Shown here one piece after another: positions 1 to 64,000 of a DNA stretch of 64,000 nt. The DNA lies in contig OZ037773.1 in assembly GCA_964035545.1 (NCBI GenBank), positions 1,765,751-1,829,750 on the forward strand. Direction: 5' to 3'. How positions within the stretch are numbered: the first letter of the stretch is position 1; every line of letters starts with the position of its first letter. A program made the translations under genes and the position numbers. This DNA is from Bugula neritina (Eukaryota > Animalia > Bryozoa). Under the pieces are notes generated by a model. That model was not told where the DNA came from and did no database searches. It saw nothing but the letters and a program-made list of their open reading frames with translations.

Positions 1-93
1 TGTGCTACTAATGGTGAAGGACTATATGAAGCTATGGATATTCTGGCCACCTACACCAAAGAGTTCAAGAAACAGAGAAATTATGGTTACTAG
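1..93 (+). CDS. 3' end of ADP-ribosylation factor (ARF/ARL) family small GTPase gene (partial, last exon)
   Basis: Frame 1 reads CATNGEGLYEAMDILATYTKEFKKQRNYGY* (TAG 91-93); CATxGxGLYE matches the ARF G5 motif and C-terminal helix (CATSGDGLYEGLDWL in ARF1). Subfamily cannot be fixed from 30 aa. Confidence 0.85.
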   Translation, partial: CATNGEGLYEAMDILATYTKEFKKQRNYGY

Positions 94-588
94 ACTAAAA
101 TCTATTTATCATGTGACAATCCACTAAATGAAAATTTACATTTTTATCTATTTTGGTTGTTGAGTTAATTTCCTGTCATAGCAATATTCATTCTTATTGT
201 ACATAGAAGACTGTTTCTGATATGTGAAGTTGTCTCCCTCTCATCATATCAACTTGAGATTATTTTAACTAGCATGTTGCTGTAATATTATTATCAAACC
301 TAATTTATATATTTTTATAAAACAAAATTGCATACAATGCAATATGTGTGGTTTTTATGTAACATTATTAAATTTCCTTCATAATATAAAATATTATATT
401 TTCAAAACTTGTATATACTAAAGGGTCAAGCATCATGAACTGAAGTGTCGAGAATTTGTACTCTAGCGTCACAAATAAAATACCATGTCGAAATTTTACA
501 TACAACAGAAGAATTTAGCCGTCACCTGTGGAGTTTTATAGTTGGGTCTTAGCAGATCTCTGCATAGACAAGTTGACATATTTATCTC

Positions 589-595
589 GCACACA

Positions 596-651
<56 letters not shown>

Positions 652-655
652 CACG
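589..655. repeat. (GCAC)n / (AC)n microsatellite
   Basis: Direct reading: gcacacacgcacgcacgcac...acacacac. Confidence 0.95.
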
Positions 656-781
656 TACAGGTTACAGGTCACATCTGTTGCAAGAATTTGTGATCAAATA
701 TTTTGACTTCATGAAGAAATAAGAGAATGCAATTCAATAAGTGGCTCTGGACATAAATTAAAATCTCTCTGTACACTCAAC

Positions 782-913
782 TCAATCTTGTGGTAACCAT
801 TTGAAATAAGGCAAACAAAATCAACTTTATAAATATATATATATAATATATATATTTATATTTATAAAGTTGATTTTTGTTTGCCTTATTTCAAATGGTT
901 ACCACAAGATTGA
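782..913. repeat. Near-perfect inverted repeat (~54-bp arms) around an AT-rich spacer
   Basis: tcaatcttgtggtaaccatttgaaataaggcaaacaaaatcaactttataaata ... tatttataaagttgatttttgtttgccttatttcaaatggttaccacaagattga; one extra T in the right arm. Confidence 0.95.
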
Positions 914-915
914 TA

Positions 916-966
<51 letters not shown>

Positions 967-1079
967 GTATATATATATTATACATATATTATACATATAT
1001 CATAATATATATATATATATATATATTATATAATATTATATATATATATATATAATAAATACATATAACTTATACATGC

Positions 1080-1110
<31 letters not shown>
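913..1110. repeat. Degenerate (AT)n microsatellite at left edge of the segmental array
   Basis: Direct reading. Confidence 0.95.
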
Positions 1111-1360
1111 TGTTTTAATATTTTTACAACAATTTAAATATATGAATATAATATGATTGTTGAAGATTAACTTAAATAACTTAAACTCAATGTTGATTCT
1201 AAAAACCATTGTTGCCCACTTCACTTGCAGCAATTTTGTGTACACAGCTAGTAGATTTTATCTTAACATGTACTGTATTGCTATGATTATATTGATGTAA
1301 ATGTAATATTAATATGGATTTTTCTGTATTATTAACTAACCTGTTCTGTATTTTGAACAG

Positions 1361-4300
1361 CATACTAAACCTTGAAGAATTGGGTAAGCAACATTTTCAT
1401 TAAACTACAACATTAAACAATTACAACATATGCTAATGCTATCCAATAAGGTAGATGTTTCTTAGTAATCATATTATTATAATAACTTATATTTACTAAT
1501 GTGTGGGACATATGCACTTACTTATCTCTGCAAGCAGATATTTCTAGTATAGTTCTCATTATAAAAACTATATAGTTTGAATTTACTCTCGTTTGTTATA
1601 CTTACTATAGTTTATAACTGTTACTGTTAGAAAGTATGATTCTAGAGGCTTGTGGTAAAGACTTGCTGTGTGCAGCATGTTAATATAGTACTAATTTCAG
1701 TAGCAATGAGTGTATCTGCAGTATTTATTAATATATATTCTAGTACTAATCTATACCATAGCTAAGAGCTATTGAGTCACAACTATATGTAAAGTATATT
1801 ATATCGTTTTTATGATTAAAAACTGAATTAATAGGATTCCATATTTCGAAAAACAGAGTATTTATATTTAGTAATGTTACTGTATTGAATATAATAAACT
1901 TATTTACTCGTTTAACTGACTACGAATCTGTTTTGTGTAGTATAAACTACTATCAGCAGTTCGCTATGGTCGGGTGGTTTTGTTTGGGAATTTATATTGT
2001 TTGTGTATTGATACGCGAGGTTCTTAATTAGCTTCCCCTAAATGCGCAATCAAAATGTTCCGCATGTTGAGAGAGGATAACTCCAGTTGCGCAAACAATT
2101 TTCAAGCACGCGCAAGCACAAAGAAAAATTTTCGCTTGCGCATTTAGGAGACGCAGTTACGAAGAAACTCGCGTAGCAATACACAAACAATATAAATTCG
2201 AAAACCAAAATCACCTGACCGTAATGACCCGAGGAGCGTAGTTTTATAGTACACAAAGCAATTTTGCTGTCATTTAAATGAGTAAATAAGTTTATTATAT
2301 CCAATATAGTATGAAGCAGCAATACTAAATATATAATACATATATTATTTATGCACGAACTGAGAGAGTGTAGCATGCAGTCTGACCATTTCTAGAATTC
2401 TATTTATAGCACATTCTATGCATATGAGAAACTGAAAGCTTTTACCATAACTTAAACTATTAAATGCCTTTCTGTTATAATTACAGATAAATGTTTCCGT
2501 GTTGAGAAACCCAAGTCAGTTCTGCAAAGGTTTATAGGATATTTGTAAGTAAATTTAACTATAAATATTCGTACATGAACATCAGCTATAATTTTTACAA
2601 CTTTCTAACAAAAGCAGATACTATTCTGATGCAATATTGCAGGACTTAGGTATTTCACAGGTTGCGTGGTTTTATATATTGAATAGGTGTAAAAAGGATG
2701 CTCCAAAACCTGTTGGTTATAAAAACAACGGAGTCTTTTTTAATTTAATATTTATGAAAGCATATTTCTAAAAACTGTAGACTGTTGCTTTTCCCAATTA
2801 GGAATTGTTTAAATTTTTTATTTGGTAATATTTTAGTTATGATGTTGACCCTCCACATATTCCAAATACATTGGAAGGTAAATTTTCTAGTTTCTGTTTT
2901 GTTTTTACAAATTTTTTCTAAACCTACATGCGTTATCACACTGTCTGCCTATGTCTATTTGAATTATCCTGTTTTAAACTAACCCAGATTTATGAATGTT
3001 TTCACTGATGTTGCTAGTAATACCTATACATTATTGGATAATATTAGTTAGAGTTGAATGAAGGGTTATGAGTTTGTGATAGATTGTTGTGATATTTGCT
3101 TGCAGTCATGAGTTTCTATACTAATGCGTGTCTAATATAGTCAGCTAACTTGTGTATGTTAAGAAGCAGGTTGTAATATATAATCTAATGTGTAACCTTG
3201 CAGTATGTTGGAGTTATTGTCTCAGGCTAATCCTAAAGACGGGCTCACAGGCTAATATTATAATAGATTATCTCCAGTTGGATGGGTGAGTGGAGAATAA
3301 ATTCCTACTGAACCATGTCTGGTTATACTCTAAACAATTACCTCCATTTAAAAAAAAATAAAGTTGCCAAGAAGGTGCTAAATTATTTATCTTGTAGCTT
3401 GCAATATTTTTGTTATTATAAAAGCGGATGTCACTTGCAAAAGTTGGAATAATTATTTTAGCAAGCTTTATAGAAAAGTGCTTTTTCCAGAAGCAAAGTT
3501 TGACCCAACAAAAACACTCCCCTTTTCGTCACACAAATAGAAATCTTCAGTTTTTATATTTCAGAATGGCTTATATCAGAGAGATCCTGTTTCTTACCAT
3601 TGTGACTCTAATAATAGTGACTGTCAAAAGACGTAAACAGAAAGTGTCAGACAACTCCAATCCAAAAGTGTCTGGGATGTTATCTCGCAGCACCGAGACT
3701 TCCTGTCCACTAAAAACTCATACTGGGTGTCAGAGTGAGTTATTATGTGTGTTATAAATTAGTATAACATAACGTGATATAATATAGGCTATTTAAATAT
3801 AAGATAATACATAAGATATAATATAGTGTAATGCAGTACCATAAAATATAATATAAAATAATTTGATGCAATATTCTATGTCACATGTAGTACTTATGTG
3901 TTGTAGTAGTATGATGATATTATATTATACTATAATAATGATATAATGTGTTATAAAATTAATTTGCATATATCATATTCTGACATTATTAGTTGCATAG
4001 TGTAGCAAAACATGACATGATAATTGCATGTAACTGTAAAAAAATGGGTGTAGCAGGCCTTTGGATTTAACCTTCACATCAATAAAGTCGATTATTGTTG
4101 AAAATGTATAAATTATAAAGGAAAAACATTTGAAAAAGTGATAATCAGAAATGTGACTTAGCAAAAGGTCTATGCCAAGATGTACTTCATTTCTTTTCCT
4201 TTGTAGAGCCTGTTCATGCATGTAGATGGTTTTTTTACTCATTAAAAACTTTTCTATTTTTTAGCTGATGTCAATCTCGCAAAAGAAAAGCCATCCATAA

Positions 4301-6597
4301 AGACTACAACAGCTTTCACACAAACAGTGGTGAAGGAAACTTGCGGAATAGCCATTCAAACAAACAGCAAAGTGGTTTGTGATGCTTCAAGTCAAAGTAG
4401 AAATGAGACCCGTGAAGTTGGCAGTCAAGGAGTTGCCACATCTACTGCGAATGAATACACAGAAACCAGTATGCGATATACTCAGGATGGGAAAACTCAA
4501 ACCAGTGTCTCTTCTACTCAAGACGGAAACACCCAGACAAATGTTGTTTTAGATCTTCAAACCACTGGCACTCAAAGTAAGCATTTTTATTAAACAATTA
4601 TAGAGAAAGATGTCTTTTAAGAACTTTAATGTTTAGATTCAAATAAAAAATTTTCATGATAGTTGTTTTGCTCTAAATAAAACAAACTAAATAAAACTTT
4701 TGAGAATAAAAGTAATATATGTTTAACTTTAGCCACTAACCCAGTCAACTCAAATGACGGAGGCCAGCAGAATCTGAAAATCTCAGATGAAGTCCATTTT
4801 CAGAGTGACAAGTGTCAATTAAAAGCCGCTGGTAACTCAACATCTCAAGGGCAACCAATTCCAGCGTCAACAACCAGCAGCAAAAAGGCGAAAAACAAGC
4901 GAAGAAACCGAAATATGACAGCGCTTTCCTGTCTCGACCAGTTTTTTAAGCAAAGAACACCCCAGAATAAAAATGCTCCTACAGATTCAAGCTACACGAG
5001 TGTGTCAGTCACAGGAACTAAGTCAGGAGACAACCATGATGACTCCGTAAACCTTACTGTCTCCTTAACCACAATTACTACATCAGTAGACAAGGAGGTA
5101 GAAGTTAAAAACCTTCAAGTTTCTTCTATGGCCGGAAAAGAGACACCCGTGATGAAAAAAGAAGCTAAGGTTTCTGATAATGTTGAGAACAACAACTCAA
5201 AGTCAACAACAGCAATCCCTGAGATGAAGGCAGCACCAGCTAATGATGAGATTGATTTAAAAATCACTATGAGTGCACAGAAACTTTCTCAAGCTAGAGC
5301 CGATCTTGAGGAATTGAAGACAAGAACTTTTGTCAATGAAATAATCAATAATATTGTTATAGATGCAACAAAAGACTTGTTTAAGCCTAGTCTGGGTTCA
5401 GAAAATGAAGACATCAGAGCTACTGAAGAAGATGAACAAGATTCATTAGAATATGACAGATTATACATCCATACATTGCCAACGATAGAGGAAGAAGAAT
5501 GGGAAGTTGATATACCAGCAACTTATGCGAGTGTTTCCAAAAAATATGTTTTGGATGAAGCAATAAAGTCTATGGCTGAACTTGCCTCCTTGACAGATTC
5601 ATTTTTGAATGACGTTTCAGCAAGAAGAAGTTCAGCTGATGTGATTGGCTCAGGAGTCTCAAGACGCACTGACAATGATCTACAAGTTGACCTAGATACT
5701 CAAGATGACAGATGGGAAACATCTTCTGTAGATTCTTTTGAGGTAAGTTGATATATTCAACATAAAACTATTTTTATATTTTAAGGAAACAGATAGTATG
5801 TTTTAAATTTTGGCAAATTTGAGTGATTTAGCTTAATTATACAATTTTTTGTGAATTTTTTTGCTCAAAAATTGGCTAATACTGTCATACAAACATCAAG
5901 AGTTCTGGTCTTCAAGGTTCAACTACAAAATATAAAAACTTTGTGGTAAAAATTTATTGTTACTCAAAAATAGTATAACTCCCAAGTTTTGATTTTTCAA
6001 AGGAAAATGAGAGAAAAATAAAAACTGATTATCAAATCAGAAGACAACTCCAGCTAAGCCTGTGTTCCAGTGAGACTGATGTATCCTGCTCCTGTATGAG
6101 AAGAGTTGGTGAGTAGATAGGACTATTATACAGCTAAATATTAGCATCACTTGATAATGAGCTGAATATATCTGATAAATTGGAGCTTACTGATGATACC
6201 TGCTGCATGTACATGTTCCGTTACTTAGCAGTTCATAAGAGCGAGTTGTAATATTCTTGCCCATGATCATGTATAGAATGAAATATAGAGATACTATCCC
6301 TGTGATTTTTGATCGCAATTTGACCGAAAACTTTATTCATACCACTTCATATTTTGAAATATATTATAATTGTATTTTACACTACGTTCATAAAAGTTTG
6401 TTGGTCGGCTAAGATATAATATATAATCTAATAACTTCACTTATTTCTATGCTGCTGTAGGTGGTGCTCACTCAATGAAAAAATCTAAAATACCGAGACC
6501 AGTGACATCAGCTGGTTCTCTCGCACCTTTAAAGAAGAAAATCTATTCTCAAAAGCAAAGATCGCTTATCCCTGTTCGCAGCTCTGTCTCTAAATGA
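1361..6597 (+). CDS. Orphan membrane-anchored scaffold gene, copy 1 (no clear exon 1; single internal module). Exons 1361-1383, 2487-2544, 2837-2877, 3204-3285, 3565-3734, 4265-4576, 4733-5742, 6003-6108, 6461-6597
   Basis: All exons bounded by AG/GT, phases chain without stops to TGA 6595-6597; differences from copies 2/3 in the small exons are often synonymous (ctt/ctc, gaa/gag, ttg/ctg, acg/act, ttg/tta). 577 aa if started at ATG 3566. Confidence 0.75.
1878..2311. mobile_element. Fold-back element / MITE with long (~175-bp) imperfect terminal inverted repeats, TA at both ends (intron 2 of scaffold gene copy 1)
   Basis: Left arm tactgtattgaatataataaacttatttactc...ctaaatgcgcaatcaaaat mirrors right arm ttttcgcttgcgcatttag...gagtaaataagtttattatatccaatatagta; CpG-richer than flanks; no coding capacity. 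Confidence 0.8.
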
Positions 6598-7933
6598 CTC
6601 GGCATGTAATGACAAGGCAGCAAGGCATAGTTCTTTACATAGAAATAGTTTACTAATGTCAAGTATAGAAACTATTACCCATGTGAAAACTGTCAATTAA
6701 CTCTTAAAATTTCAAACTGTCAATTTTTTCACATATATAGGTAGTTTCTATTCTCAGTGTTAGATTGAGATCAACATTGGAAATATTGCTAAATTTGAAA
6801 ACTGACAATAGTAACTTTGTAGGGGTGATGTTCTCAGTTTAAAAAAATCTAAAAATCTTGAAAAAAAATTTAATTTTCATTTATTCAATTATGTTTTCTA
6901 AACATTAAATGACAAAATTTTAGCCTTTCTCTTTTTAGCAAGATCTCTAGATGCCCAGAATTAAAATATAAGAAGAATTATATTATAAATTATCAACATT
7001 TTCAAACAGTGTGGGTCTTTCATGAGTAGGCTGCATTCACCTCATTTATGATAAAAAAATATTTTTTGCTCCATGTAATGATTGACTAAATACTATTTAC
7101 AATTAATTGTTTCTATTTATAAAAAAAATCAAATCTCCAAAAAAAAATTGTTCAAGTGTAGCATTGCCAAATATTTTCTTTTTGAAACTATACTATAAGT
7201 TATGATATATCCTGCTATTGTGATATTGTATAAATATAAATATTATTTTATTAGTTGGTACTGAAATTCAAAAAAATCTGGAAAAAAAATTATAACTTTA
7301 TTTTTTCAATTGTGCTTTTTAAACAGTAAATGACAACCTTTTAAAATTTCTGTCCTAAGAAAAATCTCTATAGATCTGCCTAATGTAAAAAAGAAGAGTA
7401 ATGGACTGTAAACAAATGCTATAACTCTCTAAATCCTCTATCTTCTTTTGTTATTATATTTCTCTTGCTCATGAAATAAATGTTACATCTATTTGTTCTC
7501 CCTGAGGCTTGATTAAATAACTATTATGGAGTATTTTTTGTTTATTAAATTATCAGATTATTTTAAAACCAGTTGAAAATCTGTAATATTTTTGCTTTTC
7601 GTAGTTTTACCAGTAAATGGCTGTATATCTGTAATATGATACTTATTATTTGAAACTAATAAATGATTCATTAGAAACAAAAGCCTATTACAGTTTTTAA
7701 ATGTTACTGATCCCAGCTTTGCAAATGATTCCCTTGCATTATTCAAACAAAATACTATAGCTTTTGCACTTTATAATGGTTCTTGATTGGTTGAAAGTTC
7801 TACTCTGATTCTCAAAACACATATATACATGTCTGTAACCGATGCTGCACTTCATTTACACTATAAAGACTTGTCTCTGATTTTGACAGTCATAAATATA
7901 TTTAGCCAAAGATCATGTTGAAAACACACAGCA

Positions 7934-10900
7934 CTAACAATCTTTCTGATTGGTAATGCAATTCCTGTGAGCTGCTGTTGCTTCTGTTGTGATTGCCAGT
8001 ATGCTTAGGTTTGAGGATGGCAACAGTGCCGTCACTGATGTTGAGTCTGGTTGGTATGAACTTAGTCTAAAATTAAAAAATAGACGTTTTGAGTTTCTGC
8101 TATATTTACAACATATTCATGTATACGTAAAGTTCGAACAAAGGTTCTAAGCGTCATATAAACACACTGCATGTAGTAAAACATCTGTCAAAATACAGTA
8201 GTTACTCCCTCCTGTGTTAGCATGTTTTCGCTGGCTAACGTTCATATTTGAGTGTTTCACTAAATTTATTTTCTTCAAATTTTGGTTATTGGTTTTTTCT
8301 CCAAGATCTATGAGTTGAACAACATTTTATAATATAAACTTAACCTACATAGCAATGTTGATAAAAAGATTCACTTACATATGGACATTTTGGTTGGTCA
8401 TGAATATTGACATGCTCCTGCTTTTCTTCTACTTTGTGTATAGCTGTAATAAAAAAGTTGAAATGTATTAGTTTGTGCACGAAAAATTATACTCGCATCT
8501 AGTAAAATTATTTCAAAAATCTTTTAATTTGATGCTTCCAAATCACACTATGTATATACATATAATTTAAATCTTTTAATAGAAAAATTAGGCAATAATT
8601 TTTGCAGCTTGCACAGGATAAATTTTAAAATAAACAAAATGTTTTATTTATTCATAAAAAAACTGCAAACTGCACTAATATAATTGTAAAACCCAATGCA
8701 ATTGCAGCTAACACAAAATTTGCTAATAATAAAACACTATAACACAGCTATTTATTCTAGTGGTGATTGTGAAACTCACTCTAAACTTTGGGGCAGTCAT
8801 ATCCCTGAGGAAGGGCTGAATAACAACTGTGAAGACCTTCTTAGTATCATACCTGCCGTTACTAACCAGTCTCTGGACAGCATCTGCATAACTCTTAGTC
8901 AGAGTATCCAACTCTGTTACATCTGATTTAGTCACACAGGAACAGTAGTGCAGTCTAGAGAGAGGAGAGGTAATAAAACTGTATTACTAAGAGCTCAGAT
9001 GGAATTTGCCAACATAATATTATGTGTTATTATATGGCTATCACTTATACAACCGAGTAAATTTTTTTAATCATTTTAGTATTTACTAATTTTCAAATGC
9101 ATAATAATGATTAATTTGCAAAATGCTAGAAAACATGAATTTATGCATTTGTTGTGACTTAATAAGATTGCATGGCGTGTGATTAGCTTAATATAGGCTA
9201 TCAAAGTACGGAAAAACTTTATGCTATTTTATGCAATATCAACAAAGCATTACATGTAAGTGCTTATCAGATATACTGCATTGTATAATGTGAAATGCAT
9301 GCTTAATAATTATACATTAACATGACTGCAATAACCAAAAGTGTCACCCATAACCGACTATATGCGAAATATTTATTTATAAAATGGAACAGTTTTTAAG
9401 TTCTTAAATTCCTAAAGTCTTTAGCACACTATTACCACCATAATAACAGTACCCTTGCTAACACTATCTTAATATTCTAAAGAGCACAGTTACCTGCTAT
9501 ACACAAAGCATAGCCAGTGGAATTAAAGCTTCAGTACTAAATTTGAAAATAGTTGCAATAAAATTAAGCCACGCTTCAAAATTATCATAATGAAACAGAT
9601 AAAATAATCATAATGATGCAGGTAAAGCTGTATGTCTTTAGACCAGCATGCTTGGTGCTAAAATTGTTGTTACTCTAATAATTATTGTTTTTAAATGATA
9701 ATACTTGTACATTTAGCTATAGAGGATAAAAACAAACTAACCTGAACAACAATTTAAAATCGTTATAGAATATGCAAACAGCTTAATGGTTACTTTATAA
9801 AACGTTACCTAAGGTTACGCTCACACCTTGAGTGAGACCGAACCATATCCCTAACCTTCCCTATTCCATACATCTCTATAAAGTTGACTAAGGTTTTTGG
9901 TAAGTTGGCATGTAGATAGTCAAGAGCTGCCTGTATATTCTCTACATAATTTTCAAGTGAATACTTTTTCTAAACTTGTAGAAAAAAATATAGCCACTTA
10001 CCGACATACAGGTCTTTCCCTTCTCTCAACAATGACAAGGGACCATTTGGAAATGGACTGCTTTCCCCACGCAAATTTTTCTCCTTTGAAAAAACAGGCC
10101 CAGATACTAGCTTGTTAGGATCTAAGGAGCTGAGTATATTCCGTCCATAGTTACCAACAATGTATTGGTTATTTCCCACGCTGGCAATTTCATGCTGATA
10201 AGTAAATTGAACCTCATCAGCTTTTCCATAGTATAAGTTACCAAGCGCTGTAAATCCAGCTACCACTTTGCTGTTAACAACCCCCTTGTCAGACTAACTT
10301 ATCTGAGAAATGTAGCCAGCCACATTAGTTACCAGCAACTCTTGGTTAGCCCAGAGCAGTCCTCTTGGATTCTTGAGGTTAGATTTTGTCACCATGCTTA
10401 GTTCTCCTGTCTCCTAACCTACAGATCTCAGTGCATTGTTGAATTCATCAGTAACTAGTAACTTGCCTGGGTTTCTAATATCTACTTTCACACCCCTTGG
10501 GTAAAACAACCGCCCGACTCATACTCTTCCATTCTTATTGCCACCAGATCCACATGTTTCTGCTAGTGATTGCACATTGTTGTTTCCCCTGTGGAGAACA
10601 TAGAGGCAGTGTCTGTCACGGTCCACAACAACCACATGTGTGTTATTAACTTGGGTGAAGCCGTGTACTTTAAGTGTGACACAAGATTCGAGGATGTCTG
10701 ACCATCGGTTGTTTGTAGACCAGCAAAAGTGCCGATCATAATACTTTCATCATTCTTGTAGCCATCCCGTTCCATATGAAACACTTAGGCAGAAACTTGA
10801 AGAAACAGTTCTGATAAGTTGTAAGAGACACTGAGATAAGTTTTTGTATCGTGTTAATTGATAAAAATCATGAAAGTTTATAATCACTCTCCTTGTGAGA

Positions 10901-11834
10901 AACCCTGACAGAAAGAGTTTTCTTAAAAGCAGATTATATAAAGTACTTATTCATATGTGGCACAGGAGCAATTATGATTTGATGCTTGTCCTAGCATCAC
11001 CAAGGTCTTTACTGGAAATCTAACCTATGACTTCGAGTTACTAAGCCAAACACGCTAATTACCCTTAGACCTGCTCTCTGCATTGCATTACTTGATAATG
11101 AGTCATCAATAAATTGGTGAATATGCTGGAAAACTAGTTGGAAAAAAATATTGCAAAATATTTTATCATGACATAAGTTTATTATTTACTAACAACTTGA
11201 AAGCTTGATAAAATATTTTTACATATTATTAAGCAGTTGGTGATTATCAAACTAATATCTTAAAAAGTAAATGTGAATTACACTATGAATATAAGGTTCT
11301 TATGTTATTATAATATATGTGCTAAAGTCTCTACCACAAAACAGGACATATCTATTCACCTTAATTCTTGATTTTTATTCGACTCTGCCTTTTCACTTGC
11401 AGCCAGTAGAATCTAAAAAAGAAATTAACAAACTCCAACAACGATGTATTAGACAAAGTTGATTGCATTTCATAATTTCACAATATACAAAGAAGTTTTT
11501 GTAAAGTTTTATGTAAGTGTTATTTTAAAAAGTCTAATAGACTGATTTAAAATTCTTATTTCAGTCAATTTAGTATAAGATTTTATAAAACTGTAAGTAT
11601 CAAATGTAAGAAAAAACATGCAAATATTATATTTTATACACTTCATAGGCTTGTCTAGATATACTTAAATTTTCTACGTAAGTTCCTCAGCTTAATAAAC
11701 TAAACTTTATAGCAATTATCAAAGATCTATACAAACCAATAGTAAACAATAGCAATCCTATTATTGTAACTACACAAGTTAAGTTAATAAAATGATATAC
11801 TTACAGCAAAAACAAACTAATTTCTCAATATCAT
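7934..11834 (-). pseudogene. Phospholipase B1-like (SGNH/GDSL lipase) pseudogene, copy 1; recognisable exons 9809-9969, 8780-8954, 8379-8443, probable 5' exons 11805-11834 and 11360-11412, probable last exon 7934-8066
   Basis: KKYSLENYVENIQAALDYLHANLPKTLVNFIEM and LVSNGRYDTKKVFTVVIQPFLRD match PLB1-family ALDILHxExPRxxVN and SGRYDxxxDFTVVxQPF motifs; GDSL block I exon absent, DCxH exon deleted, 2-nt frameshift in 8379-8443, TAG in codon 6 of the putative first exon. Confidence 0.82.
10002..10790 (-). pseudogene. NHL-repeat / beta-propeller-like pseudo-exon nested between the 5' exons and lipase exons (unit 1 only)
   Basis: Reconstructed across one frameshift and three stops: VFHMERDG...GFTQVNNTHVVVVDRDRHCLYVLHR...AETCGSGGNKNG..RLFYPRGVKVDIRNPGKLLVTDEFNNALRSV..LKNPRGLLWANQELLVTN..VVAG..QFTYQHEI..DLYVG; FxxPxG...LLVTDxxNxxLR is the NHL blade pattern; ends at G|GTAAGT donor. 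Confidence 0.75.
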
Positions 11835-12222
11835 TTTGTACTCAAACAGCCTTCTTAGTACTGAAAGGTTCAGAATACAGAATGCTCACTTTAGTAGCAA
11901 ATACGTTGTATTAGAGTTTCTCAATTATTACCAACTCACATGTGTTTCTTCCCACATATAGTCTATCATTTAGATATTCAGGATACTGCTTACAATGGGC
12001 AACTCATAAAGTCACAGTTACTATTGAAGCTATTATTTGATACTTTAAGGGTGAAATGAAGAAATAATATATTTGTATTTGGCTATAGATTTTGGTTATC
12101 AAACTGAAAAGTAAGCTATATGGTATCTCAGTAATGATAGAAATACTTGCAAGATAGATTAGAGGATTCTTTTTGAAGTACTTTTTGTCTTGCTTAGATC
12201 TAAACAGCTTCAATTCGTAGCC

Positions 12223-15200
12223 ATGGATAGGAGGTTCAGCAAAAGAATGCCATTGCCGAGCATAAAGTGAGAGCATTATATCTCAATCTATATGTTCGGC
12301 AGTTGTTTCATGGGTTGTCTACAGGTAGCCTATCAGTCAAAACACTAATTCTTACTTTTACAATTTATATTTGTTGTTTTTGTTAGAGCAGGCGATGAAA
12401 TGAAGTTTTCCAATAAGATATATTTGTAAAAACTCAAAGAAGTCTATATATTTATTGTAATTCCTTATAATTTCTAATTCTAATTTTCATAAATAGATAA
12501 TTTTAAAATGTGCAATAAAATTTTAAAATTCCCCTTTGCTATATATAATGATATTATGCTTTTAGTAAGTATTTGGCAAATAAATTGGCCAGCAATCGGC
12601 TAACATTTAAATATTCATGGCCGCATGTGGGATAAAAATATCACCATGTAAAAATATATGAATTTGTTCAACAAAATATTATTTAACTGGGAATTAAAGC
12701 TAAAAAATTGAATTAATATATTAGTTTTATGCTATCAAATATTTCTATAATAATTCTAACATATGAATATAATATGATTGTTGAAGATTAACGTAAATAA
12801 CTTAAACTCAATGTTGATTCTAAAAACCATTGTTGCCCACTTCACTTGCAGCAATTTTGTGTACACAGCTAGTAGATTTTATCTTAACTTGTACTGTATT
12901 GCTATGATTATATTGATGTAAATGTAATATTAATATGGATTTCTATGTATTATTAACTCACCTGTTCTGTATTTTGAACAGCATACTAAACCTCGAAGAA
13001 CTGGGTAAGCTATATTTTCTTTATACTACAACATTAAACAACTACAGCATATGCTAATGCTATCCAAGGTAGATGTTTTGTAGTCATCATAATTACTAAT
13101 GTGTGAGACATATATGCACTTACTTGTCTCTGCAAGCAGATATTTCTAGTCTAGTTTTTATTATAAAAACTGTATAGTATAAATTTACTTTCGTTTGTTA
13201 TTATACTTGCCATAGTTTATAACTGTTACTGTTATAAAGTATGATTCTACAGGCTTGTGGTGAAGACTCGCTGTGTGCAGCATGTTATTATGATACTAAT
13301 TTCAGTAGCAATGGCCAATGAGTGTGTCTGCAGAATTTTTAAATATTCATTCTAGTACTAATCTATACCATAGCTAATCGATATTGAGTGACAACTATAT
13401 TACGTAAAGTATATAATATAGTTTCTCTGATTAAAAACTGAATTAAGAGAACTCAATATTTCGAAAATATAAAGTATTTATATTTAGTATTGATACTATA
13501 TTTGATATAATAAACTTATTTACTCATTTAAATCACTGCAAATTATTTGCTTCGTGTAGTATAAACTACTATCAACAGGTCGTTATGGTCGGCTGATTTT
13601 GTTTGGGAATTTTTACTGTTTGTGTATTGCGACGCGAGGTTCTTAGTTGGCGTCTCCTAAATGCGCAAGCAAAATGTCCCGCATATTGGGGAGGATAACT
13701 CCAGTTGTTGTAAGGTTACGTGAAGCACTTTCTAGCACGCGCAAGCACAAAGGGAATATTTTTGCTTGCGCATTTAGGAGACGCTCATTACGGAGAAACT
13801 CGTGTAGCAATACATAAACAATATAAATTCCAAAACAAAATCATCCGACCATAACGACCTGATGGGCATAGTTCATACTACGCAAAGCAAATTTGCAGTC
13901 ATTTATGACTAAGTAAATAAGTTTATTATTATATCCAATATAGTATGAAGCAGCAATACTACATATATAATATATATATTATTTATGCACAAATTGAGAG
14001 AGTGTAGCATGCAGTCTGACCATTTCTAGAATTCTATTTATAGCACATTCTATGCATATGAGAAACTGAAAGCTTTTACCATAACTTAAACTATTAATGG
14101 CTTTCTGTTATAATTACAGATAAATGTTTCCGTGTTGAGAAACCCAAGTCAGTTCTGCAAAGGTTTATAGGATATTTGTAAGTAAATTCAAGTATAAATA
14201 TGCGTACATGAGCATCAGCTATTAATTTTTACAACTTTTTAACAGAAGTAGCTACTATTCTGATGCAATATTGTAGGACTTAGGTATTTCACAGGTTGCA
14301 TGGTTTTATATATTAAATAGGTATAAAAAAAGGATGCTCCAAAATTATGATATGAATTGGTTATAAAAACAACGCAGTCTTTTTTAATTTAATATTTATG
14401 AAAGCATATTTCTAAAAACTGTTGACTGTTAATTTTCCCAATTAGGAACTGTCTAAATTTTTTATTTGTTAATATTTTAGTTATGATGTTGACCCTCCAC
14501 ATATTCCAAATACATTGGAAGGTAAATTTTCTAGTTTCTGGGTTGTTTTTACGAATCTCTTTCTACGTGTGTTATCACACGGTCTGCCTATGTTTATTTG
14601 AATTATCCTGTTCTAAACTAACTTAGTTTTATGAATGTTATCACTGATGTTGCTAGTAATACGTATACATTACTGGATAATTCTAGTTAGAGTTGAATGA
14701 AGGGTTATGAGTTTGTGATAGATTGTTGTGATATTTGCTTGCAGTCATGAGTTTCTATACTAATGCTGTCTAATATAGTCAGCTAACATGTATATGTTAA
14801 GAAGCAGGTTACAATATATAATCTAATGTGTAACCTTGCAGTATGTTGGAGTTATTGTCTCAAGCTAATCCTAAAGACTGGCTCACAGGCTAATACTATA
14901 ATAGATTATCTCCAGTTGGATGGGTGAGTGGAGAATAAATCCCTACTGAACAATGTCTGGTTATGCTCTAAACAATTATCTCCTTTCAAGAAACTAAAGT
15001 TGCCAAGAATTAGTGCTAAATTATTTATCTTGTAGCTTGGAATATTTTTGTTATTATAAAAGCGGATGTCACTTGCAAAAGTTGGAATAATTATTTTAGC
15101 AAGCTTTATAGAAAAGTGCTTTTTCCAGAAGCAAAGTTTGGCCCAACAAAAACACTCCCCTTTTCGTCACACAAATAGAAATCCTCAGTTTTATATTTCA

Positions 15201-18200
15201 GAATGGCTTATATCAGAGAGATCCTGTTTCTTACCATTGTGACTTTAATAATGGTGACTGTCAAAAGACGTAAACAGAAAGTGTCAGACGACTCCAATCC
15301 AAAAGTGTCTGGGATGTTATCTCGTAGCACCGAGACTTCCTGTCCACTAAGAACTCATACTGGGTGTCAGAGTGAGTTATTATGTGTGTTGTAAATTAGT
15401 ATAACATAACATGATATAATATAGTTTATTTGACTATAATATAATACATAAGATATAATATAGTGTAATGCAGTACCATACAGTATAATATAAAGTAATT
15501 TGATGCAATATTCTATGTCACATGTCGTACTGTTGTGTTGTAGTAGTATGCTGATATATTATTATATTATAATAATAATATAATGTGTTATAAAATTAAT
15601 TTATATATATCATATTCTAACGTTATTAATTGCATAGTGTAGCAAAACATAACATAACAGTTTCACGAGACTGTAAAAGTTTAGTGTAGGAAGCCTTTGT
15701 ATCTAACTTTCTCATTAATAAAATCTACTATTGTTGAAAATTTAAAAATTATACAAGAAAAATACTTGGAAAAGTAATAATCAAAAATGTGGCTGAGCAA
15801 AAGGTCTATGCAATGATGTGTTTTTTATTTTGGAGAGCCTGTTCATGCACGCAGATGTTTTTTACTCATTAAAAACTTAATTCTATTTTTTAGCTGATGT
15901 CAATCTCACAAAAGAAAAACCATCCATGAAGACTACAACAGCTTTCACACAAACAGTGGTAAAGGAAACTTGCGGAATAGCCATTCAAACAAAGAGCAAA
16001 GTGGTTTGTGATGCTTCAAGTCAAAGAAGTAGAAATGAGACTCGTGAAGTTGGCAGTCAAGGAGTTGTCACATCTACTGCGAATGAATACACAGAAACCA
16101 GTGTGCAATATACTCAGGATGGGAAAACTCAAACCAGTGTCTCTTCTACTCAAGACGGAAACACCCAGACAAATGTTGTTTTAGATCTCCAAACCACTGG
16201 CACTCAAAGTAAGCATTTTTATTAAATAATTATAGAGAAGGATGCCTTTTAAGAACTTTAATGTTTAGATTCAAATCAAGCATTTTCATGATAGTTGCTT
16301 TGCTTTAAATAAAACAAACTAAATAAATTTTTTGAGAATAAAAGTAATATATATGTTTACCTTTAGCCACTAACCCAGTCAACTCAAATGACGGAGGCCA
16401 GCAGAATCTGAAAATCTCAGATGAAGTCCATTTTCAGAGTGACAAGTGTCAATCAAAAGCTGTCGGTAACTCAACATCTCAAGGGCAACCAATTCCAGCA
16501 CCAACAACTAGCAGCAAGAAAGCGAGAAGAAAACGAAGAGACCGAAATATGACAACGCTTTCCTGTCTCGACCAGTTTTTTAAGCAGAGAGCCTTTCAGA
16601 ATAAAAATTCTCACACAGATTCGAGTAACACGAGTGTGTCAGTCACAGGAACTAAGTCAGGAGACAGCGATGACGACTTTGTGAACGCTAGTGTCTCCTT
16701 AACCACAAATACTACATCACTCAACGAAGAGGTGGAAGTTAAAAACTCTCAAGTTCCTTCTATGGCCCAGAAAGAGACACCCAAGGTGAAAAAAGAAACT
16801 AAAGCTTCTGATAATGTTGAGAACAACAACTCAAAGTCAACAACCGTAATCCCTGAAATGAAGGCAGCACCAGCTAATGATGGCACTGAGCTAAAAATCA
16901 CTAAGAGTGCACAGACACTTCTTCGAGCTGAAACCAATGTCGAGGAATTAAAAAAGAGAGCTCTTGTCAATGAAATAATGAACAATATTGTAACAGATGC
17001 AACAAAAAAGTTGTTTAAACGTGACTTGGGCTCCATCATTGAAGACAGGCGGCCAGCACCTAACCCAGTCAACTCAAATGACCAAGGCCAGAAAGATCTA
17101 ACAACCCCAGAGAATATTTATATTCAGAGTGACAAGTGTCTATTAAAAGCAATCTGCTACCCAACATCTCAAGGGCCACCGATTCCAGCGTCAACAACCA
17201 GCAGCACAAAGGCGAAAAGCAAGCGAAGAAACCGAAATATGACAACGCTTTCCTGTCTCGACCAGTTTTTTAAGCAAAGAACACCCCAGAATAAAAATGC
17301 TCTTACAGATTCAAGCTACACGAGTGTGTCAGTCACAGGAACTAAGTCAGGAGACAGTTATGACGACTCCGTAAACTCTAGTGTCTCCTTAACCACAATT
17401 ACCACATCAGTAGACAAGGAGGCAGAGGTTAAAAATCTTCCAGTTTCTTCTATGGCTGGAAAAGAGACACGGCCCGTGATGAAAAAGGAAGCTAACGCTT
17501 CTGATAATGTTGAGAACAACAATTCAAAGTCAACAACAGCAATCCCTGAGATGAAGGCAGCACCAGCTAATGATGAGATTGATTTAAAAATTACTATGAG
17601 TGCACAGAAACTTTCTCAAGCTAGAGCCAATCTTGAGGAATTGAAGACAAGAACTTTTGTCAACAAGATAATCAATAATATTGTTATAGATGCTACAAAA
17701 AAGTTGTTTAAGCCTAGTCTGGGTTCAGAAAATGAAGACATCAGAGCTACTGAAGAAGATGAACAAGATTCAGTAGAATATGACAGATTCTACATCCATA
17801 CGTTGCCAACGATAGAGGAAGAAGAATGGGAAGTTGATATACAAGCAACTTATGCGAGTGTTTCCAAAAACGATGTATTGGATGAAGCAATAAAGTCTAT
17901 GGCTGAACTTGCCTCCATGACAGATTCATTTTTGAATGACATTTCAGCAAGAAGTAGTTCAGCTGATGTGATTGACTCAGGAGTACCAAGACGTACTGAC
18001 AATGATCTACAAGTTGACCTAGATACTCAAGATGACAGATGGGAAACATCTTCTGTAGATTCTTTTGAGGTGAGTTGATATAATCGACATAAAATTATTT
18101 TTTATTTTGAGGAAACAAATAGTATGTTTTAAATTTTGGCAAATCTGAGTGATTTAGTTTAATTATACAAGGTTTTGTTAATATTGTTGCTCAAAAATTG

Positions 18201-18905
18201 GCTAATACTGTCATACAAACCTTAAAAGTTCTGGTCTTCAAGGTTCAACTGCAAAATATAAAAAAATTGTGGTAAAAATTTACTTATACTCAAAATAGTA
18301 TAACTCTCAAGTATCAATTTTTCAAAGGATAATGAGAGAAAAATAAAAACTGATTATCAAATCAGAAGACAACTCCAGCTTAGCCTGTGTTCTAGTGAAA
18401 CTGATGTATCCTGCTCCTGTATGAGAAGAGTTGGTGAGTACATAGTACTAGTATACAGCTAAATATTAGCATCACTTGATAGTGAGCTGAATATATCTGA
18501 TGAATGGGAGTTTACTGATAATACCTGCTGTACATGTTCCGTTACTTAGTACTTCATTAGAACAAGTTGTAATATTCTTGCTCATGACCATATATAGAAT
18601 CGAATATAGAAATATTTTGATCGCAATTTAACCGAAAACTTTATTCTTACCACTTCACATCTTGAAATATATTATAATTGTATTTTGCACTAAGCTCATA
18701 AAAATTCTTTGATTTGCTAAGATATAATATATAATCTAATAACTTTACTTATTTCCATGCTGCTGTAGGTGGTGCTCACTCAATGAAGAAATCTAAAATA
18801 CCGAGACCAGTGCCATCAGCTGGTTCTCTCGCACCTTTAAAGAAGAAAATCTATTCCCAAAAGCAAAGATCGCTTATCCCTGTTCGGAGCTCTGTCTCTA
18901 AATAA
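12223..18905 (+). CDS. Orphan membrane-anchored scaffold gene, copy 2 (892 aa). Exons 12223-12266, 12982-13004, 14120-14177, 14481-14521, 14842-14923, 15202-15371, 15894-16208, 16367-18069, 18328-18433, 18769-18905
   Basis: gccATGG start (MDRRFSKRMPLPSI), ten GT-AG exons in compatible phases, stop TAA; exon lengths match copy 3 exactly (44,23,58,41,82,170,315,1703,106,137). Exon 1 assignment is less certain than exons 2-10. Confidence 0.82.
13494..13945. mobile_element. Same fold-back MITE, copy in unit 2
   Basis: Homologous to 1878-2311 at the same intronic position; arms mirror each other. Confidence 0.8.
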
Positions 18906-20234
18906 CTCGGCATATAATGGCAAGGCAGCAAGGCATTGTTCTTTACAAAGAAATAGTTTACCAATGTCAAGTATAGAAACCATTACCCATGTGAAAACTA
19001 GCTCTCAATTAACTCCTAAAATCTCAAACTATCAATTTTTTTCACATATAGGCAGTGTCTATTCTCAGTGTTAGATTGAGATCAACATTGGAAATATTGC
19101 TAAATTTGAAAACTGACAATAGTAACTTTGTAGGGCTGATGTTCTTAGTTTAAAAAAATCTAAAAATCTTGAAAAAAAATTAATTTTCATTTATTCAACT
19201 ATGTTTTTTAAACATTAAATGACAAAATTTTAGCTTTTCCCTTTTTAGCAAGATCTCTAGATGCCCAGAATTGAAATATAAGAAAACCTATATTTTAAAT
19301 TATTAACATTTTCAAACAGTGTGGGCCTTTCATGAGTAAGCTGCATTCACCTTGTTTATGATAAAAAAATATTTTTTGCTCTATGTAATGAATGGCTACA
19401 TATTCAATTTACAACCATTTGATAAAAAAAATCAAATCTCAAAAAAAATTATTCAAATGTAGCATTACTGATTATTTTTTGTTGAAACTATACTATAAGT
19501 TATGATATTGTGATATTGTAGAAATAATATTATTCTATTATAAGTATTTACTGAAATTCAAAAAATTCTCAAAAAAATATAATTTTATTTATTCATTTGT
19601 GCTTTTTAAACAGTAAATGACAACCTTTTAAAATTTCTGACCTAAGAAAAATCTTTATAGATCTGCCTAATGTAAAAAAGAGTATGATATAGACAGTAAG
19701 GAAATGCTATAACTCTCTAAATCCTCTATCTTCTTTTGTTATTTTATTTCTCTTGCTCATGAAATAAGCGTTACATCTATTTGTTTTACCCGAGGATTGA
19801 TTAAATAACTATTTTGGAATATTTTTTTGTTTATTAGATTATCAGATTCTTTTAAAACCAGTTGAAAATCTGTAATTTTTTTTGCTTCTCTTAGTTTCAC
19901 CAATAAATGACTGTATATCAGTTTGAAAGCTGTAATATGACACTTATTATTTGAAACTAATAAATTATTCGTTAGAAAAAAAAACCTATTACAGTTTTTA
20001 AAGTTGATGATACCAGCTTTGCAACTGATTCCCTCATATAATTCAAACAAAATACTGTAGCTTTTGCACTTTACGCATGGTTCCTGATTAGTTGAAAGTT
20101 TTACTCTGATTCTCAATACACACATACATGTTTGTAATCAAAGGTACACTATATGCATTTACACTATAAAGACTTGCTTCTCACAGTCATATAATATTAT
20201 ATTTAGCCAAAAGTCATATTGAAAACGCACAGCA

Positions 20235-23207
20235 CTAACAACATTACTGATTGGTAATGCAATCCCTGTGAGCTGCTGTTGTTTTTGTTGTGATTGCCAG
20301 TATGCTTAGGTTTGAGGATGGCAACAGTGCCGTCACTGATGTTGAGTCTGGTTGGTATGAACTTACTCTAAAATTTAAAATTAGACGTTTTGAGTTTCTG
20401 CTATAATTACAACATATTCATGTATACGTAAAGTTCGAACAAAGTTTCTAAGCGTCATATAAACACACTGCATGTAGTAAAACATGCCAAAATACAGTAG
20501 TTATCCTCCCTCCTGTATTAGCACGTTTTCGCTGGCTAACACTCATATTTGAGTGTTTCACTAAATTTATTTTTTTCAAATTTTGCTTATTGGTTTTTTC
20601 TCCAAGATCTATGAGTTGAACAACATTTTATAACATAAACTTAAACTACATAGCAGTATTGATAAAAAGAATCACTTACATATGGAAAATTTGGTTGGTC
20701 ATGAATATTGACATACTCCTGCTTTTCTCCTACTTTGTGTAGCTGTAATAAAAAGTTTAAATGATGGAAACAGCTATCAGGTGGAGATGAGTCAAATGAG
20801 CTCTTTTAGTTCATCACTTGAGGAGTTGTCATACCTGCTGCTAGTAATTTATGTTATTTTTGGCAGCATATCAGAAATGTGAACTATAATAGATTTTCAT
20901 TTAGATATTTTTTTAGTTTAAAATGCAAAATACAAGCATCAATTTAAAATTTCTTCATTTTCTAAAATTTTCAATTGTGGCACTTTGCTATAAAAGAAAT
21001 AATATAATCGGTTTATTCTAATGTCATAACTATTGCCTTTCCAATAGTCTAATAATAATTTCATTGGCTGAGAGTCACTTTAACTACGCCTACCATAGTG
21101 TTCCAGGAAGCTATACCCATCACATTGTGACCTTTACTACTCCAGTTTACACAGTCTGGTGCAAAATATGTTGCATCAGGAGTGTTATTCTAAAACATTT
21201 TGCATATATCATATTAGTTTGTAGTGCATGAAAAATTGTACTACCACATAGTAAAATGATTTCAAAAATCTTTTAATCTGATACTTTCAAATTACACTAC
21301 TTATAAGTATAATTCAATTATTTTAATAGGAAAATTAGGCAATAATTTTTGTTAGCTTGCACAGCATAAATTTTAAAATAAACAAAACGTGTTTTATTTA
21401 TTCATAAAAAACTGCAAACTGTATTAGTCTAATTTTAAAGCACAATGCAATTGCAGCTAACACAAAATGTGCTAATAATAAAATTAGGCAATAATTTTTG
21501 CAGCTTGCATGGGATAAATTTTAAAAATAAACAAAATGTGTTTTATTTATTCATAAAAAACTGCAAACATGCACTAATATAATTGTAAAACCCAATGCAA
21601 TTGCTGCTAACACAAAATTTGCTGATAATAAAACACTCCACAGCTATCCAGCCCAGCGGTGATTGTGAAACTCACTCTAAACTTTGGGGCAGTCATATCC
21701 CTGAGGAAGGGCTGAATAACAACTGTGAAGACCTTCTTAGTATCATACCTGCCGTTACTAACCAGTCTCTGGACAGCATCTGCATAACTCTTAGTCAGAG
21801 TATCTAACTCTCTTACATCTGATTTAGACGCACAGGGACAGTAGTGCAGTCTAGAGAGAGGAGGGGTAATAAAACTGTATTACTAAGAGCTCAGATAGAA
21901 TATGCCATATTATGAGCTATTATATGGCTATCACTTATACAACCAGGTGACTTGAATCAGCTTAATATTGACCAATTTCCATATGCATAATATTTTAATT
22001 TTCAAATGTGAGAAAACATGAATTTGTGTATTTATTGTGACTCAATAAGATTGCATGGCTAGTCATCATCAAAATCTGTGATCTGCTAAATATACCACAT
22101 GAAGAAATGTTATGCAATTTTATGCTATTTTATGCAATATCTTCTAAGGTGCTTGTCTGATAAGCATTGTATATATAAGTGTGAAACGCATGCTTATAAA
22201 TTAGACATTAACATGACTGCAATAACCTAAAGTTTTAGCTATATAAGTAAATACATATATGCATACTTATTTTGAAAAGAGAACAGTTTTTAAGTTTTTT
22301 TTTTCTTGAAATCTCTATATATAGCATCAGTTATTTATATGGGATACGGGAGAAATTATGACTTGATGCTAGTCCTAACATCACCAATGGCATTTACCAA
22401 AATTCTAACTTATGACATTGATCGAGTTACTAAACCAAACACCCCTAGACCTGCTCTCTGCATTGTAAACCTATTACTTGATGACATGAGTCATCAATAA
22501 ATTTGATGAATATATTGGAAAATTAGTTGGGGGGGGAAATTCTGCAAAATATTTTATCATGACATGCGTTTTATTATTTATCCAACAGCTTGAAAGCTTG
22601 ATAAAATATTCTTACATATTATTAAGCAGTTGCTGGTTATTAAACTAATACATATCTTAAAAAGTAAATGTGAATTACACTATGAATATAATGTTCTTAT
22701 GTTGTTATAATATATTTGCTAAAGTCTATATGATTATAGAACAGGACATATCTATTCACCTTAATTCATGATCTTCATTCGACTCCGCCTTTTTACTTGC
22801 CGCCAGTAAAATCTAAATATCAAATAACAAACTCCAACAAAGATGTATTAGACAAAGTTTATAACATTTAATAATTTCACAATATACAAAGAAGTTTTAG
22901 TAAAGTTTTAAGTAGGTGTTGTATATTAAAAAACCTCACAGGTTGCCTTAACATAGAATCTTATAAAACTGCAGATCTCAAATATAAGAAAAATACAAGC
23001 AAGTATTGTATTTTATACACTTCTTAGGCTTCATTTGTGCTTAAAATGTCTACATAAGTTCCTCAGCTTAATAAACTAAACTTCATAGTAATTATCAAAG
23101 ATCTATACAAACTAATAGTAAACAACAGCAATCCTATTATTGTAACTACACAAGTTAAGTTAGTAAAATAATATATTTACAGCAAAAAACTAATTTCTCA
23201 ATATCAT
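20235..23207 (-). pseudogene. PLB1-like pseudogene, copy 2; exons 22760-22812, 21676-21850, 21094-21189, 20680-20742
   Basis: NNTPDATYFAPDCVNWSSKGHNVMGIASWNTM matches PLB1 YFAPDCFHFSxKGH...ALWNNM but with the DxxH His replaced by Asn; LHKVGEKQ exon follows; ALDYLH exon deleted. Confidence 0.85.
21331..21630. repeat. Local ~149-bp tandem duplication specific to unit 2
   Basis: aaaattaggcaataattttt...gctaacacaaaat at 21331 and again at 21480; single copy in units 1 and 3. Confidence 0.85.
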
Positions 23208-23558
23208 TTTGTACTTAAGCAACCTACTTACTACTGAAAGATTCAGAATACACAATGTTTATTATAGTGACAAATACTTTATTACCAACTCACATATCTT
23301 TTGTCCCACATTTAGTCTTATCTTTCGGGTATTTAAGATACTGCATAAAATGGTCAACTCATAAAGTAGCAGTATAACTCATTGAAACTATTATTGGATA
23401 CGTTAAGGGTGAAATAAAAAAATATATATTTGTATTTGGCTATAGCTTTTGGTTAGCAAGCTGAAAAGTAAGCTATATGGTATCATAGTAATAATAGAAA
23501 TACTTGAAGGATAGATTAGAGGATTCATTCTAAAGCTAAGCAGCTTTTATTCTTAGCC

Positions 23559-26500
23559 ATGGATAGGATTCGCGGTAAAAGAATGCCAATGCTGAGCATA
23601 AAGTGAGAGCATTATATCTCAGTCTGTGTACAGCAGTTGTTTCAGGGGTTGTCTACTCATTAGAACGAAACATTCAAATATTCATGGCCGCATGTGGGAT
23701 AAAAATATCACCATGTAAAAATATATAAATTTGTTCAACAATATATTATTTAACTGGGCATCACAGCTGAAAAATGAATTAATATATTAGTTTTATGCTA
23801 TCAAATATTTCTATAATATTTCTAACATATGAATATAATATGATTGTTGAAGATTAACGTAAATAACTTAAACTCAATGTTGATTCTAAAAACCATTGTT
23901 GCCCACTTCACTTGCAGCAATTTTGTGTACACAGCTAGAAGACTTTATCTTAACTTCTACTGTATTGCTATGATTATATTGATGTAAATGTAATATTAAT
24001 ATGGATTTCTCTGTATTATTAACTCACCTGTTCTGTATTTTGAACAGCATACTAAACCTTGAGGAACTGAGTAAGCTATATTTTCATTATACTACAACAT
24101 TAAACAACTACAACATATGCTATTGCTATGCAAAGTAGATCTTTCATAGTCATCATATTATTATGGCAACTTATATTTACTAATGTGTGGGACATATGCA
24201 CTTACTTATCTCTGCAAGCAGATATTTCTAGTCTAGTTCTCATTATAAAAACTGTATAGTATAAATTTACTCTGTTTGTTATTATACTTGCCATAGTTTA
24301 TAACTGTTACTGTAACAAAGTATGATTCTACAGGCTTGTGGTAAAGACTTGCTGGGTGCAGCATGCTAATATAGTACTAATTTCAGTAGCAATGGCCAAT
24401 GAGTGTATCTGCAGAATTTTTAAATATTTATGCTAGTACTAATCTATAGCATAGCTAAGAGCTATTGAGTGACAACTATATCATGTAAAGTATATAATAT
24501 ATTTTCTATGATTAAAAACTGAACCAATATGAGAACTCAACATTTCGAAAAACAGAGTATTTATATTTAGTATTGATACTGTATTGAATACAGTAAACTT
24601 ATTTACTCATTTAACTGACCACGAATCTGTTTCGTGTAGTATAAACTACTATCCGCAGGTCGTTATGGTCGGGCGATTTTGTTTGGGAATTTACTTTGTT
24701 TGTGTATTGCTACGCGAGATTCTTAACTGGCGTCTCGTAAATGCGCAATCAAAATGTCCCGCATATTGGGGAGGATAACTCCAACTATGCGAAGCACTTT
24801 CTAGCGCGCACAAAGGAAATATTTTTGCTTGCGCATTTAGGGGACGCCCATTACGGAGGAACTCGCGTAGCAATACACAAACAATTATAAATTCCAAAAC
24901 AAAATCAACCGACCATAACGACCTGATGGGCAAAGTGCATACTACGCAAAGCAAATTTGCAGTCATTTAAATGAGTAAATAGGTTTATTATATCCAATAT
25001 AGTATGAAGCAGCAATACTACATATATAATATATATACTATTTATGCATGAATTGAGAGAGTGTAGCATGCAGTCTGACCATTTCTAGAATTCTATTTAT
25101 AGCACATGCTATGCATATGAGAAACTGAAAGCTTTTACCATAACTTAAACCATTAAATACCTTTCTGTTATAATTACAGATAAATGTTTTCGTGTTGAGA
25201 AACCCAAGTCAGTTCTGCAAAGGTTTATAGGATATTTGTAAGTAAAATTAACTATTTAAGCTATAATTTTTTACGTCTTTTTAACAAAAGCAGATACTAT
25301 TCTGATGCAATATTGTAGGACTCAATTATTTCACAGGTTGCATGGTTTTATACATTAAATAGGTGTAAAATAGGATTCTCCAAAATTATGATATAAATTG
25401 GTTACAAAAACAACTCAGTCTTTTTTAATTAAAATATATTTATGAAAGCATATTTCTAAAAACTGTAGACTGTTAAAATTTTTCCAATTAGGAATTGTCT
25501 AAATTTTTTATTTGTTAATCTTTTAGTTATGATGTTGACCCTCCACATATTCCAAATACATTGGAAGGTAAATTTTCTAGTTTCTGTTTTGTTTTTACAA
25601 ACTTTGTCTAAACCTACATGCGTTATGACACTGTCTGCCAATGTTTATTTGAATTATCCTGTTTTAGTTTTATGAATGTTTTCACTGATGTTGCTAGTAA
25701 TACCTATACATTATTGAATGATATTAGTTAGAGTTGAATGAAGGGTTATGAGTTTGTGATAGATTATTGTGATATTTGCTTGCAGTCATGAGTTTCTATA
25801 CTGATGCGTGTCTAATATAGTCAGCTAACATGTATATGTTAAGAAGCAGGTTGTAATATATAATCTAATGTGTAACCTTACAGTATGTTGGAGTTATTGT
25901 CTCAGGCTAATCCTAAAGACGGGCTCACAGGCTAATACTATAATAGATTATCTCCAGTTAGATGGGTGAGTGGAGAATAAATTCCTACTGAACCATGTCT
26001 GGTTATGCTCTATACAATTACCTCCATTTAAAGAAAATAAAGTTGCCAAGAAGGTGCTAAATTATTTATCTTATAGCTTGGAATATTTTTGTTATTATAG
26101 ACGCGGATGTCACTTGCAAAAGTTGGAATAATTATTTTAGCAAGCTTTATAGAAAAGTGCTTTTTCCAGAAGCAAAGTTTGACCCAACAAAAACACTCCC
26201 CTTTTCGTCACACAAATAGAAATCCTCAGTTTTTATATTTCAGAATGGCTTATATCAGAGAGATCCTGTTTCTTACCATTGTGACTCTAATAATGGTGAC
26301 TGTCAAAAGACGTAAACAGAAAGTGTCAGACGACTCCAATCCAAAAGTGTCTGGGATGTTATCTCGTAGCACCGAGACTTCCTGTCCACTAAGAATTCAT
26401 ACTGGGTGTCAGAGTGAGTTATTATGCGTGTTGTAAATTAGTATAACATAACGTGATATAATATAGTCTATTTAAATGTAAGATAATACATAAGATATAA

Positions 26501-29500
26501 TATAGTGTAATGCACTACCATAAAATATAATATAAAATAATTTGATGCAATATTCTATGTCACATGTAGTACTTATGTGTTGTAGTAATAAGATGATATT
26601 ATATTATACTATAATAATGATATAATGTGTTATAAAATTAGTTTGCATATATCATATTCTGACATTATTAGTTGCATAGTGTAGCAAAACATGACATGAT
26701 AATTGCATGTAACTGTAAAAAAAATGGGTGTAGCAGGCCTTTGGATTTAACCTTCTCATGCATCAATAAAGTCGATTATTGTTGAAAATGTATAAATTAT
26801 AAAGGAAAAACATTTGGAAAAGTGATAATCAGAAATGTGACTAAGCCTAGGGCCACACGGTGCGTATTTTCGCATGCGAAAATTGAAATCACAAGTAGCA
26901 AAGGTGTCCACTGTGCGCGTTGAGAAAACCGTCGCACTTGTCGCTCTGCATTTTCAACGCAAGTGCGAATCGTCTCTGTCGTCGTCATCTAATTGGCTGG
27001 TAGCTATTCAGCGAGCTTAATTTCTTTGTTTAGTGCTATATTCTAGTAAATTGCGTTTTATTGAAAGCGAGTGCGATTTAAAAATGAAATCTTTATTTAT
27101 CACGCATCAATGACGCTACAGTGGACACCTTTGCTACTTGTGATTTTAATTTTCGCATGCGAAAATATGCACAGTGTGGCCCTAGGCTTAGCAAAAGGTC
27201 TATGCCAAGATGTACTTCATTTCTTTTCCTTTGTAGAGCCTGTTCATGCATGTAGATGGTTTTTTTACTCATTAAAAACTTTTCTATTTTTAGCTGATGT
27301 CAATCTCACAAAAGAAAAGCCATCCATAAAGACTACCACAGCTTTCACACAAACAGTGGTGAAGGAAACTTGTGAAATGGCCATTCAAACAAACAGCAAA
27401 GTGGTTTGTGATGCTTCAAGTCAAAGAAGTAGAAATGAGACCCGTGAAGTTGGCAGTCAAGGAGTTGCCATATCTACTGCGAATGAATACACAGAAACCA
27501 GTGTGCAATATACTCAGGATGGGAAAACTCAAACCAGTGTCTCTTCTACTCAAGACGGAAACACCCAGACAAATGTTGTTTTAGATTTTCAAACCACTGG
27601 CACTCAAAGTAAGCATTTCTATTAAACAATTGTAAAGAAAGATGCCTTTTAAGATTCAAATCAAAAATGTTTATGATAGTTGTTTTGCTGTAAATAAAAC
27701 AAACTAAATAAAACTTTTGAGAATAAAAGTAATATATGTTTAACTTTAGCCACTAACCCTGTCAACTCAAATGACGGAGGCCAGCAGAATCTGAAAATCT
27801 CAGATGAAGTCCATTTTCAGAGTGACAAGTGTCAATTAAAAGCCGCTGGTAACTCAACATCTCAAAGGCAACCAATTCCAGCGTCAACAACCAGCAGCAA
27901 GAAAGCTAGAAGCAAACGAAGAGACCGAAATATGACAACGCTTTCCTGTCTCGACCAGTTTTTTAAGCAGAGAGCCTTCAAGGATGAAAATTCTCGTACA
28001 TATTCGAGTAACACGAGTGTGTCAGTCACAGGAACTAAGTCAGGAGACAGCGACGACGACTCCGTGAACTCTAGTGTCTCCTTAGCCACAAATACTACAC
28101 CAGTAGACAAGGAAGTAGAAGTTGAAGACTCTCAAGTTCCTTTTGTGGCTCACAACAATCAACCCATGACGAACAAACAAGCAAAGGTTTCTGATAATGT
28201 TGAGAACAACAACTCGAAGTCAACAACCGCAATCCCTGAGATGAAGGCAGCACCAGCTAATGATGAGATTGAGCTGAAAGTCACTAAGAGTGCAGAGAAA
28301 CTTTTTCAAGCTCAAACCAATGTCCAGGAATTAAAGAAAAGAGCGTTTTTCCATGAAATAATCAACAATATTGTAACAGATGCAACAAAAAAATTGTTTA
28401 AACGTAATTTGAGCTCCGTCATTAAAGACAGCCAGCCAGCACCTAACCCAGTCAACTCAAATGACCAAAGCCAGAAGGATCTAACAACCCCAGAGAATAT
28501 TTATATTCAGAGTGACAAGTGTCTATTAAAAGCAATCTGCTACCCAACATCTCAAGGGCCACCAATTCCAGCGTCAACAACCAGCAGCACAAAGGCGAAA
28601 AACAAGCGAAGAAACCGAAATATGACAGCACTTTCCTGTCTCGACCAGTTTTTTAAGCAAAGAACACCCCAGAATAAAAATGCTCTTACAGATTCAAGCT
28701 ACACGAGTGCGTCAGTCACAGGAACTAAGTCAGGAGACAGCCATGACGACTCCATAAACCCTAGTGTCTCCTTAACCACAATTACTACATCACTAGACAA
28801 AGAGGTGGAAGTTAAAAACTCTCAAGTTTCTTCTATGGCCGGAAAAGAGACACCCGTGATGAAAAAAGAAGCTAAGGCTTCTGATAATGCTGAGAACAAC
28901 AACTCAAAGTCAACAACAGCAATCCCTGAGATGAAGGCAGCACCAGCTAATGATGAGATTGATCTAAAAATCCTTATGAGTGCACAGAAACTTTCTCAAG
29001 CTAGAGCCAATCTTGAGGAATTGAAGACAAGAACTTTTATCAATGAAATAATTAATGATATTGTTACAAATGCAACAAAAACGTTGTTTAAACCTAATCA
29101 GGGTTCAGAAAATGAAGACATCAGAGCTACTGAAGAAGATGAACAAGATTCAGTAGAATATGACAGATTCTACATCCATACATTGCCAACGATAGAGGAA
29201 GAACAATGGGAAGTTGATATACCAGCAACTTATGCGAGTGTTTCCAAAAACGATGTATTGGATGAAGCAATAAAGTCTATGGCTGAACTTGCCTCCATGA
29301 CAGATTCATTTTTGAATGACATTTCAGAAAGAAGTAGTTCAGCTGATGTGATTGACTCAGGAGTACCAAGACGTACTGACAATGATCTACAATTAGTTGA
29401 CCTAGATACTCAAGATGACAGATGGGAAACATCTTCTGTAGATTCTTTTGAGGTAAGTTGATATAATCGACATAAAACTATTTTTATATTTTGAGGAAAC

Positions 29501-30301
29501 GGATAGTATGTTTTAAATTTTGGCAAATCTGAGTGATTTAGCTTAATTATACAATGTTTTGTGAATATTGTTGCTCAAAATTTGGCTAATACTGTCATAC
29601 AAACATTAAGAGTTCTGGTCTTCAAGGTTCAACTACAAAATATAAAAAATTTGTGGTAAAAATTTACTTATACTCAAAAATAGTATAACTCTCAATTTTT
29701 AAAGGATAATGAAAGAAAAATAAGAACTGATTATCAAATCAGAAGACAACTCCAGCTTAGCCTGTGTTCTAGTGAAACTGATGTATCTTGCTCCTGTATG
29801 AGAAGAGTTGGTGAGTAGATAGGACTATTATACAGCTAAATATTAGCATCACTTGATTGTGAGCTGAATACATCCGATAATTAATTGGAGTTTACTGATA
29901 ATACCTGCTGTACATGTTCTGTTACTTAGTAGTTCATGAGATTGAGTTGCAATATTCTTGCTCATGATCATGTATAGAATGAAATAATATAGAAATATCA
30001 TCCCTGTGATTTTTGATCGCAATTTAACCGAAAACTTTATTCATACCACTTCATATCTTGAAATCTATTATAATTGTATTTTACACTACGTTCATAGAAG
30101 TTCAATGATCTGCTAAGATATAATATATAATCTAATAACTTTACTTATTTCTATGCTGCTGTAGGTGGTGCTCACTCATTGAAGAAATCTAAAATACCAA
30201 GACCAGTGACATCAGCTGGTTCTCTCGCACCTTTAAAGAAGAAAATCTATTCGCAAAAGCAAAGATCGCTTATCCCTGTTCGCAGCTCTGTCTCTAAATA
30301 G
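23559..30301 (+). CDS. Orphan membrane-anchored scaffold gene, copy 3 (892 aa). Exons 23559-23602, 24048-24070, 25180-25237, 25527-25567, 25884-25965, 26244-26413, 27294-27608, 27750-29452, 29705-29810, 30165-30301
   Basis: Same exon structure and phases as copy 2, start MDRIRGKRMPMLSI, stop TAG; open throughout. Confidence 0.82.
24577..25004. mobile_element. Same fold-back MITE, copy in unit 3
   Basis: Homologous to 1878-2311 at the same intronic position. Confidence 0.8.
26845..27187. mobile_element. 343-bp MITE, probably PIF/Harbinger-type, present only in unit 3
   Basis: ~70-bp TIRs gcctagggccacac...ggtgtccactgt / acagtggacacc...gtgtggccctaggc; flanks TAA (26842-26844) and TTA (27188-27190); empty site atgtgac-tta-gcaaaagg at 4151-4168 in unit 1. 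Confidence 0.9.
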
Positions 30302-31634
30302 CTCGGCATATAATGACACAGCAGCAAGGCATTGTTCTTTACATAGAAATAGTTTACCAATGTCAAGTATAGAAACCATTACCCATGTGAAAACTGTCAA
30401 TTAACTCTTAAAATTTCAAACTATCAATTTTTTCACATATAGGCAGTTTCTATTCTCAGTGTTAGATTGAGATCAACATTGGAAATATTGCTAAATTTGA
30501 AAACTGACAATAGTAACTTTGTAGGGGTGATGTTCTCAGTATAAAAAATCTGAAAATCTTGAAAAAAATTAACTTTCATTTATTCAATTATATTTTTTAA
30601 ACACTAAATGACAAAATTTTAGCTTTATTCTTTTTAGCAAGATCTCTAGATGCCCAGAATTGAAATATAAAAAAAATATATTTTAAATTATTAACATTTT
30701 TAAACAGTGTGGGTCTTTCATGAGTAAGCTGCATTCACCTTGTTTATGATAAAAAATATTTTTTGCTCCATGTAATAAATGACTAAATATTCAATTTACA
30801 ACTGTTTGATAGAAAAAAATCAAATCTCAAAAAAAATTAATTTAAATGTAGCATTACTAAGTATTTTTTGTTGAAACTATACTATAAGTTATGATATTGT
30901 GATATTGTAGTAATAATGTTATTTTATTAGTATTTACCGAAATTCAAAAAAATCTGAAAAAAATAATATTTTACTTATTCATTTGTGCTTTTTAAACAGT
31001 AAATGACAACCTTTTAAAATTTCCGTCCTAAGAAAAATCTCTATAGATCTGCCTAATGTAGGCTAAAAAAGAAGAGTATTGATCGTAGACCAATGCTATA
31101 TAACTCTCTGAATCCTCTATCTTCTTTTGTTATTATATTTCTCTTGCTCATGAAATACGTGTTACATCTATTTGTTCTACCTGAGGATTGATTAAATAAC
31201 TATTTTGGAATATTTTTTTGTTTATTAGATTATCAGATTCTTTTAAAACCAGTTGAAAATCTGTAATTTTTTTTGCTTCTCATAGTTTCACCAATAAATG
31301 ACTGTATATCAGTTTGAAAGCTGTAATATGACACTTATTATTTGAAACTAATAAATTATTCGTTAGAAACAAAAACCTATTACAGTTTTTAAAGTTACCG
31401 ATCCCAGTTTTGCAACTGATTTCCTCATATAATTCAAACAAAATACTGTAGCTTTTGCACTTTATAATGGTTCCTGATCACTTGAAAGTTTTACTCTGAT
31501 TCTCAAAACACATATACATGTTTGTAACCAATGCTACGCTATATATGCATTTACACTATAAAGACTCGCTTCTGACAGTCATATAATATTATACGAGTAT
31601 TTATAGCCAAAGATCATGTTGAAAACGCACAGCA

Positions 31635-34443
31635 CTAACAATATTACTAATTGTTAATGCAATCCCTGTGAGCTGCTGTTGTTTTTGTTGTGACTGCCAG
31701 TATGCTTAGGTTTGAGGATGGCAACAGTGCCGTCACTGATGTTGAGTCTGGTTGGTATGAACTTAGTCTAAAATTTAAAATTAGACATTTTGATTTTTGG
31801 CTATAATTACAACATATTCATGTATACATAAAGTTTGAACAAAGCTTCTAAGCATCATATAAACACACTGCATGTAGTAAAACATCTGTCAATATACAGT
31901 AGTTACTCCCTCCTGTATTAGCACGTTTTCGCTGGCTTGTGTTCATATTTGAGTGTTTCGCTAAATTTATTTTTTCAAATTTTGCTTATTGGTTTTTTCT
32001 CCAAGATCTATGAGTTGAACAACATTTTATAACATAAACTTAATACTACATAGCAGTATTGATAAAAAGAATCACTTACATATGGAAATTTTGGTTGGTC
32101 ATGAATATTGACATACTTCTGCTTTTCTCCTACTTTGTGTAGCGGTAATAAAAAGTTGAAATGATGGAAATAACTATCAGATAAATATGAGTCAAATAAG
32201 CTCTTTTGTTCATGACTTGAGGAGTTGTCACACCTGCTGCTAGTATTTTATGTTATTTTTGGCAGCATATCAAAAATGTGGATCAATAGATTTTCATTAA
32301 AATATTTTTTAGTTCAAAATGCAAAATACAAGCATCAATTTAAAATTTCTTCATTTTCTAAAATTTTAAATTGTGGCACTTCACTATAAAAGAAAGACAA
32401 TAATGGGTTTATTCTAATGTCATAACTATTCCCTTTCAAATAGTCTAATAATAATTTCATTGGCTGAGAGCCACTCTAACCACGCCTACCATAGTATTCC
32501 AGAGAGCTATACGTATCACATTGTGACCTTTACTACTTCAGTTTACACAGTCTGGTGCAAAATATGTTGCATCAGGGGTGTTATTCTAAAACATTTTGCA
32601 TATATAACTTATATTAGTTTGTAGTGCATGAAAAATTACACCACCACATATAGTAAAAAGTTTCAAAAAATCATTCAATCTGATTCTATTTATATTTGTA
32701 ATGCAATTCTATTAATAAAAATTAGGCAATAATTTTTGTTAACTTGCACAGGATAAATTTTAAAATAAACAAATGTTTTTTATTTATAAAAAACAGCTAA
32801 CTGCACTACTGCACTAATCTAACTGTAAAACACAATGCAATTGCAGCTAACACAAGATTTGCTGATAATAAAACACTACACAGTCATATAGCCAAGTGGT
32901 GATTGTGAAACTCACTCTAAACTTTGGGGCAGTCATATCCCTGAGGAAGGGCTGAATAACAACTGTGAAGACCTTCTTAGTATCATATCTGTCGTTACTA
33001 ACCAGTCTCTGGACAGCATCTGCATAACTCTTAGTCAGAGTATCTAACTCTCTTACATCTGATTTAGTCACACAGAGACAGTAGTGCAGTCTAGAGAGAG
33101 AAGAGGTAATAAAACTGTATTACATAAGAGCTCAGATGGAATATGCCAACATATTATGTGTTATTATATGGCTACCACTTATACAACCAGGTGAATTTTG
33201 AATCAGCTTAATATTGACCAATTTCCATATGCATAATATTTTAATTTTCAAATGTGAGAAAACATGAATTTGTGTATTTATTGTGACTCAATAAGATTGC
33301 ATGGCTAGTCATCATCAAAATCTGTGATCTGCTAAATATACCACATGAAGAAATGTTATGCAATTTTATGCTATTTTATGCAATATCTTCTAAGGTGCTT
33401 GTCTGATAAACATTGTATATAGTGTGAAACGCATGCTTATATATAAATTAGACATTAACACGACTGCAATAACCTAAAGTTTTAGCTATATAAGTAAATA
33501 TATATATGCATATTTATTTTGAAAAGAGAACAGTTTTTAAGTTTTTTTTTTTCTTGAAATCTCTATATAGCATCAGTTATTTATATGGGATACGGGAGAA
33601 ATTATGACTTGATGCTAGTCCTAACATCACCAATGGCATTTACCAGAATTCTTACTTATGACATTGATCGAGTTACTAAACCAAACACCCCTAGACCTGC
33701 TCTCTGCATTGTAAACCTATTACTTGATGATATGAGTCATCAATAAATTTGATGAATATATTGGAAAATTAGTTGGGGGGGGGGGAAATTTTGCAAAATA
33801 TTTAATCATGACATGCGTTTTATTATTTATCCAACAGCTTGAAAGCTTGATAAAATATTCTTACATATTATTAAGCAGTTGCTGGTTATTAAACTAATAC
33901 ATATCTTAAAAAGTAAATGTGAATTACACTATGAATATAATGTTCTTATGTTGTTATAATATATTTGCTAAAGTCTATATGATTATAGAACAGGACATAT
34001 CTATTCACCTTAATTCATGATCTTCATTCGACTCCGCCTTTTTACTTGCAGCCAGTAAAATCTAAATACCAAATAACAAACTCCAACAAAGATGTATTAG
34101 ACAAAGTTGATAACATTTAATAATTTCACAATATACAAAGAAGTTTTAGTAAAGTTTTAAGTAGGTGTTGTATATTAGAAAACCCAACATAGAATCTTAT
34201 AAAACTGCAGATCTCAAATATAAGAAAAATACAAGCAAGTATTACATTTTATACACTTCTTAGGCTTCATTTGTGCTTAAAATGTCTACGTAAGTTCCTC
34301 AGCTTAATAAACTAAACTTTATAGTAATTATCAAAGATCTATACAAACTAATAGTAAACAACAGCAATCCTATTATTGTAACTACACAAGTTAAGTTAGT
34401 AAAATAATATATTTACAGCAAAAAACTAATTTCTCAATATCAT
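31635..34443 (-). pseudogene. PLB1-like pseudogene, copy 3; exons 34009-34061, 32916-33090, 32490-32585, 32080-32142
   Basis: YFAPDCVN*SSKGH (in-frame TGA) and acceptor of the next exon mutated CAG>CCG (32143-32145). Confidence 0.85.
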
Positions 34444-34795
34444 TTTGTACTTAAGCAACCTACTTACTACTGAAAGATTCAGAATACACAATGTTTATTA
34501 TAATGACAAATACTTTATTACCAACTCACATATCTTTTTTCCCACATTTAGTCTTATCTTTCGGGTATTTAAGATACTGCATAAAATGGTCAACTCATAA
34601 AGTAGCAGTATAACTCATTGAAACTATTATTGGATACGTTGAGGGTGAAATAAAAAAATATATATTTGTATTTGGCTATAGCTTTTGGTTAGCAAGCTGA
34701 AAAGTAAGCTATATGGTATCATAGTAATAATAGAAATACTTGAAGGATAGATTAGAGGATTAAGTTCTAAAGCTAAGCAGTTTTAATTCTTAGCC

Positions 34796-34839
34796 ATGGA
34801 TAGGAGGCTCAGCAAAAGAATGCCATTGCTGAGCATAAA
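34796..34839 (+). pseudogene. Stranded copy of exon 1 of the scaffold gene with no downstream exons in the window
   Basis: gccATG GAT AGG AGG CTC AGC AAA AGA ATG CCA TTG CTG AGC ATA AA|gtgaga (MDRRLSKRMPLLSI), homologous to 12223-12266 and 23559-23602; homology to the unit stops ~35293. Confidence 0.7.
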
Positions 34840-35337
34840 GTGAGAGCATTATATCTCAGTCTGTGTACAGCAGTTGTTTCAGGGGTTGTCTCCTCATTAG
34901 AATGAAATAGATGGTACATAAAGTTGTACAGGTAGCTTGTCAGCTAAAACACTAATTCTTACATTTACTATTTTTATTTGTTGCTTTTAATAGAACAGGC
35001 GATGGAATGAAGTTTTTTCAATAAGATATATTTATAAAATATCAAAGAAGTCTTCATACTAATTGTATTTCCTTATAATTTCTAATTATAACTTTCCTAC
35101 ATGAATAATTTTGAAACGTTCAACGAAATTTTGAAATTTCAATTTGCTATATTATATAATATTATGCTTTTCGTAAATATTTGGCAAATAATTTGGCCAG
35201 CAATCACCTAAAATTCAAATACTTATTGAAACGTGTGATAAAAAGATCACCATGGTAAAAAGATATGAAATTTTTGAACAAAATATTGTCTAATTCATTT
35301 AAAGACGCAGGCTAACTTTAATATCTTAACTAAAATT

Positions 35338-35515
35338 ATATGTATAATATCACTTCAGCATATTATATTTAAGGTATGTACATGTATATAATATCACATC
35401 AGCATAATATATTTAAGGTATGTACAAGTATAATATCACTTCAGCATATCATATTTAAAGTATATACATGTATAATATTATTTTAGTGTATATTTAAAGT
35501 ATATACATACGTATA
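35338..35515. repeat. ~40-bp degenerate minisatellite at the right edge of the array
   Basis: tgtataatatcacttcagcatattatatttaaggtatgtaca repeated ~4 times. Confidence 0.85.
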
Positions 35516-37195
35516 ATGGCAGACAAGGATTATGAAGAAATAATGTTGTGAAATATTGGGTAATAGTTACTAATTATTCACTGTAGTATTCAATAGACAG
35601 AGCATGCCACAGCTTCTGACAAATACAATATATCTACAGGCTAATCTCTTTTATTCATGGCTATTATTTGCCAATCTAAAATAGGAAATTGCTTCATACA
35701 AGTACAAAATAATTTCTGCCATTGCTTCATCTTAGCATACCAACATGCAATACAATACAGTTAATAGGCCTATTGGTTCTTAAAAGAAATTTGCTAAATG
35801 TAATAAACTGTGGCTATTGATAGTAAATCAAAGCTTCGTGTACAAGCTTTGGGACTTTACTTAATTTTCAATTTGATCAGCTAAGAATTATTGCTGAGCA
35901 AATAACGGCTTCCTTTTCAGTCACTGCTGAGTTCTATCAGTTTTCTCTCTAATTTAACTAGACAGATTCTTATACTATTTATGCATTATAAAAAATGGCT
36001 TTTTACCAAGTGAAGCATAACAAATAGTTATTGGTATTTGTATAGTGGACAGTCAGTCAACTAGAGAGATTTATAGAATTGACTGCAGCAATAATTAATC
36101 TTAATAATAAAACAGAGATAGCCAATAAATTATGCTAGTTTTGAAATTTGAATTACTAATTTTTCAAACAGATGAAGAGCAATATCTGAAATCAAATGAC
36201 AAAGGAAATTCTTGAAACAGCGACTTATTTTCACTTGGTCATCAATTAGTTCACGAGTATTTTGTGTAATAGAATTACACCTAGCAGCTCATTAAGCCAT
36301 CTTATAATACCTGTTTCTGTGTAACTCACCATTTCAACTTAGCAAGGTTGAAATGGTGAGTTAAATAGCCATAGAAGGGACTTTGTTCTCAGTGTCATAG
36401 TAGAGTACACAAAGTAGTGATCAACGCTGACATTTACACCATATTTTATAGGTTTTTTTAGTTTTTTATACGGTATGTTCGAAAGTATAGATGTTATTTT
36501 AACTGACAGTTGATCAGTCCATTGTCAGGAAGATATTATGATGAAGTAATTACCGACTGTAGTGTTTTGGAAAGGTTTCTCAAGAACTTTGATAGGCTTG
36601 ATTAATTCTAAGTTATGTTTATAATCATGAAACGTGTTAATTAATATTTCATCTAATCCTGCATCAGGTAATAAAGCAGGTAGACTTACTGTAACTGCTT
36701 ATTATCTGTAGTTTTAACTAGCATAACTCTAGGATATCTGATAAAATTCTCAGAAATCTTTGTCTCAATATTCTGGTTTGAGTGAGATTGCCAAATACAT
36801 TTTCATTATTTTTATTTTACACATAAATATACATAATATTAAAATAAATTAGTTTACATCAGTAAAACATAAAAACCATGAAAATATATAATACTGCAAA
36901 AAACAAGAATATATTTTGATATAGAGTATGGACATATTAATAGCTCAAATTCTCAGATGACCGATATTATTATTTATTCCTACTAAGCTGTTTAGTTGAG
37001 ATAATTTGGTGTACAAACAGCTAAATTTGCGCACATTAAGCGTGTTTTTTTCACAAATACCACCACCTTTTGAGTGTTAACAATGTTTTTTAATCATTTT
37101 TTTATGATACAATGAGGGTGTGTTGGGAAATGGCTAAGAATATAAAATATATAAGTATAAAATGTAAAATCATTTTCTGTGGCAAGGCAGTTGAA

Positions 37196-39470
37196 TCAGG
37201 CATCCTTTGCTTTGTCATCATACGTACTGTCCTTAGATTTGCCGCTGTAGCTGATCTCAGGGACAAAAGTGGAGGTGGCAGAGTTGGTCGAAGGTGTTGG
37301 TTTAAAGGGGCGGAACCGGTCTCTGTTGAATCGGCCAATTTCCCGTTTGCATTCAGGACAATAGTGGACCATATCCTTGCATCGTGACATGAAAAGGCAA
37401 GGAATGAAACAGAGGAACACCCTACAAAATCAAGCAAGTGTTCTAAATACAGCAACATTCAACATGCTTTGGTCATATATAAAAAAATGCTTCAGTTTCT
37501 TCAATAAAGTACAAGATTCTATTTGGTCAAAAGTCACTCAACATACACCCACTTTATTTTATCATTTTTACCTGCGTAGGCCTCACACTAAAGTGGACAA
37601 GATGTTTTCAAGTTTGCAAAAATCAGAAACTAGGGAAGCCTGCATAGAATCTAAGGTTCATAGGCATTTACATGCACTGTAAGCAACATGCAGAATATGA
37701 AATATCTTTGACCTTAAGAGTCCTGTAAAAGGTAAACACTTAGCATTGACTAATATTTGATCTTGTACTGCCAACTATTGCAGTTATTTGTATGAGAGAT
37801 GGTGGTGCTGGTATATTTGTAATATAATATATAGTCCTGCCATTTTACATTCACGTGCTTAATATATGATTATTGAATGCCAAGACAAAAATGGGAAAAC
37901 AATGAAATATATATAGAAGAAGTGGTTTAATTCTGATGGCAGACATACTCATTGAGAGCGACCTGAACACTTTCATTGAATGAATGCAACTGTTTTGCTA
38001 CTGCTAAAGTAAGAACAGGATTATTTGAAGTTTTACACAAACAACACTGTTTAGTTCAAAACTGGTGATAGGGATCTTTTCCCAGATATTTATATTTCGG
38101 GGAAAATTTTTTTCATGAATTAGCTTTGTTAATATATATTTATAAACTTTTAGTTAGCCAGTTTAATGTTTTATACAAATTGATTTAAATTACTCGAGTA
38201 GCTACATTAATCTGAAATTTTGAAAACTAAAATGGCTTTGTGTTGACACCTCATCCTACAAGTGTGTTTATTTACCTCTAAAATTAGCAAATGCACCTCT
38301 CTAGATTATACTTTTTTGCCAAACAAAGACTTTTATGAAAAGTTCAAGGGTGACTAAAATAGAATGAATAATGAGGTGCAGGTGGTGTATGTCCATTTGC
38401 ATGTCACATGCATTATTACAGTGTTTACATACCTTGAATATTGACATGAAATTAATAAATACAGAAGAATAATAATAATATAGATAAAATGATTTTAGGG
38501 CTTTTGCTTTCATGGTTCTACAGAAAATGTATTTATGCCATCATCTAATACTATACCATAGTTTCTCACTATATTGAGTCACATGCTAAAGGTATTGTAG
38601 CTGGAATGATATACACAAAAGTCAAATGGCATAATTTACTGTGCATCTAACAGACAATTAGGTCTTTTGAAAGAATATCAACGATTTCTTTTGATGACAG
38701 ATTTTCAAACAAAAGTTTCATTGATAAAAGTCATTCTAATCACTCCGAACTCTTTCTCTCTCTTTGAGCTTTGAAAACTGACTTCTAAACACTGAGCTCT
38801 ATTAAACTGACTTCTAAACACTGAGCTCTATTAAACTGACTTCTAAACACTGAGCTCTATTAAACAAAGCTCTGTGGTCCAGCGGGTACAAGAAACTGTG
38901 GCTGCATAACAAGTAGATATTAGATATACCATGAGTATACGCTTTCCATCTTAACTTACATGGCAATGCTGAGTAGAGACAAGGTACAATCACCATCTTC
39001 TTCAATGGCTGCCGTCACAATATCATGCTTGCATGAAGGACAGTTCACTCTGACAGGAGTGTCTCCAAATTTCACTCCTGGTATCTTCACTTTGCATGGC
39101 TTCAATCTTTGGCCTGTCCATACAAGAAAAAATACACAAAAGCCTAAGTTTTTCAACGGATAGGTATAAGCAATGTTTTTCTGCCATTTAGTTGCCATGC
39201 ATTACCAAGTCTGCTTAGTGTGCACTGTACTTTATACTGATATCAATGCATGAAATGTCTAGCATAATTTCTAGCATTAGGTTCATAGCCAAAGGTTTAG
39301 TATGATGTATAGCGTAAAGTCTAGCATGAGGTTTAGCTTAAGAGTTGTTTTACTAGGTACTAACCAGTGGGGCTGAATCCATAGCCATCACCTAGCGGCA
39401 CCCCATATCTGTCTCTTCCTTGGTACCAGATAGCTGGGTAAATCAAACTGGTTGCTGGCATGTCATACAT
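37196..39470 (-). CDS. LITAF-domain protein (161 aa); exons 39365-39470, 38960-39113, 37196-37421
   Basis: Spliced in phase: MYDMPATS...FGDTPVRVNCPSCKHDIVT...CTLSLLSIAMVFLCFIPCLFMSRCKDMVHYCPECKREIGRF...; CxxC + hydrophobic stretch + KDxxHxCPxC is the LITAF/SIMPLE-like zinc-binding signature. An AG directly precedes the ATG so further upstream exons are possible. Confidence 0.92.
38775..38865. repeat. 29-bp tandem repeat x3 (LITAF intron)
   Basis: aaactgacttctaaacactgagctctatt at 38775, 38804, 38833. Confidence 0.95.
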
Positions 39471-39557
39471 CTAGTCTCTCATATCTATGGATAAGTAGTT
39501 ATATTCAGTTTAACTTCTTTAATATATTGAATATGAATGGTATGAATAGTAGCAGTT

Positions 39558-39737
39558 GTCCTTCCTTCTCCGCCTTCTCTTTCTCTCCCTCTCTCCCTCC
39601 CTCCCTCCCTCTCTCCCTTCTTCCCTCCCTCCTTCTCTCCCTCTCTCTCTCTCCCTTCTTCCCTCCCTCTCTCCCTTCCTCCCTCCCTCCTTCTCTCTCT
39701 ATCTTTCTCCCCTTCTCTCTCCCTTTCTCCCCCTCTC
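39558..39737. repeat. Polypyrimidine (CCCT/CT) low-complexity tract upstream of LITAF coding start
   Basis: ~180 nt almost exclusively C/T on + strand. Confidence 0.95.
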
Positions 39738-42469
39738 GTAAGTCTCTAATTTTGATGAATTAAGAGCATATACGTATATATGCATTTTTAATTTTTGCCT
39801 CGGCCTATTACATATCTGGTTCAGGGAAGCCTACCTTTATTTTTCTACACCTATCTCTATGCATACTTAATGTACTTTGCTTAGAGAAAATAGAGGTACA
39901 CCCATGAATGATGTTTTGGCACCACCTTTCGTAATGTTTTTCTTTGAAATTGGCATTTTTCCAACTGTGTATTCATAGTTAGGAGTTAATATGATGCATT
40001 CACATACCATGAAGCATAGTTGTATTAATAGTTATAACATCATAGGCTCCACTAACTATACACTTGCTGCTATGCCAACCACTATGCTAACTGCAGCTCA
40101 TTAACTAAAATATAGCTAGGTGCCTAACACTATCCACCCCCACCCCAGCAAAATCTAGTTCGTTTAATTCAAGCAGATTAATGTTTTAGTATTTCTAATC
40201 ACTGATAGCCTAAAACAGTTTGACTATAAGTTATAAGTATAGCAAATAGTAATTGATGACATTGACTATTGACTATCGATATTTTGGTGAGAGATGCTAA
40301 TGTTCTCTGTGTGAATGCAGGAAGAACCACCTGACTGGTACTTCCTCTTGAACGGCTGACATATGCATTCACTAACTATAATACTTCATGCCCTAAGTAA
40401 TGATTAGTAACTAAAACAGAACCAAATATAATTGTTTAAGTATAATCATCACCGCTTATATTGGATTAGAAGCAACGAACACTGAAAAAAGGCAGCAACT
40501 TTTACAAGCTGAAGGAATTGAAATTGTGTTAATAAGTTGACATAATAAGATAGATTGCACTATGGGTGGTTGTTAAAGTTGTTGAGTTTAACTACATGAG
40601 TTGCTTTGCTGGTTCGGAATGTTGCTATCATGTGACTCTCTCATATATATGGAAAATGCTATCCTGAACTTTAAAGCCAATCGTTTATTTGCTGATAAAA
40701 AGTTGAGAAGATGAAAATATAAGGCCATTTGATTTGAATTAGAAGCTCAGCTTTTTGGACTAAGTGAGGTCAGAGAAGTGGTTTACTTAGTACAGAAGCA
40801 GCAACACCTGTAAAGCAGCATTCCGTGTAGAGGCTGCCATCAGTTGAGCTATAGAAGTAGCGTCACAAAATCAACTTAAGCTTTTATCCATAAGGGAAGT
40901 TCAACTACGAAAATTGATAGCTTTAGTTTTAAGTGGCATTATGAGGGATCAACAAGGTTAATAGTTCTTCTCTCACTCGCCAGAGGCTGGTTGAGGATAT
41001 TAGGTGGACAATGTGATAGTAATTAATAAGGATAAGGGTCTGCTGTGACAGGAGATTGTTGCAAGCCAGTCTATACGATAGCATACATAATATGTTGTTA
41101 TTCTATTTAACTCTTGACTGCTTCAACTAACAACACAGAGTTAAAGTGGTGCATCCTTTTTACCCATCATTGGCTCTCATATTACTGATTATTATCTGTT
41201 GTTTGTGTTTTCAATACTCTGTTGAATGCCTGTGCAGCGCTCAAGCAGATGGTAGAGAAGCTGTTTGTGAGGACATCTGAAGCAATACTCTCAGTTATTA
41301 TGCCAGATTCTTTGTTCTTTAGCTGTTAGTGAGATTGCAACATAGCCATGTCTTATAACTCTTATATATTGCCAGTTTTCTAGCATGTAGTATAAGTTTT
41401 TAGTTTTAGAGTTTTTCAAAACACAGCCTGTGGTTCCAGTGTTGCCCATTCCCCACCCCTACCAACACTCATCACTCATCAAAGAGACAATGCTAAGCCT
41501 ACTGCAAACAACAAAAGGCATCAGAAAAACTATTAAAGATAATACATGACCGAATTATTAACTTGTTTCAAGCAAATTTCCTTTTATAAGCATGATTTTG
41601 ATAAATCCAATATAATATATAATGTAATTTAGCTTCTGTAGTATATCAAGAAAATATACTTTGTAAGAGAACTCCAGTCTGAACTTAGGGCACAACAGAG
41701 TGAAGCGTACAATTCATACAATCAAACACAAACTTACATTTCTAACTGAAATCCCCAATTCTGCAACCAGAGAATAGAATAATTCACTTACCTTGTAACC
41801 TCTAGAGAAAAATTATTGCTTGCTAGTAGGTCTCAGTGCTGATAGCTTCCAAGTAAGTCATTTATCAAGAGTAAGTTGATGCAGCAGTCACAAACGCATA
41901 TGCACTCATCTGTGACCAGATGCATAACTCAGTCTATTTTACAGGTAGGGGTGGCTATGCTAAAATATTGGACTGTCCCACACTAGGGATGCACAAGGGT
42001 TGGAAGTATAAAGGATGTGCCTCTCTTTTGTTCGTATGCATTGCATATAATACTATATCTTCTTTTGTGTGATGCTCTATCATCATAAATACGTTGAACT
42101 TTTCTATCATTCCATCCATGCATGATGTTTTGTGATGTTTATTGTGTAATAAAAACATGGTCTTGTCTCAAAATAGTAGAAGCATTATTCCTATTGGCTG
42201 TTGAATAATACTTGTTTTGTTTTCCCAATTCTTTCCTTTTGTGTAACTGTTGACTGTATGAAGCTGTTTTGGGGGTAAAGTTGAGGGCCCTATTACTCTT
42301 GCTTGTGACAACAAACATTGCAAAACACAAAAAAAATCACAAAACACCAATAAAATGTCACAAAGCATAACCCAATCATCACAAAAAATGGAAACACCAC
42401 CAAACACTGCAAGTCACAATCCCAGAGTTCTGGTGTTATACATTAAAATACTACAAATGTGTAGTATAG

Positions 42470-42750
42470 TGTAGTATAGTGAAGTCATATTATACAGTGT
42501 ATAGTACAGTGAAGTTATATTATACAGTGTATAGTATAGTGAAGTTATATTATACAGTGTGTAGTATAGTGAAGTTATATTATACAGTGTGTAGCATAGT
42601 GAAGTTATATTATACAGTGTGTAGTATAGTGAAGCTATACTATGCAGTGTGTAGTATAGTGAAGTTATATTATACAGTGTATAGTATAGTGAAGTTATAT
42701 TATACAGTGTGTAGCATAGTGAAGTTATATTAGACACTGTGTATAGTATA
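42470..42750. repeat. 30-bp minisatellite x~9
   Basis: tatagtgaagttatattatacagtgtgtag repeats in register with the 60-nt lines. Confidence 0.97.
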
Positions 42751-43394
42751 TTACTTTATTATATCAAGCTTCTCAAAGCTGTAGAAACCTGATAACCCAT
42801 CCATTGACGTGGGAATAAATTTTAACTTGAAATGTAATGCCAGTTTCGTTTCTGTTGAATGTCAATTCCTCAGAGCCACTCACCCATAGTTAAGTCAGTA
42901 AAAAGCAACGCATTATGTAACATTCAGTATAATATTTTGTAGCAGCATTTAATATTGAACTTGCAGTCACAAATTCACAATGCAAGTGTAATTGAATTGT
43001 TTGAACACGTTTGAGTAAAGCAGGATTTTCATAATGTAAACAATACAATTCATTGAAAGCAGAAGCATCTTAGAACTCTTTTGCAGCTCTGTAGGAAGGA
43101 ACATGATAATATCTTTTGACATCCACTAAGCTGGCTGTGTCTGCAAACTTCTGAGTCACACAATAAAACTCTCTCATCCACTCCCTCCTTTTCTTTCCCT
43201 CCCCTTTTTTGCTTCCCCTTACACTCCCAAGCCATATTACTAGAGCTATATGAATATAGTAAATAAACATGTTCTATGCTTAAATAAAAGTATGTTAACT
43301 ATATGTATGCTCCTGCTAACATAAAGGGCTTCATGGGAAGTTGTATAAGTTATAAGAGAGAGACTGGGGTTTAGCATTGATAAATTACCAAAAG

Positions 43395-43625
43395 AACTGA
43401 ACAATGGTACTGCTACTAGTAGAAGAACTGGAGAGTAGTACTGCTATTAATAGAAGGACTGCAGAGTAGTGCTGTTACTAGTAGAAGGACTAATGAATGG
43501 TACTTTTACTATTAGAAAGAGCGGAGAGTAATACTGCTTCTAGTAGCAGTACTACAGAATAGTACTGCTACTAGTAAAAGGACTAGACATTGGTAATGCA
43601 ACTAGTAGAAAGACTAAAGAGTGGT
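43395..43625. repeat. Degenerate ~30-bp minisatellite
   Basis: gtactgctactagtagaagaactggagagta-like units, ~7 copies. Confidence 0.8.
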
Positions 43626-44076
43626 ATGATAGTAGCAGGTAAGTTGCTATGGGCTCAACGCTCCTCTTGTCAAGTAATAAATCTGATTTATAGGTTTAAT
43701 GCTGGACATGTTACAAAAACCGCCAGCTGGTCTTTTGGGAAATTTCCATGACGCGCTATATCTGGTTGTTATTAGTTGGCGAGGGAGGAAGGGTAATTTA
43801 TCATCACAACTTCATGCTTGCTAAAGGAGGGTAACAAATAAGGTTTGACTATCATGCTATTAGAATATCGAGGAAGTGGGTCTTCTTGGTATCCAACGGC
43901 AACAAAATAGTGAGTTATTAAGGCAGACATATGGTATAGTGCTTTTGTTAGTATCTAGTAGGATTACTTTATACTATGAGCTACAGACTCTCGCACAACA
44001 TAATATGTAGCATCAGCTCATATTTTAGACTTGTCTTGCTATGTAGTGCTATAGATTCAGATCTCAAGGTTCAGAC

Positions 44077-44193
44077 TAGTATTATTGTGGTACTAAAGGT
44101 TCAGATCCTAATGTTCTGCTTAGTATTATTGTGGTACTAAAGGTCCAGATCCTAATGCTTGGCCTAGTATTATTGTGGTATTAAAGGTCCAGA
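44077..44193. repeat. 44-bp tandem repeat x~2.7
   Basis: tagtattattgtggtactaaaggt.cagatcctaatg at 44077, 44121, 44165. Confidence 0.92.
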
Positions 44194-47100
44194 CATAATG
44201 ACCAGATCAGTTGTGTAGTTGCAGATGTAAGCAGCAAATAACGTTCTACCCTTCTATTACAACACGAAAATGCTTTCTAGCTTCTTCACCACTCAAATAT
44301 TTAAAACTCTACCAGAGCCAGAAGTTCCAAATCCTACATTAAAGCAGAGCTAAATTTTTTTAAGGTTTTAATTGCATTCCTAAATATTTGTGCTCTAGCA
44401 TTACAAAAAAAAAAGTTAAAATTTTGATGGGTTTATTTTAAAAAAATGTTTTTCCTTTTCATGTTATACCAGCATTTGCATTATTTGATAAATTTATATT
44501 TCTTCCCCAATGAAGGTGCTACAAGCCCTAATAACTACTTCAACACTAGAGTTGTCTTTTCTCTCATGAAACTCAACTTCAGGAAAAATAACTCCATCTT
44601 TTGTATGTATTTTATTCCTTTCGTTACATTATGTAATTATGAGATAGCAAAAATGGTAACTGCCTTCAGTGGTTGCCAGATAAAATGGAAGCTATTGACA
44701 AAAATAGCAGAGAATATAAAGATTTTTAAAATTTCGTAGCAGCAGTGTGTCTTTGTAAAACTTATCCTGTTATACAATGACCATTTTAATTAATTTTGCC
44801 ATTTTGTCAATTATTTTGATTTCGTAATAAGTATTGAGCAATGTTCATGCCTAGTCTGCATATATGTCTGTGCATGAGCTTTTTAAATGCCTGTCTGCAA
44901 TAAAAGAACATAATTATCAAATCATGCACTGTAAATGATGGAGAAGATGGACTGTATTGTAGGTTCCCCCTAGTATGTTGCTGGGGCAGATTTCAAGCTA
45001 ACTTTTGCTTTCCTCTCTGCTGCCCCTGTCTGTAAGGTCTGTTTGATATTGACTGCCTCTGCTTTTATTTAAATTATTCTATTTGAGAATGAATCAGCAT
45101 TGATTTTCTGCCCGCAAAGGAAAGAGAGGATGGTACGAGGGCTCTTAATGGTATATCAAGTTGTTTTTGTGTACTTTGTTTCAATCTAATGGTTTTGCGC
45201 ATATTAATGCAACTCGTGAATCATCTTAAAGAATAATCAGGCCAATCACATCTTATCTTAGATACAATAATAACCAATCATATATGCTCTTGAACTTATT
45301 TCAAAATATCAAATATATTTAGCAACTGAATTATTGCCAAAACAGTGTAGGCGTATCAAACATAAATAGGGGTGAAGGGAGATAAACAAAATTAAATATA
45401 AAAATAGCAAATCCAATGTGAAGGATAATAAATATTATTCTATATAATTTATTAATTATTATAAAAACCCATAATATTACTAGCTTTCAAAATACAGTGT
45501 TCTTTGGCTGGTTTGTTCTTGAATGCAGTCAATTAACCTGAAAAGGGGGCATTCCTCCGTGTAAAAGGACCACATTCTATTCGAAGGATACTAAGGCTAA
45601 TTATAACTATCTGGCATCTGCTACAAAATGCTGCACAATACTATTGCATCTCACAGGTTAAAAGACAATGGAACAGAGGGTATAATAATTGTGCTTCTAA
45701 GAAAAATCATTTACTTGTTGGGGTTGTGATAATGAAATGGACTAATGCTTAGACATACTACCTTTACAACCATGTATTCTGGTCCCAAGATAGTTCTACG
45801 CAATATTTCTCTTATTGAAGAGATAATGTTATAGCAACTTCTCATGTTTCAGATCAATTACTGCTTCCTATTGGGGATGGTATCCCAAAGCCTCTCACTG
45901 CACCTGTAGTAGGAACTCACTCTAGGAATGATACTGTGTCAATAGTGTTAGCCTATTGATAAGGATGGATGACATTACAGCAACTGCTTTGTGTATATGC
46001 TGTATTGACAACTAAGTAGCTTTGTCATATGCTCTTAGAGTTTGGAGGGAGGAACCTTGCATCTAACAGGCATCAACTTCTGATAGAAAAGAATTCTACA
46101 AGCGGTGAGAAAACTTAATTTGCTGAAACACTGTTCAATATAAATAGCTTTTAGCTTAAATTATTTACTATTAAACAACAATAATATATAGCAGTTTACT
46201 GGAATGTTTATTTTAAAAAAAGTTATACCGGTAGAAAGGTTTCATCTTTGATTAGTGGACTGCAGTAAAGAAAATATAAAATAATTATAAGAAAAGTTTC
46301 AATAACAAAAAATAAAAGTGATTGAAGTTGTAATTGACTGGTGAATTATCTACCATGGAATACGTACGCAATAATAGTAATGCAAATAATATACAGCAAT
46401 ACAAATAATACCAAAAAACATGCGCGATAAAGTGTAATAATACAAAGCAACATACAATAATCACAAATAATACACAATAAAAATCCAAAATAATGTACAG
46501 GTGTAATACTGAATGTACGGAAATGTTAGTAGTCGCATTTCCTTTCTTTCAATGCAAGTCCTACATTACTTTCAATTTCTTTGCCAATCTATTGTCTAAA
46601 AGGTTATGTGTTTTGCTTTATTTTGAACATTTTGAGTACACTACACACAAATACTAGAGTAAAATAATATACAAAGCATGTTGATGTAAATTATTTATAT
46701 ATTTCTTATTGTTATAAGTTTCCCTGGAGAAAAGATTGCTGACCATATGCCGTGGTAATACTAGCATGTAAAAGTTCGTGTGAAATGTACTAAGTCTATA
46801 ACATTAGCGTTAAATTTACTGACCAGAGCTAAAAGCTCAAATTGTAAAGGCTTATGGAACTGCCAAACTGCTATAATCATCTTTTGTAATGGAGTGCATA
46901 AACATTTCATCCACTCACTCACAGCTCAAATTTTTTGCATGTTGCTCCTGTTTCACAACTCAAAAACCAACTATTTTAGAAATATCTGATGTTAGCAAAA
47001 AATGAACAAAGCAAGTGCTTGAGCAATTATCTAAGCACATCAGGTAAAAATGACACAAGTTTTGCTCAAGCTAATTGCCTAAAAAATAAGAATTATTAGG

Positions 47101-47376
47101 GGTATTCTGTAATGACAGTTAAATTTTGATGTACGCCAATACAGCAAGTTTTCATTCATTGATTAGTGTTACATAGTTCAATTTTAATACAGTTTGTTGC
47201 TGCAACTAATAAAAAATTTGTGAATTGAAAGTGCTATACTTTGCTTGTAGAATTTACCTAAAATTCACATGTTTGCATTTCATGCAACATTTATAACATC
47301 TTTCTTAAGACATTAGTTTAATTATTAAAAACTCATCAATACTTTTATATTAAGAATTTTCTTTACTCTCCTAGTT

Positions 47377-47715
47377 TTAGCTATGGTAGCATTTATTCTG
47401 GTAGTTTCTCTTCTGGTAGTCTCTTTTCTGATGGTTTTTCTTTGGGTAGCCCTCTTCTGACATTTTTTCTGGCAGTATCTCTTCTGGTAGTTTCTCTCCT
47501 AGTAATCTCTCTTTTGGTAATCTCTCTTCTAGTAGTCTCTCTTCTAGCGGTTTTTCTTTGGGCAGTTTTTCTTCTGGTAGTTTCTCTTCTAGTGGTTTCT
47601 CTTCAGCTGGTTTTTCTTCTAGTGGTTTCTCTTTCGGTAGTTCATCATCTGGTAGTTTCTTTTCCGATAATTTCCTTTTATTCAAGCTTATATACTGCTC
47701 AAAAGGTTCTGGTAG
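47377..47715 (-). other. 15-bp repeat tract reading as (E/K)KLPE pentapeptide repeats; possible decayed exon
   Basis: After a possible acceptor (ttaattag) frame reads LPEPFEQYISLNKRKLSEKKLPDDELPKEKPLEEKPAEEKPLEEKLPEE...; register slips by a frameshift near 47450. Confidence 0.4.
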
Positions 47716-50404
47716 CTAATTAAATGTTTTTACTTTATTTAACTTTTTAAGTTAAGCAATATTTCTACGAATTTATTGATCAACGTTAAATAAAAACGTT
47801 TACCTAGAATCTAAGTGAATATGTATCGGTTATTACATGCCCAGTTTTCTCAGGAGAAAAATTCTACTTCCTCCACTGTCCTCATTAGTTCTTTTCCAGA
47901 TAAGTTTTTTATTCATTAATTTGCCTTGTTCGTGGAATTGCAATATTTACAGGCCAGTTTAAAGTTCTAGGCTCCTCTAGAGAGTGATTTCCACAGTGCT
48001 CTTTTCAATTTGTTGACAAAATTTATTGAGTTAAATTTCTCATTCCTTCCCTTCTGTGTATGAATCACGTTATCAGATTAATTTTATTTATAGACTGATA
48101 TTTTTAATAACATAGCTGTCATTCATGTGATAAGTAATTGAGAATGCTAAGTGGTAAACAATGAATCTCCCAAAATGCATTTAGCCTAGGAATGGCAGCT
48201 GTAGTTAATTAAGTGCACGGCAACACTTGACCCGTAGGTTAGATGCAGCTTTGTAATCTCATGTAAATTCTTCAGGAGATTTCTAACGAGGGGGGGGAGA
48301 CTGACCAACTTTTACTTTCTGGTATAACTTAGAAATATCTACTAGAGCAATATTTTACATACGAATATGTCTTCTGCTACATCAGTGAGTATGAGATTAT
48401 ACTTGCCTCCCTTTCTCCTGGTACATTTGATGTAGGCCTTTGATTTCTATATTTCTTTTGACTTTATGCGAACCTTTCACTATCAGACATAAAAAACTGG
48501 AATCGTCCCCTCCGTTTACTATAACTACTTTTCTACAATGAATTGTTTGGTTGGTTTGGAATTGACTATTACTAAGGCATACTGTGACAGTGGCATTGGA
48601 TATCCACTTTGAATAAAATGTAGCATGTCTCTGCAGCAATAACGTAAAAGTGAAACATAAATATTCACTCTACATGTTCTCTGAGGCAGATTGGTATTTG
48701 CCCTAAGCTATGAGAACGCATGACTTGGCGTAGATACTGTACATTGCTGGAACAAAATTTAGTTAACAAAATAAAATGCTTTGCAACTGACAATAAGCAC
48801 TGATTATCTTGGGTTTACTATGGAATATCATGTCAATATTTTTACTACTTGGCCGTAGAGTGTGTTTTCCGCTACATTGTCAGCCTAGTAAACCATTTCA
48901 CTCTGCTAAGGCCCTCCCCCCCCCCAGCTCATCGATCTGTTGATGTTTTATTAAAAATGATCAATGTTTGTATTGACATGATAACCTTTTCATGGAATGC
49001 CACTACAGCTGTTTATTCATAAGTACAATGCGAGATTGTTCCAGAAAGTTTTGGCAAGTTCCGAAAGATGTCAGATTAATTGTGTAATGTTGAAACATGA
49101 TGCTGTTTCTGTTCGGGAAATGACATGCTTTCAGTAGTGACACGTTATTGATTGGAATCAGTGTAGTGTACCCTTATTTTACCTGTAATTATTTGAGTTG
49201 ATTATTCATAGCTACCTTGGGACCTGCATAATGCATTGGAGTGTAAATAAACTTGATGCTGTGAAATGTTCATTTGTCATACACACAGTATTGCATATTG
49301 CTAACAGTAATTACTATGCTAATAATACCATCATTTGTCTGTTCAATGGCTACTTAAATTTCAAAAACCATTTTTTACTAATTGGTAAAACTATATGCTC
49401 AGCACTCGTGTAGATGTTGTTATACTGTGTACGTTTGTTACATGCAGCCTAAAGAGTTTGCCCAAGACAAATTGGCCACTTCCCATTTGTTCATACATCC
49501 ATTTCCGGCTTTTACTTTTAACTAAATGATTGTAAATTTTGGTGCCTGCTTTTTCTGAATCGACAAAGGAAAAAATTCTACGCTCTAGAAATTCAGGCTC
49601 ATTGTCAGTCATCATTCAAAGTAGCATTTAAGGCACTAAACTTGCTGGAAACTTATGCCTAGTCTACTGTTTGGTATGCAGGGATTAATTTTGCTGTGTT
49701 GTTTACAGAAATGATGAAATAAATGATAAGAGAAGATAGGGACAGCATACTAATACATCCGTAGGCTAGCAACATGTAAATTTCTCTACCTTAAGGCTTC
49801 AATGCTCATCATCAAACTAATTAATTCATCTCAACAAGCAGGCGTTTGTAGAAAATACAAATTAAATCAATTAATATTATTGAATTCCATAAGCAAATGA
49901 GAATAGTGCAGACGAATAACAATTGAAATTGTGTAATATACAAAGTGACTGTAGAAAAGTTGTAAATAGAAGTTGTATTCTCATTTATTACCGTACTTGA
50001 TCCCTCCGTATGTCACTAAGCTTCGGGTCTTGAGTCCTTAATTCATGACATAGTAGAACACCAGATATAGCTCACGGATTTATTAAATTTGACCATTTTA
50101 TTCCTATACACACATACATAAGCTACAAAACGAGGGTCCAAGCACGTCTAGTGACCTATATTATTCTGTAGAGACTGGATTCGTGAGATATGGACTGTAC
50201 ACTCTTTACATGTAAATGAGTGAAATGCCATGGTTTGAATTTTCTCAATATATTTATATAATATAAACCTTAGCTGTGTGTCAGTTCAGTCTTATGCATT
50301 TAGTCACCATAATATGGTATAATTAACCAATCAGAGTTAACATCTGCCTGACACACTCCTGATATGACCCTAGCATCCCGATGATACAACCCTTAATGCA
50401 ACCC

Positions 50405-50670
50405 CTGATGTCCTCTGACACAACTTCCCTCACACAACCGCTGACACCCTCTGATACAACTCCTTACACAATCCCTGACGCCCTCTGATACAACCCCTTA
50501 CACAATCCCTGACACCCTCTGACACAACTTCCCTCACACAACCGCTGACACCCTCTGATACAACTCCTTACACAATCCCTGACACCCTCTGATACAACCC
50601 CTTACACAATTCCTGACACCCTCTGATACAACCCCTTACACAATCTCTGACACCCTCTTTCACAATCCTC
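50405..50670. repeat. 34-36-bp minisatellite x~8 with a 104-bp higher-order period
   Basis: ctgacaccctctgatacaac(t/c)ccttacacaatcc at 50441, 50475, 50509, 50545, 50579, 50613. Confidence 0.93.
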
Positions 50671-53160
50671 TAACATAAACTGAACATGTAGCATGGCCAG
50701 GTGTCTAACATCTAATCACAATCTTATGAGATAATCTCTATTATATAATATGACCTGACAGCTACTATAAAACATACTGGCAGCAATATCAGATGTGTTG
50801 CAAGATAGTTGCTGCCATTGTCTGGGGACTGTTCTTACTTAATGCGCCATGTTTGTTTGTGACAATGATGAAAGGCTTTCTAACAGACTGCATAAAGCTA
50901 CAAAAAGATATAAATGTCAACTTCCTTATTATTTTACAGTATATTTTCATGACATTATTTTAGAGTAAAATTTGTAATGTAAACATGCTGAGCCGCTGCG
51001 TTATGTGCCAACTAAACAATCTTTTAACAAACTACTTTGCTAATTTTTTTTAGGATTGGAAAATATATTACTCTTTCGGAGGTATAACTTACTACATAAT
51101 TAATATACACTTCTGAGAAGTAATATAACATACTATGTAGTAATATACACTTCTGAGAAGTATTACTAATTGTATACTATGTACAGTAGTACCATAATAA
51201 GAGGTATTACATAATGCATAATTACATAATTACATAATGCTCAGGTGATATACCTGAACACACATAGTAAAACTTGAGATACTAACAGATAGAATAGATG
51301 ATGACGAACACACATATGGGACTCAAATGCATGACACTGGGACGTGTGGATTCTAAGAAATGATATGGGAAGCTATGGGAATTATTGCACTTCATGCAGT
51401 ATTTAATAAGTTTACAATCATCAACCTGTACATATACATAGTAGATATACAGAGAGTGTTATGAAGCAATGCAATGCAATAAAAAGTTGTGTAATAAAGT
51501 ATAAACACGTGTGAAACAGAGTAGTTTTTGGGTGATTACATAATAATAGTCCTCTCCTTGTGAAAAGACTGACTACTGAAGACTGGTTGTGAAAAAACTG
51601 AATTATGATGAAACCACCTGAAGACACAACTATGTTACTTCAGATATTTTATTGCTGACAAGAGTTAAGGTATTAAATGGGTTCATGGGAGATGTTTTCA
51701 AGAGTTTTGCAAATAAAAATAAATCTTCCTTGTCAATAAAACTAAACTGCATTTTCAGCTAATCAGAATACATGCTCATTGCGAACAGCATTGAATTTTC
51801 CAGACATCTTGGAACATAGAAAATGCACATTGCCCAAAGTGTCACCATGTGGCACAAAGCCTCAATGTTGACAAGCACTGAGCTTACATGACGCCGTTTT
51901 ACTTCTTCTTAGACAGAGTATTCACACAATGAATGCAATAAATTGCACATTTCATATTATACCATGTAGAGTATAGATGCAGAGTAAACACCTATAACTA
52001 CATTCCTCAAGCAACTGGTAGCTTGACCATAATTATAACTGTTTGTACAGAATAAGAACTAGATTTGTGTATTATTTTTACATTGAATGTGTTGTGAGAT
52101 CTATATTATAAAGACTGCAGCTTTGTATGTATGCCAATTGTTGTTAAAAGGTTCATATTACATGTATAGGTTCTGTATTACATAGTATATACTATATTAT
52201 ACTATATGTGTAGCTTCTATATTACTGCAATAAGAATGTATATTGTTACAATAATTATCCTTAATTTGCTTCATAGTTGGTGGTAATATAGATGTAGGAA
52301 ATCAAGAAATACACTTATTTTGTTTAATATGAAATTGCTGAAAGATTTTATTTAAAACCAATTTCCTATCATGCACTTTAATACAATAAATTACCTGTCT
52401 TAATGCATTAAATGACAATGATTGGATAATTACCTGTTTTATTCTATGACGCAGGTAGCACAGTGAATTAATTTAGAGTAAAAGATTTTATCACCATTTG
52501 AAATTGTTAGTATATAAAGAAATCTGAGGCATGCAACAGTTAAGAACTATCTAGAACAGTGCAAGCTGCAAACTCTTTATCTATCACCTAATATACACGT
52601 AGTTAATACATTTAATTACTTGCATGACTATTGTAAGTAAGCAGGATATGTGTGATATATAACTACTATATTGTATATATTATTATAAATTTGTATTATT
52701 ATATTTGTTTATATGAATTGAATACCATATTTATATAAATCATATTATCATATTCGGCTATATTATATTTTTATATTTATTATTATTAAAAATACTCATT
52801 TATATTAATATGTATATTTACAATGTTGTGCTTATTTATATTTGTTTATAAACGATCCTATTTATATGAAGCATGCATTCATATTTGATTATTTCATATC
52901 ATATTGACTTATATATTAGAGCGTCATTTTATTTATAACATATTACTTATTTACGTAGAAAGGCTTTTGTGATAAATTGTACATAAACCTATTGCAACAA
53001 TTGGTACACTAGATATTGCTGAAAGTAGAGTGTTACATTGCATTATTTAAGGTAACATGGTACTATATAGCTGTATTACTGAATTGAATATACACTGTCA
53101 ATACTTCAGTGTTGTTTATGTATCAAACATATTCTTTAACAAGATTGTATACCACACATG

Positions 53161-53194
53161 TACTAACGCATTTATTGTGTCTTATTTTTCACAG
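53161..53194 (+). promoter_or_regulatory. Consensus branch point (TACTAAC) and acceptor before the first coding exon of the prohormone-4-like gene, implying an upstream non-coding exon
   Basis: tactaac 53161-53167, pyrimidine tract, cag 53192-53194, ATG 9 nt later. Confidence 0.7.
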
Positions 53195-53203
53195 ACATAC
53201 AAG

Positions 53204-55603
53204 ATGACAGTCATCAGAATAATGGCATTGACCTTAGCCCTGTTCTGTGCAGTGGAACATACGAGGGCAGAGTTCAGCGTGGCTGAAGAAGACTACATCC
53301 TGAAGCAGCTTCTCCGATCAATAGACGCACCAGAAAAACGTCAGCAACCATTAGACTCAGGTGACTGATTTCACTACACCATATCCTGTTTACTATAATG
53401 CACACTGTTTTACTGCTTTATGAGCTGCTTTACTACATTACACACTGTTTTACTGCATCACATAATATTATTTTACTGCATCGCACACTGTTTTACTTAT
53501 TTATACAACTCTATTGGCATCTACAGAATCTACTCAAAGCATGTTTACAGAAACCCCCCCCCCCCCCCCCCCTGTTGCAATCACAACTATAACAAAAATG
53601 CGTTTATAGAAAATAACTTTGAAATCATTCCTCAAGTATTAGTTTATATAAAGAGATATTCAATAATCAATTTAGTGTCTGCAACATTATTGTCTCCATG
53701 CGCACAATGGAGTCACATTAATTAATACATTGACTGTGCGATAGTCATCGTGTAATGTAACTATCGATAGGTAAAATGGAGGCGTAGTTCCGTAAATAAA
53801 ATGCTAATGATGAGTTGTGACAGCGTGTTAGAGCTCTCTCAAGGGAGGAAAGTCATCGTCATGATAATACCTTGTACCTGTCTGCCAATCACAGTGCTGT
53901 TGATGTCTACAGTGATTATACAATGCATACACAATGCTTATTATATGTAGTGCTTCTAGAGTTCTTTGAAATACCACATAATTACGATAAGTTCTTTGAA
54001 TGATAATTTATGCATTGGGGGTATAATATAATAGCAGAGCTACCTCAACAGTCAGTAGTTTACACACTTACTTTTGACTGGCTTAACATGATAACACCAA
54101 AGATCTTTCAGCACAAGGCAATGGCTTTCACATACAATAACATTCTATTACTCGTCCTGATAAATATGGGCGAATGTTTTGTTCTGCAAATACCTGAAGG
54201 GTTAGTCAAGAGAGTTTTACAAACAGAGCACACAAAGACTATATACATTGGTAAAGGTAAGACAACCAAAGATTATATGAAGAGAATATGTAGATCTGGA
54301 TAATGTAGCAATGCTGTAACTTTTTGTATCATGTAACATGTAATTCTTATCTGAAATTATATTATATAACTTTATGTATATAACATATTATATAATTCTA
54401 AAATACAAATAATATAATAGAGTACCACTGCATGTGTAAGGTGTACAAAGATCATACACCAGCTACACACTCTGGTACCACACTAAGCTATAGAGAGTAT
54501 AAAGCATAATATTTTCTATGATTACATTTATTTCATCTGGAAACACAAAAACAAACTTGCTTAGACATCAAAAAAGCTCGTTTTGCAAACAGCAAAAGAA
54601 TCAGAGAGTCTTTGTATAATATATATTTTATAGAAAACAATGTGCTATTGTATGAATTTAGATCTTAAAGATATTATATGTACGGTAACTTATGACTTGG
54701 AAAGAAATAAACACTTTTTTATATTATTAGTAGAACTATACTATTTGAAATTTTAGTAATTTTTTTCTATTTATAAATATGATCTACCAGTTTTTAAAAT
54801 GCATGAAAAATTTAAAAAAACTGAATTGCTATTTTCTCTCTCTTCTAAAATTTTTAGTTTAGGTATCCAACAAAATAATAACATAGTATACAAAGTGTAG
54901 GTTATGCTTTGTATGTATTTATAATGGTAATGCATTAGTTAAATAGAACATGCACACGTACACCCACACATACACGTAAATGTATACCAACACCCACATG
55001 TACACCTACACGTACACATACAAGTACACATACACGTACACCAAAAATGATGTGTATATTGTGCAATGCAATGCGTGGTTAAATGTATGGTCATAGAACA
55101 TAGCGTGATATAAAATAATGTATATGAATCATAGGTTTATATAATGCATTAAAATATGTATAAAATGTATTGTTTTAAGACAATATAATAAGGGCATGTG
55201 ATTCCGTATTATATATACCTATAAATAATGTTTTATACTATATAACATAGTGTATAATGTAGTCCTTATAATGCATATATGTGAGAGTAAAATGGTTAAA
55301 AAACATGGAGTATGATATGATAAATCATATTGATTACATAATATATACGCACACATAATGTGCCAAATGGTCAGCGTCACATTTACGTAGGTGAAACAGT
55401 TCAGACTTTATGTAATCATAAATGTCACGGCTCAAGGGAGAGAGTGACATTAGCTTGGAGCTGGGGATAGGCCTGTTTATACCATCTCTATCTCATCTAA
55501 GGGTCACTATATTTATTATCTTTTATTATATTGTTTTATGTTATATTATATAGTATGTGCAGTCTTCTCTATATGCATAATATATATATATATATGTGCG
55601 TGC

Positions 55604-55643
<40 letters not shown>

Positions 55644-58600
55644 GCGTGTATATATCCTTATAAATATTAGATGTACCCTGGAGTCTGTTCATTTATCAAA
55701 TGTATATATTATTAGTAGTCCCACATAGATATACTCTATTTTAAATAATTTATTCATTTACATGAATAGAAAATCATCAAAGCAACAATCATTTCGAGGC
55801 ACATCGTTATTTCTTGAGGGACATCATTTTTTATGTTTTATTTAATCCATAGGAGGTTGACATGCTAAGCTACTGTTGAGAATTCAATAGTGTTGATGGA
55901 ATCTAAACACAACCCATTCAATAATTAAGCAGCTGCTGTACTTCTATTTTAACCACTATTCAAATCAGTTTTGCTAGAAAATATGTACAAAGTTTACAGT
56001 TGTTATAAATGCAACTTCATAGACTTTAAATACATTTTTATTTATTATACATGCAGTGCATTAATTCCCTATTGAAAAATATTTGCAATTCTGACCCAAT
56101 AGTTTATATATTTCTCATAGCAAATAATTTGCATTTCTAGCTAGTCCATTCTCTTCATTAACATGTTTGTGTTTTAGTGTCCTATAACGAGCTTATAGTT
56201 TACAACTCCTGCTGCTGAGTGCATGTTTTGACTCATACTTCAAAGTAAAACTTGCAACGTTACATTTTAACTAATTTTTTTAAAAAATGTCAACATGGTG
56301 AACTTTAAGCTGACATTTGACAGCATCTTTCTCGGTAATTAGTGACCCACAATGCTTTGCATATTTACTGTGCAGTGGTTGCCAATAACAATCATATTAT
56401 AGACACACATTTCACAAAGAAACACCTTCAACTCTACAGTTGGTACAATAATGTTATACGCTATATGATATCTAAACTTAAATTGTTAAAGTAGTATAGT
56501 AGCCGTTATCAACTATTTATAATTTAGTGAAAATCTGCAAAAATAAAAACGTACAATAGTATATTATATAACAAAATATAAAAGTGAACAGTAGATAAGA
56601 ATACATATTAGAAACATTTATAAAGATTATTGGGCTATTCTACGTAATTAGCTGATCTAACCTAGGCATAGCAATACAACAAACAGAAGTTGATAGTATC
56701 TAACTCCTGCATCTCAAATCAGCATGTATATATACACCAGCTATTTTCATACTGCAGAGAACACATCCATGATCATAGATATTGCCCTGAACTGTAGGTC
56801 TTACAAATGTCAGGTATAAGTTATATTTAGTGCTGTGGCAATTCAGGTACACCCACTAGTTAATTTTGGAATAAACTGCTAATTAATACCTGCAAGTAAC
56901 TGTAGAGACTTCTAGACTTATACTGTATAATATTCTCGACAGCTACATTTCCAATGCCCAATGGAGTTGAAACCGAGGATCTAAAATTAAGCATTATATA
57001 TTTTGCATGTGATTTCTTGTTAGTTAGGTAGCAACACTGATCATATGAAAATCTTCTTAAACTATAATATCCTAAACATAACGTGTAATACTCTATTGTA
57101 TAATACTTATAATACTTTATAATGCTTTATAATATATATTTTATAAATGTATTACTTTATTGTTTTGTCTAGCGAAACTCAAAACAAGTCAACACTAAAC
57201 ATGAAAATCTGAAAAAATTGAAAGTATTACTAGTTTTGTCACTGCAATGCAGGCTTAACATTTTTAAATTTGTTCAAACAATCTGTGGTAACCTTAATTG
57301 AGACTATCTCGACCTATTTCTTGCAATGTTAGCAAAGACCTATAGGTGAAATATCAAAACTGTTTACGAATAATTTTTCCAAGATGGAGGATATTATTTC
57401 GAAGATATTTGATCTTGAAATATATTGAGAATTGATAAGTTAATGAGAGCAGCAACTAGAAGTGGCACCAATATTAAAGTAAATCCAGTAACAAAAGTAA
57501 AACATAAAGGTTTTCAAAGGAAAAATGTTCTTATATAAAAAGGAAGCTGTTAGCTAATAATTTTGAGACTAGAGAAGCCATGCTTTTTAAGAAGTTTTGA
57601 GGATTAACAAATGTAACACAAAAAGTTCTCTGCCACAAATAAACTCCTAAAATTTAAACCAAAAATTAAAAACCAGCGAAAACTTTGCCACCTCGAAATG
57701 ACTAACTAAATTAAAATGTTGAAATGTGATTTGCCAATTGAAAGTTGTAATAAATTCATGAGGGTTTCATTGCAGTTTACTTCTTTTTTTATGCTTAATG
57801 TGAACTTTTTCCATCCTAGCTGGCTGCGGGAGGTAAGGAAGTTGTGTGCTCATAGTGAATAGTCATGTTACATGTAAATGGTTTGTTGCTGTAGAATTCA
57901 ACAATTGCCCTGAAGACGAGCCTTTCCCTTGTAAGTCTACCAACAAGTGTATCTCACTGAAACACGTGTGTGACGGCAACTATGACTGTCCAGAGCGGTG
58001 GGACGAGGACCAGGAAGTGTGTATAGCCTGTGAGTATTGTCCACTACACAGTATACAATATAGTGTGTAGTGGATAATATATATAGTACACAGTATATAT
58101 AGTACATAGTATAGAGTATGCAGTATATATATATATAATGTAGTATACAGTGCTGAGTATAATATAGTAGATAATATGTAGTAGATAGTATATATGGTGT
58201 CATAGTATTTATAGTACACAGTATACTTTAACATGTAGTAAATAACATATTATAGTATATATAGTACACATTGTACTGTACACGTCTACACAATAAATGG
58301 TACAGCTGCAGCTTAAGCACATAAATGTGTCATAAAATTTTCGCCTATGGGAATATTTTTTCAAAAGTCAGCCCAAACTGGGATCTGATATGATTTGGTC
58401 TCTAGAGCTTTGTGTCCTTCTGGTTTGTGACGCAACACGTGTACCGTGATGTATAACACTTGTGATGTAACACTTGAGACAAATTCTTGCATAAGATATT
58501 CCGAATGTCATTCCGAGATTGCACTTCCTCTTATTTCTCAAGTTGTTTCAATGATATAAATACTGCAGTTTCTGTGACTGAGTTCGTTCTACTGTATATT

Positions 58601-59504
58601 ATAACCCTTGTGTTTAATCTGCTGTAGATAATACTTATGTGCATATTGCTGTAGATCTCACTTGTGTTTAATCTACTGCAGATAATGCTTATGTGTATAT
58701 TGCTGTAGATCTCACTGGTTTACACTTCTGCGGATATCACTTGTGTATACTACTGTAGATCTGTCATTTACTTTGACTGCCCATTTTATTTGTCTCCACA
58801 TTCAGATCAGAGAGTTCCTGCTGAAGACATGCTGAATTTCGTGGAGCAGCAGGCAAGATGGCTGATTCCGGCTTTCTTCAAGTCGATAGTGAAAAGCCGT
58901 GATGATCTGCAGAAGATAGCCTCTGCTCTATCAACCAGCGCAAATATTGACGTATTCCAAAGCAAACTGCATCTTTCTAGGCAGTCGGCGAGAGACTTTG
59001 AATCTGCTTTATACGCTGTCAGAAGTAAGTATATGTCACGCTGTCAGAAGTAAGTATATGCCACGCTGTCAGAAGTAAGTATATGTCACGCTGTCAGAAG
59101 TAAGTATATGTCACGCTGTCAGAAGTAAGTATATGTCACGCTGTCAGAAGAAAGTATATGTCACGCTGTCAGAAGTAAGAAGGCCCTGCAGTTAAAAATA
59201 AGTGTACACTCTATTGCTGAATTTGACGTCGGTTTTCCCATGTAAACAGATATATAACTTGTGTTGAGGTGCTGATCTGTATTCTCTACTGTCAGGTAAT
59301 GGCAAGTTCTTTATAGCTAGATATTGACATGTTATCTACTGTCAGGTATTGGCAGGTTTTTTATAGCTAGGTATTGACATATATTATCTGCTGTCAGGTA
59401 ACGACATGGGCACTCTGGAAAGATTTGGAATGAAACCAGAGTCATGGTCTGAAGTTAAATCTGTGTTTAAAAACTTGATTGACTCTGGACTACTGCAGCA
59501 ATAG
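53204..59504 (+). CDS. Neuropeptide prohormone-4-like (IDL/LDLa-domain) secreted protein, 205 aa; exons 53204-53360, 57895-58029, 58806-59024, 59398-59504
   Basis: Signal peptide (MTVIRIMALTLALFCAVEHTRA), dibasic KR site, single LDL-receptor class A module (CPEDEPFPCKSTNKCISLKHVCDGNYDCPERWDEDQEVC), then YQRVPAED...IASALSTSANIDVFQSKLHL...NDMGTLERFGMKPESWSEVKSVFKNLIDSGLL, which parallels the insect prohormone-4 C-terminus (KRPPVEE...VAIALSESQTIEDF...GDLGMLKSIGIK...VKFFLEKLVNTGFLD, recalled from memory); all introns phase 1. Confidence 0.9.
55580..55655. repeat. (TA)n-(GTGC)n-(GT)n compound microsatellite
   Basis: Direct reading. Confidence 0.95.
58605..58762. repeat. Degenerate 25-28-bp repeats (gctgtagat core) just upstream of prohormone exon 3
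   Basis: ctgtagat/ctgcagat recurs at ~58622, 58649, 58676, 58703, 58753. Confidence 0.75.
59013..59179 (+). repeat. 25-bp tandem repeat x~6.7 containing the exon 3 splice donor
   Basis: acgctgtcagaagtaagtatatgtc at 59013, 59038, 59063, 59088, 59113, 59138, 59163. Confidence 0.97.
59286..59402 (+). repeat. 50-52-bp tandem repeat containing the exon 4 splice acceptor (three CAG|GTA sites)
   Basis: ct(a/g)ctgtcaggta at 59286, 59336, 59388. Confidence 0.9.
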
Positions 59505-59681
59505 ATAGCCTATACATAGAATGGAATGAAAACTCTTAAATCGGAGGATTGAAAGGAAGCCAACTCCTAATTAGCTGGTTATAAATGAATAACGCGTATA
59601 CCTGTGATAGAAGTAGTTTCACGTTGAATAGTTGATGCCAAGGAATGCTCTAGTTTGGTGCTTGTGCATCTTTAGCGATGG

Positions 59682-59685
<4 letters not shown>

Positions 59686-59767
<82 letters not shown>
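59686..59767. repeat. Pure (TA)n microsatellite in prohormone 3' region
   Basis: Direct reading. Confidence 0.98.
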
Positions 59768-59771
<4 letters not shown>

Positions 59772-62227
59772 GCATAGGCCTATATATAATATATATGATT
59801 GTGCTATAAATTATTGAATAAAATATCAGATATATTATACTATATTATTTTATTATTATATTTCAACTGAGATTTTCACGAACAACTGAATGATTTACTA
59901 TAGCTATTATATACTATGAATAATGTTATTTAAATATGCATCTCTAATACAACTTTATAGTTTTACCAAATTAATTAAAATAATTTTTCTATATTGTTTG
60001 TGCAACTTGTGTTAGCTATAGGTATAATAATATGATGTGTGGAAAATGTGTTTGTGTTTTATTCATTTATTGTTGTTTCATTGTTCCAAAACTGGAAAAT
60101 AAAAGAATTTTCTTTAAAGAAATCATGAAAATAATCATTGAATCTGCATACAGTCATATTAACTTATTAATTTATACTGGGTGTAGATGATAGCTGCATG
60201 TCCTATCATTCCAATGGCAATGACTCAAAAATAATATAGTAGTAATATCTCATCATGAAATTATGTGGACATTCATAATGGTTTTACACTTGAAGTTGTG
60301 TGAACTTTTGAGTAGTTGTTGCATGCCATTTTATTTACCTGTCCTGATGCACACTTAATTTACAAAATTTACAAATTGAATGATTGTTTGGTAGATACTA
60401 CATTAATAATTGAATTTATCTTAGCAAATTATATCAGCCTACAATTACTGCAGCACCTGCATGGTATTTTCTAAAGTGTAAGAAAATTATGAGCTGGGTG
60501 CAACTTAGTAGCAAACTGTTATGAATGCAGCTTGCAATGTAGAACTTTTATTTTTTCTAATACATGCAACAGTCATTACACTTTTTATGCAATATATAAA
60601 ACATCAACATGCATAGGAGATTTTTCATCAAACAGAAAATATTATTGTTAAATTGTCCACGTGTGAAGACTGTGGAAAGCATGAGAGTTAATAATTTTTT
60701 GAAAAAAACTTCTACTCAAAAAATAATTGCATGTATCTGCTACAATGTACACATACATGTAACACAATGAACGTATATTTCGTTTGCGGAGTTATTCACT
60801 CGACTTAGATATATGCGCAAATACTCTGCTAGATCAATCCATTCGAAAAAAGTTCTAAACTGGTACGAGGAGAACCTTGACCCTGAAATGGCATTGGAAC
60901 CAAAATAAAATATTAATTAACACGTTACCCTTTAATGGTGAAATGCATTAGCATGTTAACAGGTTTATCATCTTTGATTTTCGTAAGTAAAATGATAAAC
61001 TAATAACTATAAGTAATAACTGTGTAAGTAAACTAGCAACCTTTTAGACTCTATGAACTCTACACCCAAAACTATTTCTCACTCTGAACTAGAAACTTAC
61101 TAAAACTAAAAGCGAAACTCTAAGTCTAAGTCAAACCGTAAGCAAAACTACTAGTTATACTAGTAGTAGTACTAATACTAATAGTAATAGTAATTAGTAA
61201 TAATATAAATATTAATTTATAATTTATAGCATGATATAGTAATATAGTATAACTTACTACCTTAGGCTTAAGCAACCTAGTAGTAGTATACTTACAGTTA
61301 CAATTACTACTTAGTACTAATAGTAATAGTAATACTTACAGTTACGTAGTTAGTGAGTTAGTCTTACTCTTATAGTTAATGTTATACTTATACTTATAGC
61401 CTACTATAAGTATCTTAATATAGTAATTTATTAGTAATAGTTGTAGCGTTTATTTATATACTTCTAGCTGAGCTTGACAAGTATTTGCATGTTTAGCAGC
61501 AGCAATAAGAAAATGAATAGTTAGTTTATGTTCTAGCTGTTTTGAACGTATTACTGATAAATAATAATTGTAATCAAAATAACCACTACAACAGAGCCAA
61601 TTGCCATTTGGTAACAATTAGATTTGGCTAATGGTACTAACTCTTAGTTTTATGCTTGAATTATTTTGATTATTTTCATTAAGACACTATATGCTAATAA
61701 AAGTTGAAAAAAAATGTTGACCAAACAACTTTTGACAATCAATCGAATTTCAAAAACTTGCAGTGTGATGACTAAAATTCATAGGTCATGTCATTATACT
61801 CAACAAGTTAACTCAAGTCATCAAGTCAAGGAATTTCAAGTTCTCAAAACAGTAAACTTGTACATGAGTCAGCATGACTTGAAATTAAGATACTTCATCA
61901 GTCAAGAATAAGTATGACATTCTCAGGGAAATTTACACTTTGTAAGAATGAGATGAGTCGCACCAATAACTATGGAATTGACTTATGGAATTGTAAATAT
62001 TATCATCAAATTTAGACATCATTTTTGGTTTTCAGTAACTAAATTTATGAATCATGTAAATGTGCCCCAGGTCTATATCAATGCTCCAACTTGATGACAG
62101 GGGTTACATGACTGTCAGAAACTGCTAAATAAAGTTAAACTTTGAAATGTTAGTTATAATTTAAATTTAGGGTAACTAGAGCATCAATGTTAAATACAAA
62201 CACTTTAGAATTACCAACATAACTGTA

Positions 62228-62321
62228 AAATGTAAATAATTTAACTTAACTATTGAAGTGCAGTAGAAGAGTATTTACTCTTCTACTGCACTTCAATAGT
62301 TAAGTTAAATTATTTACATTT
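62228..62321. repeat. Perfect palindrome, 46-bp arms, 2-nt spacer, upstream of NEMF
   Basis: aaatgtaaataatttaacttaactattgaagtgcagtagaagagta-tt-tactcttctactgcacttcaatagttaagttaaattatttacattt. Confidence 0.97.
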
Positions 62322-62438
62322 CACTGTGTAGCATAATTTACTAATTAACTAACGTAATGCTATGATTACAATTAACTTAGTTTATGTTCTGCCGCGTTGC
62401 TATAGCAATATCTTGTGTTTATAAGGACTCAAACTGCC

Positions 62439-63097
62439 ATGAAGTCTCGATACAGCTCCATAGATATTAAAGCTGTTTTACTAGAGATCAGAAATCAGTA
62501 AGTATTCTATCTTTTTTCAACTTATATGTTGATTGATTGATTTATTTTTTTATTACATGTCATAGATATGAAAATGTTCAGTATTAATACTGGCCGTAAG
62601 AAATGGTTCATGCAATGCAAATGGTGAAATGGCGTCAATGTGAGATTTGATGAGATTTCTCAGTAACCTATAAACTACCTTCCACTTCACATGTAACTAC
62701 AGTGTAATGCTTCACATGATGTGAACAGTTTGTTTTAGTATATAATTTTGTGCTTTAATCTTCTGTTATAGGTTCTCTGGCTTAAGAGTAGCCAATATTT
62801 ACGATGTGGATAATAAAACTTACTTGTTGAAGTTTACTAAGTGAGTTACAAAGTTTTCTGGTCTTATAAAGGACTTAATGTGTGTAACTTGTGTGATAAC
62901 TTGTGTGGTCATGTGATCGAATGTGTTCAATTGGTTTTGTATGGTTATGTAATATAATCAAGCTCTCAATGCTGCCTCTACTGTTTATTTTTAGACCAGA
63001 CTCCAAAAAGGTTTTGCTTATAGAATCAGGAATTCGAATTCATATAACAGAATATGATTGGCCAAAGAGTAGCTTCCCTTCTGGGTTCAGCATGAAG
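62439..63097 (+). CDS. NEMF: Ribosome quality control subunit NEMF (Rqc2/Caliban), first three exons 62439-62497, 62772-62840, 62995-63097; gene continues past the window
   Basis: Spliced [77 protein letters not shown] matches the NEMF N-terminus (MKSRFSTIDLRAVL...[14 protein letters not shown]...LLLESGIRIHTTEFEWPK). Confidence 0.97.
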
Positions 63098-63388
63098 GTA
63101 ATGTATAGAATGTATCATCTGCCTGATGTATAGTAGGGAGGGAGGGTGGGGTCTAGTTGAATTAAAAGTTTCGTCTTTGAACACAGGTTTTGAAGAACTT
63201 TATGGCCAATCTAGAGACCAGCTCTGCGGAAGTCAGTCTTATGTTGCTGTCTTTGTCCATTAAAACTAAGTGCATAAGCATTTTACTCTTTAAGTTTTTT
63301 GGCACAGCCTGCCGCAGTACTTTGAAAACATTCGCTGAATATTTGAATTACACATTGGCCTACAGTTGCAGTTGTTCTAGGACTAAAT

Positions 63389-63960
63389 GTATGTTTTTAT
63401 TTACATATCGATGGCATAAAAATTTTTAATCAAGAAAAAGATAAACTCAAATTCAAAAATTCATGTGCCCGATTGTAATGACCATAGTGAAAATAATTAG
63501 TAGGGCAAGTTGTACCTGGTTCAACTCGCCCCACTTCCACTGTAGTTCAACTAGCTCCACACTGTCATGCTGCAGGTTGTTGTCAATATCTGCTGTGAGT
63601 GAGATGTCTCTTCATTGCCCAGCTCTGAAATCAATGCCACAATTTGCATGCCTGAATTTACTCGATTGGGCTAGTATGTTTTTATTTACATATCGATGGC
63701 ATAAAAATTTTTAATCAAGAAAAAGATAAACTCAAATTCAAAAATTCATGTGCCCGATTGTAATGACCATAGTGAAAATAATTAGTAGGGCAAGTTGTAC
63801 CTGGTTCAACTCGCCCCACTTCCACTGTAGTTCAACTAGCTCCACACTGTCATGCTGCAGGTTGTTGTCAATATCTGCTGTGAGTGAGATGTCTCTTCAT
63901 TGCCCAGCTCTGAAATCAATGCCACAATTTGCATGCCTGAATTTACTCGATTGGGCTAGT
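63389..63960. repeat. 285-bp direct tandem duplication in NEMF intron 3
   Basis: gtatgtttttatttacatatcgatggc... starts at 63389 and 63674; copies look identical by eye. Confidence 0.95.
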
Positions 63961-64000
63961 AAAACTGGAGAAGCTTTTCAACTTTTCTATGAAAAATTAA

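Follow-up and report, generated by a model that had tools for sequence, protein, structure and literature searches.

The 64,000-nucleotide stretch of the Bugula neritina genome analysed here (the window) raises the question of whether a tandemly repeated unit encodes a spliced membrane protein and, if so, whether the short motifs in the tail of this protein would make it a signalling scaffold on microtubules. The unit measures approximately 11.3 kb and is present three times in tandem, with about 90% identity between the copies:

about 1117-12600: repeat unit A
about 12738-23670: repeat unit B
about 23804-35290: repeat unit C

By comparison of the copies, the window contains a real spliced, multi-exon protein-coding gene, as judged from intact open reading frames in five copies, conserved splicing in eight, conservation peaks on the exons and dN/dS relative to the introns. 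The model for copy B comprises nine GT-AG exons from the ATG at 12935 to the TAA ending at 18905 (876-aa ORF), with the following features:

12763-12934, + strand: near-invariant 5' element adjoining the start codon (0-2 variable columns per 20 nt, eight copies); promoter and/or 5' UTR of exon 1'
12935-13004, + strand: coding part of exon 1', MDF(Y/S)VLLTHLFCILNSILNLEEL, hydrophobic, signal-peptide-like N-terminus; ATG and GT donor in 8/8 copies
14120-14177, + strand: exon 2, N-terminal domain; AG/GT, 58 nt in all copies; sharp conservation peak
14481-14521, + strand: exon 3, N-terminal domain; AG/GT, 41 nt in all copies; conservation peak
14842-14923, + strand: exon 4, N-terminal domain, EVCWSYC...DYLQLDG; AG/GT, 82 nt in all copies; single open frame
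15202-15371, + strand: exon 5, transmembrane (TM) helix ILFLTIVTLIMVTV (15221-15262), then KRRKQK (15263-15280); conserved in all copies
15894-16208, + strand: exon 6, Thr/Gln-rich; includes TQT/IQT sites and an internally repeated 12-aa unit, TSVxxTQDGxTQ
16367-18069, + strand: exon 7, two modules of ~230 aa (16372-17034 and 17062-17727) and an acidic C-terminal domain
16963-17016 and 17656-17709, + strand: amphipathic helix cores of exon 7; third helix at 17869-17946
17803-17838, + strand: LPTIEEEEWEVD of exon 7, with LPTIEEEE at 17803-17826
18379-18433, + strand: exon 8, Cys-rich mini-exon LSLCSSETDVSCSCMRRV; AG/GT, 55 nt in 8/8 copies
18769-18905, + strand: exon 9, basic Ser/Pro tail, then TAA; SKIP at 18792-18803, SLIP at 18870-18881

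The genes of the two neighbouring units, projected from the eight-copy alignment, have intact ORFs with GT-AG at all sites:

1314-6597, + strand: copy A, 644 aa, single module; exons 1314-1383, 2487-2544, 2837-2877, 3204-3285, 3565-3734, 4265-4576, 4733-5742, 6054-6108, 6461-6597
24001-30301, + strand: copy C, 876 aa, two modules; exons 24001-24070, 25180-25237, 25527-25567, 25884-25965, 26244-26413, 27294-27608, 27750-29452, 29756-29810, 30165-30301

AG and GT were found at every acceptor and donor in 8/8 copies compared, the small exons measure exactly 70, 58, 41, 82, 170, 55 and 137 nt in all eight, and variable columns number 0-4 per 20 nt exactly over exons 1'-3 compared with 8-20 in the introns. 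The in-frame ATG at 12935, situated within the conserved first exon, is the start common to the copies, from which intact ORFs extend over 644 aa (A), 876 aa (B and C) and 877/871 aa (C9a/C9b, outside the window). Exon 8 brings exon 7 (phase 0) and the last exon (phase 1) back into one frame; were it skipped, the latter would read VVLTQ followed by a stop. The 5' element varies even less than the coding exons (conservation extends from about 12760 to the donor at 13005), has 21 matches across the genome and gave no Rfam match at E<=1. A sequence-only reading of this DNA had proposed ten exons and 892 aa, open in all copies: canonical GT-AG exons do make one open frame, yet the proposed exon set amounts to 875 aa, and its first exon (12223-12266, + strand, ATG 12223) was rejected because it is missing from copies A, C9b and C6 (identity 41-49% there). 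Since this exon lies outside the unit shared by these three copies, the ten-exon model is not open in A. The sole public run with the stretch consists of DNA contigs, in which the introns are covered and no splice joints occur; a bacterial-type promoter/terminator scan is uninformative on this stretch.

The family extends well beyond the window. At least five intact and at least eight decayed copies are distributed over four chromosome-scale contigs, the further full or partial copies being located as follows:

contig C9, 7.87 Mb: two intact copies, C9a and C9b
contig C3, 8.96 Mb: copy
contig C3, 11.78-11.84 Mb: array
contig C3, 15.03 Mb: two copies
contig C6, 10.78 Mb: copy
contig C4, 17.55 and 18.0 Mb: copies

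Many copies beyond the window contain stops or deletions, frameshifts also occur among the decayed loci, and relatives are present in the DNA of a sibling organism (JGI contig). The earlier description as an orphan triplicated gene was too narrow for a family of more than 13 loci. A search of 1.84 billion proteins with a profile (A1) retrieved eight matches, all of them ORF fragments on intron-bearing contigs with 74-88% identity to the host genome, and no annotated relative among them; a word-based search of proteins, with the product of the 567-aa exon as query, retrieved one unnamed metagenome ORF only. Scanning of metagenome contigs with the same profile, in a scope that may leave out records near the host genome, found none. 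Five exon products had sub-threshold or low-complexity matches only in Pfam, the window had no match in Rfam, and the ESM Atlas gave no usable match. Two Pfam candidates were dismissed as chance matches: ECSCR (PF15820; likewise a small single-pass protein) reached 13.8 bits versus a cut-off of 27 on the TM segment alone, and Phycoerythr_ab (PF02972) 23.1 bits over 14 low-complexity residues. The unit was also considered as a mobile element and rejected as such, its copies consisting of gene plus intergenic DNA, some in tandem and some dispersed, among which no ORF for a transposase was seen. With the Pfam, Rfam, Atlas and profile searches devoid of significant matches, the statement that no known protein family is recognisable stands, as does that of a lineage-specific protein, the only relatives retrieved being unnamed ORF fragments of related DNA: the family seems to be confined to a single lineage of bryozoans, probably that of the Bugula neritina complex.

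By its sequence features, this is a lineage-restricted membrane protein family, whose function as a scaffold is hypothetical. The strongest hydrophobic 15-mer is the TM segment of exon 5 (mean KD 2.44), flanked by a charge of +4 on its C-side and a net negative charge on its N-side; the hydrophobic stretch and the KRRKQK named previously are both present in copy B (15221-15280), and the TM reading is solid. Because KRRKQK is positioned C-terminal of the sole strong TM segment, the tail of about 540-770 aa should be cytoplasmic according to the positive-inside rule. The second most hydrophobic 15-mer is located in exon 1'; this N-terminal stretch lacks a basic n-region and a clear -3/-1 cleavage site, so that its reading as a signal peptide is tentative. 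The N-terminal domain is the most constrained part of the protein, and in exon 2 even C4a, a decayed copy, retains 95% amino acid identity. The tail is charged, mostly disordered and composed of 24% Ser+Thr; AF2 models of module plus C-domain have a mean pLDDT of 42 and helices only at 59-73, 171-215 and 269-303. The two modules of exon 7 form an internal repeat (82% nucleotide identity), of which copy A has one. Conservation within the module is highest in RRxRNxTxLxxLDxFFKxR and NNSKSTTAIPEMKAAPANDE, two blocks that the scaffold model leaves unexplained; with scores of 0.91-0.92 versus 0.85 for the amphipathic helix, they show that the latter is not the top-conserved element.

Selection on the family is purifying: dN/dS is 0.3-0.6 overall, the N-terminal exons have values of 0.15-0.35, the last two exons ("exons 9-10") of 0.05-0.3, and the large exon of the fast-evolving tail of 0.45-0.8. 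With the exception of a single pseudogene pair, dN is lower than dS for all regions and pairs; neutrality is rejected by a binomial test for exons 9-10 of copy B against the JGI contig (P about 1e-4), and also for the whole coding sequence. Fast evolution of the tail together with the many dead copies fits a weak or changing function. Intron divergence (K) spans 0.09-0.34 across copies and is only about 0.09-0.10 among the three copies of the window, so that motifs common to the latter have been inherited and not maintained. In consequence, the argument that motif retention in three diverging paralogues is hard to explain by chance fails: copies approximately 10% apart even in their introns are uninformative in this respect. 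Moreover, many short-pattern matches are to be expected in a disordered tail of 770 aa; shuffling of the protein yields 0.9 SxIP and 1.6 LxxIxE matches by chance.

The docking motifs have to be judged individually against this background. AKAP helices comprise 14-18 amphipathic residues with hydrophobic side chains at positions 2, 5, 6, 9, 10, 13, 14 and 17 (PMC12083921). The helix F/L-V-N-E-I-I-N-N-I-V-T-D-A-T-K-K-L-F is hydrophobic at seven of the eight register positions, position 14 being an invariant Thr; a match to the register is expected 0.13 times in shuffles, AF2 predicts a helix there, and changes of the hydrophobic face between copies are conservative. The helix string quoted earlier, VNEIINNIVIDA, does occur in the stretch, as the version of copy A, whereas copy B contains VNKIINNIVIDA and VNEIMNNIVTDA instead. 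When modelled together with a pair of host RII-like D/D domains (L026), the helix scored 0.54 compared with 0.02 for the best of three controls, a value to be read with the caveat that the D/D groove may accept any amphipathic helix and that the majority of passes in this band are wrong if the interaction was not likely beforehand. The mark for "weak support" is reached by 51/78 solved complexes and 2/108 mismatched pairs, and scores up to 0.60 comprise 5/78 solved complexes and all four passing mismatches (of 180); contact agreement between the runs was at least 95% and partner pLDDT at least 73. The AKAP proposal is thus borne out in its register fit (7/8), and docking of the module helix on the RIIa-fold dimer of the organism's own RII is weakly supported by the models. 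Genes for PKA R, LC8, EB1 (C2:109828) and B56 are all present in the genome; an RI (C5:3.44 Mb) and three RII-like D/D domains are among the candidate partners of the helix, as are RIIa proteins of R2D2 type.

The C-terminal SxIP motifs fit the published context rule for [ST]x[IL]P, by which the surrounding stretch is rich in Ser, Pro and basic residues, one or more of the four preceding residues are basic and no acidic residue is nearby (PMC4834103). KKSKIPRP and QRSLIPVR are encoded by the last exon of copy B as claimed, and both contexts (SMKK-SKIP-RPV and QKQR-SLIP-VRS) agree with the rule; the internal TAIPEM/TVIPEM do not, because of their acidic neighbour. The 46 C-terminal residues contain 11 K/R and 0 D/E and are under purifying selection; two SxIP are found there versus 0.13 expected in shuffles (P 0.005), and both are retained in the JGI contig of the sibling organism and in the 65%-identical copy C4a. 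The dual-SxIP tail is a plausible candidate for EB binding.

The remaining two motif classes concern LC8 and PP2A-B56. Residues 140-250 contain four TQT and one IQT (TQT expected 0.58 in shuffles, P 0.002), one of the four TQT of copy B being created by the splice 16208/16367. Flanks of LC8 sites tend to have a large residue at -3 and a polar one at -4 and to lack aromatics at -2 and hydrophobics at +2, and numerous peptides with TQT are reported not to bind LC8 (PMC6607443). The sole positionally invariant TQT site, TTAFTQTV, breaks three of these rules (Ala -3, Phe -2, Val +2), Gly occupies -3 in DGKTQTS and DGNTQTN, none of the TQT sites has the K/R-x-TQT form, and TQT/IQT positions turn over in C6 and the JGI contig; these rules are tendencies, and weak sites could be rescued by multivalency. 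Of the suggested LC8 array, the enrichment of TQT anchors in a disordered region can be retained, compatible flanks cannot. Ligands of the B56 groove carry LxxIxE in disordered, preferably acidic or phosphorylatable surroundings. LPTIEEEE is kept in the intact copies (C9a variant: LATIEEEE) and has this pattern, a pattern match only; the acidic Trp block with which it overlaps might just as well represent another motif.

Within these bounds, our preferred explanation, held at a little less than even confidence, is a recently expanded bryozoan-lineage gene family encoding a single-pass membrane protein whose tail would serve as a docking platform for soluble partners. The protein would consist of a hydrophobic, signal-like N-terminus, a conserved exoplasmic/luminal domain of about 65-85 aa, the TM segment with its KRRKQK stop, and the cytoplasmic tail; the latter would carry Thr/Gln repeats, one or two ~230-aa modules, the acidic helix-bearing domain, the Cys-rich mini-exon and the basic Ser/Pro C-terminus, with module number presumably altered through unequal exchange within exon 7. 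The best two candidates for docking on this membrane-anchored platform would be the amphipathic helix, 18 residues long, that each module contains (AKAP-type) and the dual-SxIP tail (EB-type, as in STIM1). Gene structure, selection, family size, the absence of known homologues, disorder with three helices, and the motifs with their contexts are observed; the topology, partners and cellular role are what we infer. The more specific version, a bryozoan-private PKA-anchoring scaffold with one to three AKAP-type helices, their number differing from paralogue to paralogue because of module duplication within the exon, and dual-SxIP coupling to EB-decorated microtubule ends, is unlikely as a whole. 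Still less probable is the full model of the sequence-only reading, in which a membrane-to-plus-end tether with two SxIP is dimerised by LC8 and carries both PKA and PP2A-B56: all four motif classes and all four partner genes are present, the SxIP contexts, the TQT enrichment and the score of the helix-D/D complex favour it, and SxIP in a TM protein has a precedent in STIM1 (PMC4834103), but the conservation argument is void, the invariant TQT and two others with a small residue at -3 deviate from LC8 preferences (PMC6607443), 1.6 LxxIxE matches would arise by chance, and four simultaneous interactions amount to a product of modest probabilities.

Other readings dispense with docking. If the tail were extracellular or luminal, as in glycoproteins of the mucin kind or in a polyprotein processed at basic clusters, the cytosolic motifs would be irrelevant; the Ser+Thr content, 12 N-x-S/T sequons, basic clusters (RRKRR, KSKRR) at the module boundaries and modules repeated as in precursor proteins agree with this topology, to which we give little credence, since KRRKQK on the C-terminal side of the TM segment, its acidic N-side flank and the hydrophobic N-terminus place the tail in the cytosol, and long amphipathic helices and an acidic domain are unlike Pro/Thr mucin repeats. 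The copies might also be young segmental duplicates drifting to pseudogenes, their open frames being residual and no function being maintained: stops, frameshifts or deletions at no fewer than eight loci, the high dN/dS of the large exon and a public run of DNA only are in line with such a drift, which is nevertheless improbable in view of frames of 644-877 codons over nine exons in five copies with all splice sites intact, of dN below dS nearly throughout and of the rejection of neutrality for the whole coding sequence and exons 9-10. A membrane-tethered factor freed by proteolysis, with KKARRKRRDRN as NLS and the acidic Trp/Phe/Tyr C-domain as activation-type region, could account for RR.RN, invariant in every module, and for the conserved acidic-hydrophobic block EYDRFYIHTLPTIEEEEWEVD; as this reading is compositional only and no DNA-binding or other recognisable domain was found in Pfam, it appears very improbable.

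The proposed docking platform resembles several known systems in part. Membrane-anchored or tandem-helix AKAPs (AKAP1/D-AKAP1, SKIP/SPHKAP, AKAP220) likewise present an amphipathic helix in a disordered, membrane-tethered protein (PMC12083921), SKIP and AKAP220 with more than one helix per protein; the bryozoan protein differs in that it has no sequence homology to any AKAP, a Thr at position 14 and R-subunit docking for which the in silico support is weak. STIM1, which spans the ER membrane once and follows the plus ends of microtubules by means of SxIP, shares the signal-like N-terminus, small luminal part, single TM segment and long cytosolic region (predicted here), as well as a Ser/Pro/basic C-terminal region with SxIP (PMC4834103). 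In contrast to STIM1, the bryozoan protein has no EF-SAM, coiled-coil or CAD domains, no homology, and two SxIP instead of one. Multivalent LC8 clients such as ASCIZ, the KANK1 linker and Nup159 also contain TQT anchors 10-40 residues apart in disordered regions (PMC6607443, PMC10046861, PMC12803091), whereas here the flanks fit the preferences poorly and the array is partly a 12-aa tandem repeat.

The solid result is a young, fast-turnover gene family that is missing from public protein sets and whose gene model could be fixed by comparison alone; it is also a clean example that motif co-occurrence in near-identical paralogues is no evidence of function. The major AKAP expansion has been placed in vertebrates (PMC12083921). 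If the scaffold reading is true, AKAP-type and SxIP-type docking would have arisen de novo in a disordered protein specific to one lineage, and duplication inside an exon would adjust the dosage of helices, all this in a phylum for which hardly any cell biology exists; and if PKA and EB are indeed its partners, an AKAP/+TIP hybrid would have evolved independently outside the vertebrates.

Self-comparison of the window (G000:C9:1,765,751-1,829,750; C9 and its like denote contigs of the 216-Mb assembly, 31% G+C) revealed an approximately 11.3-kb unit in three tandem copies of about 90% identity. The ten-exon open frame proposed in the sequence-only reading, from ATG 12223 to TAA 18903-18905, was reproduced via canonical GT-AG joins, but comprises 875 and not 892 aa. 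The units, the intact frames from the shared ATG (12935 in copy B) and the critical small exon are as follows:

Unit A, about 1117-12600: frame of 644 aa with one module (a repeat unit of approximately 230 aa)
Unit B, 12738-23670, plus strand: carries the studied gene; frame of 876 aa
Unit C, 23804-35290: frame of 876 aa
C9a and C9b, two copies at C9:7.87 Mb: frames of 877 aa and 871 aa
Exon 18379-18433, plus strand: 55 nt, indispensable to the frame

The 55-nt exon is needed because the phases of its neighbours differ: the large exon (16367-18069) closes in phase 0, the final exon opens in phase 1, and the two joined directly would give VVLTQ-stop. In an alignment of eight copies (A, B, C, C9a, C9b, C3:8.96 Mb, C6:10.78 Mb and the JGI metagenome contig L013), all splice sites from 13004 on were AG/GT, the small-exon lengths (70, 58, 41, 82, 170, 55, 137 nt) were the same in 8/8 copies, and variable columns per 20 nt numbered 0-4 exactly across the first three exons, 2-10 in the transmembrane (TM) exon and 8-20 in introns. 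The proposed exon 1 (12223-12266) was rejected: it lies beyond the shared unit and is without counterpart in A, C9b and C6, while the in-frame ATG 12935 sits within the conserved first exon and yields intact frames in A, B, C, C9a and C9b. The spliced open frame is thus real and the original gene observation largely right, but its first exon was wrong and the family size understated. The sole public run matching the stretch, X1, covers introns and exons alike, with splice joints absent, and is therefore DNA. Intron 1 of every copy harbours a ~500-bp inverted repeat, ~74% self-complementary (13466-13980, 1858-2346, 24558-25031), which resembles a foldback or MITE-type insertion predating the duplications.

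According to Nei-Gojobori estimates, dN/dS was 0.3-0.6 for the whole gene, 0.15-0.35 for the N-terminal exons, 0.45-0.8 for the Thr/Gln and large exons and 0.05-0.3 for the last two; tests rejected neutrality both in exons 9-10 (P about 1e-4) and across the full CDS. The frame is therefore coding and constrained, most strongly at both protein ends. Intron divergence was 0.09-0.12 among close copies, 0.17 against L013 and 0.34 against C6. Motif retention in three paralogues, previously offered as an argument against chance, fails because the paralogues are too young. The 172 nt directly 5' of the ATG (12763-12934; also 1142-1313 and 23829-24000) displayed 0-2 variable columns per 20 nt in the eight copies and are better conserved than every coding exon, with sharp limits at ~12760 and the donor 13005. 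This element includes several upstream ATGs, has no match in Rfam and recurs at 21 genomic places, among them loci at C5:8.13-8.38 Mb and C3:22.5 Mb where the remainder of the gene is missing. It may be promoter sequence or an element of the 5' UTR, or may have arisen by gene conversion.

Across the genome, the large-exon module has 36 matches. Decayed copies accompany the five intact genes:

C3:8.96 Mb: copy with a single TAG
C6:10.78 Mb: copy whose large exon has lost its 3' half
C4: two diverged copies, of which C4a carries stops and has lost the helix
C3:11.78-11.84 Mb: array of stop-ridden units
C3:15.03 Mb: truncated copies

In C4a (L043, G000:C4:18006000-18015999) the in-frame stops of the large exon recur at the same positions in the Logan contig L051, which comes from a related organism and shares 88% nucleotide identity; C4a would be either a pseudogene that arose before these organisms diverged or a paralogue with different splicing. 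The C3 array (L037-L042, G000:C3:11780000-11839999) consists of ~12 minus-strand units (Thr/Gln exon plus module) at ~1.9-kb spacing, interleaved with four plus-strand 5' elements, its orientation scrambled relative to the intact genes. One exon holds two modules in B, C, C9a and C9b and one in A, C3 and C6; when B (16372-17727) is compared with A (4738-5400), the latter opens like module 1 and goes on like module 2, a pattern consistent with unequal exchange. A profile of 13 modules retrieved just eight ORF fragments from 1.84 billion proteins, all unnamed, all on JGI or Logan contigs with introns included, and 74-88% identical to loci of this genome; no family match emerged from Pfam, Rfam or the ESM Atlas. 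With respect to known families the term orphan is justified; triplicated is not, given five intact genes and the decayed copies.

Two further repeats lie in the window: a 285-bp tandem repeat at its end (63389-63961; two copies, 100% identical), which reflects either very recent duplication or an error of assembly, and a 30-bp minisatellite (42469-42743; 9.2 copies, 92% match), probably non-coding, over which a minus-strand ORF (42414-42737) reads a YTLYNITSL repeat.

The protein begins with MDF(S/Y)VLLTHLFCILNS, hydrophobic and signal-like with the basic n-region absent, followed by ~65 residues with three Cys and zero N-glycosylation sequons and by the TM helix ILFLTIVTLIMVTV, which has an acidic flank on its N-side and KRRKQK on its C-side. 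By the positive-inside rule the long part is therefore predicted to be cytosolic: a Thr/Gln region, one or two modules, an acidic domain, LSLCSSETDVSCSC and a basic tail. AF2 with a 13-row alignment gave a mean pLDDT of 42 and three helices only, and the tail is therefore predicted to be essentially disordered.

Within this tail, docking sites for LC8, PP2A-B56, PKA and EB1 had been proposed to form one scaffold. TQT motifs are indeed enriched (4 observed versus 0.58 expected, P 0.002), but two of the four derive from a 12-aa tandem repeat, sites shift between copies, the sole invariant one (TTAFTQTV) breaks the positional rules at -3, -2 and +2 (PMC6607443, section 9), and two others carry Gly at -3; numerous TQT peptides are non-binders (PMC6607443). 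The LxxIxE pattern is present as a pattern match only, with a chance expectation of 1.6. The adjacent EEEEWEVD could equally be read as a Trp-acidic motif. Both the LC8 and the B56 part are weak. Within the module, conservation peaks in two 18-residue windows, ENNNSKSTTAIPEMKAAP (0.92) and RRNRNMTTLSCLDQFFKQ (0.91; helix 0.85), neither of which the scaffold model accounts for.

LC8 is a highly conserved protein. The one encoded on C1 equals dlc-1 of Bugula neritina (KAF6032154.1) in every residue, a sequence annotated under a name in that species alone, and the host is therefore probably B. neritina or a sibling species. Small contigs carry conserved genes with in-frame TAA/TAG, as expected for a ciliate with reassigned stop codons co-assembled with the animal; RIIa, LC8 and cNMP-binding domains are so interrupted on C102, C172, C190, C258, C194, C15, C83, C166, C144 and C66. 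The genome has one RI and three RII-like PKA regulatory-type genes, each with RIIa and cNMP-binding exons (C5:3.44 Mb, C5:12.90 Mb, C4:22.32 Mb, C3:9.96 Mb), a number above our expectation for an invertebrate.

AKAPs are defined by a 14-18-residue amphipathic helix with a conserved hydrophobic face at 2, 5, 6, 9, 10, 13, 14 and 17 (PMC12083921); the module helix presents V, I, I, I, V, A, T and L there, with F/L at 1 and F at 18. A predicted complex of its 46-residue region with two RII-like D/D domains (L026:1495-1644, minus strand) scored 0.54, graded as weak support (highest of three controls, 0.02), with at least 95% contact agreement between runs and partner pLDDT of at least 73. The score mark is reached by 51/78 solved complexes and 2/108 mismatched pairs; scores up to 0.60 comprise just 5/78 solved complexes versus all 4 passing mismatches (of 180). 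The prediction would raise the odds of AKAP-type docking a little; the D/D groove may accept any amphipathic helix. Both C-terminal SxIP motifs obey the context rules (nonamer around the motif free of acidic residues, a basic residue among the preceding four; PMC4834103), making them candidate EB-binding sites: the last 46 aa contain 11 K/R and zero D/E, two SxIP are rare in tail shuffles (P 0.005), and both cores are kept in L013 and the 65%-identical C4a. A TM protein carrying SxIP has a precedent in STIM1 (PMC4834103). The joint four-partner scaffold as stated is unlikely. A TM-anchored protein with a disordered docking tail is a reasonable reading; of its elements, two merit experiment, the amphipathic helix and the SxIP-bearing tail.
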